The notes below the pieces were generated by a model. The model was not told where the DNA came from. It was given only the letters and a program-made list of their open reading frames with translations, and did not search any database. A DNA stretch of 64,000 nt, from assembly GCA_000002435.2 (NCBI GenBank), contig CM018793.1. One strand, 5' to 3'. How positions within the stretch are numbered: position 1 is the first letter of the stretch; the number at the start of each line of letters is the position of its first letter. Origin of the DNA: Giardia intestinalis. Lineage: Eukaryota. A program made the translations under genes and the position numbers. This document shows, one piece after another, positions 1 through 64,000 of the stretch.

Positions 1-8
1 CTTCTGAT

Positions 9-2084
9 ATGAGCTCTGCCTCATCAGGCTATTTTATCATTTCAAAGAAGTGTGACTGGAACCATTGCATCCGTGAGCTAAGAAAGGGGCGAATAAGGCC
101 ATATAGGTATACTCGCATATTTATTAATCATGAGCCAATGCTCAGTGAGTATGACACCCTCAATAATAACGATCTGATGCCCGACACTTTAATGGAAGAA
201 ACTAGTCTCTTTGTTAGCCCTTTGATCCTAGCAGCTCTAGAAAACGATGTAAAAGCAATCTCAGAATTTGCACCAAAATATGCAGGGTTGCGCTCTGATC
301 GGGACGGAATGACGGCCCTCATGTTGGCTGCCGAAGCAGGACACATCGAGGCCACGCTTGAGTTGCGTAACTACGAGGCCTGCTTACGGAGCACTACCTT
401 CGCCACTGCCATGATGCTAGCTGTTGCTGCGGACCAAACAGAAACAGCCAAGTGTCTTGTTGAATATGAGCACGGATCCACTGACAAGACCTTGCAAACC
501 GCGCTACGTATTGCGGTTGATCGCGATAATATTGATATGGTGTTCCATTTGGCTAAATATGAGAGCGAGATAGGAGACCTGGACAATTACACACCACTTA
601 TGTGCGCCATAGAGCAACGAAAGTATGACATTGCTAGGCTACTGGTTCCATATGCTAGTAGGTGCCAAACAACAGACAGACACAAAAAGACCGCTTTGCT
701 CTTGGCGTTAGAGCAAGGTTACCTGGATTTGGCAGAATGCCTCATACCCCTTGAGGCGTGTCTTCAGGATGGCAATGGAACTACTGCTCTAATAGTCGCC
801 ATTGAGCAAGGATATGTAGACATTGCCGGTAGGCTTGTTTTGGAAGAGCAAGGACTATGCGATAAAAAGGGCAGAACGGCACTTATGTACGCGGCAAAAA
901 GAGGCTCACATGGATTGGTACACAAATTAGTGGATGCGGAAGCAAAGAGGCAAGACATCAAAGGTTTCACAGCTCTTATGGTGGCCGTGGCAAAAGAGCA
1001 TGTTGAGCTTGTTGACATCCTAGCACGCCACGAGGCAGGCCTTGCCAACAATGAAGGCCAGCGTGCTATAGATATCGCTATTCATAAAAATAACCAGGAG
1101 ATAATCTCCATTCTACTAGAGCATGAAGGACAATATCTTTCTCATGAAACTTTGCTAAAACTTCTCAAAACATTTCATAGTTCAGACATCCCCATCCTCC
1201 TTCGGCTCAGTACTCTCCTTCAGAAGCATTCCGCCCGCTTCTCTCTCGTCTTGTACGCGTCATCTCACAGCCTTAACGACCTATGCAGTCACATCCTTCA
1301 CTACCCGCAGCTGGTTGCTCGTCACGACCATCTTTATCTTGTAACATATCTTCAACGTACAAACAAAGACACAGAGAATGTCTGGAAGAGCTATTTTAAG
1401 GCTGTGAACACAAATCAGGCATTCAGGATTAATCATTTGATAATGAATGCCCGTCTTAGGAATAAGGAACTACACAGTTACATAGACGAAAAGGCCAGTG
1501 GCGTCCTTCGCTTTAAGATGTTCCTGGAATACGTTATTGTAGCCTCTGTGCAAAAGGAGTTCGAGCCGCTGGAGAAGTACTGCTCAAGCATGGCAGTGTG
1601 CTCAAAGCGTAAAGGCTTTGAGCGGCAGAAGGTTCCCATGCACGCTGTGGGAGACGTGTCCTTTATTGATTTGATGGTCTCCTCAAACCCCAATGGCAGT
1701 ATTCAGTCTCCAATGGAATTTCTCGCGCCTCGGCCTCCAGAACTCCGTCGTCCAGGGGAGTTTCCAGTCAAGAGCTTCTCTACTTCTCTAGCGAACATTT
1801 TGATAGACTTCTTATTGGAATATGCAACCACCCCCGTCGAGAGTCTCCCTCATCTCTGTGGAGTCTATGACGCTGCAGCTAATGACATGGCAGTGCTTGT
1901 GGAGGAGCTGGAAGGGCACAACCTTTGCTGCTACTGTCATGTACAGCCGATGTCACTGATTTACTGGCCTTGCAGGCACCTTTATGCGTGCTGTGACTGC
2001 GCCAGAAGCATTCAAAGACAGTGCTGCGAGATCTGCAGAGGGAAGATCGAGGGTGGAATCCCACTACCGATGCCGCACGACTAA
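9..2084 (+). CDS. Ankyrin-repeat protein (21.1-like) with C-terminal C3HC4 RING finger; possibly 5'-truncated by the window edge
   Basis: ATG at 9 with no upstream in-frame stop inside the window. At least 10 ANK-like repeats, for example GMTALMLAAEAGH, TALMLAVAADQTE, GNGTTALIVAIEQGYVDIA and GRTALMYAAKRGSHGLVHKLV. C-terminal RING: CCYCHVQPMSLIYWPCRHLYACCDCARSIQRQCCEICRGKI. Confidence 0.75.
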   Translation: MSSASSGYFIISKKCDWNHCIRELRKGRIRPYRYTRIFINHEPMLSEYDTLNNNDLMPDTLMEETSLFVSPLILAALENDVKAISEFAPKYAGLRSDRDGMTALMLAAEAGHIEATLELRNYEACLRSTTFATAMMLAVAADQTETAKCLVEYEHGSTDKTLQTALRIAVDRDNIDMVFHLAKYESEIGDLDNYTPLMCAIEQRKYDIARLLVPYASRCQTTDRHKKTALLLALEQGYLDLAECLIPLEACLQDGNGTTALIVAIEQGYVDIAGRLVLEEQGLCDKKGRTALMYAAKRGSHGLVHKLVDAEAKRQDIKGFTALMVAVAKEHVELVDILARHEAGLANNEGQRAIDIAIHKNNQEIISILLEHEGQYLSHETLLKLLKTFHSSDIPILLRLSTLLQKHSARFSLVLYASSHSLNDLCSHILHYPQLVARHDHLYLVTYLQRTNKDTENVWKSYFKAVNTNQAFRINHLIMNARLRNKELHSYIDEKASGVLRFKMFLEYVIVASVQKEFEPLEKYCSSMAVCSKRKGFERQKVPMHAVGDVSFIDLMVSSNPNGSIQSPMEFLAPRPPELRRPGEFPVKSFSTSLANILIDFLLEYATTPVESLPHLCGVYDAAANDMAVLVEELEGHNLCCYCHVQPMSLIYWPCRHLYACCDCARSIQRQCCEICRGKIEGGIPLPMPHD

Positions 2085-2093
2085 GTATGTCGT

Positions 2094-2519
2094 TTACTGC
2101 TCGTCCAGCTTAGTAAGGAAGCTGTCGACGTCCCCACTGCTCATCCCCACAAAGTTGTGGATGACGCAAGCAGACGCGGGCACCACCTTTATGATCTTGT
2201 CGGAATCTGCAAGGCAGCGGACCTGCCCAGTGAGCTCCCCAAGGGTCCTGCGGGTGAACTTCTTGCAGAGGTGCACTTTGTATTCCTTGCAGAGGCACTC
2301 GACTATATCTGCGTACTGCTTCTCCTCACAGTCAGATGCGAGGAAGCAGATCTTGGCGCGCTTCCTTTCCAAATACTTGAAAACCTGACGGTGGCCGGTC
2401 ACGAGGCCGTCCATGTTGTGGATCCTCTTGAACGTCTCCTTAAGGAAGTTCTCTCTGGTCGTATCTGCCATAGTTTTATGGAGAGTCAGCACCAACCATT
2501 TTAGTCCATAAAATTTCAA
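2094..2519 (-). CDS. RPS12: 40S ribosomal protein S12 (eS12, L7Ae fold); alternative start at 2471 (MADTT...)
   Basis: HNMDGLVTGHRQVFKYLERKRAKICFLASDCEEKQYADIVECLCKEYKVHLCKKF...GELTGQVRCLADSDKIIKVVPASACVIHNFVG matches the eS12 core ([31 protein letters not shown]...[28 protein letters not shown]). AT-rich initiator lies immediately 5' of the 2519 ATG on the minus strand. Confidence 0.8.
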   Translation of the reverse strand: MKFYGLKWLVLTLHKTMADTTRENFLKETFKRIHNMDGLVTGHRQVFKYLERKRAKICFLASDCEEKQYADIVECLCKEYKVHLCKKFTRRTLGELTGQVRCLADSDKIIKVVPASACVIHNFVGMSSGDVDSFLTKLDEQ

Positions 2520-2594
2520 ATTAAAGTAATTAAATTTTTTTATTAAACCGTGTTGATATTAAATCTCGTAAAGAAATTTAATCAAAGAAACTTA
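2520..2594. promoter_or_regulatory. AT-rich divergent intergenic spacer (bidirectional core promoter) between RPS12 and the downstream + strand gene
   Basis: ccataaaatttcaaattaaagtaattaaatttttttattaaacc is strongly AT-rich. It is flanked by divergent ATGs. The short AT-rich initiator-type promoter is typical of diplomonads. Confidence 0.5.
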
Positions 2595-3761
2595 ATGAGC
2601 GCTGATGACATTTCCAGCGTTGAAGACATCTCTGGCGGTGTTCCGGCCACCAGCCAGACAGACAACAGTCTTATCGAAGCCTTTTCAGCAGTGACAGACT
2701 TGCCGTCCTTTTCTGTGTCTATCGACGTTTCTGACTCCTCGGAAACAAGCGGGTCGGACTCCACATATAACATTTCATTCTACTCGCGAACGCTAGGCCG
2801 GAAGAAATGCTTAAACATTAATAACTGTGTCTTGCGCGTTGCAGACGACAAACAAGATGACTTGGCCGCTGCGCTAGAGATCTTTCTAAAAGCTCGAGAC
2901 CCCCTCGCTAACCAGAAGTTCTACAACTACCCCAGCCTAGAATTTTATGTTGACCCAATTCACACAATTATACTCAAGGCAATAGAAGGGTCGTCTGGCC
3001 CCAAAGCAAGAATGTCTGACATTTATGCATTGTCTGCCCTACAGTGTGATCCCTCCTCATGCAGAACCGAGGACACACTAATGCGTACCAAGTTGGAGGC
3101 CATCTATCCATTGCTTTCGTGGGTTCCTCAACGCTCTAAGGCATACCTAGAGTCTATGTTGCCAGTTAGCATGAGTCGCCATTTGAACCTGCCGGCAAAG
3201 CTGTGCATGAGCCAGCCCCTGGGCCGAAATAATGATGAGTCCAACGAAGAAGTTGATGGCGAGGTAGACTGCATAAGGATTCAAATAGGTAATAAGATCC
3301 ATCCCTTTGAGAGAGTCACAAGCATACCCCATCTAGGAACCACCCTACTATCTAAGGCATACGTCGGCATTGATGATGAATCCCCTGTAATAGTAGAATT
3401 CGTCTGTCCAGTCTGCAGCATGGAGCTAAATGTGGATGAGGTAATTAAAGATCTTTTGATTGAACATGGAGTTTCACTGTTAGAGCGTCAAATAGAAGGA
3501 CTCGACCTTTCGGACCCGGATTTCCCAAAGGATAAGTACACTCTGTCTAGGGTAGAAAAGGCTAAAGAGATCAGCGTCCACGAAGCGGTAGGACATCTTC
3601 GTAGAGTCGTGAGTGATTCGCTGCGTGAGTACTTCTGTAGACATCTGGCGAAGGAGAAGTTGAGGCTTCAAGGCATAATGTGCCCCGACGAACTGATGGA
3701 GGGGCAATATAGGATATTCATGACAGAGCTTAAGAGGCGACTGGCAGAGGCATCTCTGTAG
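2595..3761 (+). CDS. Hypothetical protein (389 aa from first ATG; ORF track starts at GTG 2550)
   Basis: Long uninterrupted ORF with an acidic/Ser-rich N-terminus and one CPVC motif. No recognisable domain. Start moved to the first ATG (MSADD...). Confidence 0.5.
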   Translation: MSADDISSVEDISGGVPATSQTDNSLIEAFSAVTDLPSFSVSIDVSDSSETSGSDSTYNISFYSRTLGRKKCLNINNCVLRVADDKQDDLAAALEIFLKARDPLANQKFYNYPSLEFYVDPIHTIILKAIEGSSGPKARMSDIYALSALQCDPSSCRTEDTLMRTKLEAIYPLLSWVPQRSKAYLESMLPVSMSRHLNLPAKLCMSQPLGRNNDESNEEVDGEVDCIRIQIGNKIHPFERVTSIPHLGTTLLSKAYVGIDDESPVIVEFVCPVCSMELNVDEVIKDLLIEHGVSLLERQIEGLDLSDPDFPKDKYTLSRVEKAKEISVHEAVGHLRRVVSDSLREYFCRHLAKEKLRLQGIMCPDELMEGQYRIFMTELKRRLAEASL

Positions 3762-3813
3762 AATGAGATAAGGCAGAAAGCTTCACCAGAGAGGTAGGGT
3801 AGGGACACCAGCT

Positions 3814-5925
3814 TCAATTCTGCGCATCCATCATGTCCAAAAGTGTAATTATCCCTGTGTATGTGCACACCACGTATAGGCCCACTATGTCGCAATCTTG
3901 AGTTCGTCTCAAGGGGCTTTCCATCCGTGCCTTGGGTGCCTTGGTGCCTGAGCCAGGTTTCTTGATTCCTCCGTCCAGGACAGACTCGGTGTCAATGAAT
4001 ATTGCCAGTATGCTCTCGAGTGTCTGGCCGGCCAAGATAATGGCGGCTTTGCTTTGAGTTGTATCTAGCAAGCTTTCCTTCAATTCTTCTATGCACACGC
4101 TGTCATTGTCCGTCGCTAGCTCAGTTGACTTCAGAGTATGCCCGTTTATCTTCATCTTCTGTTCCTGCAACTCCAAGAGATGGCGCAGAGCGATCCTAGC
4201 CTTTGATTTGACACTTAGATGGTTCAATATTATTCCTATCTGAGCGACATTCCTATCAGTGACATTTTTGGGACTGTCTCCCTCCAGGTCCAACGCTCGA
4301 AACAAGGACTCGTTTTGAAGTTCGCCACTCATAGTTTTCTCCTTTATCGCTTTCTGGATGAGAGAGTTCTCATTCATGGACGCTATGGTGTTTCTCACCC
4401 TTTCATTTAGCTCTGCAATAGTACTGCTGTACGTGTCATAGAGGGATAAGGCCCGTATGTACTTGATGCGGAACTTACTGTGATCAGCTGGTGATAAGAC
4501 ACGGAGCCTGCTCAGTGACGATTGCTTGATGGACACGGTCACTTGAGGAATCGCTAACATCAATGTTAGCAGCGAGGTCAGGCTTGGCTGCTTGGTGCTG
4601 GTCACGAGTGTCTGCGTTGAGAGTCCAGAGCAATCTAGCTGGATGTGCACGTGCCTGGGCAGCTTCACGCATGGAAGCACACTTGTCAGCTCGCCGATCT
4701 TCTCTTTAATAGTTTTCTTCGATAGAATTAATGGTAAAAATTCTATTAAGCATAAAATTTGTATTGATTCAAAGGTTTTTGCCTTATCACTTTGAAAGTC
4801 AGTGACGTCGTTTTCTCTTTGTAGGAGGTCAGAGACGTTGAGGTTGTGGAGGTGAAGATACTGTGCTATAAACTCTATGGCGAGCACCTGCAAATGCTGC
4901 CAAATGTTCTGCAAAGCTGAATGGCTTGCACAAGGAAGTAGAAACACGCCTTCTAGTTGTCTGAACAGGCGTAGTCGTTCTGCTAATTCCTTTTGGTAAT
5001 GTTTTGTTCTGAAGAGAGTCATCAGAAGGCCTACAAGTGACGACACCAAACTTGCACCTGTACCCAAATTAATAGTGACCACAATTGAAGGTTGGTGGTT
5101 CTTTTTATTCAGCTCGTCTACAGTAGTGAACCGGTACTCCTCTGTGACCCCTGTGTCGGCTAGGCCCTGGCTTTCTAGCAACTTTCTTACTTGATGGGCA
5201 TCTGGGTCTATCCCGCTCGCTGTAATGCCGGCGATAGGGTTGTAAGCGGAATCTATAGGGTAGGGTAGGTCACTTTCCAGTGTTGATTCCTTAATAGTAT
5301 AGGGTAATTCATCACATGTAGAGAGACGCACACCGGTCTTCTCAAGTTCTGCACAAAACTCTTCCTGCTTGGCTTCAACCTCTGAAGTGTTAAGAGCTAG
5401 ATGGCTCAGCTTGTTTAATGCGTTGCTCCGCAGCAGTGTAGTTAGTGATTCTACCAGCACTTTATCTTCGTAGAGTCCAGATGTTACCACTGTATACCCA
5501 GAGAGTAAGCTGTGCATGCATGAGCCTATGAACAGCCTAGTGGCATTCCACTTGTGATGGGACATGTGAGAAAATAGAGACGTAAATTCCGTTACTCTTC
5601 GATCGGACTGGACAGGCGTTAGCTCTCTCAGATAGCTTTCCCAATGTTTGCTCAGCACATCGAAGCCACCGACTGGACCTAGGGCCATGTCGCGCTTACT
5701 GGTCGCCTGCTTTCGGAGTTCTTGGGTTGCATCAGGTGCTGTAGATGGCTGGCTCTGGGTATGTGTCTCCTGTTGACCTTTAGCTTGTTTAGAATTGGTC
5801 GTCCTGCTGCTACGAGCTAGCTGCAAATTACTGTTGCATTCTGACAGGCTATATGTCTTTAGCTTACGCTGCGCGGCCTCGTCCCACGCAGCGTACCGTG
5901 CTCCTTCCAAAGTAAATATTGGCAT
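3814..5925 (-). CDS. Hypothetical protein (~703 aa; track start 5931 is TTG, first ATG at 5925)
   Basis: 2.1-kb uninterrupted ORF. AT-rich sequence (aattgtaaattgagtATG) directly upstream on the minus strand. No recognisable domain. Confidence 0.55.
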   Translation of the reverse strand: MPIFTLEGARYAAWDEAAQRKLKTYSLSECNSNLQLARSSRTTNSKQAKGQQETHTQSQPSTAPDATQELRKQATSKRDMALGPVGGFDVLSKHWESYLRELTPVQSDRRVTEFTSLFSHMSHHKWNATRLFIGSCMHSLLSGYTVVTSGLYEDKVLVESLTTLLRSNALNKLSHLALNTSEVEAKQEEFCAELEKTGVRLSTCDELPYTIKESTLESDLPYPIDSAYNPIAGITASGIDPDAHQVRKLLESQGLADTGVTEEYRFTTVDELNKKNHQPSIVVTINLGTGASLVSSLVGLLMTLFRTKHYQKELAERLRLFRQLEGVFLLPCASHSALQNIWQHLQVLAIEFIAQYLHLHNLNVSDLLQRENDVTDFQSDKAKTFESIQILCLIEFLPLILSKKTIKEKIGELTSVLPCVKLPRHVHIQLDCSGLSTQTLVTSTKQPSLTSLLTLMLAIPQVTVSIKQSSLSRLRVLSPADHSKFRIKYIRALSLYDTYSSTIAELNERVRNTIASMNENSLIQKAIKEKTMSGELQNESLFRALDLEGDSPKNVTDRNVAQIGIILNHLSVKSKARIALRHLLELQEQKMKINGHTLKSTELATDNDSVCIEELKESLLDTTQSKAAIILAGQTLESILAIFIDTESVLDGGIKKPGSGTKAPKARMESPLRRTQDCDIVGLYVVCTYTGIITLLDMMDAQN

Positions 5926-5998
5926 ACTCAATTTACAATTCCGGAATTCTTGCTTTGGCTCATGAATTCACTTGCATATACATGAACAAGCCTAGCTT

Positions 5999-7591
5999 TC
6001 AGGGTAGCTTCTCACGGGGAAGGATGTTGCGCTTCAGTAGGGTTTTTGCCAGTCTCTTCATACGATAACGGACCTGAATGTCGGTTCTGCCCTTGACATA
6101 GTTGGCTATCATCTTCCACTGCCTTGGAGGGCAAAGCTTGACCGCCTCAATTAATGCATTATCGTCCTCAGGCGTCCATTTTCCCTTGACAATTGAGGGA
6201 TCCAGCACACGGAGCCAGTGCTGGCTGCACTGGTCCGCAGAGCGCTCGGGGAGATGTGGACATTCGCGGTGGACAAGCCTGGCGACGTTCTTCCAGTTTC
6301 TTGTGCCAAGGGCGGCGACAACTTTGATCAAAGCCTCGTCTTCTTCTGGTGCCCAGTTCGTGCACGGCTTCCTACGTATTACGTAATAGTCAGTTGTTGA
6401 AGAGTCGGACTCTGCATAGCCATCAGTGCCTCTATCATCCTCTGTGGCCTCTGGCGGGCCGGGAGGACGATAAGCGTCACTCTGGTCGTTAGCAGGCATG
6501 TGGAGTGAACCAGATGTAGGCATTTTCTTGCTCTTGGAGCACGCAGAGGCCAAGTCCTGCTTTGGTCTAGTCTTACCACGTTTGGCGTCATTAGGGAGGG
6601 TTGGAACGGCTCTAATACGCTCATCAATTATGGGGCCGTCTGTGTAGCTCTGTGGAAGCGGATACGCTCGCTGGCTCTGACCGTGGACTTTATGAGCATG
6701 TGTGCTATCTCTGCATCCTAGTTCGTTGGAGCCAGAAGAACACGTGGTGAATGAGGATAGTGTACTGCTCCCGTTGGCTGAAGGAAGAGACACGTCTCCG
6801 GTATCATAGCTGGTGCATGAGTAGGAGCAGTGTCCGGTGTCTTCCTGGAGGTCGTGAGATTGGATGGGCTTAGACTGACCACAATAAACTGGATTGCAGT
6901 TGACGTCGTCATGGAGAAACTCAGAGTGGGGATGGTAGTACTCTCCATAGTCGTGGCAGGTGGCGCCAAAAAAGTTTTGAGGATCATCATATGAGATATC
7001 TACCTGAGAACGCGCTATGTTTTTAATAGGGGAATTTAATTGGTCTACATGGATTACAGACTCCTTCGAATCCCCATACTCCTCAAATAATGGGTATTTT
7101 GTTGATAGCACAGTAGATCCTGTCTCCATGGGATCGTGAGTAATAACTCCCTTGACATTTGGCATGCCCGCGGAAGAATAGCTGGAAGGCATCGGAGTCA
7201 AGGCAGGTGGACTGTATACTACTCCGTGCCCGCCAAAGGAGATGCTTTCCTTGAAAGAGTAAGATAGGGAAGGCGAGGAAAGCTGTCCAGAGCAGTGCGT
7301 GATGTAGTAGCCGTTGTAATGAGGATGCTCAGACGCATTGACGTCGTAGACCTTTTGTGCTGTAGCTACCATAGGAGAGCGGAAAGGGCCAGCTGGTGCC
7401 ACGTAGCACGGAGAGATACGAGCCTTGAAGACGTGGAGCAGGTCATCATTAAAGTGGTCTACAGGATAGTTCTTAGAGAAGGGAGAGGAAACGGCAACAT
7501 ATCCTTGAGCAAACGGAGAGTGGACGCACTGTGGCGGAGTTGGCTGGGGTACGCGTTTCGGTGTTGATGGCTGAGAAGGTACCGGTAACAT
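5999..7591 (-). CDS. Myb-like DNA-binding transcription factor with two C-terminal Myb/SANT repeats (Giardia Myb2-like)
   Basis: C-terminus: WAPEEDEALIKVVAALGTRNWKNVARLV...CSQHWLRVLDPSIVKGKWTPEDDNALIEAVKLCPPRQWKMIANYVKGRTDIQVRYRMKRL, giving two W-x19-W-x19-W Myb repeats. The N-terminal ~400 aa is Ser/Pro/Tyr-rich and low-complexity. True ATG at 7591. Confidence 0.7.
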   Translation of the reverse strand: MLPVPSQPSTPKRVPQPTPPQCVHSPFAQGYVAVSSPFSKNYPVDHFNDDLLHVFKARISPCYVAPAGPFRSPMVATAQKVYDVNASEHPHYNGYYITHCSGQLSSPSLSYSFKESISFGGHGVVYSPPALTPMPSSYSSAGMPNVKGVITHDPMETGSTVLSTKYPLFEEYGDSKESVIHVDQLNSPIKNIARSQVDISYDDPQNFFGATCHDYGEYYHPHSEFLHDDVNCNPVYCGQSKPIQSHDLQEDTGHCSYSCTSYDTGDVSLPSANGSSTLSSFTTCSSGSNELGCRDSTHAHKVHGQSQRAYPLPQSYTDGPIIDERIRAVPTLPNDAKRGKTRPKQDLASACSKSKKMPTSGSLHMPANDQSDAYRPPGPPEATEDDRGTDGYAESDSSTTDYYVIRRKPCTNWAPEEDEALIKVVAALGTRNWKNVARLVHRECPHLPERSADQCSQHWLRVLDPSIVKGKWTPEDDNALIEAVKLCPPRQWKMIANYVKGRTDIQVRYRMKRLAKTLLKRNILPREKLP

Positions 7592-7765
7592 TAGCAGTAC
7601 AGAGTAATTATTATTTTAGTAAGCTGTAGAAGAAGAAAAAATACATAGCCATAAAGCGTTCTATTGACGCCAGTGAAAATTGCAAGGAAGCGCAACTTCT
7701 TATTTCGCAGACTTACCCGTAATGGCGTTGACTGAAGAGAAAAACGTGAACAGCAAATGGAAACG

Positions 7766-7796
7766 CTACAGTGCATTGTTACAGACTACACTACAG
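7766..7796. promoter_or_regulatory. Cluster of Myb-site-like hexamers (CTACAG, TTACAG, CTACAG) ~175-205 bp upstream of the Myb-like gene
   Basis: Sequence is aaacgCTACAGtgcattgTTACAGactacaCTACAGtcg. C(T/A)ACAG is the reported Giardia Myb2 recognition motif in encystation promoters, including that of myb2 itself. Three copies fall within 31 bp. Confidence 0.35.
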
Positions 7797-8091
7797 TCGA
7801 TGCTATGTCTACAAAAGTGTGGATGAGATGGCAGTCGGGCCGCGCTGCATCAGAGTGGTTCAATTGGGACGGAGCGGGAGCAGTCCGTCTAATTCTTTTG
7901 AATCAGAATTCTTTGCACGAAATGCATGGCTATCATATGCATTGGGCTGCTCTCATTCTCCAAGACGCCTGGCAAAAGTTTCCCAGAACTGTACCTCTAC
8001 AGCAACAGGTCTTTGCGGCGTTACAATAATAATTTAAACAGCACTCAAGCGAGAAGGCATGTATAAGTGGGCAACACCCAGGACAGGTCTT

Positions 8092-8118
8092 GGCGTTTAT
8101 GGCGTTTCGGGCGTTTAC
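8092..8118. repeat. 3 x 9-bp tandem repeat GGCGTTT[AC][TCG] inside the long Myb upstream intergenic region
   Basis: ggcgtttat ggcgtttcg ggcgtttac read directly from the sequence. Confidence 0.6.
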
Positions 8119-8812
8119 CTTGTTGCGCATGGCGTATATTCTAACGAACCCCAAGGACCCCATGCCATGTACTGCTCATGTGCCAGTTGGATGCTTTAAA
8201 AACTCTGAAAACTCATGGTCGATAGCGAAACGAAGAAGGGGAGCCGGACAAACCAGGCTCGAAAAGGCAGACTCGCGGCAATTAAGCTTGCAGCCAATTG
8301 ACGAAAAAAATCTTTGCAAAAGTGTGGTAGAAACTAGTTACTAATCATTCTTAAATGAAAACCGGAAAGCGCGTCTAGAAGTAGTGCTGTGCCATTGTCG
8401 ATCAACCGGGAAAGTGCATAATCTGTTTTGGCTCCTAGATGAGGGCCTATTCATGGTTTGCATGTGTCCATCAAACAAACACCAGTTGACATGTTCCATA
8501 AGGGATAGAATTTTTTTATAATATTGCAATCAGTTGTGTTAGACAAACCATCAGTAGGCAAGACAGAGTAGGGTAGGGTTAAAATACATTGTGCAGTCAG
8601 CTATAGAGGTGCAGGGCCCGTTGGTATGTCGATACACTACGCTGATACAGATTCAGCAGACTAGTTTTGCATGAACCATGGATGGGCACATCCTGTCAAC
8701 TGCCAAGCCCGCATGCTACAGTGCCAGTAAGCTCCTAGAGGAGGGCCTGAGAGGTTGCGAAGATGAATGACGGAGTAGGTAAAATCATAGACTTTCAAGA
8801 AATTTTCAAAAA

Positions 8813-10222
8813 ATGGAAGATGTTGTTGAAGACCTCGGATATGATATCGCACTACCCATGGTAGATCACAGCCTCTCGTCTGCTACAGTAGCAGGGCGTG
8901 CAGCCATAAAACTTCACCAGGATATCGAGCGGCTGGCCATGGCAGAGTCAACTATGGAAACAGCGAAAGCATGTACAGAGTCCCAGAGGCTACTTTTTAT
9001 TTTCATAACAACATACGCGGATCGTATGAATGTAAAGTTAGTACTCGCTGCTGATACCCTTCATCACATGCCTCTAAATGAGCAGGTGTTGGCAATCCTA
9101 TCAGATGTGGGGCTCCGAGAAAAAGTTGCTGCAGGACAGTGGGTGAGCGGTTATAAGCTCACTATTTCACTGTCTGTAGGCGATGATGTTTGCGAGGTGT
9201 TCTGCGAAAAAGGTGCGGTAGAACTACGGTCTGAGACAATCGATGTAGATTTGCGTGCAGCCCTGCCGGCGGTCTGTCGTGCTGTGCTGCAAGAGCAGTC
9301 GGGTACTAAAAGGTCGAGGCTGTCTACTAAGCTCTTTTTGAGTATGAAAAACCAGGAGCATGGTGACGTCTACAAGCGGAGTGTTCGCATAGACCCTGCC
9401 TTGTTCAGCTGCTTTAGCCAGCTCACTCCCCTCACAGCTTCGTCTGCATATTATCGTACTGGAGAGGGATCTGGTTCCAAGGGCTTTTTGTTCGTGAGCA
9501 CTCACATCCATAGCAAAGAAAGCATACTATCTACCATATCTACTCACCTGCGTACTGGCTTTCGTCCATGCTCGCTTACTGATAGGCTCAAGCTCCCGAT
9601 CGAATCCAGCAACAAATACAAGAGCTACGCAGATTGCCTTAGAATTTATAGCCTCCTTGAAGACCAAGGGCTTCTGAAATTGTGTACGGATGAGAACGAA
9701 AAGGTGGGCACGACGCTAGATGTTGGGATTCCTTCGGAGACCCTTGCATCCTGGGTAGAAGCCAATGACTCCGATTGCGTAGACTCCAGTGATCAATTAA
9801 GTATGCAAGCGTCCTGTGTACCGATAGTCCTGTCATGCATGCCCACAATCAGTCAATATCTAGATAAGTTTGATCCTTCTGGTATGTGGCGAGACATGCA
9901 ACCGAAGGAGATACGAGAGAAGTTGCTCCAAAAACAGGGCTTGCTTCAAAGTGCGCAGCAGAGATTGAAACAATCCAAAGTACTGGAGAAAGTTGGGAGC
10001 CCAGGTGGGTTTGATTATGCGTTACGAAGGCTCACAGACGGCAGTGACCTGCTTGGCGGGATGCACTACCTTATGAAGCCAGGGGCCGAGCACCGACTTG
10101 ACGAAACATGTGACTTGGAAGCTCTCTCACAGCAGTTAATTCAAACCGCTGGTCCAGAGTTCGTGCGAGGATCTGTTGGTAGCGCACTTCTGGGCCGGTA
10201 TAGACAAGATTCCCTGCTCTAA
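8813..10222 (+). CDS. Hypothetical protein (469 aa)
   Basis: ATG preceded by ttttcaaaaaATGg, a classic AT-rich initiator. Uninterrupted ORF. No recognisable domain. Confidence 0.55.
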   Translation: MEDVVEDLGYDIALPMVDHSLSSATVAGRAAIKLHQDIERLAMAESTMETAKACTESQRLLFIFITTYADRMNVKLVLAADTLHHMPLNEQVLAILSDVGLREKVAAGQWVSGYKLTISLSVGDDVCEVFCEKGAVELRSETIDVDLRAALPAVCRAVLQEQSGTKRSRLSTKLFLSMKNQEHGDVYKRSVRIDPALFSCFSQLTPLTASSAYYRTGEGSGSKGFLFVSTHIHSKESILSTISTHLRTGFRPCSLTDRLKLPIESSNKYKSYADCLRIYSLLEDQGLLKLCTDENEKVGTTLDVGIPSETLASWVEANDSDCVDSSDQLSMQASCVPIVLSCMPTISQYLDKFDPSGMWRDMQPKEIREKLLQKQGLLQSAQQRLKQSKVLEKVGSPGGFDYALRRLTDGSDLLGGMHYLMKPGAEHRLDETCDLEALSQQLIQTAGPEFVRGSVGSALLGRYRQDSLL

Positions 10223-10332
10223 ATTTCATCCAAATTTCATTTTATAAATAAATTCTGCGACAAGTTAATTTAAAAGAAAAGGACATATTCTTTGGAAAGC
10301 TTTTGTATTTTGGAATTTGACTGAAATTATAA

Positions 10333-13239
10333 ATGTCTAGACCCCTGACCTCTCTTCGTGCACACTCCGGAAGCACCTTTCAGCATTCGGCGGACTTGCG
10401 TAACGAGCTCGAAGAGGCCATTCTCGCATATACACATGGATACGCCGACAATCTTCGCCAGTTTTTCTTGCAGAATGATAAGGCCAAGACGGGGCAGCTC
10501 TCTGACATTCTGTTCCGCCGGGCGCTTCGCTCCATTGGTATCCACGGACCAGTTGAGCTGCTTAATCGTGCAATAGAAGAGGCCACTGACCTTAAGAGTG
10601 GACTAATAGATTATGAGGCGTTTTTGGGGCTCTTTGCGTTTAAGGGCGACATACCCCCCGAGGCTGAACGAGGAACATCAACCATTGTTCATAGCCGATA
10701 CGTGGGTAATTACGCAGAGCTTGACTCTCAGAAAAGCAAGAGACCTTCCTCGCGTTCAGCCACAAATCAGAGACAGCATCATGACGAACCCCTCAACCTT
10801 GCTGATGTTGAAGGTGATCCTCTACCTCAGGAGGAAGTGATTGCCGGCGCACCCTCGAGCAGAAGCACGTTTAATCTGCAGGAGGAGATGCGCAAGGCAG
10901 CGGATGACTTAAAGCGCATGCAATCCGAAACAAATACAGAATTTCAAGTTGGATTGAAGCTCATTGCGACCCAAGTACTTCAAAAGGGCTCTTGTGTTAA
11001 GGTTTTCCGAACGAAATTTGACAGAAACCACAAGGGAAATATAGGGGTCCAAGACTTCCTTCTGGGTGTTCGATACCTAGGGATACCATCTGATCTGATT
11101 AGCAATGATGATCTCGTCGAAATTTTCCAATCGTACTGCACAGAGGACGGCTCCATCTCGGTCATTGAGTTTGAGGCTATGGTGAACGCCGGTGAAGACA
11201 CCAAGGACGTTACCCGGACTATGCACGATCGTCAAGCAAGGTCCACCAGAGACCCGACCCATGATGTGGCTCTTCTGCTGGAGGAAGCCCAGACTGTTAG
11301 TGCAAGTGGGATCTCAGGTGAAAGGAAACCCTTACGTCGCACTCAGGGCACTCCAGGAAGGAATCTAACTGTTTCCAATCTTGCCACAAACCAGGGATCT
11401 GATCCTGCTTGCTCCTCAGCGCCTAGTGTTGCTGCAAGCACAACTAACCGACCATCTAAGTATAGTGATGAGGAAATAGTAGGAACGCTCAAGCGAAAAA
11501 TTGCATTGATATGCTCTAACAAATACTCCTCTTTTGGTGATTGCATGGCTGATGCCCAAGACTACAACAGAAAAATTACACCAGACTCGCTGCGCAGGTT
11601 TGTTAGCTCTCAGGTGCCAAATTTAGATAAGAGATACGTCAATCTACTCGTCTCATACCTGTGCACACAGGAGAATCTCAGACAGAGTGCAAATTCGCTT
11701 GGGATAAGCATAGCGGAAATACAGCAGAGCCAGGTGGGAGCATCTAGCATGCCGGAACCAGCCTACATATCGGCAGTAGTTTTCAATGACCTTTACAAGC
11801 TTCCTACCGCTACAGACGGCGGGAAGAGACGCATAGATGATGCTATCTGGACATGCATCACAACAGAGGCCAATCTGAGTAACATGGCTCTTTCTAAGGC
11901 AGAGCTTATGGCCATATCTGTTAACAACCAGAGGTCGCAGGGGCTATACACTGATGACCCCCCTACGCCCTGTGAGCTCCAGACCCATGCTTCGGTGTTT
12001 GGTAACCTGAACATGGCTGAGGGCCGCCAGGGTGGGTCTCAGGGTGCCGCCATGGCCCAGGAGATCGCGCAGCATCAGCGCCACACTAAGTCTGGAAATT
12101 ACTTTGATACCACCGCGGCCCAAAATGATGACATCACGTCCTACGTCAACTGCAGTAATGTCAATATTGCGAACCCCGACACCCCCTCTACTCGCCGTCT
12201 CAGACAGTCTGGTCGTCAAGCCGAGCTTCTAACAAGCCAGCTCCAGAACCCCGCCTCGTCTACTCAGGCAGAGCGCGCCAGCGAGATAATACGTACTAAA
12301 AGACAGCTCCTTGAGGCAATGAACAATAAGCGGAGCGCACTGGCAGAGGCCTTAATCATGGCAGCAGATCGAGCGACAGATCCAATATCATTCAGAAACT
12401 ATCTCAAGGACTTTACTCAGGAGTCTCTGACTAATAACCAAATACAATGCATTCTTGAGGGCTCTCTGGATTCTAACGGCAAGATCCAAAAGGAGATCAT
12501 ACTCAAGACTATGGGCCTCGATAACGAGTTTATAGCATATGCAGATTCCGGTTTGGAGAGTTCGAAGCTGAAGAACGATCGTGTTTCTGACAGTATGGTG
12601 TGCATCTCGGCCGTTCGCGAGCAAATGAATGCTTCGATAAGCGGAGCGCCACGCGATATGATCTCATCCAAGCGTGCCATGCAGGCCAGACAAAAGCAGG
12701 AGTCATCTATAATGAGGCAGCTGTCGTCTGCAGACCTAGATCTTATCAAACCTCGTACTCCAAACATGAGCACAGTGGCAAAGCATCAGGATAGCTCTGC
12801 ACTCGCCAAGGTTGTATTCGACGTAGAGAAGAATATCACTGAGGATTATGAGGGCTGCCTAGCAGAAGCTACCGAGGCCATTGTTGGGGGACACAGAAGG
12901 CGCCACCTTGGCGGTGACCTCAATAAGAAGGACAACTTGGTTATGAGCAATGGAGGAGTATACTCACTGCGAGACAGACAACTAGAAGAAGCAGAAGCAA
13001 ACACCCGACGAATCAAGAACACCCAAAGGTCTGTCATGGAGCACTCCACCCCCGCCGATGCTATTCCACGACGTGGACGCGGGTGCAATCAGGCTGTATC
13101 GCAGCTAAGCAGCACAATTGGTAACACACTTAAACAAATTGATGAAGAATATCTTGTAGATTATCAATCTGGCCAAATTGATGAAACTGCCCCTGCTGAA
13201 GGAGGAAGTGTCCCGAAACCAGTTGCCTTTGAGGTTTGA
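10333..13239 (+). CDS. Large protein with EF-hand-like motifs (paralog A of a tandem pair), 968 aa
   Basis: N-terminal EF-hand-like pair (NDKAKTGQLSDILF and SGLIDYEAFLGLF) and a second mid-protein pair (FRTKFDRNHKGNIGVQDFLLGVRYLGIPSDLISNDDLVEIF). The rest is Ser/Thr/Gln-rich. Shares four collinear blocks with the next gene. Confidence 0.6.
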   Translation: MSRPLTSLRAHSGSTFQHSADLRNELEEAILAYTHGYADNLRQFFLQNDKAKTGQLSDILFRRALRSIGIHGPVELLNRAIEEATDLKSGLIDYEAFLGLFAFKGDIPPEAERGTSTIVHSRYVGNYAELDSQKSKRPSSRSATNQRQHHDEPLNLADVEGDPLPQEEVIAGAPSSRSTFNLQEEMRKAADDLKRMQSETNTEFQVGLKLIATQVLQKGSCVKVFRTKFDRNHKGNIGVQDFLLGVRYLGIPSDLISNDDLVEIFQSYCTEDGSISVIEFEAMVNAGEDTKDVTRTMHDRQARSTRDPTHDVALLLEEAQTVSASGISGERKPLRRTQGTPGRNLTVSNLATNQGSDPACSSAPSVAASTTNRPSKYSDEEIVGTLKRKIALICSNKYSSFGDCMADAQDYNRKITPDSLRRFVSSQVPNLDKRYVNLLVSYLCTQENLRQSANSLGISIAEIQQSQVGASSMPEPAYISAVVFNDLYKLPTATDGGKRRIDDAIWTCITTEANLSNMALSKAELMAISVNNQRSQGLYTDDPPTPCELQTHASVFGNLNMAEGRQGGSQGAAMAQEIAQHQRHTKSGNYFDTTAAQNDDITSYVNCSNVNIANPDTPSTRRLRQSGRQAELLTSQLQNPASSTQAERASEIIRTKRQLLEAMNNKRSALAEALIMAADRATDPISFRNYLKDFTQESLTNNQIQCILEGSLDSNGKIQKEIILKTMGLDNEFIAYADSGLESSKLKNDRVSDSMVCISAVREQMNASISGAPRDMISSKRAMQARQKQESSIMRQLSSADLDLIKPRTPNMSTVAKHQDSSALAKVVFDVEKNITEDYEGCLAEATEAIVGGHRRRHLGGDLNKKDNLVMSNGGVYSLRDRQLEEAEANTRRIKNTQRSVMEHSTPADAIPRRGRGCNQAVSQLSSTIGNTLKQIDEEYLVDYQSGQIDETAPAEGGSVPKPVAFEV

Positions 13240-13345
13240 AAGGCCTCGTGTCTATGGTATATACTATTTCCGATGAATAAATCGCTTTGTTTTTGTCATG
13301 CATGAAAATTTGACTTAAAATTTCGCCCTGTGATTTGCGAGGTCT

Positions 13346-16300
13346 ATGAAACAGGCTGCCCACCTAGGACGCTCTGTCGTTCGTCCAGAAGAAAATGGCC
13401 TCGAAAACATGGTCTATAACCATGCAAATGGGCGTGCCGAGACGTTCCGCAAGGAGTTTCAGCTACTAGACTTTGGAAACACAGGATTGCTTTCCGAAGC
13501 AAGGTTTAAAGCTGCACTGCGAAATGCTGGGTTTTCAGCGCCGGGGCACATGATCCAAAAAGCAATAAAGATGACTGCCAACTATAAGGCCAACGCCATC
13601 GACTACGAGAAGTTTCTTAGGATATGTGGTCTTGCAGATAACGAAGCACGGCCTTCTGATGATCTTTCTAGGATAGGGAATAATTCACTCAGCGTCAGCA
13701 AGAGCGGCTCTCCGAGGAAAAAGGCGCGGGGCCTCAGTGCAGATCATGACGTCTTGGAGATGCCAGATCAGTTCCTGACATCAACAGAAAATGCACTACG
13801 TCGCACCATTGCGAAGGAAAACCAGTTGGATGCTATTCGGCCAGCTGGCGTGAGAACTCTGAAGACTCCTCCTTTATCCCGTGCTGGCGATTCTGCTGTC
13901 CCACTGTTGGCATCTGCCTCATTACAGGGAGCGTTGAATAAGCAAGAGCTAGAGGGACCCTGTCGTCGACGCAGTCTAAGCTCCAAGGGTTCTGAAGGTC
14001 GCGTATCTGACAAAACGTACCTGAAGCTGGATGGGGCAGCCGGGACTGCTCAGAAAATATTTGCTGATCACTTGTCAGCGAGAGGGAACATCTCTAAGAC
14101 ATTTAGGACGAGGTTTGACATTAAAAACAGGGGATACATTGATGAAAAGGACTTCATCTTTGGGCTGAGGTACAGTGGGCTTCCATCAGAGCTTATATCC
14201 GATAAGGAGTCACTTGTACTTTTCACAGAGGCGACGAGACATAAGCCGGAACCTAAGATGACACTAGTAGACTTTGAAAGGCTGCTGACTCGAATAGAAA
14301 ATATTGATACTGTTTCTTGCTTCGATTTAAGCCGAGATAGGGGGCCTGGACATGACTCGGAGTCTTGTTTCATGGGCGATGATTACAGGGAGGTTGCTAA
14401 AAGGGTGAGCAAGGGTACTGCTGACATCGAGCGGGATATCGCTCTTATGGAGCAATATCCTGAAGAATTGGAGCAGGAAATAGAAGAGCACAGACGGCAG
14501 ACAGGTAGATCTCACCGCGAAAACCCACAATTACCAGCGCACATGCCTGCAGCGAGACCAGAGTTGGATGCAGAATCTGACCATGTTCAATCAGAGCAGT
14601 CGTTTCGATTTTCTACTACAGATGGATCTAATGTTTCTCAGTATAGCGGGAGTTCTTACAGGACAACAGACACAAATGACCGTGTGCCTTTGATCCCTCC
14701 ATCCGTTCCTGACAGTGTGCTAGTGGACACACTCAAACGTAAGATACAGGTAGCCATAGAAAACAAGTATCCCAGCAAGCAGGCAGCAATGGTGGCAGCT
14801 TCTAGTCCTAGCAGATCTATCTCCGATGCATCTGTCTTCCAATTTTTACACAGGCTGCTTCCCGATGCAACAGATCATCAGATAAGGCTTGTTATGGAGC
14901 ACGTACAAGGCAACGATGCTGCACAACACTCTTCAGAGCACATGGGCATTGATGCAGATTCATTGCCTCGTCAGCAGAGCTGTTCTAAAAGCGACGCATT
15001 CGAGACTTCTACAAAGAACATCCCCATAGACTCGGCTGTAGATATAACTACTATGAGCAAGAAGCGCTCTGTCAGCGCTAGAGCAAACACCTATTCGGAT
15101 CTTTTTGCTCCACCAGATGAGGAATGCTCCAGAAGAAGACGAGAAGATGACGCCATATGGGCAAAGGTCATGGAATCGAAAGCTATCGCTGAGCGTGCTA
15201 CGGAGGATGTGGCCGCTTCAACCCCTGTTGACACATCTGTATCAATGCAGCCGCAGCCGCAAGCGCAACAGCGACAGTCGAGTAGGCGGTATTCGGAGGG
15301 GACCAGACAGGATCACATCTCTGTCATAATGAATCCCAAGGCTGACACAGGCTACAGGGCTCCTTCCTACACAGGAATGAGCACTGCCAACACCCATAAG
15401 AAGTGTGATTCAAGCGGCTTAATGGGTGCCATTACCACCAGTGTCACTCCTCAGAGTCCATCGGAAAGAAAGGCCAACCGCCGTGCCAAGTCAAGCGTGG
15501 ATACTCGCAGTAGGTACAATTCTGAAGCGCTGGAAGCAACTATAAAGCACGTACAAGAGCCGGTATCTGGCACACCTCGCGGATTTCAGAACATAAAGAA
15601 GTCGCTACTTGAAGGCATGCACGGCAAAAAGGTTGCGCTTGCTGAGTGTATTGTCACAGCTGCAGCGAAGTCGAAAGATGCCTATGACTTTCGCACTTTC
15701 ATATCAGACTTCACAAACAAGCAGCTTGACAATAGACAACTGGACACTCTTGTTCGCTGCTCACTCGATCCAGACACCCAGAAGATCTCTGCTGAACGGG
15801 TTCTTCGCAATCTAAATCTCACCACAGAGGGTTTGTACAATCTTCCAACTATATCCCATGCATCTGGTGACCTATCAGATGGGATGGTTCTGCAACCTGC
15901 GTATAGGCAGAGCCTGTCAAAGACTCAGTCAGCGCGTTCGGGATCGGCGGCCTCAGTTCTTCATGGCACAGTGTTGGAGAGTTACATCAACAATGAGTCT
16001 TGCATAAAGACTCCGCAAATGATTGAAGACTTTGCTCCGCGAGGGAAGTATGATCGGTTTGTTAACAGGCAAGACAACACATCAAGCCGCTATGAGAATA
16101 GCACAAATCCACATGATAAGGCGCGTACCACCGTGCAAGAGCAAATGACGAAATCTAATGTATTGGCCTGCTATGAAACTGTTTCTTCCAAAGACATTAT
16201 CGAGGATAGAACCTCTGCCGTTGCCATGCCAACCTTCAACTCCCACAGGGTGCAGGATGCTATGACTACCCTGGATCAGTCTGCACATAGAAACGCGCTA

Positions 16301-16717
16301 GCGTGTGCTGACCAGGAGTTTTATAGTAGGACCGGCTCCCGACCTCGAGCTGATTCAACTAGAAGAGAAAGTGACGCGTCTGCATCACATAGCATAATGG
16401 ACGGTTTCAGCCGTAAATCTATGGATGATCCCGACGCCAGAGTAGTGCGGCGTCACTCAGACATCCGTCAGCGGCATACAGACATCTTTGGGGCGCCAGA
16501 GGCCAGCAACTTTCATACCATGGGCTCCAGCAAGAGACATTATCACACGGAACGGACGAATGACAGGAGTGTGGTTGGCTTAGAGATATCCCAGGTTGAA
16601 GATGGAGGCCTGACAACAAGTGTTGAGGCTACCTCATACCGCAGGCCCCACAGCGCTGCTCCATCCAGCAGAGACATTACTGCATTTGAGGGGCTCACTG
16701 AAAAGGGATCTGAGTAG
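13346..16717 (+). CDS. Large protein with EF-hand-like motifs (paralog B of the tandem pair), 1123 aa
   Basis: FRTRFDIKNRGYIDEKDFIFGLRYSGLPSELISDKESLVLF is collinear with the gene-A block. Also shared: DFGNTGLLSEARF, NAIDYEKFL, TLKRKIQVAIENKYPS (vs TLKRKIALICSNKYSS) and a C-terminal KVALAECIVTAAAKSKDAYDFRTFISDFTN block (vs ALAEALIMAADRATDPISFRNYLKDFTQ). Confidence 0.6.
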   Translation: MKQAAHLGRSVVRPEENGLENMVYNHANGRAETFRKEFQLLDFGNTGLLSEARFKAALRNAGFSAPGHMIQKAIKMTANYKANAIDYEKFLRICGLADNEARPSDDLSRIGNNSLSVSKSGSPRKKARGLSADHDVLEMPDQFLTSTENALRRTIAKENQLDAIRPAGVRTLKTPPLSRAGDSAVPLLASASLQGALNKQELEGPCRRRSLSSKGSEGRVSDKTYLKLDGAAGTAQKIFADHLSARGNISKTFRTRFDIKNRGYIDEKDFIFGLRYSGLPSELISDKESLVLFTEATRHKPEPKMTLVDFERLLTRIENIDTVSCFDLSRDRGPGHDSESCFMGDDYREVAKRVSKGTADIERDIALMEQYPEELEQEIEEHRRQTGRSHRENPQLPAHMPAARPELDAESDHVQSEQSFRFSTTDGSNVSQYSGSSYRTTDTNDRVPLIPPSVPDSVLVDTLKRKIQVAIENKYPSKQAAMVAASSPSRSISDASVFQFLHRLLPDATDHQIRLVMEHVQGNDAAQHSSEHMGIDADSLPRQQSCSKSDAFETSTKNIPIDSAVDITTMSKKRSVSARANTYSDLFAPPDEECSRRRREDDAIWAKVMESKAIAERATEDVAASTPVDTSVSMQPQPQAQQRQSSRRYSEGTRQDHISVIMNPKADTGYRAPSYTGMSTANTHKKCDSSGLMGAITTSVTPQSPSERKANRRAKSSVDTRSRYNSEALEATIKHVQEPVSGTPRGFQNIKKSLLEGMHGKKVALAECIVTAAAKSKDAYDFRTFISDFTNKQLDNRQLDTLVRCSLDPDTQKISAERVLRNLNLTTEGLYNLPTISHASGDLSDGMVLQPAYRQSLSKTQSARSGSAASVLHGTVLESYINNESCIKTPQMIEDFAPRGKYDRFVNRQDNTSSRYENSTNPHDKARTTVQEQMTKSNVLACYETVSSKDIIEDRTSAVAMPTFNSHRVQDAMTTLDQSAHRNALACADQEFYSRTGSRPRADSTRRESDASASHSIMDGFSRKSMDDPDARVVRRHSDIRQRHTDIFGAPEASNFHTMGSSKRHYHTERTNDRSVVGLEISQVEDGGLTTSVEATSYRRPHSAAPSSRDITAFEGLTEKGSE

Positions 16718-16779
16718 TGCAGTATCGACCGGAGAGTAAACCTGTGGTAATATTCCCAGGCAAGAAGCTTCTTTCAAAA

Positions 16780-18168
16780 ATGGGCCGTGCTTCAGAGTCC
16801 CCACGGACAATGGACATTCTTTCGGTAGCCGAGATACAACAGATTTATGGCTTCTGCTTTGACGCTACCAATGCAACAGGCAATGTTCCCTCGCTCTTAC
16901 TGGAGGCGTTAGGTGAATTATTTACTCGTCTTGGCATTGAGCCTCATATGACCGGAAGCCCTCCCTCGCGACGTGTGCAAAGAATATTAAGATGGTACCA
17001 CATAGTGAGAGTCTTCTTTCTAATTATAATCTCGACGAGCCTTTTCTTGCTTCAGTTGAAGGTTACAACTGCATCAAAATCTATAGAATCATATGACGTC
17101 AGTAAGCAGTCCTTGGGTTCCTCTGCTGTGCTGCGCATAATCTACTGGATCCTAGCTCCTGTATACTTTATGGTGGACCGTTTAGGGTGTCTAGCTCACA
17201 CACAACTCCTGTCAGCACAAGCAGGCAAGGCAGTTAGTGACCCAAAATTTGCCACCACATCACCAGTTTTGTTAATCTACTGGCAACTGGTGGGAGATAC
17301 TCTACTCTCTGCTGTACAGATATTTGTGTCGGTGACTCCAGCTATTCTCTATCAATTCCAATTTGGCGTCTCCTTCCTCTTTCTGTTTCTGACTGGCATC
17401 ACAACAATGATGTATACAATTACTGCATTAAGGGAATCTACGCCCCTACAGCCTGCCTTTAGCTTCTGGATCCGTAGCATAATACTTCAACGGATGTTAA
17501 CAATACTGTTATGCCTTGTTCACCGCCTTAATAGAATCATTATTGTTCAGCTTTTCATTCCAAAGACCTTTTTGTTTGTTGTCCTGGCTATCGCAATCTA
17601 TCTTCTACCATCTGCGGCTGTTTGCTTGGCCAGACAGATCATCGTGGAAAGAACTAATTTGCGATCACATAGAGCAGACCTCACATGGACAGAAAGTCTG
17701 ACAGTGCTCAAGCAATGCACTCTATCACGTCAGGAGCTCCGGCAAATACTCCACAGGTTCATAAATGGAACATACAGTGCTGCAATTGCAATGTTATCCA
17801 TTGCGGTACCACTCTATCTGGTCACCTATAGAGGCAACGAAGCTACCCGAGGAGCCCAGAACCCTGCTCAACTGATTGTCTTAGGAGCATATCTGTATGG
17901 ATTGATAATATGCTCTTTACAGTTTCGCGCCCTTCTGTGCTTTCTGCGGGGATCCCTGGAATGGGACAAACGCATTGAGCCGTATCTAATCTTCTATCCT
18001 CTTGGAATGCCACTTCTTTACCGGGCGCATATAGCGAAACCACACGGATGTTACTTTGGCCTCATAGTTCTTCTTGCATCTGTTCACTGCTCACTTGTGA
18101 GGACGTTATATAAAGAGTTACGTAGGCTATTTAAGTCAGGATTACGTTCATTATGTTCACCCCTTTAG
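16780..18168 (+). CDS. Polytopic membrane protein, hypothetical (track start 16717 is GTG overlapping the upstream stop; first ATG 16780)
   Basis: At least 8 hydrophobic helices, for example VFFLIIISTSLFLLQL, AILYQFQFGVSFLFLFLTGITTMMYTI, LFVVLAIAIYLLPSAAVCL and LIVLGAYLYGLIICSL. The stop TAG is embedded in tAGTAAAAaattaaaaaa. Confidence 0.5.
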   Translation: MGRASESPRTMDILSVAEIQQIYGFCFDATNATGNVPSLLLEALGELFTRLGIEPHMTGSPPSRRVQRILRWYHIVRVFFLIIISTSLFLLQLKVTTASKSIESYDVSKQSLGSSAVLRIIYWILAPVYFMVDRLGCLAHTQLLSAQAGKAVSDPKFATTSPVLLIYWQLVGDTLLSAVQIFVSVTPAILYQFQFGVSFLFLFLTGITTMMYTITALRESTPLQPAFSFWIRSIILQRMLTILLCLVHRLNRIIIVQLFIPKTFLFVVLAIAIYLLPSAAVCLARQIIVERTNLRSHRADLTWTESLTVLKQCTLSRQELRQILHRFINGTYSAAIAMLSIAVPLYLVTYRGNEATRGAQNPAQLIVLGAYLYGLIICSLQFRALLCFLRGSLEWDKRIEPYLIFYPLGMPLLYRAHIAKPHGCYFGLIVLLASVHCSLVRTLYKELRRLFKSGLRSLCSPL

Positions 18169-18173
18169 TAAAA
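18167..18173 (+). terminator. AGTAAAA polyadenylation-signal-like motif overlapping the stop codon of the membrane-protein gene
   Basis: cccttTAGTAAAAaa. The AGTRAAY class is the established Giardia poly(A) signal, usually at or just after the stop. Confidence 0.45.
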
Positions 18174-18190
18174 AATTAAAAAAACAGAAG

Positions 18191-18820
18191 ATGCCTGCAG
18201 ACGCCTCCGAAAACCTCGGCGATAGCGAATTTGCATGTCCCATCTGTATGTCCGATCCCAACTATCCTGTACTAACACAGTGCGGACACATATATTGCTA
18301 CTCATGTCTGAAGTTGTGGCTCACCAATTCTCGTGAATCCAACTGCGCCATGTGCCGAGCCCCAATTAGTTTATCAAGCGGTCTCACACCAGTGTATGCA
18401 GGCCGGAAAGAGGGAGAGGATCCGCGGCCCCACGAAGATCTCTGCAGGGAAATAAATGCTGCTCGAGAAGAACGGGACAGGGCCCGCAATCGTTTTCGCC
18501 TTCCACGGCTGAACGCACAGGTGAATTTTGCTGCACAAAATCTCACGCCTCTTGACCTACTCTTCAACGGGCTCTTGAATATACTACGAGAAAGAGCGGA
18601 TCAAGACGAGCAGGATCTAGATCAAGAAGATAGTGCCAGGCAAGCAGGCAATCCTAATGATGATCCTGTGCTTGTGGCGCGCAATAGGCGTCGACTCAAT
18701 GTGAAGCAGTTGATAAGGGCCGTTCTGTCTGGATTGCTGGTGGTCATTTGGGTGGCGATCCAGATGTACTTCAACACGCCAAGAATTCAGGTCTATAGAT
18801 TTAACGCTAATCAGGAGTGA
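18191..18820 (+). CDS. RNF5/RNF185-like RING-HC E3 ubiquitin ligase with C-terminal transmembrane anchor
   Basis: CPICMSDPNYPVLTQCGHIYCYSCLKLWLTNSRESNCAMCRAPISLSSGLTPVYAGR...DPRPHED is collinear with the RNF5 signature (CNICL..VVSVCGHLYCWPCLHQWL....ECPVCKAGIS..KVVPLYGRG....DPR). C-terminal TM LIRAVLSGLLVVIWVAIQMYF. Initiator aaaaattaaaaaaacagaagATG. Confidence 0.7.
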   Translation: MPADASENLGDSEFACPICMSDPNYPVLTQCGHIYCYSCLKLWLTNSRESNCAMCRAPISLSSGLTPVYAGRKEGEDPRPHEDLCREINAAREERDRARNRFRLPRLNAQVNFAAQNLTPLDLLFNGLLNILRERADQDEQDLDQEDSARQAGNPNDDPVLVARNRRRLNVKQLIRAVLSGLLVVIWVAIQMYFNTPRIQVYRFNANQE

Positions 18821-18892
18821 TAGTTTGTCTAGACCAGTTTCAAGAAACATGTCTTTGCCTTACTTCTATGGGCACCACTTTGGTCATTTCGC

Positions 18893-21550
18893 TCACTTTT
18901 GTTTCCCTCTTTTCTTGGCTTGCTTGTGGAGCTTTATGAACTGTTTGGCCTGTTTCTGCACTCTAACGATCATTATTATCCCAAAGATGAGCCCTGCTCC
19001 AACTATGCTACCGGAAAGAATACCGCAAATGAAATAAACGGTACTATAATCCATGTTCTGAATGGTACTCATCGTCATCATGGGGGATTTATAGCTCACA
19101 TAGTCAGCTATTGAGGGATCCACGGTGAGCTGTAGCCCTACAATACGCTGCTTGCGATATTTCCACATATCCTTTAGCGTAGCCAAGCAAGCCTTTTCAA
19201 TGGTGAGTGAGTTCATGGAAGAGACCTGGGGAGAGTCGCCCCTTTTGAAGTCAGTAGTGCACGAGAAATAGATGGTGGACACGAGAGTACTAAAGTTAAG
19301 ATGTTTGCTGAAGGATCCTAGCGTAGAGATCAGGTCGTCATTGGAGAAAATCTCCACAGAAGCTGTGAAAGGCATCTTGATGGATGGAAGAGCACAATCC
19401 TTCGCGCGCACGTTTTGAAGCTGAATACGTAGACCGTCATTCTCGATCACTGCGACTGTATAATTGAAACATGCCGGAGTGAGGGTGTCGAAGAAAAACT
19501 TTGATGCAGCAGCTGAGGTCGTCTCTCCCGGTCGACGGTAGCTGTACCCCAGAGATCCAGTGAACTTTGATATCGACCCATTGGCCCGCATGTAGTTGTA
19601 AAAGCGTAGTGTTTGCTCCTTCTCTTCCTTGGTAACAGCAAAGAAGAAAAGTCGCTTGTTGGCGTTGAATTGAAACTTGGGGAATTGGAAGGATAAGCTC
19701 ATCTTCTGACCGGTGACAAGGTTCTGAATATTAATGCGCATGTCAACTGTGTTCACGCCTTGTGGAAGCGTGCAGGAACTGATTGCCGTGCCGTTGGTTA
19801 CCAGCTGTACGTAGACAAGGTCTGGCAATATAAACGTGTCGATGGTTGAATAACACTCACTCCTGTATGAAGTCCTCAGTACGTCCATCTCTGTTGTTGA
19901 GCGAATGGTGATCTTATCGACGACTGCCTCCAGTTCAAAGGTGGCTCGAGTCCAGGGGTCTGCAATGAAACTATTCAAGAGAGCAATTTCTTCGGTATGA
20001 TCGTCATCATATTCCACACAATAGACGCCTGACTGGGGATCATAATGTTCACGGTTGGGATAGAAGGGATAGCTGGAACCATCAGACGACACTACAAACT
20101 GGAACTTTGTGATGCGGTAGTTGGCCAGAAAGGTGCATGTTCCCGTGGACTTCATGAAAGTACAGCATGCAAACTTCTCTGTTATCGACGTCTCCCCTGT
20201 GGTAGATCGCTCCGGGTTGCGAATTAGTAGTGTGGAAGCCAGGGAATCAAAGCAGTTAGCGTAATTGGCTGTTAATGTCGTCATAGATAATACTAGAGCA
20301 AAGCCCAGATGGGTATCTGTGTAAATGGCCATAGACGAGGCCTGACTAATTCTCATCGACTCGCAGCACTCACGAACGTGGTCAGCAGGACAGGATATGC
20401 AGATACTTTTTGTGTTAGTGTATGAGTAGTTGTTGAGCAAACGTCTAAGTGGCTGGGAATAGCTGCTAAAATTAATTTCTAAATAAACAGATTGTGGCAA
20501 ATGCAATCTACATAACTGATTGTGAGTTGGCTCAATCGTGAGGCATGCTTCGTAGGTCTGGTAATTGATTACAAGATGAACGTCCTCCTCCCAACAGTTT
20601 TCCAGCCGAACTAAGCTTATCTTTCCTGCGTTCTTATCGCAAAGACCTGTCTCCACATTGCAAACGTTGTAAGCGTCGCAGTCGCTATCCAATACACAAA
20701 AAAACTTGCATACACCCTTTATGCATCTAGAGTTGGGCAAGTACTTGCTGCAGACGCTGTTCCCCAGTTCAGCTGACGTAGTGGGACATTTTTTGTAACA
20801 AAAGTTGTTCCTGCATGTATAGTCAGCTGTGTTTGGGCAAGTAACTGATCCTGTCGGTGTGCACCCATAAAGACATTGACCGTCTGGACTGCAGGACAGG
20901 AGACAGGTGGGATCAACACACTTATAGAGGCACTTTCCCTGGTAGGAGCAGTGCATGAAGAGCGGGCAATCTGTATCTGTAACACAGTATCGATAGCACA
21001 TACCCAAGAAGGATTGATAAGTGATACCTTGGGACTTGATTAGATTGTTGTTACACTCGTCGTCAGTATCTCCAAGGGCGTAGCAGAATCCCTTATTGCA
21101 CACCGCTGTATCTCCACACGCAGAGCAACGCATCCGGCAGACTCCATCAGGCGAGCAACCATATGAATCTGTCTCGGGGCAGGGTGAGGGAAAGCATTTA
21201 AATTCGCACCGGGACGTCTTTGTATTACACAGCATCCCGGCTCCGCAATCGTCATCAAACAGGCAGCCCTTTTGGCAGTACCCCGCGATGCAAGTCATCC
21301 CTGAGGTCAGGTCACAGTCAGAATGGAACCGGCACATCTCGTAGCAGAGGAGAAGCTTCGGATGGCACATTAAGTGAATGCCCTTACTGTTTGATGGGCA
21401 TTGATGAGAGTTTTGACATTTTACCCTGCAGACGCTATCTGGTGCACAGAGTTGCGTGTAATCTGAACACTCTGGAACGCACGTCTGGACAAATCCGACT
21501 AAGAAAACAAGTAGCAGTGGATGCAATAGACCGAATGAGATAAGGTTCAT
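18893..21550 (-). CDS. High-cysteine type I membrane protein (HCMP-like): signal peptide, ~110 Cys in CxC/CxxC/EGF-like spacing, single C-terminal TM, short basic tail
   Basis: N-terminus MNLISFGLLHPLLLVFLVGFVQTCVPEC. Repeated C-x-x-C-x-x-x-x-C-x-C modules through ~330 aa, then a Cys-poor central region. C-terminal TM FICGILSGSIVGAGLIFGIIMIV followed by RVQKQAKQFIKLHKQAKKRGKQK, with no CRGKA (so not a VSP). Confidence 0.7.
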   Translation of the reverse strand: MNLISFGLLHPLLLVFLVGFVQTCVPECSDYTQLCAPDSVCRVKCQNSHQCPSNSKGIHLMCHPKLLLCYEMCRFHSDCDLTSGMTCIAGYCQKGCLFDDDCGAGMLCNTKTSRCEFKCFPSPCPETDSYGCSPDGVCRMRCSACGDTAVCNKGFCYALGDTDDECNNNLIKSQGITYQSFLGMCYRYCVTDTDCPLFMHCSYQGKCLYKCVDPTCLLSCSPDGQCLYGCTPTGSVTCPNTADYTCRNNFCYKKCPTTSAELGNSVCSKYLPNSRCIKGVCKFFCVLDSDCDAYNVCNVETGLCDKNAGKISLVRLENCWEEDVHLVINYQTYEACLTIEPTHNQLCRLHLPQSVYLEINFSSYSQPLRRLLNNYSYTNTKSICISCPADHVRECCESMRISQASSMAIYTDTHLGFALVLSMTTLTANYANCFDSLASTLLIRNPERSTTGETSITEKFACCTFMKSTGTCTFLANYRITKFQFVVSSDGSSYPFYPNREHYDPQSGVYCVEYDDDHTEEIALLNSFIADPWTRATFELEAVVDKITIRSTTEMDVLRTSYRSECYSTIDTFILPDLVYVQLVTNGTAISSCTLPQGVNTVDMRINIQNLVTGQKMSLSFQFPKFQFNANKRLFFFAVTKEEKEQTLRFYNYMRANGSISKFTGSLGYSYRRPGETTSAAASKFFFDTLTPACFNYTVAVIENDGLRIQLQNVRAKDCALPSIKMPFTASVEIFSNDDLISTLGSFSKHLNFSTLVSTIYFSCTTDFKRGDSPQVSSMNSLTIEKACLATLKDMWKYRKQRIVGLQLTVDPSIADYVSYKSPMMTMSTIQNMDYSTVYFICGILSGSIVGAGLIFGIIMIVRVQKQAKQFIKLHKQAKKRGKQK

Positions 21551-22312
21551 GGAGGTTGGAGGCGAGAGGTGTACTTTGTGCTCTATTCTTTGCTAAAAAA
21601 TCAAAAAAGGTATAATTTGTGTAATTTTTACATGTTTGCAGTTTCACACTTTCTTTTCTAGGAAGCAGATGCGCATAGGTGAAAGACATGGGAATCCAGA
21701 TACGCAAAAACTTGTTCAGACAATCGTCTTTGGGCTGAATTTTCTTCTTACTTTTGTTGCTCTAACCTTTCTTTTTTTGGATCCCTATGAGCCTCCTCTT
21801 CCGATAATCTACATCAACTCCTTGGTTAACTTTCTTTTCCTCTCCCTCTACACACGGTTCACGTTTCCATACCCCGACGCGCTAGGATTTTCGCTTCTAA
21901 GTGTTCTGCGTTCGTCTGCTTTAACCTTTCTGATGCACCTCCCTCTCAGCATACAATACTTTAGAGAGACATCCGTTTTTTACTCGTACCTAATTTTGGT
22001 ACTCCTGGTCAACATTCATCACATTTATATCCTCATGCTCTGCGTTGACCTTAAAGTAGGAATACAAATGCTAAGCACTGTGTGAAGTAAATACAATCTA
22101 TAGCCCTAATCTGCGCTCCTGTACAGTTCTAGAATAATTTAAAAATGGAAACCAGAAACCAGGGGTAAGAAATGATCGAGACGATGAACAGATGATCTGA
22201 TTTCCAAGGAAAATAATTGTAGGCGTTTCCTGGAACAATACTAAAGCGATGGCAAGCTTATGTCCAAGCACGCGGAAACCATGTACCAAAGGTAAGCCCA
22301 ACGAAGAAAAAA

Positions 22313-23680
22313 ATGAAAGCCAGGTTTGTGAAGCAGACGTTGCTGGGCGAGGGCTCATATGGGCGCGCATATCTAGCCACCGACAATGTGTCAAATGAAA
22401 GTGTGGTCATCAAAGAATTTGTAGGGAAAAAGATGTCGACAAACGCCAAACGCCTTGCGATGGAGGAGTGTGCTCTGTTGTCCAAGATGAACAACCCAAA
22501 CATAGTCGCCTACTTCGGCCACTTTATGCAGAACGGCAATCTCTCTATAGTAATGGAGTACGCCAATAAGGGAGACCTCTCTGGACTGATAAATAAGGCA
22601 AACGGAAAGAGGATTAGCGAGGAAATCATCAAGGACATCTTCTACCAGCTCATCAAGGCCGTTGCGTACATACACAAAAGGAACATCCTCCACCGTGACA
22701 TCAAGGCGGGGAATATCTTCCTGACATCGGCGCCTGACAGCAATTTCTACCGCGTGATGCTGGCTGACTTTGGTGTGTCTAAGGTGCTCAGCAACGATGA
22801 CGCTTTAACAGAAACCCTAGCAGGCACTCCGTACTACCTATCTCCAGAACTGTGTAACTCTGAGCCATACGGGAAAAAGAGTGACATGTGGGCACTGGGT
22901 ATAGTCCTGTACGAACTGATGATGCTAACAACCCCCTTCAGGGGAAAGAACCTCCAGGCAGTGTCGGCAAGAATCACTCGTGGAAAGTTCCCTGAGATAA
23001 CCGGGCCGTACAGTGAGGCAATCAAGAATGTGTGCTATTCGCTTCTGCGCAACGATCCCAATGAAAGACCTTCTGCGGTACAGCTCCTAGATCACAAGAT
23101 GTTTAAGGGATACACTGAGCTCTACATTGCAGAGTCTGTCAGAGGCAACAAGACATACATCTCAAATCCCGCCTCTCCAGCACCGGAAACTGGCAACAGA
23201 AACAGTGTTAGCGGTGTCACCAGAGAACCATCGAGTGCAGAGGTGTCGCCCTCCAACGGATGCATCAAGCCATCTGACCCAATGGACAGCACACCCACGG
23301 AGCCTTATCTCATAGAGGTATCACCTTTGAAGATAGCCAAGAAGCAGTATCACCGCATATTGTGTGATCAGGTAGAGAAAGACGGCGACAACTCGGATTA
23401 CGAATGTATGAGTGAGTCTGCTCTGCACAACCTGGTCTACAGAAACAGCGTTCTACTCCAGCTAGCAGGGTATCGCAAGCAAATCGTCAATGAAATAGGG
23501 AATGATAGATTCCAGCAGTATCTGCAGAAGATTGCTGCTAGCGACCAGACGCAGTTGACCAGGAGTGCAATAGAGACTGTTGTCAGACAGATCTTAGTGG
23601 GCGAAAAGGAGAAGGCTATACTCACGGTGGTAGACTATGTGACGTGCTATACGTCATTTATGTGCTTCGAGCGCAACTAG
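22313..23680 (+). CDS. NEK-family serine/threonine protein kinase, apparently catalytically intact
   Basis: LGEGSYGRAY (Gly loop), VVIKEF (VAIK-like), HRDIKAGNIFL (catalytic loop), DFGVSK, GTPYYLSPE and DMWALGIVLYEL. Initiator gaaaaaaATGaaa. Confidence 0.8.
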   Translation: MKARFVKQTLLGEGSYGRAYLATDNVSNESVVIKEFVGKKMSTNAKRLAMEECALLSKMNNPNIVAYFGHFMQNGNLSIVMEYANKGDLSGLINKANGKRISEEIIKDIFYQLIKAVAYIHKRNILHRDIKAGNIFLTSAPDSNFYRVMLADFGVSKVLSNDDALTETLAGTPYYLSPELCNSEPYGKKSDMWALGIVLYELMMLTTPFRGKNLQAVSARITRGKFPEITGPYSEAIKNVCYSLLRNDPNERPSAVQLLDHKMFKGYTELYIAESVRGNKTYISNPASPAPETGNRNSVSGVTREPSSAEVSPSNGCIKPSDPMDSTPTEPYLIEVSPLKIAKKQYHRILCDQVEKDGDNSDYECMSESALHNLVYRNSVLLQLAGYRKQIVNEIGNDRFQQYLQKIAASDQTQLTRSAIETVVRQILVGEKEKAILTVVDYVTCYTSFMCFERN

Positions 23681-23716
23681 ACTAGGGGTGAGAAGAAGCA
23701 ATCTGTCCTCTAAGCT

Positions 23717-25702
23717 CTAAAGTCGAAGCTCTGGTATGTGTGCTGAGATCTCCTGCAAAAGATTGTTGCCAGCTTCATGCCGCTTTCCCGTTGGCTTGGT
23801 AAGCAGCACTGTTATGTTATGGGCAGGAATGATGGTTCCTAGAAGGGCTTCGTCGACAGTAAATGCAAAGTGCCTGTGAACTGTCGCGCCCGGAGGAAGG
23901 GGCGGTATGCGTGCCTGGCAAACCCTCAGCTTGAGGGGTGACGCGGCGCTGTTCACTATGAGCATCGCCCCCAGGGTAATTTCAGAAGATGCATTACACA
24001 CCGTTACAGTCAATGAGGCATTTAAGCCCGCAAGCTCAACAGATGTGACTGCTTGGAGAGTCGATGCCGTCACTGTTGCAGAGGGATCCTGCTCATCCTG
24101 TGCCATTGCCAACAAGGTCGCTTGAACCATTGCCTTAGCGTATGCTCTAGAGGAAATGAAGGACTTGAACATCTCCTGCTGGTCAGCGAGGGGAAGAACT
24201 TTGTCTTGTAGAGACAGAGCTTTGTTCCCCAGCTGTTCAACATCTAGCGGATGATCCTGAAGAGCTAATCTACCATCATCGGGAGAGCTCTTGTTCAGGT
24301 CAGTATTGGGTGCCAGTGGAAGATGCAGTAGCTTGTTTGCTGCTTGACGGACGTAGAAAACACCAAACAATCTCCGCGTAACATCCATGCCAGTACTTAA
24401 AGAGCTAGACCTGTGGGCATCAAGACTTAGCAGCCGTGAGAAGCAAAATGCCTTAAAGGACAAGCCTGCCGATAGTTGGTTCATTGATTCAAGATCTGAT
24501 TGCACCCGAACGATGGTAGTTACACCAGTTTCCGCAACAAAGGCGACAGCACCACTAGAAAGCGCGAGGGCGAAGCCAAGGAAAGGTCGGCCAAGATCCA
24601 CGTGGACTGCAGAAAGATGGGTGACCGTACAGGGCAATGCATAAACAAAGTCTAGTTTTCCCTTCGCAGAGAGGCGCAACAGATCATTAGTTTTATTACC
24701 AACAGTCACGGCGAAGATTGCACGGTTTATTCTGTGCACAAAGCGAAGGATAGAGCCAAAGCTAATAACGTTTTTAGCCAGTGAGCTACCGCGTAACGTA
24801 TAGATGGAGCCATGACCTGCAAGTATCGTGCCACGCCAAGTGGGCTCGTCGAGGGCAGTCACCTTGGATGCATGACCTTCAATCTGGATGCTTCTGGGGC
24901 GTTCAGGAAGCCGGATCGTTACTAGCACTTGAGTAAACCCGGGCGAATACACGTAGATAAAGCAGCACATGGTGCCTACTACTAAGACCTTGCCAGATGG
25001 ACCATTGTCAGAATCGAAAGCGTCAATGGTCAGAGTCCCTATACAAGTTATTTCGTCATGCACTGTTGTCAGGCTATCAAGTGTGTAATTATCAAGTAAG
25101 CGCGCGCGATTGCTTACAGCAGCCCCCGTGGATTGAAAGAGTCCTGTTTGCAAAGGATATTGTTCTGCCTTTGAATCTGCTGGGGAGGGGTCTGGCAGGG
25201 ATAAGAAGCGCTGGCTTAACTCTGAAAGGGTCTTTCTTTCTTGATGGAGCTCTTGCGACAAAGTTCTGAGAAGCTCCGCTGCTTCTGCTGAAGTTATATC
25301 CATAGCACAATATCTGCGCAAGATAGAGACTTCCCTATTATCCCTGCTTAAAGAGCTTGTAAGAGGAAGGTAGAAGATGGACGAGAGAGACGTGCTGTCG
25401 GCAGAAAGCAAGCCGACTACTGTCACATGGGTTCGAAAAATAATCGCCACAAACTCACGTGATGGAGTCATGTTAGGCAGAGAAATGACTGCAAGAGTAA
25501 CAGGATCTTCTAGGAGATCATAAGTGAGAGTTTGGTCACTAAATCCAGGAGCCAGACGAGGTTTTGCACGCCATAATAAAAGTTGCCGGCCAGCAATTAC
25601 CGCCACAGAGTAGGCACCAGAGCCATCAAGATCAATAGGCAGGAGGTCCACGGCATCAGAGGATGGCAGCGTTCCCACCTCCTCAGGCCCTTCAAAAAAC
25701 AT
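23717..25702 (-). CDS. Hypothetical protein (661 aa)
   Basis: Uninterrupted ORF. ATG at 25702 with an AT-rich upstream. No recognisable domain. Confidence 0.55.
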   Translation of the reverse strand: MFFEGPEEVGTLPSSDAVDLLPIDLDGSGAYSVAVIAGRQLLLWRAKPRLAPGFSDQTLTYDLLEDPVTLAVISLPNMTPSREFVAIIFRTHVTVVGLLSADSTSLSSIFYLPLTSSLSRDNREVSILRRYCAMDITSAEAAELLRTLSQELHQERKTLSELSQRFLSLPDPSPADSKAEQYPLQTGLFQSTGAAVSNRARLLDNYTLDSLTTVHDEITCIGTLTIDAFDSDNGPSGKVLVVGTMCCFIYVYSPGFTQVLVTIRLPERPRSIQIEGHASKVTALDEPTWRGTILAGHGSIYTLRGSSLAKNVISFGSILRFVHRINRAIFAVTVGNKTNDLLRLSAKGKLDFVYALPCTVTHLSAVHVDLGRPFLGFALALSSGAVAFVAETGVTTIVRVQSDLESMNQLSAGLSFKAFCFSRLLSLDAHRSSSLSTGMDVTRRLFGVFYVRQAANKLLHLPLAPNTDLNKSSPDDGRLALQDHPLDVEQLGNKALSLQDKVLPLADQQEMFKSFISSRAYAKAMVQATLLAMAQDEQDPSATVTASTLQAVTSVELAGLNASLTVTVCNASSEITLGAMLIVNSAASPLKLRVCQARIPPLPPGATVHRHFAFTVDEALLGTIIPAHNITVLLTKPTGKRHEAGNNLLQEISAHIPELRL

Positions 25703-25728
25703 GTATGCCTAAAATTAAAAACTAGCAA
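25703..25728. promoter_or_regulatory. 26-bp AT-rich bidirectional spacer between divergent ATGs
   Basis: gtatgcctaaaattaaaaactagcaa lies between the minus-strand ATG at 25702 and the plus-strand ATG at 25729. Confidence 0.5.
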
Positions 25729-28700
25729 ATGGAGGATCTTGCACCGCCGCCAGCCTTTGATCTCTCTGAACTGAGCGTCACGGAAGTAGATATAGCTGCA
25801 GAAATTGCTAAAGAGATGCAAAACCGGTCTAGGTCGACAGGGCATGATGCAGATTCCACCGAAATCGATGCTATGATCCAGCGAAGCAGGGACCTTATTG
25901 CGATGTTTGAGAAGCAAGTCTCTAAGGATGAGGCGGCACAGCTCCCGCCAAAGCAGCCAGGCAGCGCATCTGGAGCCCTTACAAAGGAAATTGGGACCGA
26001 TCAGGAGCCTATGCTTAACGTTGATACTGTCAGCGTTGGTGCAGCTGACACGGAAATCTCAGATGTCCAGACAGTCATAAAGATGTCAGCTTTACCGGCA
26101 TCCTCGGCTGAGTCTCGGACAACAACTCAACCTTCTTCTGCATCTTCAACGCCACAAACATCCCAGACACCGATATCTGGGGACAAAAAAACGTCTTCCA
26201 AGAGCAATAGTCGCTTACCGATACTAACAGACGCGGACGTTTTCGCCGCTCAAAATCAATTTCCGCCTACAAGCTGTCTACAAAATGCTGTTCTCACGGC
26301 GGAATTAGTGTCTCGTAGCAGTGAAGCAGCCCTAGAAGAGATCCATTCTGCTGGTTCAAGAACCAAGATCAAAATACCTACTCCAAACCTGCCTCTCCAG
26401 GCACTCCCACAGCAAGACGCTTTGCCCAAGCAACCCTCACCTGCAGGGCGCCTTCCTGCTCCAGGATTTCTTGCTGCACCAACAGCAGCGGGAGACAGCC
26501 ATCCAACTGTCTTTTCCGCTGAGCCGAACATCTCTGCTTCCATAGCTAGTTCCCTCACATCATCTACTAGATTATCTCTCAATTCTTCACTGCGAACTAT
26601 TCCTGTGGGGGCATCTTCACTCCCTCCTGTCGTAGCAAATCTTCCAGGACAGACAAACGTCCCTGCACACGTTGAAGAGCATATTCTAGAGCCTCCTCCT
26701 ATGTTCAACGACGATAGCAGTGACGCTCTTCCAGGGGCGCTGTCTGACAGTGTCCACAGTGATTCTCTGGCTCCCATGAAGATGGAAGCCCCGCCCCCCA
26801 AGCCAACAGCTATGATGGGTATACAGCCATCGCTGCATTCTATACCCAGCACTGACCACCTCAATTATGACGTAGAGGATGAAGAAGCTCTAGTGAAGGT
26901 GATAAGAATCTCTGGCGGTCTTACGGAGCAAAGCGGACAATCAGCTAGGCTAGCGGGGTCGCTTGGCACTTCTTCTAGGCTGCGTTTGGAATCTATGGTG
27001 CTGGCACCAAGTGCAAAGCACAGTCTGCCTCCTCCATCTCAGACAAGTTCGGCAGCTGAGAGGGAGACCCGAACACTTACTTTAGAAGAGAAGATAGATG
27101 CGCAAATAGCCAACTTGGAGAGGAGCCGACAGAATGTTGTGCTGACCAGAGAGGATCTGGCAAGCAATATAATAACGGGGAGATCACCTCCCAGAAGCAC
27201 GCATGGTATTGATCCACATCAAGGTTATGATCACTCTTCTTCAGCTAATAACGCACTCGTCACAGAGGGTGCTACGGGCTCTTTTACGAAGACAATTAAC
27301 GAAACCATTGAGCAATTGATCAAATCATCAAGCAAGCCAGAGTGCACCCCGACCAGGCCACTATCTACTAGCAGTATGGCTCTGGGTATGCCACAATCCA
27401 CTTCGGTGCCCACTGTGCAGCTGACGAGGTCCTCCCTGCATTCACGTTCTCAAGGAAAGCTAGAACAGATGGATGCTGGTACACCTTTAATAGACTCTGC
27501 TATTAACGCTGTGCACAGCGCCATGTCACCTTCCTCGAATAAGAAGCTAAATAGACCAGAAGAGCGTATGAAGGACAAGGAGCAACCCACCACCAGATTC
27601 TTTAGTGCAAAAGAACTAGCAACTATTCAAAAGCTTCCACAGTTGATGCCATCAGATCAGATTCGCTTTATGAGAGTCCTACAGCAGATTAGTGGTAACC
27701 ACACCCCTCAAGCGTCTTCTGCATCTCGTTCTGGAGCAACTGGAATACACGCTTCTAGCGAGTATCCCCCAGAGCTTACATTTGAATTTGTTGAGGGAAC
27801 CGGCGACCTCGTTGTCAAAGTCGTGCAACTCCTTAAGCAGTCGAACAGAAAGGTTTATCTGCCCGGAACAGTTTTCGAGGGTCTGGTAGAAGATAGCTAT
27901 AGGATAATGATCCCGGCATACCTTATCCCGCCGCGCCTATCGCTTACAAATAGATACTCCGCCAAGCTTCTGGAGTGGCGGCAAAGCAAGAAGATTGCAG
28001 ACGAAAAGGTACACTCAAACAAGGTTGCAAGCTACACAAAGTCTCTATTACCGTCCCAAAAGTCACTTAACTGGCTTGTGTCATTTGTTGACAATGTTTT
28101 TAGAGCCAGACATGTTTATTTGGAGAGAGAGGCAGAGAAGTGTCTGGACAATAATTTAGATGTCTTTGAACCGCAAAATTTCAGCGATTTTATAGATTCT
28201 TATATCAAGGGAAGGCTGGGGAACGTTCACCGAGCATCGGTACTTCGTGTAGAGTTGGAGGATGCCATCAGACGGTACTATTTTGTTTCTGCACATGCAC
28301 GCCTCTTGCATTTGTTTTGGGAGACCATCCACGAGGACACCGACAGAACCAATGGGTATGAAGAGCAGGATCCTAGCCCAATCTCGCCCTCATCGGTCTT
28401 GGACACAGACCTGAACACTCTTGATACGATGCCAAGGGTAAGCCTTCGCGCTTGTAACAAGAACTTCTCTGGCGGACAGGTGCGTGAATCGATGATACCA
28501 CAGCGCAAACTAAACTACACAAATCAGTGCTCAGCCTTTCTGTTAAACCTTAGGCAAGCATGCTCAACTATTTGCGTGGACAGACGCATCGTAATTCCGG
28601 AGCATTTGCGTAAACGCGCAGAGACACAGCTTATCCAGAAGGGCTTTGGAAAGGAGGTCTTCGCCACAGCCGGGGTAACCAAGCGTCACACGGCATCGGC

Positions 28701-29520
28701 GAGTCAACATGCTCACGGTGGAATGAAGATAGGTGGCGCCACATTTGATCCAATGAACCCTCTCGGCCTTCCGAAGTATTACGATGCCAAGGTAATCCAA
28801 TTTCCCACGCACAAGGCGTTCTTCTCAAATGCGATATTCAATTTGCTGGGAGACTACGAAGGTTTGACAACGCGGATCGTCAAGAAGTTGGAAAAGGCAG
28901 ACATCTGGACTCCTGGAAAGTCGAATCCCGCCCGCGTCTCCTGTGATATCATCGAGGGGGAGATCTACACTGTTCTAGAGGCTGCACTAAATATCTTTGA
29001 GCATATGCTTGTATCTATTAATGGAAGTGAGGAAGCTTTGCGAGCCGATGACCACGAGGCTGGCTCTCCGTCTCCAGAATTCCCACCTGTGCCAGCTGGC
29101 TTTTCTGGCAGCGGCAGTCAGTCAGGGAGCAGATCCAACAGTCATCCAAGCCGTTCTGACAGCAACAGCCTGTACCAACAGATCGTGGAGCCGTCCAGGA
29201 TGGTTATACCCGGCTTTGGCTTTCCTCCAAGTGCTCGTGGACAGCCCAAGATCATACCGGAGGATCCTGCATCAGATGACGAAATACGAGAAGCCATACT
29301 AGAGCTGCAGAATGCTAACTATGAGGTGAAGGCCGTTGATGGTGTCGCAGACGCCGTAAATCATGGGGATTCGAATGCTACATCTCAGGCAGTGTACGAT
29401 ATACTTGCTGAGTTTGCGGGGGCTGAGGTTGGGGTTGATGCAGGTCACGAGCTAGTGGAGGGCGTCCCTGATGGGGAAGACCAGAGCGCAGAAAGCTTTC
29501 CCATCGACCAAATGTTCTAA
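25729..29520 (+). CDS. Large Ser/Thr/Pro-rich hypothetical protein (1263 aa)
   Basis: Uninterrupted 3.8-kb ORF. Low-complexity N-terminal half (SSASSTPQTSQTPISG and similar), more ordered C-terminal half. Confidence 0.55.
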   Translation: MEDLAPPPAFDLSELSVTEVDIAAEIAKEMQNRSRSTGHDADSTEIDAMIQRSRDLIAMFEKQVSKDEAAQLPPKQPGSASGALTKEIGTDQEPMLNVDTVSVGAADTEISDVQTVIKMSALPASSAESRTTTQPSSASSTPQTSQTPISGDKKTSSKSNSRLPILTDADVFAAQNQFPPTSCLQNAVLTAELVSRSSEAALEEIHSAGSRTKIKIPTPNLPLQALPQQDALPKQPSPAGRLPAPGFLAAPTAAGDSHPTVFSAEPNISASIASSLTSSTRLSLNSSLRTIPVGASSLPPVVANLPGQTNVPAHVEEHILEPPPMFNDDSSDALPGALSDSVHSDSLAPMKMEAPPPKPTAMMGIQPSLHSIPSTDHLNYDVEDEEALVKVIRISGGLTEQSGQSARLAGSLGTSSRLRLESMVLAPSAKHSLPPPSQTSSAAERETRTLTLEEKIDAQIANLERSRQNVVLTREDLASNIITGRSPPRSTHGIDPHQGYDHSSSANNALVTEGATGSFTKTINETIEQLIKSSSKPECTPTRPLSTSSMALGMPQSTSVPTVQLTRSSLHSRSQGKLEQMDAGTPLIDSAINAVHSAMSPSSNKKLNRPEERMKDKEQPTTRFFSAKELATIQKLPQLMPSDQIRFMRVLQQISGNHTPQASSASRSGATGIHASSEYPPELTFEFVEGTGDLVVKVVQLLKQSNRKVYLPGTVFEGLVEDSYRIMIPAYLIPPRLSLTNRYSAKLLEWRQSKKIADEKVHSNKVASYTKSLLPSQKSLNWLVSFVDNVFRARHVYLEREAEKCLDNNLDVFEPQNFSDFIDSYIKGRLGNVHRASVLRVELEDAIRRYYFVSAHARLLHLFWETIHEDTDRTNGYEEQDPSPISPSSVLDTDLNTLDTMPRVSLRACNKNFSGGQVRESMIPQRKLNYTNQCSAFLLNLRQACSTICVDRRIVIPEHLRKRAETQLIQKGFGKEVFATAGVTKRHTASASQHAHGGMKIGGATFDPMNPLGLPKYYDAKVIQFPTHKAFFSNAIFNLLGDYEGLTTRIVKKLEKADIWTPGKSNPARVSCDIIEGEIYTVLEAALNIFEHMLVSINGSEEALRADDHEAGSPSPEFPPVPAGFSGSGSQSGSRSNSHPSRSDSNSLYQQIVEPSRMVIPGFGFPPSARGQPKIIPEDPASDDEIREAILELQNANYEVKAVDGVADAVNHGDSNATSQAVYDILAEFAGAEVGVDAGHELVEGVPDGEDQSAESFPIDQMF

Positions 29521-29540
29521 TGCATGCAGCGGCGGGCTCA

Positions 29541-29547
29541 GTTTACT
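29541..29547 (-). terminator. AGTAAAC poly(A)-signal motif on the minus strand overlapping the TAA stop of the TBCA-like gene
   Basis: Minus strand reads aagaagTAAACtgagcc. Only 22 bp separate the two convergent stops here. Confidence 0.45.
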
Positions 29548-29887
29548 TCTTGTTGCTTTCGTAAGTATCTGTTGCAAACTTGAGAGCTTCCTTGGCCGCT
29601 TCTAGCTCTTTTTCAGGAGGAGTCGGAAGGGCTTCTGCCTCTTTAAGCACGGCCTCCATGGCCTTTATCTGTTTCTGCAGGCGTGCAAGATTGGCAGGAA
29701 TGGACTCCTCCACATCCTTTATGACATTTGTTTGAATATTAAGGCGACCTTCTTCTGCGCCTTCTGACTTCATTTTCTCGAGGCGGGCGCGCTCACACTG
29801 CAGCTCCTTTGCGTCAGCTAGCACGTCTTTCGCCAGCCTCTTTGTAATGCTGGCCTCTTTTGTCAATTTCTTGGCAATCTCAGTCAT
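29543..29887 (-). CDS. TBCA: Tubulin-specific chaperone (cofactor) A-like, 114 aa coiled-coil
   Basis: ITKRLAKDVLADAKELQCERARLEKMKSEGAEEGRLNIQTNVIKDVEESIPANLARLQKQIKAMEAVLKEAE is collinear with TBCA (VKRLVKEKVMYEKEAKQQEEKIEKMRAEDGENYDIKKQAEILQESRMMIPDCQRRLEAAYLDLQRIL). The size matches TBCA. Confidence 0.6.
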   Translation of the reverse strand: MTEIAKKLTKEASITKRLAKDVLADAKELQCERARLEKMKSEGAEEGRLNIQTNVIKDVEESIPANLARLQKQIKAMEAVLKEAEALPTPPEKELEAAKEALKFATDTYESNKK

Positions 29888-29998
29888 TAGAATTTATTTT
29901 TACCGAGTAAAAGGTGCGATATGTATTAAGAGCTTTACTAGAGAGGTGCATTCACTGAGAAGATCGCTTACAAGGCCCTAGCTCTTTTTCAGGAGGAG

Positions 29999-30406
29999 TC
30001 AGAAGCAACCCCGCTTTTTGCCACTCTGTAGCTTTTGCTTCAAGAGCTCAATCTGATGGTCCCTTTCGGCTAATTGCTTGGTCATATTGCCCAGATTCTC
30101 GCGCAATACACCGACGTCCTCTGCATTAGCCAGGGTTTGTTGCCGTCTTCTGAGAGATCCCACCTCTTGCTGAAGGTTAGTGATGTACTGTCTAATGGGC
30201 TGGTTAAGGCCTTCGAGAGACGGAGGCGACAGACTGTTGCTTATGGTTCGCATGGCCTCGTTCAAACAGGCAACTAGGATTGTCGTCTCTTCAGCCGTAC
30301 TTCCAGATTCTGCACGGAGCTGTTCTATAATCTTCCGATTCTCAAGAACCTCTTGCCTGAGTGCCTCTTCGGTCATCGTGGTCAACTCGGTGCTTTCCCT
30401 GAACAT
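29999..30406 (-). CDS. Small coiled-coil hypothetical protein (~135 aa; track start 30430 is GTG, first ATG 30406)
   Basis: Heptad-rich sequence LRQEVLENRKIIEQLRAESG...LQQEVGSLRRRQQTLANAEDVGVLRENLGNMTKQLAERDHQIELLKQKLQ. Minus-strand context is ctcaaaaaaacatATG. Confidence 0.45.
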   Translation of the reverse strand: MFRESTELTTMTEEALRQEVLENRKIIEQLRAESGSTAEETTILVACLNEAMRTISNSLSPPSLEGLNQPIRQYITNLQQEVGSLRRRQQTLANAEDVGVLRENLGNMTKQLAERDHQIELLKQKLQSGKKRGCF

Positions 30407-30510
30407 ATGTTTTTTTGAGATTTTAAGCACTGTGCAGGGAATTAAGCCTCCAAAAATAAAGAGGCGGTGACGAAGATTACGATCAATCTTGGATGGATGA
30501 TTCCTTATTA

Positions 30511-31200
30511 CTATATAAAGTCGTCAAAGAGCGCCTGCGGATTGTTTTTAGTCCCAGTTAAACAAACATCTTTGTTCGTGTAATTGGTGCAATCCCATGT
30601 TACAGTGTAATCACGAGCCTGCTTTTCGCGTCGCTTATCCGCCTCAATTTCCCTGTTTTCCTTTTCAATCAACTTCTCGACCGCCCTCATTTGCTTTCGC
30701 AGCCATCGCTCGTGCATATCTCGCTCATTCATGAGGTTGGTCTCTTTGTCTGCAACTTTGGTTTTCTCTAACGCCTTCAACATGTCCTTGTTCTTTTCCT
30801 TGACGTGATATCGCTTTACGAGCTTATCTTTTACGAATCCAACGGTCCCTGTCTCCATGGTTCCGTCCTTTCTCAAGTTTTCTGCAGGAGTATAGATGAT
30901 AGTGAGATTGTCCAACTTACACCCTTCTATGCTATTCTCCTTTGTAAGTTGCGCGACTTCCTCAAGTAGATCCGCCGGGATATCCGGGAATTTCCATTTC
31001 TCGTCACAGTCGTGGTTATGCAGGGCAAGAGGATCAACGACTGGCGGCCTCAGGTATACATGTGCTGACGAATGCTTATCAACATGGAACCAGATGTCGC
31101 CATTCCAAGCGTATTTGATAAGGTCCTCGTTCTCATACTTATCAAAGCCAATATAGATGGACACGTCTGGATGGCTCAGTGATTTGAAGCGGAAGGGCAT
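30511..31200 (-). CDS. CCDC25: CCDC25 homolog (NFACT-R/DUF814 fold), 229 aa from first ATG (track start 31338 is TTG)
   Basis: [51 protein letters not shown]...[31 protein letters not shown] is closely collinear with human CCDC25 ([48 protein letters not shown]...[28 protein letters not shown]). Confidence 0.75.
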   Translation of the reverse strand: [229 protein letters not shown]

Positions 31201-31350
31201 TGTAGACTTTTTTTGAATTTTCTCAATGCCGTAAAGGACACGATGCACGGTCAGTTCTTTGCGAAAGATACAACTTATCAAAGGCTGTGGGAAATTGGAA
31301 GTAATACTTTTCACATACCTAATTATAGGGACAATCAAGTTAGAAAAAAA
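31201..31350. promoter_or_regulatory. 150-bp divergent intergenic region between the CCDC25-like and Vps4-like genes
   Basis: Flanked by aaaaaaagtctacaATG on the minus strand and gttagaaaaaaaATGgct on the plus strand. Confidence 0.45.
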
Positions 31351-32802
31351 ATGGCTAATATAGTTCAGTTAGCCAAGCAACACCGAGCTATGGCCATTGA
31401 ATACGAAGAGAGGGGAGTATTTGTTGGAGCCATCCGCTCATATAAGCTCGCTGCGGAGGGCTTTCTGAAAGCCGCGATGTTCTACGAGGACAAAGTCTGG
31501 AGCGATATGTACAAGAAGCAGGCCATGGATATCATAACTCGTTTAGATCAGATACACGATGCTCAGGCCAAGGGTTTGCTACGACCCCCAAAGTCACCAA
31601 TTAGCGCCAATAAGAACGATGTGAGACAAGGTGCCCCTAGCAAGGAAAGTAAGGCGAGCGACCCTCTCAGTGCTGCTATTTCTAATGCAATCGTTCGTAT
31701 GAAGCCTGACGTCAAGTGGGACGATGTTGTGGGCCTGGAAAAAGCGAAGGAAGCTCTCAAAGAGGCCGTTATTCTTCCAATGATGTTTCCCCAGCTCTTC
31801 CAAGGCAAGCGCGAGCCGTGGCGCGGGATCCTCCTGTACGGATGCCCCGGCACCGGCAAGTCGTTCCTCGCGAAGGCGGTCGCTGCAGAGTGTGACGCCA
31901 CCTTCTTCTCTGTCTCGAGCTCGGACCTGGTGTCGAAGTACGTCGGCGAGTCTGCCCGCCTCATCAAGGCCCTCTTCGAGCTGGCCCGCGCAGAGAAGCA
32001 GGCCGTCATCTTCATCGACGAGATTGACGCCCTTGCCTCTGCTAGGGGCGGCGGAGAGGAGAGCGACGCGTCTCGCCAGATCAAGACCGAGTTCCTCGTG
32101 CAGATGCAGGGCGTCGGCAAGACCGGCGGGAACGTCCTGGTTCTGGGCGCGACAAACTACCCGGAGGCGCTCGACAGCGCCATCCGCCGCCGCTTCGAGA
32201 AGCGCATCGAGATCGTCCTCCCAGACGCCGCTGCCAGAAAGAATATCCTACGAAGTGGTATCGGCTCCACGCCTAACGTGTTGACAGATAGTGACTTTGC
32301 TGAGCTAGGAGAAAAGACAGCCAATTACTCTGGCTCCGATCTTAGTGTATTGTGCAGAGAGGCTCTCATGGTTCCGATTCGCGAACTACAGCGCGCTGAA
32401 TACTTCACTAAAAAGGACGGGTTCTACTATCCATGCGAAGCCAACGATCCTGGTGCAGAGAAGCTTTCTCTAACCGATTTCACACTCAATAGTGACGATA
32501 GAAAGCTCGGCGTGCCGCCGGTTACCAGGAGACATATGGACATGGCCCTGAGTACTACAAAATCCTCAGTTTCAAAAGCTGACATAGAAAGAATTAATAT
32601 GTTTTCCAAAGAGTTCGGTGAAAGTGGTGCCTATAATCCAGACGTAGAAGCAGAACCAGAACAGAACCCAAGCCATGATCAACCGAAGGCAGATTCATCC
32701 GCTTCTGCGGGGAATGCTGGTAAGAAGAATACATCTCCTGCAAAGAAGTCGCATTCGAGGGCATCTACGGGTGGATCAAAATCTGGAAAAACTTCCAAGT
32801 AA
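31351..32802 (+). CDS. VPS4: Vps4-type AAA ATPase (N-terminal MIT domain + AAA core); track start 31213 rejected
   Basis: MIT-like helices LAKQHRAMAIEYEERGVFVGAIRSYKLAAEGFLKAAMFYEDK. Walker A ILLYGCPGTGKSFLAKAVA, Walker B VIFIDEIDAL, SRH region LVLGATNYPEALDSAIRRRFEKRIEIVLP. The stop TAA is embedded in aAGTAAATa. Confidence 0.85.
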   Translation: MANIVQLAKQHRAMAIEYEERGVFVGAIRSYKLAAEGFLKAAMFYEDKVWSDMYKKQAMDIITRLDQIHDAQAKGLLRPPKSPISANKNDVRQGAPSKESKASDPLSAAISNAIVRMKPDVKWDDVVGLEKAKEALKEAVILPMMFPQLFQGKREPWRGILLYGCPGTGKSFLAKAVAAECDATFFSVSSSDLVSKYVGESARLIKALFELARAEKQAVIFIDEIDALASARGGGEESDASRQIKTEFLVQMQGVGKTGGNVLVLGATNYPEALDSAIRRRFEKRIEIVLPDAAARKNILRSGIGSTPNVLTDSDFAELGEKTANYSGSDLSVLCREALMVPIRELQRAEYFTKKDGFYYPCEANDPGAEKLSLTDFTLNSDDRKLGVPPVTRRHMDMALSTTKSSVSKADIERINMFSKEFGESGAYNPDVEAEPEQNPSHDQPKADSSASAGNAGKKNTSPAKKSHSRASTGGSKSGKTSK

Positions 32803-32812
32803 ATAAAAATGA

Positions 32813-34441
32813 ATGGATCCTAATGTAGCCATGCGCTTTGTTCAGGATAAGTTGACGCTCTACCGCAAGCGCATGGATGTGAGCGCAATCAAAGATTTGA
32901 TATCCAGAATCAGAGTTTTGAAAACACCGGAGGACGCCGAGGATCTCGTGATGAGGGTCATTCTTTGCTCAACCGGAGCTATGATTACGAGCGATATCTA
33001 TGCGAATATTGTAACCGCACTAGAGTCCCAAGGATCGGACATTTTCAAAGCAAGCGCGATTCTGTCTCTGGGTAATACGACTCCATTTTATTCTGTACAT
33101 GAGGACCACCTAATCCTGACCTCAGGCGTGCAGAAACATACACGCGAGACTATCTCCAATACTATCAAGCTTCGCATAGCCTTTCTGCAGAGACATCTTT
33201 TGCAGTATGTTAATACTACCTTTCCCATTGGCTCTAAGGATGCGCTGTTTGCTTCGTGTTTAAATTCTTGTAAGCACCTCTCATCACTAGCTTTGCTGGA
33301 AGGAAATAACAGCTCTTGTGTCCTGGTTGCGGGAGTGCTCCATGACACTCACGACGCTTTGCAACTAGAAGATGAAACTGCCCTTGTTACTTTGTTATTA
33401 GACAAAATAAAATACAACAATATTCAAAATTTTGACACATTTTTTTTAGAAAATCAGACTCAAGTTTCCTTGCCTCTTCTAAACCAGGCAGTTGTGGCAG
33501 TGGTTGGATCGGTGGAAGGCGGGAAGCTACGGGCTAACGCAATATTTACTCCACTGATCGAAACGCCGGAGAGCTTCAATGCCTTGATGGGCACAGATAA
33601 GACGCCTGCATATAAAAGCATCTTCAGTACAGTTCATACAAACACACCCGAATTCGGTTTAGTATTTTCCCAGGTATTCTTCTCCGACAGTCGATGTGTT
33701 AATGACCTCCTGCTCATGCTAAAAGAATACGACAGGAACACAGAGAGCAAACACATACCTTCGCACATAATTATTTTCGGAGTTTTTTGCGAGGGAAGAC
33801 AATCTTCTCCGTCTAATGCGCTTCTGAACATAAAAAAGTTTCTTGATGCGTTAATTACCGAGCAGCTGACCAAGATGACTGAACATACACTTTTTGTGTT
33901 TGCTCCCCACAAAGCTGACCCGTCATTGACAGGTGATGTATATCCTCGACAACTCTTTTCCAAAAAAACTGTCGATACATTAAGGACAGACTATCAGACA
34001 CTAAAGCTGTCCTTTCCCACAACGCCATTCCACCTCGCGTACGGGCACCAAACATTAGTACTTTCGAGCATGCCCCATGAGGAAGTATTTCTCAATCTCA
34101 CAAAAGATAGTACAGTGATGACGGAGATTGAGGAGTACTATGCGACGCACGAGGAGCTCGCAAACTTCATCGTCGCCCAGAAAAACTTATTTCCATTTCC
34201 CCACAGCACGGCCCCTTGGCTCTGGGGCGCAGACCCTTTGCTAAATCTTCTTCCACTTCCAAATAGCATTATACTAGCTGATGGTGCGTTTGCACGGTGT
34301 TCTGTAGCTTCGGGAGTAACTGTTGCGAGTCCTGGAAGTTTTTATACTGATAGAACGTATGTTGTCTTCCACGCGGCCAAAACCAACTCACCCATTGACA
34401 TTCTTCAATTGAGCAAGCAGATGGACAGCGCAGAGTTGTAA
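32813..34441 (+). CDS. DNA polymerase B-subunit family protein, most similar to the Pol epsilon subunit 2 (Dpb2/POLE2) C-terminal pattern
   Basis: C-terminus LPNSIILADGAFARCSVASGVTVASPGSFYTDRTYVVFHA matches the POLE2 tail (LPDL.V.ADKYDAF.....EC.C.NPGSF.......KVFYP). HTLFVFAPHKADP resembles the FVFVPGPNDP block. Starts 10 bp after the Vps4 stop. Confidence 0.5.
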   Translation: MDPNVAMRFVQDKLTLYRKRMDVSAIKDLISRIRVLKTPEDAEDLVMRVILCSTGAMITSDIYANIVTALESQGSDIFKASAILSLGNTTPFYSVHEDHLILTSGVQKHTRETISNTIKLRIAFLQRHLLQYVNTTFPIGSKDALFASCLNSCKHLSSLALLEGNNSSCVLVAGVLHDTHDALQLEDETALVTLLLDKIKYNNIQNFDTFFLENQTQVSLPLLNQAVVAVVGSVEGGKLRANAIFTPLIETPESFNALMGTDKTPAYKSIFSTVHTNTPEFGLVFSQVFFSDSRCVNDLLLMLKEYDRNTESKHIPSHIIIFGVFCEGRQSSPSNALLNIKKFLDALITEQLTKMTEHTLFVFAPHKADPSLTGDVYPRQLFSKKTVDTLRTDYQTLKLSFPTTPFHLAYGHQTLVLSSMPHEEVFLNLTKDSTVMTEIEEYYATHEELANFIVAQKNLFPFPHSTAPWLWGADPLLNLLPLPNSIILADGAFARCSVASGVTVASPGSFYTDRTYVVFHAAKTNSPIDILQLSKQMDSAEL

Positions 34442-34471
34442 ATAACTAAGTCTACAGGAAAATCACGAGGA

Positions 34472-35257
34472 TCACATGATGAAGCACCCACCCTGCTTAT
34501 CCGCAGAGCTCTTGAAGTTGTCCCACGACGCGCCATCAATGAAATCATAGTCGTCTGCGACACCTCTGGCCAGACAGAGGACAGACCGGACGATCGACTC
34601 GGTATACACGCTCACCTCAGCCCAACGTAGCTCTCTGTCGAGCACAAAGTTGCGCATTTGTGCCTTTAGCTGCTGATCTACCACATTCTCAACATTGCAA
34701 ACAGCCAAGATGTGTGGCACAAAGCGAGGAGCAGTCATGGCACGCTTCAAGGTGTCTAGTGTCAGGCCAGAGGAAGGATCAGACGACGCTGGGAGAAGAG
34801 CCGCATTATAGATGCTCTGGAGTCGGACAGACTCTTTTCTGAGGATGACAGTCACCTCGTCTACGTGTGCCTTCATGAAGGCTACTGATGCGTCTGAGGA
34901 CAGATCGCAAACGAAGACACATGCAGAAGTAAGAGGATAGTCCTTCTGAATTCTTGTTATCCCCTTTTCAGGCACATTAATAATCTTAAGGCACAACTGC
35001 TTGCTGTCGATGAAGCTGGCAACCGTTAGAGAGTTGCTTTTTTCTCCCTTTTCCCCGCACGGAATCTGAAAATACTCTCGCAAAAGCTCAAATAGTTGTG
35101 TCTTACTAGAGTCATCTGTCCCCAGCAACAGTATAGTGAGCGTGTATTCCCGTGATTCCTGGGGCCGTGGGGCTGTCCTCTCTTCTATCAAAGATACTAT
35201 TGATTCAACAACTGCCGGCTTGAGTGGCGCTGTTGTAGAATTAACGATTACTTCCAT
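34472..35257 (-). CDS. Small-GTPase-like protein with degenerate P-loop and C-terminal CaaX box (CFIM)
   Basis: ILLLGTDDSSKTQLF (G1-like but lacking the conserved Gly before K[ST]), ACVFVCDLSSD (G3/switch II-like) and AVCNVENV (NKxD-like). Ends ...KQGGCFIM, a farnesylation-type CaaX. ATG context cacaaaaaagATG. Confidence 0.5.
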   Translation of the reverse strand: MEVIVNSTTAPLKPAVVESIVSLIEERTAPRPQESREYTLTILLLGTDDSSKTQLFELLREYFQIPCGEKGEKSNSLTVASFIDSKQLCLKIINVPEKGITRIQKDYPLTSACVFVCDLSSDASVAFMKAHVDEVTVILRKESVRLQSIYNAALLPASSDPSSGLTLDTLKRAMTAPRFVPHILAVCNVENVVDQQLKAQMRNFVLDRELRWAEVSVYTESIVRSVLCLARGVADDYDFIDGASWDNFKSSADKQGGCFIM

Positions 35258-35350
35258 CTTTTTTGTGATGATGGCAGAATTTAAGTTTTTTGTCCTCTCT
35301 TGATTCTGTTCTGGAGATCTAAAGCCGGGGCCGTTTTTACTGCTTACCCC

Positions 35351-36076
35351 CTACTTCTTGCGTCCACGGCCCTGCACCTGCTCCAGTTGTGTCAATATCT
35401 TCTGTCCCTGGCCTTTGTCTCCACTGTGCTCGTCCATATAGCAGACATAGAACTTCAGCACGGTTTCAAAGAAGGGACAGGGGCCACATAGCGCGAGAAT
35501 AGAGCGCTGGAAGACGTAAAGATCGACAGCCATCGTCTCTGGGGTGATTGGCGACCTAGAGGCTAACCCAAAATCTATGACACTGAGCCTGCGCTCATCT
35601 CTATTATAAAGTAAATTACTTGTAGTCAGGTCGTTATGAACTATGCGAGCCATATGAAGCCTCGCAATGGTAGACCCTACGAGCTTTGCAAACGCCTCAT
35701 CGAATAATAAATCGGTGCTGTCAGCCAGGTGGGTGGAGACGGAGGAATCACGTATCCAGGACATGTATATACACCCGTTGGGCTCATCAACATAAAGCAC
35801 ACTAGGAACAGCTAGGCCAGCTGCGTGTGCCGCTTCCAAGGCTCGTGCTTCAGCTCTAGTTCGCCTCTGTCGAATCTGCCTGTCTAGTGCAGGGTGCCTG
35901 TATTCTTTAGGGAAGCGGTGCTTTGCGATAGCATCCTTCCCTGACGTGGACAGAGTCCCGGAATAGATGCGCGCCTCAGCGCCCTGAAATAGAAGGGAGC
36001 AGTTGTCCAGGGCTACGGTGAAGTTAGATGTGCCTGGAGGTCCCGTTTTCATTGCCGTGGTCCCAGATTCAATCAT
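35351..36076 (-). CDS. BUD32: Bud32/PRPK (TP53RK) atypical kinase of the KEOPS complex; track start 36118 is TTG, first AT-rich-context ATG at 36076
   Basis: LLFQGAEARIYSGT (Gly-rich loop equivalent), KHRFPKEYRHPALDRQIRQRRTRAEARAL, catalytic HNDLTTSNLL and IDFGLA. The size (~241 aa) is typical of Bud32. Confidence 0.8.
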   Translation of the reverse strand: MIESGTTAMKTGPPGTSNFTVALDNCSLLFQGAEARIYSGTLSTSGKDAIAKHRFPKEYRHPALDRQIRQRRTRAEARALEAAHAAGLAVPSVLYVDEPNGCIYMSWIRDSSVSTHLADSTDLLFDEAFAKLVGSTIARLHMARIVHNDLTTSNLLYNRDERRLSVIDFGLASRSPITPETMAVDLYVFQRSILALCGPCPFFETVLKFYVCYMDEHSGDKGQGQKILTQLEQVQGRGRKK

Positions 36077-36093
36077 TAAAACTTTTTGACCAC
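36077..36093. promoter_or_regulatory. 17-bp spacer between divergent ATGs of Bud32-like and the giant downstream ORF
   Basis: aaaactttttgaccac lies between the minus-strand ATG at 36076 and the plus-strand ATG at 36094. Confidence 0.4.
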
Positions 36094-39000
36094 ATGTTCC
36101 CCTCATTGCATTTGTCAATTAGGCCGAACTTTTCGCAGAGGAGTGTCATTGGTGTGGCCATCTACACCTACTCCACTCCCCTCAAGCTTCCCCTTCCCAT
36201 TATACCCATATTCTGCAGGTCTTCTATCATCAAACAAATTCTGCTTAATGGTATTGAATGCCCTTCAGAGGCTTTGTTTCCCATCAACCACAGCTTACTA
36301 TACTCGGCGGAAAGTGCACCGAAACCCTCAAAGTCTTACACCTCTCTTTTAGACCTTCAGGATCTCGTTTACACAGCGCGCACCGTCAGGTACCGTGTCG
36401 GGGACTTCTATTTAGATCTCAGCTCACTTCTTCCTCAGTTTGCTTTAGCGGAACAACTCAAGGCATCAAGCACGGCATTGGGTGGATCCCTGGACCCAGA
36501 CGCTACAGACACCGTCAAGGATCCGCTACACGCATCAGCTGCAGCCCCCCGATTCAACCTCATGACCATCACTATTATTTTCGAGACCTGCAACAGATCT
36601 CTTTTTATTGAGTACCCCAGTACCTCCACTCTCATGTCTGGACGGCTGAGCACAATGTTAGTCGTTGGAAACACTGGCAACTCAGCTGATTGGTTGCCCA
36701 TTCCATTGTTTTCTATGTCGGTTAGCCACAACATTACTCTTCAGTTCGCTTCGTTACCACAGGAGTATAGGCCAATCTGTGGGGGCCGGCTGTGTATCTG
36801 CAGCCGAGCTGGTAGTCAATCTCTTCCCGCTACACAGGTCACATGTGCCTCGACGGGATATCTATTTACGGATCTTTTCGGGAGTTTGCACAAGCTGTGC
36901 TTTATTATTGCACGTGCTAATGGATTTCTTCACATGGAACCCTTCCATACTCCAGATGCTAAGAATGTAAAAGATGGAACATCAGCTAATAGAAAGGAGT
37001 CTCAGCATAGCTTTGACTTCCTCAGAACAGAGTACCATAAGCTTATTGACCAGCACAGAACAATTAGTATTTACGAATTAGTGAGATTGTCACCAATTCT
37101 CCAAAGCATCTTCACGTTTCCTCATAACGCCAAAGATGGAGGGTTCATCGGGTTAAATCTCGTTTGCTATACATTAACAAATATGAGGCAGTACGATCTT
37201 TCTGCACAGGTGTATACTCTTTATAAAGCGTTTAGGCTGGCCATAGACTTCCTGTCACTCACACCGCACAGGGGCCGAAATTTCAATATTGCTATCTTTT
37301 TTGATGGCTGTGGTCGCACGATAATCGGAAATGGCATCATTGTTATCCCACTGATGCCCTGCAACTATATGGCTGCATGCATGAGCTATATGAGGGTTAT
37401 TTCCGAGGTCGTCGCCAAGTACATATTTGGGGTTCACGTTCCCGCTGCAGACTACGCTAGTCAGCCCGTATGCACGGTTCTTCAGCAGGCTCTCATGCTT
37501 CACATACGGCACGCGTTGCTTGGTGCTGTGGATACTCGTCGGTTCTATTACGAAGTGAGCATTCGAGGGGCGTCGGAGGTTTCCGCGTCAAGTCCTGCAC
37601 TTTGGCATCAGTACCTTACGCATGATGTTGAAGAACGGTACAACCCAGGCCAGTTTTACCTCCATCACATCAAGGGAGCTCTCAATTATGGCTTGTATGG
37701 CACACCAATGGATAGGATTGATGGCCTCTTGAAGAATGTTGGCTGTACATCCAAAGGCACACTGAACGCCAGCATAAAAAAGGCATCAATCAAGGCACCT
37801 GCGTGCATAAGTCATCTGGAGGCAGTCTATAACTTCTTAGATACTTCTTTCGGCACATCCTACAGCGTAAAGCCAAGCAATAAAAATGTATGGTTAGCAG
37901 AAAGTGACAAGGATCGCTTGCACTTTCTGAACAGTCAGGGATCATATAAAAGCGCAAATTTGAAGCTGAAGAAAGGGAAAAAGTCCCATGCCTCAAAGTC
38001 CCACGAGTACTATCCGTCCGATTGCCAGATTTATACCACACATTTAAAGGAAACAAATCCTATTGAGGTTGCTGCGCTGACAGCAGACAAGTCTCGATGG
38101 TTTAATCATAATACTCTTTACAATGTTGATTTTCTATTGAATTTGTATCGATCAACAGCCGCAACAGCTTTCACACAGATGGGTGCACTCACTAATAAGC
38201 ATGTAGAAGATCTTGCGCAGACAACTATCCATCATTCCAAACATGCAGTCTCATTGGATCCAGATAACTTCTCGCTCGGCAATTCCTTTTCCTCTCCTAC
38301 TATGCCGCGTAAGATGGGGATGCAGCTCTCAACGGCACTTAAGGTAGACCAGTCTTTTGAGGTTGATGATGTTGTGACAGATTTCGGTGTAGACATTGAT
38401 AGTCAATCGGCAGCATCAAGTTCAGTTTTTGCTGGAGGAAAGCAATCTGGAACGTTCCGTAGCGTCGATACCCAAGCAGCATATACACTGTACGGCACTC
38501 AGAAGTCCGGGATTCTCAAAGGAAGCCAGTACTCGGCCAATATGTCTGACGGAGTAGATGGCGATTCAGCCCTTCTACTGTCGCTTAAGCGACCCATGGA
38601 TGCATGCATTCAATCACTGGCCAACTCTCTTTGCCTGGACATGGAATCGCTGTCTTTGATGTACTTTTATATTAATGAGCCATTCTTCCCCATAGCATAT
38701 GCGGTTCCCGAAGATAAGATCCGCACCCGTGCAGAGATTATTGGGATGACCATCAGGAACAACCTCACTACTCAGGGTTTTCGCAGCTTTCTCCAGAGCT
38801 TTCTTGACATAGGGTATGTGCAAATTAATTTGTTCTTTAAGTTCCTGGACGAGGTTTGCTCAAATAAAAGCTACTTCACCGGGGGAACGTGGCTTAAGAC
38901 AGTAGCAAGCGATGCACCAGACATTTCTCCGGAGAAAGATGCAGGGGTTGACTTTCCGGATCCTAACCTTTCACTTTTGCCCGACACAGGTGAGTATAGT

Positions 39001-42000
39001 TTGAACATCACAGTACTAAAAGGAGCCGCTGGAGCGGGTGAAGGCTTCTCTGCTGAGCAGTACAAGTTGGGCCACGAAACGCTTCATGCCAGTTTTTCTT
39101 TAGATGCTTCTTTACGTGAAGCCTCTTTTGACCCTAGAGCTGATATTGAAGGTGTTTACGCTAGTATGTCTCCTACAGCACGACTCGGTGACGACGGATA
39201 TAATAAGCTCGAACAAAACCAAAGCGACACACAAGCAGCTTCCAGTCCTCATCCATTTACATTTCTAATCCACAAATTGGGTATTATGCCCAATTACATA
39301 TCAATAGCATACTCCTGTCAGCAGGATAGCACAAACAATCAGTTCACAGACCAATTTGATATCATTCTCTTAAATATGACTACAGGGCTAACAGACTGTT
39401 TAAAAGACACATGCACGAAAATAGGTCTACCATTAATCAATAGAGGAGAGTCTGCGGCTGGATGCAGACGCTTGCTATTCTTCCCCAACATAGAAGGGCC
39501 ACATGAGTTCAGCAAGAGCTACGATTTTACTACTTTTAGAGGCACTATGGCATCGGATGCTAACCTTGCGGTGCATGAAATTACTGACATGCAGCATGCG
39601 GAAAGACACGATAGCCGCTCCTTCACAGTTATAAAAGGCGCAAGCAGCAACCTTTATGCTAGCATTCATATGCTCCAGCAGCCGGGACGGATGGGCAGTG
39701 GTGGATCCGGGACCTTGAGCTTTAACCTGTTGACAAGGATTGGAAGTGAGTTTCTAGAGAATATAAAAGCTGAAACCTTTATTGAGAAGAGCTTTTACGA
39801 TACTATCAAGACCAAGAAGTTTGCACACGTGATTATAGACCCTTATAATCAGCTCCCGTTTGCATATAAGCACCACTATGCGGAAAAGAACGATAAAGAT
39901 AATAACAATTGCTACAGATCTATCGCCAAGGTCGATTGTGAACGAGACATAGCTGTGCAGCTAGAGTCTTTGAACTCACTTAGCTATAATTGTAACAATG
40001 ACGTCATTCCCCTTCTCTTGGGTATTCTTTATTCTGAGGCAGTAGCACCAGCACTCCAAGAGACCGCGTTCAAAATTCTCATCTATAAAATAACCCGCGA
40101 TAACTTCTATGAGGCTGTTAACAAAGAAATGAGCCGTCTTGAAATGAATAGCAAGGTTAAAGAGCAAAAGCAGTGGATTCTCTTGTTGAACATATACTTC
40201 TTCGGCCATAGACGCCTGTTGAACGCATTTCCCATTCTTCCAGATGGGTACACCGGGCTAACGGCACACAGATATGATCACGAATGCATTATGAAGCTAG
40301 ATGTAGGATCGTTGGTCGCTTATGCCCTGCTGTGTGGGTATGTCTCTATGTCCAAAGCCACTGACCTGCTCTCCTTGTTAAACAAGGACAGTGATACTGC
40401 CTCCTCTAGTCACGCACTAACGATAGCGGTTCTTCAGGCACTTACCTGGCAAATAATCCGTAAAGTGATCGTTATTAATACAGAAGTCTACATGGTCTTG
40501 CTCATCTTCATCAACTTTCTTATTAGCAACGCCACTATGATCTCTGTTCGCCGAATGGCCATTTGCTCGTTGACATTAATCGTATCGACGGCCTGGGAAA
40601 ATCCTGGAGTAGCGACTGCTCTTATTGATCTTTTCAATGAAAAGGAGCTTATTTCGGAAAAGATACGCCTCCTTATTAGTTGCTTATTTGGTGGTGGTTG
40701 TTGCGACCAGGATTTGCATGCTATTAGACCCAGTTTGCTCGATACAAAAGATCGTCCTAGATGCTCCTGTAATTGCTGCAACTGTGCACTTATAAACAGC
40801 GATAAATCACTCGGTCCCTTTATTATTATAAGGGTGATTTTTGTCCACATTCTGTTAGATATCATAGATTTATACCTTGAGAACAATAGAAATTCATCTG
40901 AATCCAGTATGGACGCGACACACCTGCATTACTCTCCAGCTGTGGCCGGGATGTTCATCAGCCGGGAGGTTGTGGACGAGTGCTTCCACTGCCTGGACTT
41001 GCTGGGAACAAATAACTACATGACCTCCAGCGACTCAACCGCGTACATCGTCCAGCCGCTCTCGAGCCGCTTCGTCGCGGCCCTGTACAGAGGGACGGTC
41101 TACTCCCAGACACACAGCATGGACCCGTGCAACCGCTACGCCATGTCCAACGCGGAGGCGCTGGTCTTCATGATGGCCTACGTGACCCATCTCTTCACCC
41201 TTCCCCTTAACGAGTCCAAACAGGTTGAGTGGGACGTGCTGCGCGGGTGCCCCGTATGCCTCGTCAACGGGGGCTGCCGGTGCGTACGAGTGAGCTGGCC
41301 TGCCGTCAGGAGCCCCGACTCAAAGTCTGCCCCACAGAACTACGTGACCGTTCGGTGCCTGACGTCGGACTTCTTCTGGACATACGAGCAAAGCTCTAGC
41401 AGCTATGCTAGCCTTGAGGAGTACTTCGATAAGCATTACGTGGCCCAGGACCCCATCACAGCCGCAGTGTTTGAAAACGGCAGGCTGGTCAACGCCCACT
41501 TCAATCCCAAGAAGCGCTACGACGCGGTCCTGTTCAGACGAGCGGACAGGGCGGACAGAGAAGACAATAGCACAAACCCCGAGCCCCGGGCGAGCTCGTG
41601 CTACCCGGAATTCATGCTTCCGTGCCTCTACAACCCGACCACGCGCATCAACTATCCCGGGTACCTATTCAGACAGTGCCTCTTCGACGCCGCGGGCTGC
41701 ATGATCGGGCAGTCTGTCGCATCCCGGCTCATCGACATGCTCTTGTATCCGGCAGGGCCCCGGGTGCAGCAGAAGGAGGAAGCCGGCGATGCCTGCACTC
41801 CCGCCGCCTTAGAGTTGTTCAAGAGAGCAGCAGGATTTGGAGAAGACATGCCACTTCTTATCCTTAACGCCATCAGCACGCTGCACGGCGTGAATCTCCT
41901 TAGGGCTCTGCCGCCCTCTCAATTCGACAGTGAGGCAGAGATCGAGGCCCTGGCAGAGCACCAGAGGACGGCATCTTTCAAGGACGCACTGCTGGCAGCA

Positions 42001-42207
42001 ACGCACAGCCACAGCGAATACGTCAACGTTATGACGACGTTCTGCGAAGAGAATGTCACGCTGAAGGCGGGAATGAACGACAACGTGTGCAAGATGGAGC
42101 ACAACATGGGGTACCTCATCCACGCGCGGTATGAGTCGTCCAACGACCAGGTTCGAGGAACGGTGCTGCGGTTCGCTGGATTTGTAATAGGTTACATGCC
42201 CAACTGA
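36094..42207 (+). CDS. Giant hypothetical protein (~2037 aa; first ATG 36028 rejected as it lies inside the Bud32 CDS)
   Basis: 6.1-kb uninterrupted ORF with no recognisable catalytic motifs. The 3' ~1.3 kb (from ~40.9 kb) is far more GC-rich than the rest. Confidence 0.6.
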   Translation: MFPSLHLSIRPNFSQRSVIGVAIYTYSTPLKLPLPIIPIFCRSSIIKQILLNGIECPSEALFPINHSLLYSAESAPKPSKSYTSLLDLQDLVYTARTVRYRVGDFYLDLSSLLPQFALAEQLKASSTALGGSLDPDATDTVKDPLHASAAAPRFNLMTITIIFETCNRSLFIEYPSTSTLMSGRLSTMLVVGNTGNSADWLPIPLFSMSVSHNITLQFASLPQEYRPICGGRLCICSRAGSQSLPATQVTCASTGYLFTDLFGSLHKLCFIIARANGFLHMEPFHTPDAKNVKDGTSANRKESQHSFDFLRTEYHKLIDQHRTISIYELVRLSPILQSIFTFPHNAKDGGFIGLNLVCYTLTNMRQYDLSAQVYTLYKAFRLAIDFLSLTPHRGRNFNIAIFFDGCGRTIIGNGIIVIPLMPCNYMAACMSYMRVISEVVAKYIFGVHVPAADYASQPVCTVLQQALMLHIRHALLGAVDTRRFYYEVSIRGASEVSASSPALWHQYLTHDVEERYNPGQFYLHHIKGALNYGLYGTPMDRIDGLLKNVGCTSKGTLNASIKKASIKAPACISHLEAVYNFLDTSFGTSYSVKPSNKNVWLAESDKDRLHFLNSQGSYKSANLKLKKGKKSHASKSHEYYPSDCQIYTTHLKETNPIEVAALTADKSRWFNHNTLYNVDFLLNLYRSTAATAFTQMGALTNKHVEDLAQTTIHHSKHAVSLDPDNFSLGNSFSSPTMPRKMGMQLSTALKVDQSFEVDDVVTDFGVDIDSQSAASSSVFAGGKQSGTFRSVDTQAAYTLYGTQKSGILKGSQYSANMSDGVDGDSALLLSLKRPMDACIQSLANSLCLDMESLSLMYFYINEPFFPIAYAVPEDKIRTRAEIIGMTIRNNLTTQGFRSFLQSFLDIGYVQINLFFKFLDEVCSNKSYFTGGTWLKTVASDAPDISPEKDAGVDFPDPNLSLLPDTGEYSLNITVLKGAAGAGEGFSAEQYKLGHETLHASFSLDASLREASFDPRADIEGVYASMSPTARLGDDGYNKLEQNQSDTQAASSPHPFTFLIHKLGIMPNYISIAYSCQQDSTNNQFTDQFDIILLNMTTGLTDCLKDTCTKIGLPLINRGESAAGCRRLLFFPNIEGPHEFSKSYDFTTFRGTMASDANLAVHEITDMQHAERHDSRSFTVIKGASSNLYASIHMLQQPGRMGSGGSGTLSFNLLTRIGSEFLENIKAETFIEKSFYDTIKTKKFAHVIIDPYNQLPFAYKHHYAEKNDKDNNNCYRSIAKVDCERDIAVQLESLNSLSYNCNNDVIPLLLGILYSEAVAPALQETAFKILIYKITRDNFYEAVNKEMSRLEMNSKVKEQKQWILLLNIYFFGHRRLLNAFPILPDGYTGLTAHRYDHECIMKLDVGSLVAYALLCGYVSMSKATDLLSLLNKDSDTASSSHALTIAVLQALTWQIIRKVIVINTEVYMVLLIFINFLISNATMISVRRMAICSLTLIVSTAWENPGVATALIDLFNEKELISEKIRLLISCLFGGGCCDQDLHAIRPSLLDTKDRPRCSCNCCNCALINSDKSLGPFIIIRVIFVHILLDIIDLYLENNRNSSESSMDATHLHYSPAVAGMFISREVVDECFHCLDLLGTNNYMTSSDSTAYIVQPLSSRFVAALYRGTVYSQTHSMDPCNRYAMSNAEALVFMMAYVTHLFTLPLNESKQVEWDVLRGCPVCLVNGGCRCVRVSWPAVRSPDSKSAPQNYVTVRCLTSDFFWTYEQSSSSYASLEEYFDKHYVAQDPITAAVFENGRLVNAHFNPKKRYDAVLFRRADRADREDNSTNPEPRASSCYPEFMLPCLYNPTTRINYPGYLFRQCLFDAAGCMIGQSVASRLIDMLLYPAGPRVQQKEEAGDACTPAALELFKRAAGFGEDMPLLILNAISTLHGVNLLRALPPSQFDSEAEIEALAEHQRTASFKDALLAATHSHSEYVNVMTTFCEENVTLKAGMNDNVCKMEHNMGYLIHARYESSNDQVRGTVLRFAGFVIGYMPN

Positions 42208-43367
42208 GCAGCACTGAGACCAGGAGGCAGCAGCTCGTGCCGGCGCCAGTTGTCCCTCACAAGAGAAAGCGCCTCGTCCCTGGATAGGCTGCGCTCAGAC
42301 GCAAGAACCTCAATCGCGGTCGCCATTGACCTGTCCCAGTCGTCCTGGTCCTCGCGGTACCAGTCCGTCTCCAGAAGCAGGCACTCCTTGTCAGACTTCC
42401 GTATGCACGCCCGGGTGGCCTTGTTTGCCTCTGTGAAGTGGGACACGGAAAGGAGCACGCGTCCGTGGCATGTAGAGACGGCAGCCTGCAGCTTGCGGAA
42501 TGTCTCGTGGGTCCCGTTGTAGGAGTGCATTATAATGCTGCGATTGTAGCTGGCATACTTCCTGGCCATGGCCTCCAGCTGCTCCGTGAAGATAGGCCAG
42601 AGGCCAGGCTTACGAGAGATGATGTGGACGTTGCAGTCCCTGTTCATCTCGAAGGCCATCTCCAGCTGCGGGGAAAAGTAGCGGGTCTGTGTGTCCAGTG
42701 GAGAGTCAGCCAGCGCGGCCGGCCGAGTGTCCAGGCCTATCTCCCCCACAAACGCGGTCTGGTCCGCAGCCAGTCTTGCTCTGACTTCAGCCAGTGTCGC
42801 TGCAAGATCGGGGTGCATGTGCAGGTAGTACGGGTGCACTCCGTACCCGACTCGTACAGAGAGGGGATGGATCCTCCTGAACTCGGCAAGGTCTTCGAAC
42901 TGAGTCGGGTCTGTGGCGTTCAGGAGATAGACGTGGTCCGGCCTGAACCAGGTGCCGACAAACGCCGAACTGAAGTGGCAGTGAGCGTCAAGCATTTTAA
43001 GTGTCGCCCCTGGGGGCATCGGAGAGATCAGCGTGGGTCTGGAAGAACCGTCGGACGTCCTCAGCAGTAGCAGGGGCTCCTCGAGCTGGCCGCTCCGCTG
43101 GCGGTGGGCCTCGGACGACAGGTGTTGCACCAGGGCCAGGGAGTCCTTGAAGGCGAGATCGCACAGCGTGCACCTCAGACAACCGCTGGATGCACGCTTC
43201 CCGTCGTCGATGACGGTCTGGGTGCCAGAGAGGGCGACCAGCTGCGCATACCTCGACATGCGGACGGTGTCCGTGCGGTCAATTTTCGTTGGTCCATTCA
43301 CTCCTATATCTCCGGACGCTTCACCGCGCCAGGACCTAGAAGGGCTCTGGCGGTACGTATCCTTCAT
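42192..43367 (-). CDS. TatD-family metal-dependent nuclease with N-terminal C2H2 (U1/matrin-type) zinc finger
   Basis: Zinc finger CLRCTLCDLAFKDSLALVQHLSSEAHRQ. TatD motifs LDAHCHF, GEIGLD, HIISRKP, IIMHSYNG and LLETDWY. Overlaps the 3' end of the convergent giant ORF by 16 nt. Confidence 0.75.
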   Translation of the reverse strand: MKDTYRQSPSRSWRGEASGDIGVNGPTKIDRTDTVRMSRYAQLVALSGTQTVIDDGKRASSGCLRCTLCDLAFKDSLALVQHLSSEAHRQRSGQLEEPLLLLRTSDGSSRPTLISPMPPGATLKMLDAHCHFSSAFVGTWFRPDHVYLLNATDPTQFEDLAEFRRIHPLSVRVGYGVHPYYLHMHPDLAATLAEVRARLAADQTAFVGEIGLDTRPAALADSPLDTQTRYFSPQLEMAFEMNRDCNVHIISRKPGLWPIFTEQLEAMARKYASYNRSIIMHSYNGTHETFRKLQAAVSTCHGRVLLSVSHFTEANKATRACIRKSDKECLLLETDWYREDQDDWDRSMATAIEVLASERSLSRDEALSLVRDNWRRHELLPPGLSAAQLGM

Positions 43368-43561
43368 CTGTGCGTTTTTCTTCTCACTTATCTCCCTTAT
43401 ATCTTAGGGATACTTCTTTCTGGAGGACTTAGAAGCTACCAATAGGGCAGAGAAGTTAGAGGTTAAGGAAATGGAGGCAAAGCCATTGATGACTGATTTA
43501 TGACGTTGTTTGCACAGCAATTATCACAGGCTTAGGAGACATCCCCCTGTAAGTAGGAAAC

Positions 43562-44233
43562 TCACGAGACAATGAAGCTATTGATCCACGTACACAGGTC
43601 TTTCTGCTCGGCCAATGAACAAAAAATATCCGCTACGCTCACCCCTCCTGGAAATCTTTTCATCATATCATTAATCTCTTCGCCAAAAACGTCTATTTTA
43701 TCGGACACGTGTGTAAATAATAACTTATCATTTTTCGGAACTTTGATCTTCTTTTCGGCCTCTACCAGGGTTTCGTTGACTTCCTCTGAATTGGACACAA
43801 TATCCTGAAGCTGTTTCAGTGCTTGGTACTGACTATTACTAATGGCTTCGACTCTATTCTTGGCACTTTTTAGTTCGTCCCGCAGGCGGTGTAGCTCCAA
43901 GTCAAGCTCGTACGCGTACTTGTAGTGAGTAGCGAACGCTGCGATATGGCGGGATGTCTCTTCTGCAAATTCTCTGTAGAGCTGCTTAAGCTTTGAGAGC
44001 GCCATCTTGCTGGGCGGCCCCTCAGACGCCCTAGTTAATTGATCTGCGGCACCACTTGCCGAGTGAACCAGTCCTGGCTTCTGACCAAAGTTGAAAGCAG
44101 AGCTTGTTGTGTTCAACTGTGAGAGGCCTAGCTCACTCCCACTCAATGGAGCCACCCCGAATCCACCGGTAGACCCTCGAGATAGGTCCACCGCCGGTGC
44201 CAACGAGCCCCCGAATGAGAAGCCGCTCTGCAT
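43562..44233 (-). CDS. FG-repeat + coiled-coil protein (central-channel nucleoporin-like, Nup62/Nup54/Nup58 class), 223 aa
   Basis: N-terminus MQSGFSFGGSLAP...GGFGVAPLSGSELGLSQLNTTSSAFNFGQKPG, with four FG/GF dipeptides in Gly/Ser-rich context. C-terminal ~130 aa is heptad-rich (LKQLYREFAEETSRHIAAFATHYKYAYELDLELHRLRDELKSAKNRVEAISNSQYQALKQLQDIV). Minus-strand context gaaagatttttattaATG. Confidence 0.5.
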   Translation of the reverse strand: MQSGFSFGGSLAPAVDLSRGSTGGFGVAPLSGSELGLSQLNTTSSAFNFGQKPGLVHSASGAADQLTRASEGPPSKMALSKLKQLYREFAEETSRHIAAFATHYKYAYELDLELHRLRDELKSAKNRVEAISNSQYQALKQLQDIVSNSEEVNETLVEAEKKIKVPKNDKLLFTHVSDKIDVFGEEINDMMKRFPGGVSVADIFCSLAEQKDLCTWINSFIVS

Positions 44234-44265
44234 TAATAAAAATCTTTCGCGGAGAGCAGCTCGCT
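44234..44265. promoter_or_regulatory. 32-bp spacer between divergent ATGs (FG-protein gene and giant membrane-protein gene)
   Basis: taataaaaatctttcgcggagagcagctcgct. Track start 44197 (GTG) would overlap the opposite gene, so it was moved to ATG 44266. Confidence 0.4.
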
Positions 44266-47200
44266 ATGCTGGAGGTCTTCATCTCCGTTTTTGTTTTTCT
44301 TCGACATCACTCCTTTGATGCTAGCCCTGCTGTTTTACTAATGTCCATCTTTTGGGTTATTGCCGGTACCACACTACTGCTGAGCCCCCAGCTGGGTTCG
44401 CCTTATCTTCTAAGCCATTACATATATAACGTCATAATGTCTATGCTTTTGATAAAAGATGTTTACTTTTTTCCCAGCAAGGCGAGTGTACTGCTCCTTC
44501 TAATTCCTCTTTTAAATTTACTTCCATTATTTATGATAATCTTGATAAGATTTTTTACTCCACGTCCTCCTAACACCTTCATTTACATATTATGTTATTT
44601 AACGCAAATTTTTATGTTTCTGTGGCTAGAAGGCTGTGGGCCGTATGCGTTTTACAAGTTGTCCGGGTCGCTGGCCCTTTTGCTCAAGCGCATTGCGGAA
44701 GGTATCGCCACCAGGGGGTTTTTTCCTGCCATCTTTAGCACCGATTCTCTTGTACTAATCTACTATAGCGTGCTTACCGTGTTCCACTACCAAATCAATC
44801 TATCCTTTATGCATGCCCAGAACACTGCAGCCATAAGGGAAACAAAGCTGTTCTTTGCGCCCTCGTTCATTCCTCTGCAGCGGTTTCGTCTACTTTATCT
44901 CATTTCCTTGATCGTCCAGCAGTTCTTTGAAAACATAGTCTTTTCCATCTACTTTGTCTATTGCGCTCTGGTCTTTGTTAACGCTTATCTCATTGCTTCG
45001 CGCGGTTCGCTCTCCCATGTTCACAACGGTCCCTGGATAACCCTATCCCTTTCAACCTTCATTTTATTTTACAGCTGCTACAATATATTAATAACCATAT
45101 TTCCGTTGATCGTAGGTAAGGTCTCTAGATACAGTACTCTTTTAATGATTTGTCTACCAATCTCTTTGGCTGTTTCAGTCGGTGTGACTGTAACGCTCCT
45201 TGTGCTCGGAAAACGAATTAGGATAAACGTCATTAACGATCATAAGCGGATCAAGGTACGGCACTCTTCTAGCTTTCGTGGACGACACAGGTGCCTTACA
45301 ATCAGACTTCTGTCCACCATTCCGGCAAAGAATGTTAGCGTTAAGGTTCTGACTTCAGATGGCCATCATCCTGCCATGCAGAAGGACACTGCTGTTCTCC
45401 TGGATCCTACTGCAATCCAGAACTATACCCTTCATACTCCTCTCTCTAAATCTATGGTGATGATATTGGCGTTCTATTTTGACATTCATACAGTCGCTAG
45501 CTTTGTTTTACCAAATGACTACACGTTCACAACCGATGATATCAATAGCTTGGTGTACCTCATAAAGGATAGCAAGTCCACCAGGCGTCTGCCAGAAGAG
45601 CGCGTCAAGGAAAGACCAGGAGCACATCCCAATTCTATTGTTTCTTTACCACAGCTGCATAGCGACGCGAACAATCTAATCGGCTCCCCGCCCCTTACCA
45701 GCTCTATTGTGGATTCATCAAATATTGAGCGGCCACGTTCAGCCAGTGCTACCCACCGACATACCACTTTCCTACACCACGCCTTTTCAATTCCCGACAC
45801 TAGCCTCACCATGAATAGAGAGGCACTGGCGGTTGAGCACTTGGTGAGCTGCTCGACAGATGCACCAGCGCCCTGTTACAAGTCATCGAATGACGCTCTC
45901 ACTTATCCATCTAATAGCTCGTCCGAAGACTCGCCCAATTTGTATGGCATATCAGCTACACAAGGCGCTAACTGCCCGTTGCCAACTGGACATACATCCA
46001 AGGCTTCGACCACCCCTAAAACGGGCTGTGAGACACCAAAAGAGCTTCCCCTTACGCCAAATCAAAAGATTTTTAGGGATTTTCTGGGCACATTAGACCC
46101 TCAGAAAATCTTCACATATGTTGTACAAGCAGAGAACCTTCTAGAGGATTTCAGACTTTTCTATGAGAATATATATGCATCGCTGTTTCTTTCTTATTGC
46201 GCTGCGTCGCAAACTTTAGAGTCTATGACGTTACTGGACATTGAGGAATGCCTGCCTATCCCTCTTCTTTTACGCTATCTGCGTGCATGGAAGACGCCTA
46301 GTGACGCATATAACAGTATTATATACTACATTGATCAGTTAAAGAGCGTAGACGACTTGAAGCGGGAATACCAAGCAGCGCGAGCCACCCGTCGAGAACT
46401 TGAACATGCATCCACTGCCCCTAATGCAACGCGCAGCCTTACTCTCAAGCCCATTTTCGTGGAAGCAAGGAAAATACCATCTTTCACTTGTAGCAACTCG
46501 TGCACAAACTGCCCTCGGTGTAGGGTACACGCAGTCTGCAACCACTGTCATGCAAAAATAGCAATCCTTCTAAAATCCACATTTAACTTTGTTATGGGGA
46601 GAATGAAGACAGATAAACCGCCATCTAGAGGCTTCAATTGTCCAGATTGCAATCGGCCATGTTCGCTCAAGATTGTAGAGTCACTCTCAAAGAAACAGAA
46701 TAGGAAGATCCCCGGCACAACTCTGCACACCACATCTGTCAAGCCAAGGATACCTCAAAATTACACAACATTTCTAAACAAATTGACCCCTCTTGGGCGG
46801 CGCATTCAAACACCCACAGCCTACTCCAGAAAAAAGCTACCAGCCGTGGACTTCTTAAGCTTTGAGACTGTATCAGAGCAAACAGACGCAAACCTACCTC
46901 ACTCTCGCCAGCATTCAAAGCGCTTGTCGCGGGATGTTGTGCAGTTATTACTAAAGGCATTTATAAATGACATGGAAAACAGCATAAACGAAGAGACCCC
47001 CATGATATGCGAGTGGGCCACACAAAAGTATGCGTCCACTAATGCTACTGATCAGGCCAGTCTCGATGCAAAGCAGCGGCCAAACTCAAACACAGACTCT
47101 AAGATGTTTTCCCGAGATCAAAATATTGGACTTCTGCACAAGAGTTACTCCGTCATCTCTCCTCAGAACTTCAATGGATCAATCTACTTTTTATCGCCCG

Positions 47201-50200
47201 AGATATTTGCAGATGTCACCATATCCGAGGAATCGAAATCTTTCCTCTATAACTGTAGAAAGCAGAATTATCTCTTTACGATCTTCCTCCCAACAATTAC
47301 AAGCACATCAAGCACAACAGGCAACATCCATCGTTTAAGTTTTGCCTATGACAGAGCGGCAAGCCTCACTAGCCCCCTGAGAATTCTACGGATGAAGGTG
47401 CTAATCCACCTGGCTCGGATGCTTTTCCCTGTCCATCTGTATGTGGATAGTATTTACCCAATCCAGCTTGTCCCATGCTACAAGTTTTATACACTTGGAA
47501 GAAGCTATATAGAAAATGCCACAAACCGTGTTTCTATGATCTATAGTCCTGAATTTTTATTAAAAAGACAAAAGGACTCGGAGGTCCGTGTAATTAGTAA
47601 GAACACGAGCCTGAAGAAAAGCATACAAGCAATGTATCATCAAGAGCCTCTCTACCTATATTGTCTTGCTCAGAATGCTCTAACTATAAAGACACAAGAC
47701 AAAATGGATAGCTCTATTCTGCAGTTTGTTAACGTAGAGTATTTATTTATGCAGGCTGCATTTACTGGTATCAGTAGCTCCTATCTATCGTTCTTCTATC
47801 GCTTGTACTATACCAATAACGTCTCCTTTTTCACCCACTTGCTATCTCTCTCGAAACACTCCAGCGACGCCGATTTTCCAGTGGATCTGACAACGAAACT
47901 GGACAAGCACGGATCCAGCCTTTCTACTATTCCTGGGTCCATAGCTATCAATGGACTATCAATAGCTTTGAACTGCCACACCTTATCAGATCAAACGGCG
48001 GATGCCTACGCAGTGATTGATAGGTTGCTAGGTGGAATGTATTCGGTTCAAATACCGATCTATACTTGGCTGGAAATGGCAAAGATACGCCTCTCTACAT
48101 GCACTGTTTATTTGGAGCTTTTGCGCGGACTTAACTCTGACATATTTTCAAGATACGAGAGTGTGCCTGCAATCACCAGCAGCCACTCTGTCCCCATGGA
48201 AATGTCAAGCATACCAAGCATACCATCGGGTTTGGAACTGGATGCTGATGAGAAACGGACTCCATTGGTATTTGAACACGGCATTACAAACGCAGAAAGG
48301 CAGGACAAAACGCGTCTCAGACACGGGCACTCCTTTAATGTGTCTACACTTGAAGATTACCACCGTCTGCATGATGCCATTGCCGAGCTGCTCTCTGTAT
48401 GCCAAACCCTCCTGGATAAACAAGTGAGTGAGCTAGGATTTCCTAATGAATCACATGAGGTCCAGATGACAAGAATATTAGATGGTTGTAAGAGCTTTTT
48501 TAGGCATTACTATGTGTTCTCCACGCAGCACTTGCTTCACGTTGTCTTTGATCTTCCTGGTATAGTGAAGTACGCTCCTCGCAACACTCGTAGTAAGCCT
48601 ATTTATCGTTATCGCAACGGTATCCCAGAGCTCATTACTCACTCACGAAAGTATTCTAATCATCCGACTGATACCCTAGATGCAGCAAGCGCTGATACTG
48701 AAGAACTTGGGAGCGAGTCTAGCAGCGACTATCTGGAATCTCCCCCCTTGCGTCTGGAGCCTGACATTGAGGACAGTGGGTCCGATGTCCAGGACAATTC
48801 TACTGCCTTTGTGGCACACTCCCCGGCGCTAGCATTGGATGGCTTCAACAAGTTATTTATTCCGCAGCTCCCTCACATGGCGACCTCCTCCCACCCAAAA
48901 GCCTTAGTGATTTCCAAAAAGCAGATTGCGGCTAATTTATTTGCTATTTATGAGCATGTGATCCTAGAGAATGATATGTTGGAGACTATATTATTAAATA
49001 ATATTACCATCAACGGACTGCCATCAATTGACATCAATGGCATGCCCTTTTCTCTTCTATCTCTTTTGGGAAAGACCCCATCTCGGTGTGTCGATGGTTC
49101 CCCGACAAAAGACTCGAGCGATACCCCGCACGGGTGTACCCCTACCACGTCCATAGACGTAGCCAAATTGCAAGATTTACTGAGCTCACATGCACAAGCA
49201 CTAGCAAAAGAGAAATACATTGATAAGCTCATGCAGCATTTTAGCTCTCGATCTCTCTATGACAAGGTGGGCTCTGATCATTACTCGCAAATCTCCGCGC
49301 CTCGTCTGCGTCAAATTATTCTCTCTCTTATTACAGATAATGCAAGCGACTACCAGAGTAGTGCTTCGGGTTACGGTAACATGTCCTTGGATAATGCCCC
49401 GCCCTCGTCGAGCGTCTTGGATTCCGAGCCATGTGCTGGTGCGGCTCCGGCCCTCCCCAATGTATCGGCAACATTTAGCGCAACGTTTAGCACCAGTGCC
49501 AGCACAACCTATTCTCACGTAACAGAGGCCCAAAACACGTTTACTGAGCCCCTAGTTTCTGCTAAAGACTTCGCATTCTTGGGGCCAACAATGGCGAGTA
49601 ATGTAGATCGGTTTGGCATAAAGAGGAAAGCAGGCTACAAGTCCTCCAAGCTTTCAAGTTGGAAGTTCTCGCTTTCCTCATTAAACTCATCAAAGCTACT
49701 TCGTAGGTTTATCAGCAAAGGAAGCAAGAGCTCATCGCTGTCTCTTTTGGAACCGGAAAAAATCAAGCTCTTCTTAAAAGCAGGTTCCGCATATGTCCCA
49801 TTTGATTTTCCTCTTTCAGGCGGCTCAGTGTCATCTTCACTTGCAAGCGATCCTGTTAGCACGCAGCAGCTACTCCTTGCGATGATTGTGATGCTCAATT
49901 TACTTCACCTGTACTCCTCTTCTAACGTGCTCACAACTTATGAATATCGTGGCCGGCAGCTTCTAACTCTTCAGCAAAATCGCTTCATTGTGGACTCGAC
50001 TGGAGAGTATTATCCGGCAGCCTATAGACAAGAGCTAGAGCAATCCTATACCCTTAACTTTAATACTCAAAATCCAGACGACGCTGTCAAGAAGTTTATC
50101 TATTGCTTTGATGAATCCTTCACGGGACTGTTCCCAATCAAAAGCCCGATCCTGTGCAAGCGCTACCTTAACACAGACTTTGATCTGACGATACCTATTG

Positions 50201-53200
50201 ATGGTATGAAGTATATCCACGTGTCAGATTCCCCCAGTAACCTTCTAGCACCTACATCGCGCTCTAAGTGGCTTGAGAACTTAAAGCAGCCAGATTTCAA
50301 TACACCAATCAACGTTTATGAATGTATAGAAGCACAAGTATCAATGAACATGGGATTCTCGCTGATTAGATATAGACTGAGGTTTAGGAACTTGCTACTA
50401 TATAATAGTATTGTCTTCGACACTCTTATTCAGTTGCGGAATATAATTAGGGTAGATAGCACCTTGAGAGCAAAGATACATGCCTATAAGATGCTCCCTC
50501 GCTTAGGAATGTTCTCTAACCACTCTGATGTCCTGCTAAAGAGCTTCTTTGAGAAAATAATAAATATCCAGGACTCCATTCTTACATCAGATCCATCTGC
50601 ACTCCACATACCTCATGGTGGGGCCACCATGAAGGCCTCAATTGCTGACACGAGAAACAGCGCGCCCACACCCATGCTAATCCATCACTGTAAGCGCCTC
50701 CACGAGTGCCTAGATGTACTGTGCAGATATGAGCACATCCTTCAGAGTCTTTGGACCATGAGACTTACGCTGTTGCGCCACAGCTATGCAGAAGAGGACT
50801 TTCTTCTTCTGCTACAAAACGAGTGTCTCAGAGCCCTCTCCACAAGCTATGGGATTCCCAGTGAGTACTTCTTTGCGCTCTTTTCTAATATTATGAACTT
50901 GGACCCCGAGACGAAGCAGTGCTACATGTCCTCGTCCATAGAGCATGCGTTCCCGAAACATTATGCACTATTGTACCAATTACGATCCAGTAACCAAGAT
51001 GATAGGGAGGTTACTCTATCGTATCCACTATTGGATGAAAGCACATATGCCCGACAGCAAAACGTTATTCGTTACTTTTCGGCGATGGAGTATGACGCAA
51101 AGAGAATCGAGACGGCAAACAGAAAGTTCTTTATCACGATAGCAGAGCTGTTCGCATTAGGAAAAGATCCGCTCGGGCAGATAGAACATATCTTGGCAGC
51201 GTCACCCAGGGCCGCAGGAGCTTACATTCTCGGACCAACTTTTGATACCTTACAATTATTTAAAGGAACTATTGGGGTTGATGCGGCTTTTCCTCACTCC
51301 AATATCTCAATTGCAACAAAAGACCCTCTAGACAAAGCCGAGGAACCCAAGGATTTCGATGATCTTGCATATTCTAGCTCAGTCTTAACAGATGACCCAA
51401 CCAATAGCCTGTGTCCTTCGTCAGAGACGACCTTATCAATGACGCAAAATTCTCATCCTCCATTGGCCAAAACAACCGCCAAAGACGTGCAGCATTCTGA
51501 TTTTCAGAGTATCTTTCGCAAAGACAACTCCACAATATCAAATGTTAAGGATGACTCGTTCAATCGGAACAAACGTAGCTGTGGAAAACCAGATCTTAAT
51601 TCAGGAGCCTGTGCGCGCATACATACGCAACATTGGCGGATTGTAGCTTGTCTCTATACAAACAGCTCACTGATCCTGATAACGCTCTTTTACATTTTCC
51701 TTGTGTGCTACCTTCTCTTTATCTACTCATACTCCCTAACAAACCACGTAATAGCTAAGAGCTTGCTTCAGCAAGGCGGGCATATCTCAGGCATGATGGC
51801 GGCCCTCTCAGACTTGCAGACTGAGATAAACATGAATGTGGCCCTCCAGCAAACCAAGAATAATCCCTTTGAGATTCTTTCCAGCTATGCCGAACGGTTT
51901 AATGAAATTGCAAACAATGCTTATTCTGCCCACGTAATCACGGCTGCCATGTACAATGGTTTATCTATTAACGATGTTGTTCAAAGGGAGCTGGAGCTCT
52001 CTGCCTTCTGGCCACCCCCGATGTTATACTATTCTGGAGAGCAGATAATGAACGTAGAAGACTTGAATGTTAATAGTGGTCATCAAAATATCACTTGCAC
52101 AGTTACAATGGGTACCCTTTCCGACCAGTCTATTGCCACCTTGACGAACTCCAGGGACAAGTGGCCAGCGAACTTAAGCTATTTGAAATCGAAATTATTG
52201 CCACTTAAAAATCTAAAGTACCTTTTAAACTTTAAAGTTTGGACGCAGACAAGGGATTTTCTACAATTGCAACAATCAGATATAAAAGAGTACCTCGACA
52301 CTTACAATGAGTTTAGCATAGGACTATATGATGGGAGCTTCCGTAATTTTATCACTAACTACCCTGTTACAATCCCAATTACCTCATCTTATTCGATTGA
52401 GCAACCAGATGGCACACTAAAAGACCAACTCAATTCTCACAGTACTAATTATTTTGAAACTACTGATATACTCGTCAATAGGGTAGTGTGCATAGCTGCC
52501 TCTATGATATATATTTCTCAGCAAGCCTCTAGCTTTAATCCTCAATACATATCCTCCAAAGAGTCCTCAATGTTGACTCTTTATAGGCCAATGGCCAGCC
52601 TGATGTTGGAAACAGATTTCTTACAAACAACTTACCAGAGCATGTATGTTAATCTTCAAGAGATTATGATAAACACGTGGGCAATGTACTCTAGATACAC
52701 GCTTAACAGGCTGGTTCTTCTTGCATTTACATTTCTGGCAGTTGGACTTTTTATTCCCCTCTATTACTTAAGCTTTCAGAGAGTGCAGCGAAGGCTTTTG
52801 AAGGCAAAGCTTGACCGCGCCTGCACCCTTGCCAACATCCTCTCCTTACCAAAAGCTATATTAGAGAGCCTAATGGACAATTATGCTCAAGCCTCGATGA
52901 TCCCCTTCAAGCAATTCTTGTGGGGGAATAAGGGGTATTCGGCAACAGACATAGACTTGCCCAGAGAATACTACTCCGACATATACTCATATACTCAGAG
53001 CAAATCAGTGTACAATCAGACACACTTTAACTTGGCGGAGCTCACCATACATTCCTCCAAAGTCATTGAAAATAACGTGAAAATCAAGCAACACAACGAC
53101 CCCGACTGCAGCTTAAAATTTTATTCGCACACAGACGAGATCTCCCTTATTCTTCGCCTTGTTGCTATCTACGACAATTTAAGCAATAGCAAGATGCACA

Positions 53201-55971
53201 TCTTATTATATACCTTTGCCTGTATGGTGTTCTTTTTCTTTTTCATCGTTAACATGACATTTCCACTTCATTTTCGGAGTCCCTTTGTCTCCTCTGGGCT
53301 AGACATCAACAGCTACTACGGACACTGGGGTAACATCTCTCACTTAGCTTTCCAGCTTCCTGTCAATGGCTGGGACTCTGCAACGATATATACGGAGCAA
53401 CTAGCGCAGCGGCAACTATATAACATTAGCCAAATCACAAAGTATTGGGCAGCAGTCCAGTCAACCCCGTCTTCTTTTATCGTCGATGGCAGCGACCTAG
53501 TGGCATACATGACTGGAATTCGCGCCACCGAATTTGCTTCCGACAAACTTTATTCCCCATTCTACATTAACAAGTACATGGATGAGCTTGTGCAGACACC
53601 GTTTCTATATGCTTTTGACTACATTAAGGATCATACTAAACTGGTTGTGTCGCTTCTGCAATGGTTAGATGATGTCAGCTTTATAAGCTCCGCATCCTAT
53701 GGCGCCTCGAGATGCTTGGAATGTACCACAATATACTACCTCTTGCAGTATGTTCTAAAAGTCTCTCCTGTGTCGCTAATATACCAGATAGAACTATTAT
53801 CCCATCTTTCTAGCGTCAGCACAGAGGATCTTATAAAAGCTGACTATTATCTGGATTTCTTCACGGTACACAAACGCTTTTTAGACGTGTTTTCAAATAT
53901 TCATGATAAGCTGTGGCAGGGACTTGCCTCTTCTGCAGACGTATCCACCATTTCTGCATTTATGCAGCGCTATAAGTACTTTGCCAACTATAATACCACA
54001 GGGGCTGCCAATTACGATGAAAGCGCAGCTATTGCCCTGGTGAACAGTGTGCCGCCTAATACTGCCCTACCGAGCATGATCAGCAAGCATGGAAACCTTG
54101 TGCGCAAATTACTCGAACGTCTCTATGGAGGGTCTATTATTTTTGATGCTATCATCTTCTTGCTATTCTTGATCTCCTTGACTGCATACTTAATAGTAGG
54201 CTGTGTATTTGTATACAAGAGCGTTCTGTTGACGGTTAGAATGTATACGAAAATCTCTGCTGTCACACGGTGCGCGTGTAGTATCAAATACCTTGTTTCT
54301 TGCTTTCTGCCCCTTGACTTAATGTTTTTGGTTCCGGCTCTGTTAGTCGTGGCCCTTATTATGTCGCTGCCGATCATTTATGACGCAAGCACAACCATGG
54401 TAGCAATACTTGGCAACTACATAAACTATCCTCTATCTGCTGAGGCCATTTTGCGTGAAAATGCCGCATTTTCTCATCAGCTGACTCCTTTGTCATATAC
54501 AAAGTTCTCCACGATGCAGACTATCACAAACTACCTTGCTCTTCTAATCTTCTTGTTGTCCTCGCTGTCTCACCACGTAATTCTTCGTAGCAGAACGGTT
54601 ATTGATACCGTAGGCTACATCAGGTATACCAAGGGACAAGAGCAAGAGCTGTTCAACGCAGAGAAGAATCCATTTGTGCTTTCTATTAAGGAAAAGGTTA
54701 CTATCTGCAGGCCTGCGAACAACTCGGCTATGGATCATGACAAAAATGATGATAGTAACGACAGTAACGCTTACTTTAATTTGTATGATGATTATATACC
54801 TACAGCTGATAGTCTAGCATGCGATGATGCTAAAAGCATTGGGAAGGCTGGCGCCCATAAGCCAAATAAGGACCCTTTCCTGCGAGAAGAGTGCGAAACA
54901 ACTGCTACTTATGACCTACCCGTTTTTCTTCCACCGTTGTTCATACCTAAACAGAAGTTGGAATATGTTGAGGTCTTCTTGCGCTACGCTCTGATCTGCT
55001 TGCTTATCTGTTCAATACACTTACTTCTTTCTGCATCTCGTTTGGCAGACTACAATCCAAGGAACATCCCAATTGCGTTTCTTGATCAATTAATACATAA
55101 TTATAATGTGCTACGGGGGCAACTCTCACAGATGTATGCATATCCGCCGACAAAGTACAGAGAGTCCCATCTGATCGTCACTACCTTTAGATGCTTTAGA
55201 CAACTGATCACCTTTCTCTTGGCCAACAAGTACACGCAAAGGACCCTATCCATCCCCATTCAAAGCATGCGCGTCTTCAAAAATATAGGCATAGACAACG
55301 CCTTCTACCAGTATGGCCAACACATTAAAGACTTTCTCCAGTCAAACATATATGGCTATACCAATAAAGTGATGGACTTCTCAGGATCAAGTGTGGAATA
55401 TGACCCCGTAATGCCGACCACGTGGATGAGTGGGAGCAAGTATTATAACATGTGGTCCAACCTTCCACCTAACAACAGGTCACGACTGTTTGTGTCAACC
55501 AAGATTCCTAACTATCACAAAGACGGGTTTGCTGACAACAGTGTCCTTTTTCCGCTCTACCAAAAGCTTCTTCTTTTTGAGTATGCATACTATCAGCCGA
55601 ACTTCGCCAATATTCAGAAGGACCTGGATAACTTGTTAACGCGCTCGGCTACTGGTACGTATGGATATAACTTTCCTAATTTTCTCCCTGAGCACAAGAA
55701 GATCATATTCTTTGACATACTGAGGAACCAGATGTGGACGGAGAGCCTCTATTGTAACCATTACCTTAGAATGGCCGGCATACTTCTACACTCTATTTCA
55801 ATCCTCCGAGCGCTCACAGAGCTGTCGGTTCTTTTAATTATCATTCTAGTTGTTGCAATTATTCATATAACGGCATACAAGCTTCTGTTACTGTTTTACA
55901 ATAAGAAGTTGACTCTATATGAGGTTTTTACGGTCCTGTTGTTGAAGCGGATTCGTGGCCTCGTGAATTAG
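44266..55971 (+). CDS. Giant polytopic membrane protein of unknown function (~3901 aa)
   Basis: 11.7-kb uninterrupted ORF. N-terminal ~330 aa has at least 8 hydrophobic helices. Further TM-like helices near residues ~2480, ~2820, ~3010, ~3310-3400, ~3620 and ~3890. An internal Cys/His cluster lies at 46.49-46.67 kb. Confidence 0.65.
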   Translation: MLEVFISVFVFLRHHSFDASPAVLLMSIFWVIAGTTLLLSPQLGSPYLLSHYIYNVIMSMLLIKDVYFFPSKASVLLLLIPLLNLLPLFMIILIRFFTPRPPNTFIYILCYLTQIFMFLWLEGCGPYAFYKLSGSLALLLKRIAEGIATRGFFPAIFSTDSLVLIYYSVLTVFHYQINLSFMHAQNTAAIRETKLFFAPSFIPLQRFRLLYLISLIVQQFFENIVFSIYFVYCALVFVNAYLIASRGSLSHVHNGPWITLSLSTFILFYSCYNILITIFPLIVGKVSRYSTLLMICLPISLAVSVGVTVTLLVLGKRIRINVINDHKRIKVRHSSSFRGRHRCLTIRLLSTIPAKNVSVKVLTSDGHHPAMQKDTAVLLDPTAIQNYTLHTPLSKSMVMILAFYFDIHTVASFVLPNDYTFTTDDINSLVYLIKDSKSTRRLPEERVKERPGAHPNSIVSLPQLHSDANNLIGSPPLTSSIVDSSNIERPRSASATHRHTTFLHHAFSIPDTSLTMNREALAVEHLVSCSTDAPAPCYKSSNDALTYPSNSSSEDSPNLYGISATQGANCPLPTGHTSKASTTPKTGCETPKELPLTPNQKIFRDFLGTLDPQKIFTYVVQAENLLEDFRLFYENIYASLFLSYCAASQTLESMTLLDIEECLPIPLLLRYLRAWKTPSDAYNSIIYYIDQLKSVDDLKREYQAARATRRELEHASTAPNATRSLTLKPIFVEARKIPSFTCSNSCTNCPRCRVHAVCNHCHAKIAILLKSTFNFVMGRMKTDKPPSRGFNCPDCNRPCSLKIVESLSKKQNRKIPGTTLHTTSVKPRIPQNYTTFLNKLTPLGRRIQTPTAYSRKKLPAVDFLSFETVSEQTDANLPHSRQHSKRLSRDVVQLLLKAFINDMENSINEETPMICEWATQKYASTNATDQASLDAKQRPNSNTDSKMFSRDQNIGLLHKSYSVISPQNFNGSIYFLSPEIFADVTISEESKSFLYNCRKQNYLFTIFLPTITSTSSTTGNIHRLSFAYDRAASLTSPLRILRMKVLIHLARMLFPVHLYVDSIYPIQLVPCYKFYTLGRSYIENATNRVSMIYSPEFLLKRQKDSEVRVISKNTSLKKSIQAMYHQEPLYLYCLAQNALTIKTQDKMDSSILQFVNVEYLFMQAAFTGISSSYLSFFYRLYYTNNVSFFTHLLSLSKHSSDADFPVDLTTKLDKHGSSLSTIPGSIAINGLSIALNCHTLSDQTADAYAVIDRLLGGMYSVQIPIYTWLEMAKIRLSTCTVYLELLRGLNSDIFSRYESVPAITSSHSVPMEMSSIPSIPSGLELDADEKRTPLVFEHGITNAERQDKTRLRHGHSFNVSTLEDYHRLHDAIAELLSVCQTLLDKQVSELGFPNESHEVQMTRILDGCKSFFRHYYVFSTQHLLHVVFDLPGIVKYAPRNTRSKPIYRYRNGIPELITHSRKYSNHPTDTLDAASADTEELGSESSSDYLESPPLRLEPDIEDSGSDVQDNSTAFVAHSPALALDGFNKLFIPQLPHMATSSHPKALVISKKQIAANLFAIYEHVILENDMLETILLNNITINGLPSIDINGMPFSLLSLLGKTPSRCVDGSPTKDSSDTPHGCTPTTSIDVAKLQDLLSSHAQALAKEKYIDKLMQHFSSRSLYDKVGSDHYSQISAPRLRQIILSLITDNASDYQSSASGYGNMSLDNAPPSSSVLDSEPCAGAAPALPNVSATFSATFSTSASTTYSHVTEAQNTFTEPLVSAKDFAFLGPTMASNVDRFGIKRKAGYKSSKLSSWKFSLSSLNSSKLLRRFISKGSKSSSLSLLEPEKIKLFLKAGSAYVPFDFPLSGGSVSSSLASDPVSTQQLLLAMIVMLNLLHLYSSSNVLTTYEYRGRQLLTLQQNRFIVDSTGEYYPAAYRQELEQSYTLNFNTQNPDDAVKKFIYCFDESFTGLFPIKSPILCKRYLNTDFDLTIPIDGMKYIHVSDSPSNLLAPTSRSKWLENLKQPDFNTPINVYECIEAQVSMNMGFSLIRYRLRFRNLLLYNSIVFDTLIQLRNIIRVDSTLRAKIHAYKMLPRLGMFSNHSDVLLKSFFEKIINIQDSILTSDPSALHIPHGGATMKASIADTRNSAPTPMLIHHCKRLHECLDVLCRYEHILQSLWTMRLTLLRHSYAEEDFLLLLQNECLRALSTSYGIPSEYFFALFSNIMNLDPETKQCYMSSSIEHAFPKHYALLYQLRSSNQDDREVTLSYPLLDESTYARQQNVIRYFSAMEYDAKRIETANRKFFITIAELFALGKDPLGQIEHILAASPRAAGAYILGPTFDTLQLFKGTIGVDAAFPHSNISIATKDPLDKAEEPKDFDDLAYSSSVLTDDPTNSLCPSSETTLSMTQNSHPPLAKTTAKDVQHSDFQSIFRKDNSTISNVKDDSFNRNKRSCGKPDLNSGACARIHTQHWRIVACLYTNSSLILITLFYIFLVCYLLFIYSYSLTNHVIAKSLLQQGGHISGMMAALSDLQTEINMNVALQQTKNNPFEILSSYAERFNEIANNAYSAHVITAAMYNGLSINDVVQRELELSAFWPPPMLYYSGEQIMNVEDLNVNSGHQNITCTVTMGTLSDQSIATLTNSRDKWPANLSYLKSKLLPLKNLKYLLNFKVWTQTRDFLQLQQSDIKEYLDTYNEFSIGLYDGSFRNFITNYPVTIPITSSYSIEQPDGTLKDQLNSHSTNYFETTDILVNRVVCIAASMIYISQQASSFNPQYISSKESSMLTLYRPMASLMLETDFLQTTYQSMYVNLQEIMINTWAMYSRYTLNRLVLLAFTFLAVGLFIPLYYLSFQRVQRRLLKAKLDRACTLANILSLPKAILESLMDNYAQASMIPFKQFLWGNKGYSATDIDLPREYYSDIYSYTQSKSVYNQTHFNLAELTIHSSKVIENNVKIKQHNDPDCSLKFYSHTDEISLILRLVAIYDNLSNSKMHILLYTFACMVFFFFFIVNMTFPLHFRSPFVSSGLDINSYYGHWGNISHLAFQLPVNGWDSATIYTEQLAQRQLYNISQITKYWAAVQSTPSSFIVDGSDLVAYMTGIRATEFASDKLYSPFYINKYMDELVQTPFLYAFDYIKDHTKLVVSLLQWLDDVSFISSASYGASRCLECTTIYYLLQYVLKVSPVSLIYQIELLSHLSSVSTEDLIKADYYLDFFTVHKRFLDVFSNIHDKLWQGLASSADVSTISAFMQRYKYFANYNTTGAANYDESAAIALVNSVPPNTALPSMISKHGNLVRKLLERLYGGSIIFDAIIFLLFLISLTAYLIVGCVFVYKSVLLTVRMYTKISAVTRCACSIKYLVSCFLPLDLMFLVPALLVVALIMSLPIIYDASTTMVAILGNYINYPLSAEAILRENAAFSHQLTPLSYTKFSTMQTITNYLALLIFLLSSLSHHVILRSRTVIDTVGYIRYTKGQEQELFNAEKNPFVLSIKEKVTICRPANNSAMDHDKNDDSNDSNAYFNLYDDYIPTADSLACDDAKSIGKAGAHKPNKDPFLREECETTATYDLPVFLPPLFIPKQKLEYVEVFLRYALICLLICSIHLLLSASRLADYNPRNIPIAFLDQLIHNYNVLRGQLSQMYAYPPTKYRESHLIVTTFRCFRQLITFLLANKYTQRTLSIPIQSMRVFKNIGIDNAFYQYGQHIKDFLQSNIYGYTNKVMDFSGSSVEYDPVMPTTWMSGSKYYNMWSNLPPNNRSRLFVSTKIPNYHKDGFADNSVLFPLYQKLLLFEYAYYQPNFANIQKDLDNLLTRSATGTYGYNFPNFLPEHKKIIFFDILRNQMWTESLYCNHYLRMAGILLHSISILRALTELSVLLIIILVVAIIHITAYKLLLLFYNKKLTLYEVFTVLLLKRIRGLVN

Positions 55972-56140
55972 TGTTTCTTTTTTGACTACTATGAACGTTG
56001 TCTACCGACAATCGTTGCGAAGTCGTGGATACCACGGTTTGGGGTTCGCATAACTGTTCAGGTTCTAACTGATTAACCGACTATTTAATTTTGTCTTCAA
56101 TTACAATTAGACTTTTCCTTAAAAAGGCGAAAGATCCTGG

Positions 56141-57688
56141 ATGAGTGACCGACTTTTTCACAGTGGCTGGATTTTAAAGACTGACAGCGTGTCAGCGTCG
56201 CACGGTCATGGAGCAAAGCCTGTGTTAGCATCTCGGCGGGGCGGATCGGTGCCTAGCAATATTCGGCGCATAAGGACATTGAATCAATCTGGGCCGACTG
56301 TGGCGACGCCACCGTCAAAGCGACGCAATCATTTCAATGTCCCGGTAAGCCAGGTGATGTCGAAAGGGAACCTCCCTGGGCATGTTATTGCGTCAACTCC
56401 TGGGCACACCTTCGGAGAGACGTCAGAATCGCTCCAGCAGGACATGCGGCTAAGCAATCCGGCCCGGCAGAACACTCCGCAATCAAACATTTTCTCCGAA
56501 TCAGCCCTGCACCTCAGCGGCGAGCACATTAACATTGGACGCAGTAAAGAAAAGTCGTCCCGATTTGACGACTTCAGTCAGTACTACGCCGTTCTTGTGG
56601 GCACGATAGCTTCAGCGGACAATCCAGCTATTGCGGAAGTGAGTGAGTCATGTAACTTTTACACCGGCCTTACGGACAAGCAAGCTCTTGAGCTTAAGAG
56701 CCTCGTCAAAAATAAAATAGCAGCAAAGAACGCATTTGATGAAGTAAGTGTTGTGCAATTTCTCACGTCATTGTATTATTCTAACCAATCTCTCAATAAA
56801 GTCGGACTAGTAGAGCTTATTGAGGACTTAGGCGCTGCATATGTTGTCACTGACCCTCTGCGATTGATCAAAGAAAGAAATAAGAGAAAGGGCTTGAACA
56901 TTTACGGTGAACCATTGGAGGCAACTACTGCTCGAACTCTAGGTAAACCGCCAGAAGCTCCTCGCAAACAATCAAAGGAGCTGTCTCCGCAAGAGCTTCA
57001 GCTGAAAGATGAGCAAGTCATCAATCGGTTGGATTCTCCTGATCCCGTACCTATTTTATCTAGCATATCTTCAGTCTTACGCCAACGCCCAGAGGAGGTT
57101 TCTGTTGGAGTCGGCTCTATAAATATTACTACCAACGCAGACGAGCCAGAATCAGAAGAGGTCTCTGCTGCTGGAGCGCAACAATCGAGTAACAAATATG
57201 GGCTCAGACTCAACTTACTTCCCAATGCTCCTCCACTTATGCACGAATCGCTATTATTGTCGTCACGACGCCGATCTCCAAGTATTGTAGGGATGGGAGG
57301 AACTCCGCGACCTGATCCATATGCCAAAGCAACCTTTGTCGAAGGCTCAATCCCTCCTCAATCTGATATCGACCTTGTGGGTGGCACTCCACGTGTTTTT
57401 GATACCCAGCCGATTCAACATGCTAATCACGCTACCTCTCCTATCCGTAATAAAGATGCTATCACTATAAATTATGCAGAGGCCTCTGGTCTTCTGGGAG
57501 GACCTGACAAAAGCGGCATATCTCTTGTTACGGAGGATTACCAACGCGATCATTGCAATCTCGGTAATTATACTCTAAATTATCTCACGGGCCTCGAGAG
57601 CGAATCCATAATAGGATATGAAGGTCCAGCAGATACCAACAAAGAGCCCTATGTAATGGGCCGTTTTATAGATCCATATGACAATTAA
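56141..57688 (+). CDS. Hypothetical protein (515 aa), largely low-complexity/polar
   Basis: Uninterrupted ORF with ATG at 56141 and no recognisable domain. It is the last long ORF before the ORF-free terminal region. Confidence 0.5.
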   Translation: MSDRLFHSGWILKTDSVSASHGHGAKPVLASRRGGSVPSNIRRIRTLNQSGPTVATPPSKRRNHFNVPVSQVMSKGNLPGHVIASTPGHTFGETSESLQQDMRLSNPARQNTPQSNIFSESALHLSGEHINIGRSKEKSSRFDDFSQYYAVLVGTIASADNPAIAEVSESCNFYTGLTDKQALELKSLVKNKIAAKNAFDEVSVVQFLTSLYYSNQSLNKVGLVELIEDLGAAYVVTDPLRLIKERNKRKGLNIYGEPLEATTARTLGKPPEAPRKQSKELSPQELQLKDEQVINRLDSPDPVPILSSISSVLRQRPEEVSVGVGSINITTNADEPESEEVSAAGAQQSSNKYGLRLNLLPNAPPLMHESLLLSSRRRSPSIVGMGGTPRPDPYAKATFVEGSIPPQSDIDLVGGTPRVFDTQPIQHANHATSPIRNKDAITINYAEASGLLGGPDKSGISLVTEDYQRDHCNLGNYTLNYLTGLESESIIGYEGPADTNKEPYVMGRFIDPYDN

Positions 57689-60600
57689 ATTTTTTTAGAT
57701 TAATAGTGAATTATTTAGATTGGAATTTATTCAACACTCATTTTTAGATTAAAGATCAAGAGTAAAGGGTTGATAAGTTATGTTTCTAACGTTAGTCGTA
57801 TCTGTGCCTTGGCTCTATTGGCCTGTAATGTGGAGTATATGAAGCGTCGTGACATGGTATGCCAAGAAGCGCCCGGCGAGCAGGTATGCGCTAATAACCA
57901 TGGAAAAAAGCACTAGGGCTCTAAGGAAAACATGACCACGCGCGCCTAAGTTTATGAGGGAATTGCCTAATAACAAGTCCATTAGAAGCAAATTGATCCG
58001 AAGGAATTCAAAGATGCCTTGAAAGACGAACCTTCCCTGATAAGCATGTTCATCCGATATCTAAAAGTGTTACTTAATATACGAATTCTGTGAGATAAAG
58101 GGTAAAGGGGGCACTTTCTTATAAGATATGAATCATGTACTAACTGCTACAGATTCTTCTGACCTGGAGATCCTATGCTAATGATCTTTACTATGTATTC
58201 ATTGTGACTCTCAGACCATGGTATGTTGATTTTCTTTGGCAGTCTTCCAGACATGCCTTACGACGCGGGCCTCTGCCTGCTGGCCCTTGCTGCGGGGGGA
58301 CGCCCTTGCCGTAGCGCCCTGGTGGCCCGCGTCGCCGCTGAGTGTCCGCCGGCGCGTAGAAGACGAGGCAGGCCGAAGACGGCCTCCGTTGCCGGACGGG
58401 CGACGCACGGAGAGCATCCTGCCTCTAGCGCTATGCGTTACAGCAGGCTCGGCGAGCTGCCCTGGTGACCTCTAGTCTGTCCAGGCCAGCTGCAAGAGCG
58501 GGGGACTCGAAGGAGACGAGCCTCGTATGTTGTGGGCAGATGACATCCCGGACTAGCGATAGGAGCATGCTATCTAAAGCCTGCTCTCGAGCTTTGTAGG
58601 AAGAGCCTGGGATCTGGATGGCAGAGGCGCGATCGTGCAGATGCTTCGGGCCAAGCGGTGTGTTCGCCTAGCCATTGAGTGTGCTGAGTACCTCGATGCT
58701 GGTCACAGCTACCGGAGACTCGCAACAGAGACAGGCTCTGTGCAGTTGCTTAAGAGTTCTCGGTGCAGCATCAGATTCCCCGTACTCTTTCGATGACCAA
58801 GTACAGGCTGCCCGATGGTTCTAGATTTCAAAAGAAGAGGCTCCTCTGCCGGTTTGCCTATCTCGCACGACGGAGAGAGCAGTTGGGGCTATAAGGAACA
58901 TCGCAAGCGGCACTACTCAGGCCTGCTGGCTCCCTATAAGCACAGAAGAGAACCTTTTAGGTTCTGAGAGCATCTCGGGGGTCCTTGCCATACGCAGCAC
59001 GATAATTGAGAGCATCGCCTCCATACTGCAACTAGCAGGGTAGCTCTGCCGCAAGTGCCGAACCTCCCCAAAGAGAAGAATATAGTGATGAGACATCTGG
59101 ATCTCTGCACATTCTGAGAGCCTGGCTTGAGATACTAGCTGCTGTGCCCTTCGGTATCTCTGTGAAGCAACGGGCACTGCCACGGTGCCCGTTCACTGTC
59201 CCTGTGCATTCTTCGGCACGTGACAAAAACCACACAAAAGAGGCTGCTACTGGCTATGATATTGCCGATAGAAATTCTGACACCATTTACTTCGACCGAG
59301 TGAAGAGCGCAGGCCCGCTTCTATTCTCTCATAGAGGAACTTGGCTCTAGAGCTTTGATCTCTGTTCACACCTATTGGCCCCTGTGATCTGGCTTTTGTT
59401 CGGGGACGCGCAGATAGACCGTTTACAATAGATCGCGTCCGCGGCTTCTAGCCTTCGACAAAAGCTTAGCGACCGCCCAAGTATGTCCAAAGGACAATAG
59501 CAAAGAGAAAGCATACATGCTCAGATACACGGTCACACTGGATGTACTCGACTTGCCTGACGACGGTGATAACCCAGCCATTCAAGCAGGGAATACTATG
59601 ACCGCGAGTATAGAAGAAGCACCCTATCCAAGGGTCTACACTTGCTGATGGCACGGTGGTGCCCGTCCAACCACTTTTCTGATCCGGACTGGAGTCCCTG
59701 CCCACCTCTCTGCGCTGCATGCTCTGTTATGCAAGGGTCTCTGCACAGAGTCCGCTTGCTCGGTAGGACCGGCCAGTCCAGCAAGGCCGCATGTAAGCAT
59801 CAGTAGAGCTAGCCTTCTACCTTCTGCATCGATAAAGATCCGCCTTGAAAGGAGATGGATCGGGTACTAGAAGAGTAGACTGTCCGTCGAGATATCCGCG
59901 TCTTGAATTCCGTGGCACTATAGGTAGTGACTCTCGATCTCGATCTCGGTCACGGAAGACCGAGAGGAGGAGTGGCCCTCGCAGAGAAATCACCGAAAAG
60001 GCTGGGCCGCAACAGCGTTAGAAGCTACATTGCACAGCCTTCCAGCGTATGTTCAGCATGTCACCAGCGACGACTAGCGGGGACTACAAGATGGCGCGCT
60101 GCAGCAAATCTCGGCCTGCCGTCAGGTCTCTTGGGGCCTGGGTCTGACATGTGCGCATCAACATCAGAAGGATATGCATGCGTACTACAAGGGCCTAGAA
60201 AAGATCGTTGAGGATACTCTGCCGGGTATTAAAGATAAGAGGGAGCCATTTGCGAAACTAGCGTGCACGTAATATAGTCGGGTGGGCACATACTGGATAC
60301 CTGTTAAGAGAACGCTGCTTTATGCTAACGCATTTTTGGGACCACAGAAGAGCACTTCGGACGATTCTAATAAGGGCACAACCATACTCGTCAGGGCTGG
60401 CAGATGCTTCTCTTAAGTCTAGGCACTTCGAGACATCTCAAGCGATCGAGCAAAGAGCTCTGGGATTTTGTACTAAGGTTATGCTTAGACTGAAAGAGGC
60501 GAAGGAAGGATCCACAAACCATAGTGTTGTCTGTTAATAGAAGGATGCCTTGGGCAGACTCTCTAGAACATCTATCAGCGTGTATCAAAACTGATCTGCA

Positions 60601-63600
60601 GCATAGTACGGCTTAATTTTAGGAACTTCTGTCCAGGCTATGGCATGCTAAATATAGTCACTACGTAAGAAGATTGGTTTTCAGGGTACCACATTGCGCG
60701 CAATACACAGTGTGGTTCATTGGAAAATTTGTGTCTAATCATTGTGGCAACAGGGCTTCCATCTTGGTAGGTCATTGTCTGGCCAGTAACAAGACTTGCT
60801 TTCGATTCAGAAAAATGAGCGTCTAGGAAAAAATCGCGCACTCCAATGTGCATAGACACTCCGCCCGGCCTATTTTCCTGGGCAGAGCCACCTGTTGGCG
60901 CCTGCGTTGCATATGCCAGAGTTGGAAGGGGCCTCGAAGAAGCCAGCAGCTCACCATGGCTATTGCTGAGGAGCTGGATCGGATCCTCTGTGGCCTGTGC
61001 TATGCTAGGGAAGAACAAGCTGAGGGACGCAAGATCTTAAGCAAGGGCCCGTTGTTCTTACCGCTACGACGGACTACATTAATCATTACGCTTGAGCCTT
61101 GATTACGTCCTTAAAGCAATACTATAGCATAGCAGCAGAGACTGTGAGAATGCTAACTGACCCTAGTAATATATGCTATTGCTAGTGCAGCCCCAGGAGT
61201 GACGTGTCCTTTCTATTCTGCTATGTTACTCTGCACTGTTGCGTGTCACTTCCCACGTCTGGGGCCATGGATCACAGCAGCGAGCCATTGGGCCGCTCGA
61301 AGATGTGCTTTAATTATTCCGAAGGTGCATGGCCTTCGTTATCTGTCTGGATCAGTAGATGAGCCAATATTCTGGCCATTGCGGCTAAAAGTTCCCACAT
61401 GATCTTTTGTGACCCAACAGTACACGACCAGTAGACAGCCAGATGGGTTATTGCCGGTCCATTCTCCACCCTGGGCTAGATGGGCGCGCATCCTCAGCAG
61501 AGTGGGCTCCCCTGGAACTTCTGTGGTCTCAGATCATTTAGAGCATTCTGGGAGCATCCTTGATTCAAACTTGCATTAGACAAGCACGAACCGTTACATG
61601 ACTCAGAGGATCTCTAACTGCTCGACTACCCTACAACCAATGGTCAAACAGGCATTACAATGAGCGCGCCGGAATATCGGTTAATAGCTGTAATAATTGT
61701 GTCATCGATAGTCATCTAGAACGCTACGCTGCAGCTAACATCAAGGAACGCACTTCTGGAAGTGCCGCAGCCCGTTCAGCCACGGCTTCTGCTACCCTCA
61801 GGCCTAGTCAAATTGCTTCGCCAGGACAGAGAGTCATATGACTCCACAGTAGGTAGCTATGCGGCTCTCACCAGGACACTCGGCTTAGGCCAGCAACTGA
61901 TTCAACTTCCCTAACACGGGAACGCATGTTGACCCACTTCGCAATACGCAGTATGGCATCTTTTGAGCGTCGTCTTTGCACTTTGATGCACGGGAGAAAG
62001 CTTCCTGTTTCTGGCTAATTGGCACAGTGTTCACCGTACACTACACCCAGACCCTGCTTAGTTTCTGTGCATAACGCTTATCAGTGCTAGCAGGCGCAAT
62101 GAGTCTGCTATGGGCCGGGCATTCGTGGAACTGTAGACTGGCACAACGATATTCCAACCGCCGTATACTTCTGTGGTCAGAAGGCCTGGACAAACATACG
62201 AACTAAGCACCGTCTCTTAGGCGTTACTGCAGTAGCAGATCGGGTAGAGAGGACGGGAGGAGACCTGGGCAGAGAATCAGACATGGATCCAATTGAGTTT
62301 GGCTGCAAGGGCTATAAAGACCGGGATCGTACAAACAGCAAACGAACTTCTCCAGTAAAAAATATGCAAGACGAAGCATGGGCCTGTGGGAGGGTGCCAC
62401 TCCTATGGTCAATTACGATTAGCTTAACTCATTAGGATGAATAGGACAGTTTCTTCAATGTAGCCCGCCTAATGAAAAGATAATGTGCTAAATACTGCTC
62501 CACAAATAGATTTGTGTAAGCAGCCATGCGTGGCGTAAGGTAATTACTTGTAAACAGATACAAGTAGGGAGATACGTTGCTAATTTTAACGGCCTGACTT
62601 TGCGGAAGGCAACTTAATACCTGTTATGCAGGGGGCAGCTGACTGATGATTTATGCAACCCTGTATTTGGAGAAAGATACCTTGTGAGGGTCAGATAGTT
62701 TTCAGCCATACGCAATCTGACACCAACCGGTAGATCCTCTGATTCTATCGCATTCTGGTCTACCTCTATCTCTTTGCGTCTCTTCCCATTACCTGGACGG
62801 CCTATCTTTTTGGATACATCATGGCAGCTTTCTAGGCCTGCAAGATGCCTCAAAGTTTCTGCTTGAAACTATAGTAATTCGTACCTCTCGATGACGGTGC
62901 GTACTAGAGCTGAGTACCAACTACATATTGTGGTGGTTGTCAACGGAAGCGATACTCTGCGTAGTATCTCTTAAGCTTGCCGTAACAGGCCCCATAGATA
63001 TAAAGGCCACATGTAGTCTCCAGAGAAGCCCTTGAAAGTATCTGTGTTTGGTGACACAACGCACCAGAAACGAAGGGGAACGCCAAAGCGTCGTATGTTG
63101 AGTCGAAATAAGCCAATCTAATGGCTAGGGGTTTGGAGGCTACTTGATGCATTAGTCGTACACGGATAACAAGGAGATCGGGCTTTCATGCGTACAGGAG
63201 TCACTATCTCGGTCAGCTACTGTCTTCTATCGTTTGGCTCTAGGCCCCTAGTCTGCACTCATTATGAAGGGCCCCCTGCATTCGCGGTATAGGATTTGCT
63301 TTGTGTTCAAGCCATTGTGATCCTTATGGATCTGCTGTTGAGGAAGACCGAGCGAGCAGCCACTAAAAACCATAATAAAGAAATAGGGTCTGTGATCTTT
63401 CCACGCAAGCCACCGCCACCCTGGGCAAGCGGGTATCTCCCACCCTTGCATGGCTGAGATCCACAATCCACAATCCAGAATCCAGAAATTGAAATCTGAA
63501 GTCTGAGATCGGATGTCTTCGATCTCGGCAGGAGGAGAAGAAGTTTTGTTCTGCCGCTCGGGAGTCTCTGCTGCTTCTCGCGGTGTCTTCTGAGGATTCA

Positions 63601-64000
63601 TCCCATCCTTTGGCTCGTCGGGGTCACTACCGTTTGGCACCAGTGAGCACACACTATCTCAGGGTCCTGCGTCAGTCGCGACGGCAAGCTTGGCCTTGAG
63701 GGAGCAGCTGACCCTGGTCATGTACTCCAAGGTCTTGGTTCTCTATGATGAAGATCGCATGCCATGAACTTCGGGATATCAACCTCTAGTTCTTCGAGGT
63801 GCTTCTTCGTCTTCTCACGGATTGTATCATCGGTCCCGAGTATGATCAGAGGGTGCGCTCCCCGTGCGCCTCTATCTTGGAGTCATAGTACGCGTTTGTG
63901 GATGTCGATGGAGCACTCCCATGTGTTGTGTCGGGGAAGAGGCTCGGCCCTCTGCTCATGGATCGCAGTGCGCTCTTGCAGGTGGTCCGTCACTCAGCAC
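57689..64000. other. ~6.3-kb region without any long ORF (longest 134 aa); includes a ~280-bp GC-rich island at ~58.24-58.52 kb
   Basis: The six-frame track shows only scattered 60-134-aa ORFs on both strands. This contrasts with >85% coding over the preceding 57 kb. No tRNA cloverleaf, rRNA, RT/endonuclease motifs or long repeats were recognised. Confidence 0.5.
63459..63510. repeat. Degenerate heptamer tandem repeat (ATCCACA/ATCCAGA/AATTGAA/ATCTGAA/GTCTGAG)
   Basis: atccacaatccacaatccagaatccagaaattgaaatctgaagtctgagatc read directly from the sequence. Confidence 0.55.

Follow-up and report, generated by a model that had tools for sequence, protein, structure and literature searches.

What fills the more than one kilobase of DNA upstream of the Myb2 gene of Giardia, and which of its bases are likely to control this gene? 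Myb2 is the master activator of encystation and the master switch for the formation of the cyst, the transmissible stage of Giardia, and its control is for that reason of real interest. We analysed a window of 64,000 nucleotides (64 kb) of Giardia intestinalis that contains the gene, starting from an initial annotation made from the sequence alone. The features discussed below are collected in Table 1.

The gene and its long upstream gap

The open reading frame is G. intestinalis WB Myb2 (GL50803_8722) itself, as its protein is 100% identical over 530 aa to XP_001704771.1, KAE8305483.1 and AAL89810.1. The initial annotation recognised the organisation of Myb2, but its wording, "Myb2-like", was too weak; the protein alignment with GL50803_8722 that it proposed as a check gave complete identity, and no non-encystation paralog was the best match. 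In comparison with the published gMyb2 we find no difference: the protein, the C-terminal Myb repeats, the upstream CWACAG sites and the divergent neighbour GL50803_8725 are the same. This is reportedly the gMyb2 of Giardia lamblia/intestinalis treated by Sun et al. in 2002 and Yang et al. in 2003, with the alias "Myb 1-like protein".

The protein consists of a long N-terminal part and two Myb repeats at the C-terminus, both as first annotated. PF00249 matches two stretches at aa 413-510 with E = 5.4e-24, PF13921 is also matched, and the repeats are the sole part of Myb2 that can be aligned with Kipferlia too, as the invariant columns show. Residues 1-405 are rich in serine (13.8%), proline (10.4%) and tyrosine (6.2%); for the Myb region the values are 2.4%, 8.0% and 1.6%. 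Identity to WB is 89% for the ortholog of E, 78% for that of B, and 70% and 66% for those of the other lineages. For the neighbouring protein, a Pfam search found no domain.

The gap between the two genes (7592-8812) is 1221 bp, while the median spacer between ATG-initiated open reading frames of at least 90 aa in the window is 67 bp. The gap is thus about 18 times longer than typical; its unusual length had been noticed before, with the factor set too low at about ten. The length is kept at 1149-1227 bp in five Giardia lineages (A, E, B, L002 and L003). The flanking proteins carry consecutive accessions (KAE8305483/84) in the 2020 WB annotation, hence no annotated gene lies between them.

According to published work, CWACAG is an experimentally verified Myb2 site, and Myb2 binds its own promoter and activates it during encystation (PMC8700996, PMC3656124, PMC9547401). 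Binding of Myb2 to CTACAG was shown by EMSA (PMC3656124), and Myb2 ChIP-seq yielded, from the glmyb2 promoter region, two separate clones that were enriched 5.9- and 4.8-fold and are reported without coordinates (PMC9547401). A Myb2 knockout abolishes the induction, and knockout together with complementation ties Myb2 to cyst formation (PMC9547401). Myb2 expression is covered by an encystation time course (PMC8700996), AY082882 is myb2, ORF 8722, and Pax binds myb2 -30/-1 in EMSA (PMC3280250). The promoter fragments in these assays span -200 to -1, or 150-201 bp (PMC3280250, PMC3656124, PMC9547401). The Myb2 gene, the binding to CWACAG and the autoregulation are therefore already published, and with them the core of the initial annotation. 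What may be new is only a conserved non-coding block of 280 bases, about 300-580 bases upstream.

Table 1. Features of the Myb2 locus in the 64-kb window, with position, strand and evidence. Negative numbers are distances from the Myb2 ATG.
Feature	Position	Strand	Evidence
Myb2 coding sequence (GL50803_8722, 530 aa)	5999..7591	-	ORF and protein identity
Two tandem Myb DNA-binding repeats (R2R3-like), about aa 410-510	6062..6364	-	Pfam PF00249, PF13921
Conserved proximal promoter module, -1 to -99	7592..7690	-	45% invariant columns, five lineages
AT-rich initiator-like AATTATTATTTTA, about -13 to -27	7606-7618	-	inside proximal module
Invariant sense-strand CTACAG at -38	7624..7629	-	kept in five of five lineages
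Spacer between modules	7691..7889		15.6% invariant columns; length 196-202 bp, five of five lineages
CTACAG/TTACAG/CTACAG cluster, -175 to -205	7766..7796	+ (antisense to Myb2)	23% invariant columns
Conserved distal non-coding module, -300 to -580	7890..8170		113/301 columns invariant
Invariant CTACAG, about -410	7997..8002	+ (antisense to Myb2)	inside distal module
AT-rich initiator-like element, centre of distal module	8023..8039		GTTTAAATTATTATT in Myb2 orientation, nearly invariant
Tandem GGCGTTT array (AAACGCC in Myb2 orientation)	8092..8118		Tandem Repeats Finder 8091-8117, period 9, 3.0 copies
Poorly conserved distal spacer up to GL50803_8725	8171..8812		10% invariant columns; length 561-647 bp
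Neighbour GL50803_8725, hypothetical protein, 469 aa, divergently transcribed	8813..10222	+	exact match KAE8305484.1, XP_001704770.1

Conservation along the gap

Invariant columns were counted in an alignment of the five lineages, all within the G. intestinalis complex, with the four-fold degenerate sites (15%) as the neutral reference; in an ordinary promoter spacer nearby the value is 54%. Along the gap, 45% of the columns are invariant in the proximal part, 16% in the mid spacer, 37.5% in the central block and 10% in the distal spacer. Measured from the ATG, the motifs stay in place to within about 15 bp in each of the five lineages. For the one more distant ortholog, L006, the upstream sequence comprises just 137 bp, and these hold no CWACAG.

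A sense CTACAG, adjoining the AT-rich initiator, is found at -38, -37 or -34 in each of the five lineages. This is the typical position in Myb2 targets, in which about 41.5 bp separate CWACAG from the start codon (PMC8700996). The same arrangement, CWACAG about 40 bp from the start together with an AT-rich initiator, is seen in the Myb2-dependent encystation promoters (cwp1-3, g6pi-b and others). These promoters work within about 100-200 bp, whereas Myb2 has the extra conserved block at -300 to -580. In the literature on Giardia that we searched, a second upstream block past a length-conserved 200-bp spacer is not described for any gene.

Within about 200 bp of the Myb2 ATG, CWACAG occurs in sense at -38 and in antisense at -180 and -205. 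The two antisense sites belong to the cluster that the initial annotation had highlighted, three motifs within 31 bp on the plus strand (CTACAG at 7766 and 7791, TTACAG at 7778). The motifs are present 175-205 bp from the ATG, and both CTACAG fit C(T/A)ACAG, but TTACAG lies outside the published consensus. Their surroundings are 16-23% invariant compared with 15% for neutral sites, and the sites turn over: A and E alone keep the one at 7766, B shares with them the one at 7791, and TTACAG is confined to WB. At least one antisense CWACAG lies at -177 to -223 in each of the five lineages. A three-site cluster within 31 bp occurs once in the window; one also turns up in 12% of 64-kb Markov simulations, so that the cluster alone is weak evidence. 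Set against the orthologous promoters, a comparison that had been named as a possible refutation, the cluster is partly kept, while the two sites that had been overlooked, the CTACAG at -38 and the one at about -410, are invariant. Over the whole gap the enrichment of CWACAG is real, with six sites where 1.45 are expected (P about 0.003), and for CTACAG five compared with 0.6 (P about 4e-4). The mid spacer has a near-neutral sequence and a conserved length.

Beyond this spacer, the excess of invariant columns in the central block over the neutral 15% corresponds to a binomial P of 9e-22, and 30-bp windows reach 57%. Invariant 8-mers are kept among lineages whose Myb2 proteins are just 66-78% identical. 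This strongly conserved block of about 280 bases helps to account for the unusual length of the gap. It contains CTGTAGAG (in Myb2 orientation, with the CTACAG at 7997-8002), identical in the five lineages at -397 to -413. The AT-rich element at the centre of the block repeats the proximal one in inverted orientation; on the plus strand it follows the invariant CTACAG by about 20 bp, which echoes the proximal order of site and then initiator, and conservation reaches about 130 bp to either side of it.

The 9-bp repeat in three copies that was first annotated at 8092-8118 agrees with the result of Tandem Repeats Finder, and it is among the most conserved sequences of the gap. Within this array TAAACGCC is invariant. 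WB has three exact copies, E two exact and one with a single mismatch, B and L002 four, and L003 three; a 10-bp indel distinguishes the copies and rules out that the array is coding. An additional GGCGTAT is present at 8131-8137, beyond the array. By inspection, AAACGCC matches neither the Myb2 site CWACAG nor the consensus sites of WRKY (TTGACY) and E2F (TTTSSCGC). A metagenome scan for the array pattern gave 83 matches, which share nothing with Giardia except the pattern, and the Giardia papers that we searched contained GGCGTTT/AAACGCC only in an unrelated primer. No second copy of the distal module was found in the window using nhmmer. Like upstream activating and enhancer modules of other eukaryotes, the block has a tandem motif array, here AAACGCC at a helical-turn spacing of 9-10 bp, with a variable copy number and a conserved distance from the core promoter.

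Possible roles of the distal block

The control region of Myb2 has a modular layout that is conserved in the five lineages; according to the reading that we favour, with a probability of roughly 60%, the distal block would be an upstream regulatory module of this gene. The gap is made up of four parts. The first is a proximal promoter of about 100 bp, with the AT-rich initiator and the invariant sense CTACAG at -38, and the second a spacer of about 200 bp, free in sequence and fixed in length, with lineage-variable antisense CWACAG including the annotated cluster. The third is the conserved block of about 280 bp from -300 to -580, with a second CTACAG, the central AT-rich element and the AAACGCC array of 3-4 copies; about 600 bp of unconstrained filler complete the gap. 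The CTACAG at -38 would be the main autoregulatory site, and the cluster would provide auxiliary Myb2 sites that can be replaced in evolution. The distal module would act at the DNA level, with Myb2 at its CTACAG and a further factor at the AAACGCC array, and may contribute to the timing or the strength of Myb2 induction. A complex and inducible promoter had been proposed for this gene; a composite promoter is plausible, and inducibility of the Myb2 promoter is documented in the literature. A distal enhancer would be atypical of Giardia, whose promoters normally measure less than 100 bp, and we know of no distal elements that are an established part of Giardia transcription. Since published promoter work is limited to about 200 bp, the distal module may be dispensable.

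The distal block most likely serves as a cis-regulatory module at a distance from the gene or as a Myb2-type promoter without a gene. The distal order of CTACAG and then AT-rich element points away from Myb2, so that an independent promoter fits as well as an enhancer. Such a promoter would lack an ORF, and a transcript from either strand could modulate Myb2 or GL50803_8725; we consider this rather unlikely. On the plus strand, the CTACAG at 7997-8002 and the initiator at 8023-8039 would drive an encystation-induced ncRNA through the GGCGTTT array towards GL50803_8725. In the opposite direction the product would be a long 5'-extended Myb2 transcript rich in upstream ATGs. Either could act by transcriptional interference or as RNA. 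The order and spacing of site and initiator mirror the proximal Myb2 promoter and agree with the distance that typically separates the site from the start codon, about 41 bp (PMC8700996), and the conserved flanks on both sides of the AT-rich element are consistent with a promoter. Five short contigs in Logan, taken from five sequencing runs, cover the entire gap colinearly, four of them 100% identical to the window and one with a single 1-base gap; if they derive from RNA libraries, the gap is transcribed. These contigs carry neither a poly(A) nor a splice signature, and a literature search with the accession of one of the runs found nothing. A contig of SRR445168 that matches P15 Myb2 may, from its appearance, be a transcript, but it starts at -80 and hence ends short of the distal module.

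Several further results argue against an independent promoter. Six-frame translation of the distal module in the five lineages meets stops in each frame in some lineages, in agreement with the annotated lack of a credible ORF in the gap. Two candidates, both called only on short Logan contigs and nameless in all sources, were rejected: an ORF of 46 aa (8059-8199) is open in A and E and broken in B, L002 and L003, and one of 90 aa (7757-8029) is broken outside A and E. A short ORF of 17 codons (MH..HFVQ) has no ATG in B and ends prematurely in L002 and L003. Conserved RNA structure was searched for by sliding RNAalifold in 120-column windows on both strands and compared with column shuffles; the lowest z-score is -2.28, and an RNAalifold run with three sequences gave weak pairs only. 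Most known Giardia ncRNAs are marked by a 12-nt 3' processing motif, [T/A/C]C[C/A]TT[T/C]NNT[C/T/A]AA, that lies downstream of an AT-rich start (Hudson et al. 2012, PMC3510501). CMTTYHHTHAA is matched five times in the window, but never within 7592-8812. The distal module shares with these ncRNA genes an intergenic location, conservation among isolates and an AT-rich initiator-like element, but it has neither a motif of the type CCTTYNHTHAA nor conserved structure, nor the hallmarks of C/D, H/ACA or snRNA genes.

The gap could also be mostly evolutionary debris, such as a decayed gene, with the cluster and the repeat there by chance and only the proximal 100 bp of importance. The distal 640 bp and the mid spacer of 200 bp are indeed conserved at or below the neutral level, the three-site cluster is not significant alone, and Giardia promoter fragments of at most 200 bp give encystation-specific behaviour in published work (PMC9547401, PMC3656124). 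The conservation of the central block, the retained motif positions and spacer length, and the lack of coding relics in any frame make this explanation improbable.

A gene for a structured ncRNA (snRNA, snoRNA or telomerase RNA) would fit an unusually long gap free of ORFs in a compact genome, but this is highly improbable and largely refuted by the lack of any alifold z-score below -2.3 and of the processing motif, by Rfam searches with nothing credible in the gap at E up to 10, nor at gathering thresholds on the whole window, and by ARAGORN, which found no tRNA in the gap. One candidate for a telomerase RNA template was examined and rejected. The gap contains a telomere-like GTAGGGTAGGGTTA at 8568-8581, where the minus strand of WB reads TAACCCTACCCTAC; the telomere repeat of Giardia is TAGGG, and TAACCCTACCCTAC would thus be complementary to nearly two repeats, but E, B, L002 and L003 all lack the motif. 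A scan for bacterial promoters and terminators gave a background level, which is irrelevant for a eukaryote.

What the distal block would mean for Myb2 control

The comparison of five lineages adds a map of the upstream bases under selection. According to the conservation, the target for functional mutagenesis is the CTACAG at -38 rather than the cluster at -175 to -205. The conserved block with its AAACGCC array has not been discussed before and lies well past the -200 bp limit of the published assays. If it is functional, reporter and ChIP-PCR designs confined to -200 to -1 miss a part of the regulation, and the array could be used as bait for the factor that first induces Myb2.

Tentatively, and with somewhat less than even confidence, the region 7890-8170 may be a true distal control element, either enhancer-like or an orphan Myb2-type promoter of a regulatory ncRNA, with an AAACGCC-bound factor acting upstream of Myb2. 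If so, a distal promoter architecture of several modules would be described for the first time in Giardia, and the element would offer a handle on the step that switches Myb2 on.

The Myb2 gene and its upstream gap

The open reading frame at 5999-7591 is Myb2 itself and not a look-alike, in DNA of G. intestinalis WB. The initial annotation had claimed a Myb2-type gene, and alignment with the WB Myb2 protein gives 100% identity. A protein search gave a 99% match to the cluster of XP_001704771.1, KAE8305483.1, AAL89810.1 and AAL25935.2, Giardia intestinalis entries that carry the name "Myb 1-like protein" or "MYB". According to the Sun laboratory papers, myb2 is AY082882, i.e. ORF 8722 (PMC3280250, PMC3656124). 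Two Myb DNA-binding stretches lie within the final 120 residues of the 530-aa protein (Pfam, E = 5e-24), and residues 1-405 contain much S (13.8%), P (10.4%) and Y (6.2%), in line with the initial annotation.

The gap between Myb2 and GL50803_8725 is 1221 bp long, against a median spacer of 67 bp in the window (measured between ATG-ORFs of 90 aa or more). Every observed detail of the initial annotation is confirmed, including the long gap, the motifs and the 9-bp repeat with 3.0 copies (Tandem Repeats Finder: 8091-8117). A credible ORF is missing, as had been stated. No frame is open in all five lineages, so a hidden coding gene is rejected. Myb2 and its neighbours carry consecutive accessions, which means that the current WB annotation places nothing between Myb2 and GL50803_8725. 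ORFs of 90 and 46 aa in the gap were gene-called solely on short Logan-type contigs.

Elsewhere in the window, 57689-64000 (about 6.3 kb, GC content about 50%) has no ORF longer than 136 aa in any of the six frames, compared with the same median spacer. Rfam at gathering threshold gave no match there, nor did Pfam for the six longest open segments, and tandem repeats are absent. Possible explanations are the decay of a mobile element, a tract of pseudogenes and a long non-coding region.

Conservation across five lineages

We compared WB with the orthologous loci of the assemblage E isolate P15, assemblage B, and two lineages from runs ERR3333383 (L002) and ERR3333382 (L003), which probably represent the dog assemblages C and D. 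Myb2 protein identity to WB is 89% for E, 78% for B, and 70 and 66% for the other two. The gene order is identical in all, and the four orthologous gaps measure 1227, 1149, 1178 and 1211 bp. Neutral change was gauged from four-fold degenerate sites in amino-acid-invariant Myb2 codons: 15% of these sites are invariant in all five lineages. For comparison, 54% of the columns are invariant in a nearby short promoter spacer of the ordinary kind (8725-8726). Sub-blocks of the central part reach 57%.

Features of the Myb2 locus, with invariant alignment columns across five lineages; positions in brackets are bp upstream of the Myb2 ATG
Feature	Position	Strand or orientation	Remarks
Myb2 ORF	5999-7591	minus	530 aa
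Proximal part of gap	7592-7690		45% invariant
CTACAG	7624-7629 (-38)	sense to Myb2	invariant, 5/5 lineages
Middle part of gap	7691-7889		16% invariant
CTACAG	7766 and 7791	+, antisense to Myb2	
TTACAG	7778	+, antisense to Myb2	
Central part of gap	7890-8170		37.5% invariant (113/301; P = 9e-22 vs 15%)
GCAT..GA...TTT..T.CAAA...AAAA..A.TAG	ends at 7890	Myb2 orientation	conserved tail
CTACAG	7997-8002 (about -410)	antisense to Myb2	central block; invariant, 5/5 lineages
CTGTAGAG	next after GTTTAAATTATTATT	Myb2 orientation	invariant
GTTTAAATTATTATT	8023-8039	Myb2 orientation	AT-rich element, almost invariant
TTGCC..TT.TAC.TG	next after AAACGCC array	Myb2 orientation	conserved stretch
AAACGCC array (9-bp repeat)	8092-8118	Myb2 orientation (GGCGTTT on +)	central block; read first of these elements in Myb2 orientation
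Distal part of gap	8171-8812		10% invariant
GL50803_8725	8813-10222		KAE8305484.1, Myb2 neighbour
GL50803_8726	next beyond GL50803_8725		KAE8305485.1

The middle spacer is near-neutral in sequence, yet it measures 196-202 bp in all five lineages, which suggests a constraint on distance and not on sequence, possibly the length of one nucleosome. Judged by sequence conservation, selection is shown here to act on two modules: the proximal one, with its -38 site, and a distal, non-coding one of 280 bp (the central block). Their spacing is conserved in the alignment as well.

In WB the AAACGCC array consists of three exact copies; L003 has three, B and L002 have four, and E has two exact copies plus one with a single mismatch. 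Because the copies differ by a 10-bp indel, the array cannot be coding. No second copy of the module was found within the window.

The poorly conserved distal gap contains an 18-nt direct repeat, GCTCCTAGATGAGGGCCT / GCTCCTAGAGGAGGGCCT (8431-8448 and 8731-8748, exactly 300 bp apart), which may be the remnant of an old internal duplication. Directly upstream of the GL50803_8725 start codon about 0% of the columns are invariant and the sequence is hardly alignable, unlike the 8725-8726 spacer. The called length of GL50803_8725 ranges between 469 and 505 aa across the lineages, and the true start codon or promoter of this gene may differ between them.

Myb2 binding sites

CWACAG is the experimentally verified Myb2 site (PMC8700996), and recombinant Myb2 binds CTACAG in EMSA (PMC3656124). 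Two to four consensus sites have been reported within the upstream 150-201 bp (PMC9547401). All the ChIP-PCR and EMSA work consulted spans -200 to -1 (PMC3280250, PMC3656124). The C(T/A)ACAG element and Myb2 autoregulation, both invoked by the initial annotation, are published, and the gap is enriched in CWACAG (6 observed vs 1.45 expected) and CTACAG (5 vs 0.6).

The interpretation in the initial annotation is supported in part. It had the gene, the motif class and the general idea right, in essence rediscovering published biology, but no other candidate element is under less constraint than the cluster it highlighted. The site at 7766 is conserved in A and E only, that at 7791 in A, E and B, and TTACAG lies outside the consensus and occurs in WB only. 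Three sites within 31 bp are not significant alone, because 12% of simulations contain such a cluster. However, none of the five lineages lacks an antisense CWACAG at -177 to -223, which looks like binding-site turnover and not pure chance. The sites at -38 and about -410 are invariant, the former in the canonical position directly upstream of an AT-rich initiator-like element.

A distant Giardia-like Myb2 ortholog (L006:1-137, run SRR22936437; 537 aa, 44-46% identical) has a near-identical AT-rich element, TTAAAATAATAATCAAT, directly before its ATG. There is no CWACAG in its 137 bp of upstream sequence, which is too short to reach the distance of the distal module.

Regulatory reading and its alternatives

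Myb2 is established to bind CWACAG and activate its own gene (PMC8700996, PMC3656124, PMC9547401), and its knockout abolishes encystation (PMC9547401). We propose that the -38 site would be the chief autoregulatory site, the sites at -175 to -225 being auxiliary and replaceable. The distal module would act at the DNA level, binding Myb2 and a putative AAACGCC-binding factor. In Myb2 ChIP-seq, two clones, placed no closer than "glmyb2 promoter region", were enriched 5.9- and 4.8-fold (PMC9547401), which fits two bound modules.

The main alternative is that the distal module may be an orphan Myb2-type promoter for a putative non-coding transcript. On the + strand of the central block, CTACAG is followed about 20 bp on by the AT-rich element, as in the proximal promoter, and the proximal and central AT-rich elements are inverted copies of each other (I3). 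Five short Logan contigs (L007-L011, 1.3-3.1 kb) from different runs (SRR10662880, SRR10368401, SRR13990249, SRR22734119, SRR22734121), which may be RNA-seq, ChIP or low-coverage DNA, span the complete gap. Four are 100% identical to the window, and L009, at 99.95%, has one 1-base gap. The lone transcript-like contig (run SRR445168, matching P15 Myb2) begins at -80.

Searches for known RNA types in the gap were negative: the Rfam search returned nothing, no tRNA gene was found, and the gap lacks the 12-nt 3' motif of Giardia ncRNAs (PMC3510501). With RNAalifold, no window of either strand gave energies exceeding those of column shuffles. A telomerase RNA template is also rejected. The telomere-like GTAGGGTAGGGTTA at 8568-8581 resembles nearly two units of the Giardia telomere repeat, TAGGG, but it is not conserved in assemblages E, B or the other two lineages; being specific to WB, it probably arose by chance or recently.

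The Myb2 gene, the CWACAG motif and autoregulation are established knowledge. What may be new is the conserved distal module with its AAACGCC array; we found no mention of either in the searchable literature, and as candidate elements defined by their conservation they merit a reporter or ChIP check.

Follow-up and report, generated by a model that had tools for sequence, protein, structure and literature searches.

A GC-rich tract across two convergent genes of Giardia intestinalis coincides with the homogenised part of an old dispersed duplicate

The window, a 64,000-nt stretch of Giardia intestinalis DNA read on one strand, contains a giant ORF that corresponds to GL50803_112295 of Giardia intestinalis WB (assemblage A). 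No Pfam domain was detected in GL50803_112295. Convergent with it is a gene for a TatD-family DNase, which overlaps the end of the giant gene by 16 nt. TatD orthologs are present in A2, E, a B-like assemblage, one further assemblage and G. muris, and the closest homologs are those of Giardia, followed by more distant sequences. Upstream of TatD lies a small zinc-finger ORF. The short G-run in this ORF joins it in frame to TatD to give a 391-aa ORF, which is the case in the window copy only; the gene calls for contigs L003, L004 and L009 are instead of two ORFs, 275 aa and 112–123 aa, overlapping by 23 nt. The positions of these features are given in Table 1.

Table 1. Features at the GC-rich locus, in window coordinates.
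Feature	Position	Strand	Basis or remark
Giant gene GL50803_112295	36094..42207	+	2,037 aa as annotated; mechanical ORF from 36,028
Last 432 codons of the giant gene	40909..42207	+	Present elsewhere as truncated ORF
Copy 1 of the 2,484-bp dispersed duplicate (block)	40864..43347		Homology edges to copy-2 contigs and P15
Left edge of duplicate, unhomogenised, AT-rich	40864..40908		15 fixed copy-specific differences in 45 nt
Homogenised core, the GC-rich tract	40909..43347		GC 0.60, GC3 0.75–0.78
TatD-family DNase core, 275 aa	42192..43019	-	Pfam PF01026, E = 5.6e-22
Upstream part of 391-aa ORF, zf-C2H2_jaz motif	43020..43367	-	Pfam PF12171, residues 64–89
G-run	43076..43082		1 nt shorter in window than in A2, E and B (alignment, three-frame translations)

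The end of the giant gene and TatD share a GC content that is unlike their surroundings. In 200-nt sliding windows, GC is 0.375–0.445 up to 40,999, 0.535–0.66 (mostly 0.57–0.64) over 40,900–43,399 and 0.40–0.47 beyond. Maximum likelihood places change-points at 40,911 (lnL gain 53) and 43,354 (lnL gain 45). At the first of these GC rises from ~0.44 to 0.60 and GC3 from 0.47 to 0.78; at the second GC drops again. This bears out the earlier note, which had described an abrupt boundary at ~40.9 kb, a high GC lasting to ~43.4 kb, and a tract covering the last ~430 codons of the giant ORF and the whole of TatD (432 codons by the present analysis, with TatD GC3 0.65–0.87 along its whole length). The reading frame (ORF 36,028–42,207) is open over the boundary, as had also been noted. 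The block GC of 0.598 compares with a mean of 0.473 (sd 0.022, maximum 0.537) in the other 2.4-kb windows of the stretch, a difference of ~5.7 sd. Likewise, GC3 is 0.75–0.78 in the two ORFs of the block and 0.43–0.61 in the remaining 22 large ORFs. The shift within the giant ORF is chiefly at third codon positions, with a GC3 of 0.476 upstream of codon ~1638 and 0.784 downstream, GC1 and GC2 being almost unchanged. Three of the four out-of-frame ORFs reported for this region are found among ORFs of at least 90 aa, the other (41,598–41,867) being under that cut-off. They are probably a by-product of the scarcity of stop codons in GC-rich DNA, and for annotation such spurious block ORFs are compositional artefacts.

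The GC-rich block belongs to an old dispersed duplication with two copies, each carrying the end of the giant gene (432 codons), TatD and the small zinc-finger ORF. Homology between the window and the copy-2 contigs L004, L005, L006, L008 and L009 begins exactly at 40,864. On the right, homology with P15, which has a different right flank, stops at 43,347/8, and the Logan contigs L004–6 end at 43,336; the right limit of copy 2 in assemblage A is therefore inferred from contig ends and the P15 comparison. By the same right-edge alignment, the first 7 codons of the 391-aa ORF (43,348–43,367) lie outside the duplicate. A search for a second copy within the window found none. Copy 2 lies outside it and adjoins ankyrin-repeat genes, in a left context of a DEAD helicase, a 959-aa gene, Ank837 and Ank970 that is kept in L008 (A), L009 (A2) and L010 (B); the flank at this junction, for which L004 also represents A, is orthologous between A and B. 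In E (P15) a truncated second copy with the same starting residue is found on another contig, as judged at the protein level. With the copy-2 junction common to A, A2 and B, and to E at the protein level, the duplication predates the split of the assemblages. The earlier note's option of a segmentally acquired block is thus borne out in substance, a dispersed segmental duplicate being what the block and its second copy form.

Elsewhere, the giant gene's terminal 432 codons occur as stand-alone ORFs, including GL50803_0060539 (418 aa), DHA2_154357 (447 aa) and GLP15_4374 (447 aa), and in assemblage B as ORFs of 321–345 aa. These extra copies match giant-ORF residues 1613/1628/1642–2059. The G. 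muris ortholog, GMRT_10490 (1,687 aa), is colinear with query residues 702 to 2054 and has the same C-terminus; its alignment crosses the GC boundary, and its own GC3 is flat. The full-length gene is also found in E and B. Colinearity with G. muris up to the C-terminus makes the full-length form of the gene the ancestral one, and the stand-alone ORFs are truncated duplicates of it. The suggestion that the C-terminal ~430 aa might be a separate gene elsewhere therefore holds for the existence of 418–447-aa ORFs, but not for their being independent genes.

Within every lineage the two copies are near-identical, at 98.9% in WB-like A, 99.0% in A2-like A and 99.4% in B, despite a divergence of 12–25% between lineages (identity of 88% for A–E and about 77–78% for A–B). 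In E the core of the two copies is 100% identical at the amino-acid level, versus 91% to A. Variants in the core sort by lineage and not by copy. The near-identity begins at ~40,909, inside the duplicate, and the 45 nt to its left are ~33–38% diverged between the copies. Differences in this edge are copy-specific in A1, A2 and E: variants at 40,870–40,904 sort by copy in both A1 and A2, and in E all 10 mismatches between the P15 copies fall within the first 15 residues. The B tract begins at the equivalent of window position 41,153, with 100% identity past that point and none before. The duplication is therefore older than the lineage split, the paralogs are more alike than the orthologs, and the tract has defined limits, all three of which are marks of concerted evolution. 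Interlocus gene conversion has homogenised the copies time and again, and it has gone on since the A1/A2 split.

The GC-rich state follows the homogenised tract and not the genes. The GC change-points are offset by 2 nt and 7 nt from the tract limits (40,909 and 43,347), and the unhomogenised 45-nt edge remains AT-rich. The left edge of copy 2 shows the same GC step, with flanking genes at a GC3 of 0.43–0.50. In E the step is at codon 1583 (support 1581–1587), which is the start of the core. In B, where the duplicated tract starts 290 nt later, a weaker GC3 step is shifted likewise, and the support for its change-point (codons 1617–1654) takes in the B paralogy boundary. In the segment that is duplicated only in A and E (40,909–41,152; 72 aligned codons), GC3 is 0.33 in B, 0.85 in A and 0.79 in E. 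The earlier note had held that orthologs with the same gradient would indicate a conserved codon-usage domain; the same step is indeed present in E, but it is weaker and displaced in B and absent in G. muris, which argues for a process linked to the junction rather than for such a domain.

It is in the A+E lineage that the enrichment became strong. TatD has a GC3 of 0.75–0.76 in A and E, versus 0.51 in G. muris, 0.49 in the B-like assemblage and 0.48 in the further assemblage; high GC is not intrinsic to the gene. The rise of GC3 in B is modest (0.39 to 0.57), and B TatD is without enrichment. As the two B copies are near-identical and yet weakly enriched, homogenisation by itself is no guarantee of GC enrichment. 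The GC-ward push acts on all three codon positions and on amino-acid replacements. GC1, GC2 and GARP of TatD are 0.59, 0.44 and 0.27 in A and 0.62, 0.43 and 0.29 in E, versus 0.50, 0.39 and 0.21 in B. Between A and B, amino-acid replacements that raise GC outnumber those that lower it by 79:22 in the block and by 130:115 in the flank (Fisher p = 1.2e-5). The enrichment is also strand-symmetric, both convergent genes being raised, with G and C up equally at four-fold sites.

The explanation that we favour, on balance, is that an old two-copy duplicate has been homogenised by conversion and its GC raised by GC-biased gene conversion (gBGC). Ectopic recombination between the copies would form heteroduplex DNA with mismatches, repair of these would favour G/C over A/T, and the two copies would together have risen in GC3 from about 0.45 to about 0.8. 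As expected of gBGC, the enrichment is confined to the recombining tract and affects all sites regardless of strand or codon position. The idea of a GC-biased conversion tract, put forward in the earlier note, is in substance retained: the limits of the GC-rich state lie within 2–7 nt of those of the homogenised tract, and the conversion was probably GC-biased in the past, though recent substitutions run the other way. Its other suggestions, apart from the segmental block, fared less well and are considered below.

An excess of W-to-S substitutions, also expected of gBGC, is not seen among those fixed or converted changes for which polarisation is reliable. Between A1 and A2, polarised by E, there are 12 W-to-S and 39 S-to-W changes in the block and no W-to-S excess, the implied equilibrium GC of the block being 0.31 versus the current 0.59; the flank has 63:67 W-to-S to S-to-W. 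Neither is there an excess among variants present in both copies, which have passed through conversion (8 W-to-S versus 33 S-to-W). The comparison of A with E polarised by B does lean W-to-S, with an equilibrium GC of 0.57 versus 0.47 in the flank, a difference that falls short of significance (p = 0.135) in a comparison prone to mis-polarisation. With recent substitutions biased S-to-W, an ongoing GC bias is unsupported, and only composition speaks for a probable GC bias of conversion in the past. The enrichment may be largely historical, having occurred on the stem of A and E or else episodically. More recent conversion within assemblage A would then be wholesale copying with no detectable GC bias, in a tract that may now be slowly losing GC.

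It is also conceivable, if unlikely, that recombination itself is mutagenic, with break repair or copying between the copies introducing changes towards G/C, so that GC rises without biased mismatch repair. Such a mutation bias predicts the same pattern as gBGC, limited to the recombining tract, strand-symmetric and at all codon positions. The changes private to one copy are the closest to the raw mutation spectrum, and these are 7 S-to-W versus 3 W-to-S. Together with the 39:12 among all recent block changes, this means that present mutation input in the tract is AT-ward and not GC-ward. Repair synthesis is not known to have a GC-ward spectrum, which counts further against it.

Translational selection is an improbable source of the pattern. 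It would require that TatD, the truncated ORF of copy 2, or both are highly expressed and codon-optimised in A and E, and that conversion exported their codons to the 3' end of the giant gene. Every optimal Giardia codon ends in G or C (PMC8393687), and the start of the truncated ORF is where the GC-rich state sets in, to the codon in A and approximately in B. Codon-pattern models are divided: on TatD a tilt to the 'High' codons gains 7 lnL units over a uniform boost, the uniform G/C boost fits the giant-gene part better by 4 lnL units, and overall lnL is -828.3 for the tilt to 'optimal' codons versus -831.7 for the uniform boost. Codon choice does not account for the shifts in GC1, GC2 and amino-acid composition, nor for a step that falls inside one gene and a tract that takes in two genes of opposite orientation. 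At four-fold sites C is not preferred, with C/(C+G) at 0.49 in the block, 0.56 in the flank and 0.61 in the 'high-expression' codon set (Table 4 of PMC8393687). The low GC3 of TatD in G. muris, the B-like assemblage and the further assemblage is likewise against it, and the truncated ORF of copy 2 has no ATG at the Met position of A copy 1 (GTG in L004).

A foreign origin, either by horizontal transfer or by introgression of a GC-rich 2.5-kb segment from a Giardia lineage that is itself GC-rich, is very improbable. Sharp compositional edges are usual for acquired DNA, but both the giant-gene C-terminus and TatD have G. muris orthologs, and the nearest homologs of TatD are those of Giardia. Divergence of the block parallels that of its flanks (A1–A2 98%; A–E 88% versus 85% in the flank; A–B 77% versus 75%), B has the same duplication and the same junction without the strong GC enrichment, and an introgressed tract would need to stop no more than 10 nt from both paralogy limits. 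A fusion, in which the C-terminal ~430 codons began as a GC-rich gene of their own and later joined the giant ORF, is suggested by the stand-alone ORFs and is hardly credible given that these start at the edge of the duplication, that the full-length gene is present in E and B, and that its parts are not separate genes in colinear G. muris. A chimeric assembly at about 40.9 kb can practically be dismissed: a 2.5-kb repeat can mislead assemblers, and drafts (DH, P15) do have discordant flank combinations, but the reading frame of the giant ORF runs on through the junction, its product agrees with the colinear protein of G. muris, and the same giant-ORF-to-block junction is present in independent assemblies, including the assemblage-A metagenome scaffold L003, L001 and P15 (L013). 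The join is genuine and not a product of assembly.

GC enrichment of concertedly evolving duplicates has been attributed to gBGC in mammalian histone and Hsp70 paralogs and in the arms of Y-chromosome palindromes. The Giardia locus is like these in its near-identity by interlocus conversion and in a GC3, and less so GC1 and GC2, above that of single-copy flanks and independent of gene boundaries. It differs in having two dispersed copies only, in a tetraploid protist without observed meiosis, and in that a live gene of 2,037 aa has one of the copies as its 3' end. Its GC edges match the tract limits to single-digit nt, its lineages provide an internal control, and its recent substitutions are without a W-to-S excess. 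In Giardia, gBGC in rDNA arrays is one of the explanations suggested in PMC10123126 (citing Escobar et al. 2011) for the very GC-rich rRNA genes, likewise a multi-copy recombining sequence far more GC-rich than the genome. The rDNA lies in a subtelomeric tandem array and is constrained by RNA structure, whereas the block is protein-coding and present in two copies; for the block the link to recombination comes from direct comparison of paralogs and orthologs, and for rDNA it is conjecture.

GC3 heterogeneity in Giardia is ascribed to translational selection in PMC8393687 and in the 65-gene study cited there (ref. 34). The block resembles such genes in its GC3 of about 0.75–0.8 and its richness in G/C-ending 'optimal' codons, yet its high GC3 begins mid-gene, spans two convergent genes, is accompanied by shifts at non-synonymous sites and is absent from the B, further-assemblage and G. 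muris orthologs. Duplicated regions make up 6.9% of the WB assembly in PMC7000408, and the present case resembles them in that it is short, takes in a couple of genes and has one of these, GL50803_0060539, annotated in the long-read WB assembly. Neither a compositional effect nor concerted evolution across assemblages is reported for such duplicates in that paper.

Giardia is a tetraploid, binucleate parasite with low allelic heterozygosity, and its capacity for recombination has long been debated. Here, frequent gene conversion between two Giardia loci can be followed to the base, with built-in controls in the unconverted 45-nt edge, the shorter B tract and the unduplicated-looking G. muris genes. 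It suggests that a recombination-linked process, and not expression-linked codon choice, can lift GC3 from ~0.45 to ~0.8 and alter protein composition. Giardia genes with a high GC3 or 'high CAI' need not therefore be highly expressed, and GL50803_0060539 and its homologs should be annotated as truncated duplicates rather than independent genes.

The 2.5-kb repeat is also a likely place for mis-joins or real inversions in draft genomes. A doubtful but possible reading is that the two copies are inverted repeats on chromosome 5 and form a recombination hotspot that flips the intervening segment between isolates, the GC spike being the footprint of GC-biased heteroduplex repair. If this were true, the GC3 heterogeneity of Giardia genes, so far put down to translational selection, would in part reflect how intense recombination was in the past, and duplicates would serve as a genome-wide read-out of recombination in an organism of disputed sexuality. 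The flank combinations in the drafts are discordant, DH having the left flank of copy 2 with the window's right flank, and P15 joining the left flank of the window to the alternative right flank. In terms of an inversion, WB would have left 1 with right 1, DH left 2 with right 1, and P15 left 1 with right 2.

The window comes from Giardia intestinalis WB (assemblage A). Its GC content rises abruptly, from 0.375–0.445 in the 200-nt windows just before 41,000 to 0.535–0.66 across 40,900–43,399, and falls to 0.40–0.47 beyond. Likelihood change-points lie at 40,911 and 43,354, in agreement with the earlier note's description of an abrupt boundary at ~40.9 kb and a high-GC state reaching ~43.4 kb. 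The GC of this block is 0.598, against a mean of 0.473 (sd 0.022, next highest 0.537) for 2.4-kb windows from the rest of the 64-kb stretch. Third codon positions carry most of the change; GC3 in the giant ORF goes from 0.476 before codon ~1638 to 0.784 after it, with GC1 and GC2 almost steady across this point. The convergent TatD ORF has a GC3 of 0.65–0.87 along its whole length, while the remaining 22 large ORFs in the window are at 0.43–0.61. Additional out-of-frame ORFs in the block are probably a chance product of GC-rich DNA. An Rfam gathering scan of 40,000–44,500 gave no match, so no GC-rich structured RNA accounts for the block. Milder GC rises (0.53–0.56) are present at 31,500–32,500, 58,000–60,000 and 63,500–64,000, the first of these over an AAA/Vps4-type ATPase gene with a GC3 of 0.575.

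Proteins that cluster with the giant gene at 90% identity include short members that exactly match its GC-rich part, listed in the table below. The gene order around this second copy is DEAD helicase, a 959-aa gene, two ankyrin genes, the truncated ORF, TatD and the zinc-finger ORF, a context found in assemblages A (L004, L008), A2 (L009) and B (L010). A repeat search found no second copy within the 64-kb window; in strain P15 (assemblage E) the second copy is GLP15_4374, on another contig. The left edge is razor-sharp, the DNA homology of every A-type copy-2 contig to the window beginning exactly at 40,864. Copy-2 Logan contigs stop at 43,336. The right side differs in P15, where the giant gene and TatD are followed by a 1,659-aa gene, also present in L011, and there the homology to the window ends at 43,347/8. 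These edges define the duplicate as 40,864–43,347 of the window, its right end being 20 nt inside the TatD/zinc-finger ORF.

Genes of the GC-rich block, in window positions, and short proteins matching the GC-rich part of the giant gene
Feature	Position	Strand	Length	Remarks
Giant ORF GL50803_112295	36,028–42,207	+	2,037 aa as annotated	on 4.02-Mb chromosome
TatD-family DNase ORF	42,192–43,367	-		PF01026 (Pfam); upstream zf-C2H2_jaz motif
GL50803_0060539 (WB)			418 aa	99.8% identical to residues 1642–2059; same chromosome as giant gene
DHA2_154357			447 aa	short cluster member
Several ORFs			432 aa	short cluster members
ORFs of assemblage B			321–345 aa	short cluster members

Assemblages A and B have orthologous junctions between copy 2 and its ankyrin-side flank, and the duplication is therefore older than their split. 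The two copies are 98.9% identical in WB-like A, 99.0% in A2-like A and 99.4% in B, and the 432-aa core is 100% identical at the protein level in E; between assemblages, identity is about 88% for A and E and about 77% for A and B. Variable sites in the core sort by lineage, with the window and L004–L006 on one side and L003, L008 and L009 on the other (all assemblage A or A2 contigs). This indicates that conversion has been ongoing since the A1/A2 split. At the left edge of the duplicate, 45 nt long (40,864–40,908), the copies in A1 and A2 differ at 15 fixed, copy-specific sites, and the two P15 copies have all their 10 amino-acid differences in the part encoded by these 45 nt. Left out of the homogenisation, this edge shows the drift that the copies would otherwise display.

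The GC-rich state goes with the homogenised tract and not with the genes. Near-identity starts at about 40,909, within 2 nt of the left change-point, and the duplicate ends 7 nt before the right one. The 45-nt unconverted edge is AT-rich, though coding in copy 1, and copy 2 has a like GC step at its own left edge, with flanking genes at GC3 0.43–0.50. Assemblage B is a natural control for the link between tract and GC. Its copy 2 is without the first ~290 nt, paralogy beginning at the equivalent of window position 41,153. Between the A and B boundaries (40,909–41,152, 72 aligned codons) A and E have GC3 values of 0.85 and 0.79, and B one of 0.33. The earlier note had looked to orthologs for the same gradient, which is only partly shared: the E step is at codon 1583 (support 1581–1587), the same place as in A, whereas the B step is weaker (0.39 to 0.57) with a support interval covering B's own paralogy boundary, and the G. 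muris ortholog is flat, with a GC3 of about 0.6. Two of the origins suggested in that note, a gene-conversion tract and a segmentally acquired block, were right in substance, given GC edges at the limits of the homogenised tract and a segmental duplicate with a second genomic context. That the block is a duplicate, that its copies evolve in concert, that this coincides with the GC enrichment and that all sites are affected are together very likely to be correct.

GC-biased gene conversion is expected to leave just this kind of trace, a strand-symmetric GC pressure on all sites that is limited to a recombining tract, and past conversion of this kind would have exerted such pressure here. On balance we favour it as the cause of the enrichment, the attribution to biased repair being drawn from the pattern; the main alternative is a GC-ward mutation bias linked to recombination. 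With E as outgroup, which gives reliable polarisation, A/T to G/C (W-to-S) and reverse (S-to-W) changes between A1 and A2 number 12:39 in the block and 63:67 in the flank; for variants now carried by both copies the numbers are 8 and 33, respectively. This S-to-W excess, which includes variants in both copies, indicates that recent conversion in assemblage A has been without detectable GC bias and that the tract is losing GC. Differences between A and E polarised by B lean W-to-S (equilibrium GC 0.57, flank 0.47), but this is not significant and is prone to bias, since B is ~50% diverged at four-fold sites and reversions that followed a GC-ward burst would be mis-scored as W-to-S. In B the copies are homogenised with little GC enrichment. 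Considering this and the lack of recent bias in A, the enrichment most plausibly arose on the A/E stem or episodically. Long gap-repair conversions, which would copy without choice between alleles, may account for the recent events.

Translational codon selection is a natural suspect for the high GC3, since every 'optimal' codon of Giardia has G or C at its end (PMC8393687). A tilt towards the 'High' codon set of that study and a one-parameter uniform G/C boost give similar overall fits (lnL -828.3 and -831.7). A number of findings argue against codon selection as the main cause. The GC3 of TatD is 0.75–0.76 in A, A2 and E, but only 0.49 in the B-like contig, 0.48 in L012 (a further Giardia lineage) and 0.51 in G. 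muris, where neighbouring genes are mostly at 0.57–0.70. In A and E, TatD is also higher in GC1 (0.59–0.62 versus 0.47–0.50), GC2 (0.43–0.45 versus 0.37–0.39) and GARP amino acids (27–29% versus 19–21%). At codon positions 1 and 2, amino-acid replacements between A and B that raise GC outnumber those that lower it by 79 to 22 in the block, compared with 130 to 115 in the flank (Fisher p = 1.2e-5). Four-fold sites gain G and C equally, with a C/(C+G) of 0.49 compared to 0.61 in the high-expression set.

Gene fusion at the boundary and horizontal transfer, both raised in the earlier note, are ruled out: the G. muris ortholog GMRT_10490 (1,687 aa) is colinear with query residues 702–2054 through the boundary to the same C-terminus, both giant gene and TatD have G. 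muris orthologs (TatD 46% identical, followed by more distant homologs), and block divergence ranks as the flank does (A1–A2 98%; A–E 88.5%, flank 85.1%; A–B 77%, flank 75%). No Pfam domain was found in either part of the giant ORF, so the fusion question cannot be argued from domains. In G. muris (L002, L014) the next gene after the giant gene is not TatD but one for a CEP131-like coiled-coil protein; TatD is on a different chromosome, downstream of an LSM gene and without the zinc-finger ORF. Only in G. intestinalis, therefore, do giant gene and TatD lie side by side.

In eukaryotes other than Giardia, duplicates that evolve in concert are well known to become enriched in GC. The GL50803_112295/TatD duplicate is classed here as a new instance of this known kind of phenomenon, a well-controlled example with modest wider implications. 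For Giardia, GC-biased conversion has been suggested for the rDNA (PMC10123126), the only such mention found, and the 2020 WB assembly paper reports 6.9% of the genome as duplicated without discussing composition (PMC7000408). No description of this locus or of such a GC effect was found in the literature on GC-biased gene conversion, gene conversion and duplication in Giardia, and none of the papers covered names GL50803_112295.

Contigs disagree on which flanks adjoin the 2.5-kb repeat, and none of them (WB, L003, DH, P15) contains Ns. The giant-gene side is joined to 223-aa and 3,924-aa genes in WB and L003; in DH (L009, AHGT01000098.1) it is the ankyrin side that is joined to these genes, and in P15 (L013, ACVC01000201.1) the giant-gene side is joined to the 1,659-aa gene, with ankyrin genes farther on. 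These are either inversions by recombination between inverted copies or assembler joins across the repeat; the core is almost without fixed copy-specific sites, and paralog-specific variants cannot tell whether the DH contig is chimeric. L005 (logan:SRR2642195, 1–1,271) has the block and just 88 nt of copy-2 left flank in common with L004, 100% identical there, beyond which a proteasome-subunit gene replaces the ankyrin gene. Possible explanations are a third copy, a rearrangement specific to the strain, and a chimeric unitig. In L012 (logan:ERR3333380) the block is 72–74% identical to both A and B, and an extra 522-aa kinase-ankyrin gene is present between TatD and a 213-aa gene.

The mechanical start of the giant ORF gives a 91-nt overlap (36,028–36,118) with a RIO-type kinase ORF (35,351–36,118, minus strand); the current annotation starts the gene at 36,094 (2,037 aa) and metagenome gene calls at 36,154. 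Within the block, the G-run at 43,076–43,082 has one G fewer in the window than in contigs of A2 (L003, L009), E (L013) and the B-like type (L011), and gene calls suggest the longer run for WB-like copy 2 (L004) as well. The shorter run puts the zf-C2H2_jaz ORF in frame with TatD as one 391-aa ORF; outside the window copy, the zinc-finger ORF (87–123 aa) and the TatD start overlap by ~23 nt in different frames. Either a genuine variant of copy 1 or a reference error in the homopolymer may account for this difference. A2, E and B-like contigs share an identical C-terminal tail of the zinc-finger ORF, EEPPATAEDVRRFFQTHADLSDA (L003 ~16,841–16,910 and equivalents in L009, L013 and L011; window ~42,994–43,080), which overlaps, in another frame, the N-terminal extension of TatD. 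Judged from sequence, this looks like a conserved dual-coding overlap.

Follow-up and report, generated by a model that had tools for sequence, protein, structure and literature searches.

The gene and its start

The window analysed here is a stretch of 64,000 nucleotides from Giardia intestinalis (contig CM018793.1) with a GC content of 48%. On its plus strand an open reading frame extends from stop to stop over positions 44197–55971, and within it an ATG at 44266 opens 3,901 codons that are closed by TAG at 55969–55971 (Table 1). Judged from the base composition, a frame of this length would be free of stops with a probability of about 1e-90; in the other five frames 188–269 stops occur across the same region. 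The exact protein is present in public databases as GL50803_41451 (XP_001704743.2) of G. intestinalis WB C6 with the annotation "hypothetical protein".

An earlier note on this DNA had described a single uninterrupted 11.7-kb ORF, which is borne out by these data, and its pointer to Giardia was correct. The same note had considered that the frame might be an assembly chimera or be split by a frameshift. Neither applies, because the ORF recurs unchanged on 12 contigs whose assemblies go back to separate sequencing runs (four of these loci stem from the runs SRR10209740, SRR10662882, SRR10662886 and SRR3178016) and because its orthologs align with it from end to end. For GL50803_41451 dN is 0.27 at saturated dS, and omega amounts to 0.05–0.12 where it can be estimated. 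One could still suspect a non-functional sequence, i.e. a chimera, a frameshift fusion of neighbouring genes or a decaying pseudogene, since the evidence for expression is minimal and consists of one peptide. Yet the reproducible assembly, the collinear orthologs in diplomonads, the strong purifying selection and a frame that has stayed open over 11.7 kb in lineages of 35%, 48% and 59% GC effectively refute this explanation, and its probability is practically nil. Positions 44266–55971 are a genuine single-copy protein-coding gene.

Gene order is uninformative for function in eukaryotes and therefore the neighbouring genes were left out of functional inference; synteny around the gene is retained solely with the closest Giardia-like lineage. 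The proteomics data to which the earlier note had pointed contribute a positive but single result: of four experiments with a membrane-organelle fraction, one yielded one peptide (Mascot score 36), which is the sole trace found. The gene identifier does not occur in the main text of the searchable literature nor in the supplements of PMC3986054, PMC4807828 and PMC6312909, and an apparent match in PMC3877021 is a numeric coincidence.

An older gene model begins at the ATG at 44215. In the ortholog from the Giardia-like lineage L006 a stop codon lies immediately 5' of the conserved MLDVF... start, and the true start codon of GL50803_41451 is defined by this family comparison. The A/T-rich element ATTAATAAAAAT is located 3' of the ATG of the older model. 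From general knowledge of Giardia promoters it can be considered a putative initiator or promoter of the Giardia type.

Table 1. Features of the GL50803_41451 locus in numbering of the window; identities are between Giardia and hexamitines
Feature	Residues (aa)	Position	Strand	Basis or property
Putative promoter element, A/T-rich, ATTAATAAAAAT		44232..44243	+	sequence reading; 23-34 nt 5' of ATG 44266
GL50803_41451 CDS	3,901 aa + TAG	44266..55971	+	ORF, database identity, 12 contigs, collinear orthologs
N-terminal membrane block, about 8 (7-10) predicted TM helices	1-320	44266..45225	+	hydropathy; equivalent alignment columns in all orthologs
Strongly basic stretch KRIRINVINDHKRIKVRHSSSFRGRHR	316-345	45211..45300	+	just C-terminal to N-terminal membrane block
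Conserved block 1 (…LFYENIYASLFLSY…TLLDIEE.LP.PLLL.YLRAWKTP…)	595-700	46048..46365	+	45% identity
Cys cluster (C-x3-C-x2-C-x2-C-x5-C-x2-CH…C-x2-C-x3-C)	742-799	46489..46662	+	sequence, ortholog alignment
Conserved block 2	941-1260	47086..48045	+	25% identity
Motif S-x2-T-G-N-x-H-(R/K)-L-S-F in block 2	1015-1026	47308-47343	+	ortholog alignment
Conserved block 3 (…PD.NTP…D.TLRAK…PRL…LLRR…TYG.P…)	1930-2300	50053..51165	+	ortholog alignment
Predicted C-terminal TM helix 1	2466-2488	51661..51729	+	hydropathy; equivalent position in all 7 orthologs
Predicted far-side (exoplasmic or lumenal) loop 1	2489-2813	51730..52704	+	K+R 5.8%, 2 Cys, 15% identity
Predicted C-terminal TM helix 2	2814-2836	52705..52773	+	hydropathy, ortholog alignment
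Predicted C-terminal TM helix 3	2977-2997	53194..53256	+	hydropathy, ortholog alignment
Predicted far-side loop 2	2998-3293	53257..54144	+	K+R 6.8%, 2 Cys, 12% identity
Three closely spaced predicted TM helices	3294-3316, 3353-3373, 3420-3440	54145..54585	+	hydropathy, ortholog alignment
Predicted C-terminal TM helix 7	3570-3590	54973..55035	+	hydropathy, ortholog alignment
Predicted far-side loop 3	3591-3850	55036..55815	+	K+R 10%, 2 Cys, 14% identity
Predicted last TM helix	3851-3873	55816..55884	+	hydropathy; present in all orthologs
Conserved basic tail, predicted cytosolic	3874-3901	55885..55968	+	signature F-x-S/V-L-F/L-L-K-R-I-R-G; K+R 17.9%

Membrane helices and topology

The product of GL50803_41451 is a 3,901-aa integral membrane protein that is predicted to pass the membrane about sixteen times (about 15–18 TM helices). 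Its topology was deduced from hydropathy and charge bias only. About eight helices are gathered at the N-terminus and eight follow in the C-terminal third, where Kyte-Doolittle peaks are centred at aa 2477, 2825, 2986, 3305, 3362, 3431, 3579 and 3862. All of them occupy equivalent alignment positions in all orthologs. The hydrophobic strings quoted for the N-terminal block in the earlier note were all retrieved (aa 23–39, 76–97, 106–121, 265–283 and 292–314). The scattered C-terminal helices it listed exist as well, but its later positions are about 25–40 residues too high and the helix at 3431 was missed. Between the two clusters it had counted about 2,000 non-membrane residues, in agreement with the approximately 2,145 residues (aa 321–2465) determined here.

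In the N-terminal block the identity between Giardia and hexamitines is 15%. Its second strong helix (aa 72–96) is followed by an "RPP" turn (aa 72–102 read …LIRFFTPRPPN) and R100 of this turn is invariant in seven orthologs. An additional hydrophobic peak at aa 397–415 is unlikely to be a TM helix, given that hexamitines read "...AAFYGPEF.G" at the equivalent place.

The sides of the membrane were assigned by the positive-inside rule. Since KRIRINVINDHKRIKVRHSSSFRGRHR is strongly basic, the central region that follows it would be cytosolic. A further basic loop, FQRVQRRLLKAKLDR…, is found right after the second C-terminal helix, is also predicted to be cytosolic and contains the invariant D2850. 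K+R content reaches 12–18% in the predicted cytosolic loops and the tail, versus 4–7% in three of the four predicted far-side loops; far-side loop 3 is the poorest fit to this model. From this bias a cytosolic location is predicted for the central region, basic loops and tail, and a lumenal or external one for the three large loops. The tail is seen at the C-terminus of every ortholog, with F3888, L3891, L3893 and K3894 invariant.

The central region

The central region of about 2,150 aa comprises a core of approximately 1,050 aa that is common with hexamitines and at least about 1,000 aa of insertions of the Giardia lineage. Giardia-specific insertions of at least 25 aa, for example at aa 407–556, add up to 1,039 aa in total and nearly all of them are within this region. 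Invariant residues are clustered in three places (aa 627–684, 1009–1054 and 2057–2196).

Block 1 is the most conserved part of the family. Its pattern L.YENI[YF]…TLLD[IL]EE.[LM]P.P…W.TP is present at aa 627–684, and E627, Y633, E634, N635, I636, Y644, Q649, E652, D658, E660, E661, P664, P666, W675, T677, P678 and S684 are invariant. In block 2 the seven full-length orthologs share P1009, S1015, T1018, G1019, N1020, H1022, L1024, S1025, F1026, T1035, L1038, R1039, R1051 and F1054. Metagenomic hexamitines have N in place of G1019 and W in place of F1026, and the family form of the motif can be written TGN.H[RK]LS[FW]. Block 3 contributes the invariant residues N2012, P2014, L2057, D2064, R2068, P2078, R2079, E2156, L2170, D2178, R2189 and G2196. 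Invariant acidic, histidine and arginine residues are equally suited to a catalytic or ion-binding site as to a binding surface.

The Cys cluster between blocks 1 and 2 is mostly an insertion of the genus Giardia and most of this stretch is missing in hexamitines. Eight of its cysteines are kept in G. muris and in the L006 lineage. It is a putative two-zinc finger that may bind zinc; it has no match in Pfam.

A family of diplomonad proteins

Collinear full-length orthologs were found in G. muris, two Giardia-like lineages, Spironucleus salmonicida and Hexamita inflata, and N-terminal fragments of orthologs in two uncultured hexamitines. In an alignment of seven full-length proteins, collinearity extends from the N-terminal TM block through the C-terminal tail. 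Among the orthologs are G. muris GMRT_14506 (TNJ29255.1, 3,667 aa), S. salmonicida EST46173.1 (2,441 aa, named "transmembrane domain-containing protein") and KAH0573502.1 (2,222 aa), and the H. inflata groups represented by CAL6050305.1 and CAL6062994.1 (about 2,390 aa). The search revealed no second copy in Giardia, and Spironucleus has a single entry with two gene models. In Hexamita there are two paralogue groups, each with 4–5 near-identical copies. The assignment of P0044 to assemblage B was ruled out, as its contig has 35% GC versus 48% in the window.

Overall identity between Giardia and hexamitine proteins is 17–19%. The orthologs of Spironucleus, Hexamita and G. muris share with GL50803_41451 the TM positions, block 1, the TGN.H(R/K)LSF motif, block 3 and the F.SLFLKRIRG tail. 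In contrast, the proteins of the Giardia lineage are about 1,300–2,200 aa longer than their hexamitine orthologs owing to inserted sequence, which falls almost entirely in the cytosolic region and includes the Cys cluster. As a member of this family the Giardia protein possesses the N-terminal RPP turn, blocks 1 and 2, eight isolated C-terminal TM helices and the F.[SV]LFLK[RK] tail.

An exhaustive phmmer search with aa 1–1200 as a single sequence (not a profile) against 1.84 billion representatives returned 15 matches. Each match that was traced or named belongs to a diplomonad, and six short fragments were left untraced. In most of the non-Giardia matches block 1 was the common best-matching stretch. 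When metagenomes were scanned with the profile of the core, 333 pattern sites were matched, of which tblastn confirmed none. Within the reach of sequence searches, this is a previously undescribed family confined to diplomonads (Giardia, Spironucleus, Hexamita and uncultured hexamitines).

Searches for known relatives

Pfam contains no family that matches the whole protein, 16 segments of it (E ≤ 5), the seven full-length orthologs or ortholog segments of three regions. The best score (YkyA, E 0.0085) came from one ortholog only, and no two orthologs had a matching family in common. NCBIfam gave only noise, and phmmer against the PDB nothing significant. The profiles compared with the PDB represented the family as a whole, its core, the N-terminal TM block, block 3 and the C-terminal module; their best E values were 0.074–1.5, all for short and unrelated matches. 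Thus the verdict of the earlier note, "no recognisable domains", holds against Pfam, NCBIfam and both sequence and profile searches of the PDB. One of the profile alignments, of thioredoxin "WCGPS" with "AWKTPS" (E 1.5), was dismissed as a curiosity. Several further large ORFs in the window are likewise without Pfam match, so an orphan in Giardia is not in itself surprising.

Self-BLAST detected no internal repeats, and an all-against-all hhalign comparison of ten modules, in which the best match had a probability of 1.1%, ruled out that the three TM-loop-TM modules are diverged copies of each other. AlphaFold2 did not produce usable models, neither for aa 1–370 as a single sequence (pLDDT 45.6) nor for Hexamita aa 1–1200 with a family alignment of nine sequences (pLDDT 35.4, pTM 0.24). 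With the latter model Foldseek returned only noise from the PDB (best E 0.67, match probability 0.02, TM-score 0.06). At this low confidence (mean pLDDT 35) the secondary structure of Hexamita aa 1–1200 is almost all helical and not alpha/beta.

The family could be an extremely diverged ortholog of a pan-eukaryotic membrane protein, for example a transmembrane nucleoporin such as NDC1, a protein of the ER resembling Pecanex or some further large polytopic protein that has escaped recognition in diplomonads, and in this case it would be unrecognised rather than new. Diplomonad proteins are notoriously divergent and fast evolving, even within the family only 17–19% identity is left, and the exhaustive search used a single sequence of aa 1–1200, with homology judged by sequence alone. 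Against such an origin speaks that no Pfam family emerged from seven orthologs, that no weak match recurred and that five regional profiles found only short, unrelated PDB entries. Moreover, block 1 with its 45% identity should keep some signal if a pan-eukaryotic counterpart existed. We regard a diverged ortholog as unlikely, though with appreciable weight. The family may be called new insofar as it failed every test of membership in known families, which is not proof in so divergent a lineage.

Proposed role

Identity between Giardia and hexamitines amounts to 45% in block 1, 28% in the tail and 25% in block 2, versus 5–20% in the TM helices and 12–15% in the large far-side loops. Constraint is highest in the membrane-adjacent cytosolic blocks, which are rich in invariant acidic, aromatic, histidine and arginine residues, and the TM helices retain only position and hydrophobicity. 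Within TM segments the only invariant residues are hydrophobic (F237 and F2821), none being polar or charged. Because constraint sits in three cytosolic blocks while the helices keep no more than their place and the far-side loops are barely conserved, we suggest that the membrane parts would act as a multi-point anchor and that the cytosolic core would do the work by binding a conserved partner. A membrane-anchored cytosolic scaffold or tether, and not a conserved pore or transporter, is thus proposed tentatively and at clearly less than an even chance; both roles had been considered in the earlier note. The far-side loops contain few cysteines, in contrast to Giardia surface proteins, which may mildly favour an internal membrane. 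Poor conservation of TM helices is compatible with a pore too, since the helices of a pore may drift in sequence where a lineage evolves fast.

The size of the protein and its many TM helices at strictly conserved positions could also suit an ion channel or mechanosensor that has a giant cytosolic regulatory domain and a pore formed by the helices. No IP3R/RyR is known from Giardia, and the protein might be a stand-in for a release channel of this type, with the acidic clusters of the core (E627, E634, E652, D658, E660 and E661) binding Ca2+. However, Pfam finds neither ion-channel nor Piezo domains nor those of IP3R/RyR (RIH, MIR, RYDR and the C-terminal six-helix ion transport domain), for which the PDB profiles were negative as well. 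There are only about 15–18 helices, with neither repeated 4-TM units nor any other internal repeat. That the TM helices are the least conserved parts, with none but hydrophobic invariant residues, argues against a conserved pore. A channel is clearly unlikely.

The complete explanation that we prefer combines a single-copy gene, a family of giant membrane proteins present only in diplomonads and a scaffold working through its cytosolic core; as a whole it comes close to an even chance without quite reaching it. It is improbable that the protein is instead a diplomonad-only membrane machine of undescribed type, in which the core together with the two TM clusters would be catalytic or conducting.

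Significance

If this family is truly without relatives, few conserved components peculiar to the diplomonad cell are larger. Purifying selection has maintained it both in the parasites Giardia and Spironucleus and in Hexamita, which is free-living. It is undetectable in the host and approximately 900 of its residues are predicted to be on the non-cytosolic side of the membrane. It is therefore a sensible choice for localisation and knockdown studies and might serve as a target or marker specific to the parasite. With the family defined, such work can draw on the conserved blocks and invariant residues, on the true start codon and on insertion sites at which tags are likely to be tolerated.

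Comparison with known giant membrane systems

In FKS1, chitin synthase and cellulose synthase, TM clusters flank a cytosolic catalytic region. GL50803_41451 resembles these polysaccharide synthases (GT48 and GT2) in having two TM clusters around a conserved cytosolic region with invariant acidic residues. Together with the invariant histidines and arginines this layout could indicate a membrane-embedded enzyme with a catalytic cytosolic core and TM clusters that handle the product, as in processive synthases. An example would be the synthase of the beta-1,3-GalNAc polymer of the cyst wall (CWS), since the family is restricted to diplomonads and a 2026 review describes CWS as an inducible activity only, with no gene assigned (PMC13315228). 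But no glycosyltransferase domain (Glyco_trans_2, Chitin_synth, Glucan_synthase) was matched by Pfam in any ortholog or segment, and the glycosyltransferase motifs (D, DxD, D, QxxRW) were not found. The sole RAW-like string, "YLRAWKTP" of block 1, is not a conserved QxxRW motif, as its R is variable (LASW, ISTW, ARNW); "LLDIEE" is invariant, with nothing that marks it as DxD in a GT-A context. Also the poorly conserved TM helices disagree with an enzyme of this kind, as would, if borne out, the almost entirely helical secondary structure of low confidence, and the gene does not appear in the supplements, possibly incomplete files, of the encystation RNA-seq and proteome papers. An enzyme is hence very improbable, and the identification with CWS, as a part of the machine reading mentioned above, has a very small chance. 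The polysaccharide synthases have no counterpart to the large far-side loops of GL50803_41451, whose TM helices, unlike theirs, are not conserved in sequence.

Piezo is likewise a very large eukaryotic polytopic membrane protein without enzymatic domains. Its TM helices, about 38 in number, form nine repeated 4-TM units, its loops are short, and its C-terminus carries a pore module with outer helix, cap and inner helix that makes a trimeric pore. GL50803_41451 differs from it by its lower number of helices, the lack of repeats and the cytosolic insert of about 2,150 aa. Piezo domains (PIEZO, Piezo_RRas_bdg and related) are absent according to Pfam from the whole protein, its 16 segments and seven orthologs. 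In domains, helix number and repeats, the mechanosensitive-channel-like character considered in the earlier note thus finds no support for the Piezo type.

VPS13, BLTP1/Csf1 and BLTP2/Hobbit share with GL50803_41451 a length of several thousand residues and the anchoring in or at membranes of eukaryotes, a likeness that agrees with the tethering considered in the earlier note. Their TM helices are limited to a single N-terminal one at most, and they have a beta-rich groove and domains of the Chorein_N or Apt1 type. No Pfam match to Chorein_N or beta-groove domains was obtained for the Giardia protein, which is distinguished from them by its 15–18 TM helices and perhaps by a secondary structure that is, at low confidence, mainly helical.

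Identity and gene model

Read from ATG 44266, the giant gene encodes 3,901 residues and ends with a TAG codon. In view of the base composition of this region a stop-free run of 3,901 codons has a chance probability of about 1e-90; each of the five alternative frames of the same span contains between 188 and 269 stops, in agreement with an earlier note that described a single uninterrupted frame. The protein exactly matches the sequence of GL50803_41451 (XP_001704743.2, KAE8305504.1), a “hypothetical protein” of Giardia intestinalis WB clone C6. Since the identical ORF is carried by 12 contigs (the four loci listed come from four different sequencing runs) and full-length orthologs can be aligned along its entire length, both an assembly chimera and a frameshift that splits the frame, the two objections raised at that time, are excluded. 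It is hardly conceivable that this gene is an artefact or a pseudogene.

The older RefSeq model (3,918 aa) is probably wrong and the current model is supported, because in the closest ortholog, the syntenic L006 of a Giardia-like lineage, an in-frame stop lies just upstream of the shared MLDVFISVFVF… start and an A/T-rich initiator-like element is found downstream of the old ATG. The extra stretch of the older model is not conserved.

At positions 44001-56000 the GC content of the giant gene is 41-47% and its GC skew is negative throughout (-0.09 to -0.18); values of 52-55% GC with a skew near zero were obtained for 2-kb bins covering 40-44 kb and 58-60 kb. This departure may reflect codon or amino-acid bias of a protein rich in Leu, Ile, Phe and Ser.

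The gene ID was found in no main text of the literature searched. A single peptide was the only sign of the protein that turned up: it has a Mascot score of 36, was distributed in a non-mitosomal manner and was seen once in four iTRAQ experiments on membranes enriched in mitosomes (PMC3044749 Table S1). The gene is absent from the searched supplements of three other large-scale studies.

Neighboring genes

The other genes of the window suit a compact eukaryotic genome; among them are those for a DNA polymerase alpha/epsilon B-subunit and for a TatD DNase. The latter joins an N-terminal zf-C2H2_jaz domain (dsRNA-binding zinc finger) with a TatD-family DNase in one ORF that automated calls on Logan contigs split into genes of 275 and 123 aa. 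This ORF and the convergent GL50803_112295 overlap by 16 nt at their 3' ends. The latter, a Pfam-less giant, is currently annotated with 2,037 aa and measures 2,059 aa here. Short proteins annotated at other loci, namely GL50803_60539 (418 aa) and DHA2_154357 (447 aa), belong to the same 90%-identity cluster, a sign that the genome may hold partial duplicates of it at further sites. As the tested ORFs of 2,059, 1,263 and 885 aa are without a Pfam match (a further one of 1,123 aa has sub-threshold EF-hand matches only), large proteins encoded in this stretch typically lack Pfam matches, and orphan giants are common in Giardia.

Coordinates of the features in the window, in GL50803_41451 and on ortholog contigs, with Giardia–hexamitine identity
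Feature	Nucleotide position (strand)	Residues	Length (aa)	Identity
Stop-to-stop frame of giant ORF	44197-55971 (+)			
GL50803_41451	44266-55971 (+)		3,901	
TAG stop	55969-55971			
Older start, ATG	44215		3,918	
Extra stretch of older model	44215-44265			
Initiator-like element ATTAATAAAAAT	44232-44243			
TatD DNase ORF	42192-43367 (-)		391	
GL50803_112295	36028-42207 (+)		2,059	
Large ORF	25729-29520		1,263	
Large ORF	18893-21550		885	
Large ORF	13346-16717		1,123	
L006 ortholog (own contig)	3001-14664		3,887	
L005 ortholog (own contig)	10001-23737		4,578	
N-terminal hydrophobic cluster		22-315		
Very basic stretch		316-345		
Cytosolic block 1		595-700		45%
Cysteine cluster	46489-46662	742-799		
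Cytosolic block 2		941-1260		25%
Block 3		1930-2300		
Centres of isolated hydrophobic peaks		2477, 2825, 2986, 3305, 3362, 3431, 3579, 3862		
C-terminal tail				28%
TM helices				5-20%
Large far-side loops				12-15%

Orthologs and selection

HMMER was run exhaustively against 1.84 billion cluster representatives, with residues 1-1200 as query, and yielded 15 matches. Orthologs are GMRT_14506 of G. muris (3,667 aa), L006 (ERR3333382), L005 (SRR31929897) on a 59-kb contig with 59% GC, a “transmembrane domain-containing protein” of Spironucleus salmonicida (models of 2,222 and 2,441 aa) and two multi-copy paralogue groups of Hexamita inflata (about 2,390 aa). The short fragments among the matches include a 99%-identical piece of the giant gene itself and two traced loci on metagenomic contigs, L007 (ERZ27250126) and L008 (ERZ23499584). 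All matches traced or named come from diplomonads, outside of which no family member was detected with this query, and scanning metagenomes with the core profile gave no additional confirmed loci.

L006 is about 62-64% identical to the window gene, and its automated gene model is short at the N-terminus, with the frame extending upstream to the shared start. Its assignment to G. intestinalis assemblage B was rejected because the contig has 35% GC, far from the 48% of the window; judged by base composition it is another Giardia-like lineage. L005 is the largest family member and lacks synteny with the window, since its neighbors (Vps26, a zinc-ribbon transcription factor, DUF4485 and a RING finger) have no counterparts there. 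L007 and L008 are open as family members only with TAA and TAG read as Gln, the hexamitine genetic code (0-1 stops with code 6 versus 6-15 with the standard code), which identifies them by their reading frames as hexamitine diplomonads with genes broken up by standard-code gene calling.

Between the window gene and L006 dN is 0.27 with dS saturated, and omega amounts to 0.05-0.12 where dS is estimable; from these values the giant gene is under strong purifying selection.

Membrane topology and conserved regions

All hydrophobic strings quoted in the earlier note are present in the translation. Kyte-Doolittle analysis revealed the dense N-terminal cluster and eight isolated C-terminal peaks, separated by about 2,145 residues. 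The C-terminal helices described before exist, but their later positions had been placed some 25-40 residues too high and the helix at 3431 had been missed. Seven full-length proteins are collinear with TM helices at matching alignment columns in all seven: about eight (range 7-10) in the N-terminal block, where an invariant R-P-P turn follows the helix at residues 72-96, and eight isolated ones in the C-terminal third. A further hydrophobic peak at residues 397-415 probably does not span the membrane, because hexamitines read “…AAFYGPEF.G” there.

The stretch just after the N-terminal block is very basic. K+R content is 12-18% in the predicted cytosolic loops and tail and 4-7% in three of the four predicted far-side (lumenal or exoplasmic) loops; the third large loop (10%) is the poorest fit. 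This charge bias yields a self-consistent predicted topology, in which the central region of about 2,150 aa, two loops of about 130-140 aa and the C-terminal tail would be cytosolic and three loops of about 325, 296 and 260 aa would face the lumen or exterior. The large far-side loops possess just two cysteines apiece.

Invariant residues of block 1 in the full-length alignment are E627, Y633-E634-N635, D658, E660-E661 and W675-x-T677-P678. Block 2 shows the motif S-x2-T-G-N-x-H-(R/K)-L-S-F as well as R1039 and R1051; according to the variants VTNNVHRLSF and VTGNLHRLSW of L007 and L008, G1019 and F1026 are not strictly invariant. Block 3 is a third conserved stretch, and the tail carries the signature F.SLFLKRIRG at its very end.

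The added length of Giardia is explained by insertions, which total 1,039 aa when runs of at least 25 aa are counted and fall almost entirely within the predicted cytosolic region. One of them, placed between blocks 1 and 2, the best conserved of the family, is a cluster of 8-9 cysteines and a histidine (C-x3-C-x2-C-x2-C-x5-C-x2-CH…C-x2-C-x3-C) without Pfam match. Both G. muris and L006 have kept it, and it is mostly missing from hexamitines; it resembles a two-zinc finger, probably one gained in the genus Giardia. Tandem or internal repeats were found neither by TRF nor by self-BLAST nor by all-against-all hhalign of ten modules.

Relation to known families and possible function

The earlier statement that no domain is recognisable was borne out. 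Pfam gave no match for the whole protein or any of the seven full-length orthologs, and 16 segments of domain size, scanned at E<=5, were negative as well. So were ortholog segments from the core, from block 3 and from the C-terminal module, where no family was matched by more than one ortholog. NCBIfam returned noise only. PDB searches by phmmer and with whole-family, core, N-terminal TM block, block 3 and C-terminal module profiles were without significant result (best E-values 0.074-1.5, all short unrelated stretches). A single-sequence structure model of residues 1-370 reached a pLDDT of only 45.6, and the low-confidence model of residues 1-1200 of the compact Hexamita ortholog, built with the family alignment (pLDDT 35.4, pTM 0.24), retrieved only noise with Foldseek.

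As far as such comparisons reach, GL50803_41451 represents in Giardia a diplomonad-specific family that has not been described before. Its novelty means no more than that all tests for membership in a known family failed, which, given the divergence of this lineage, is not proof. An unrecognisably diverged ortholog of a pan-eukaryotic protein seems unlikely.

What emerges is a conserved, selected, diplomonad-restricted polytopic membrane protein. Its TM helices would provide a multi-point membrane anchor, and the anchored cytosolic platform would bind a conserved partner. We tentatively favour such a scaffold or tether, because constraint is concentrated in the membrane-adjacent, predicted cytosolic blocks, TM helices conserve position and hydrophobicity only and far-side loops drift. 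A membrane-embedded enzyme would fit in architecture and taxonomic range, and cyst-wall GalNAc synthase, one version of this reading, still has no gene assigned according to a 2026 review (PMC13315228); but the absence of a GT signature, the poor conservation of the TM helices and the failure to find the gene in the encystation dataset supplements searched make this reading very improbable.

The family represents a well-defined, experimentally tractable unknown, and the findings so far are not mechanistically surprising. A channel or mechanosensor, as the earlier note had considered, is rather improbable: GL50803_41451 differs from Piezo in the testable features that define the latter.
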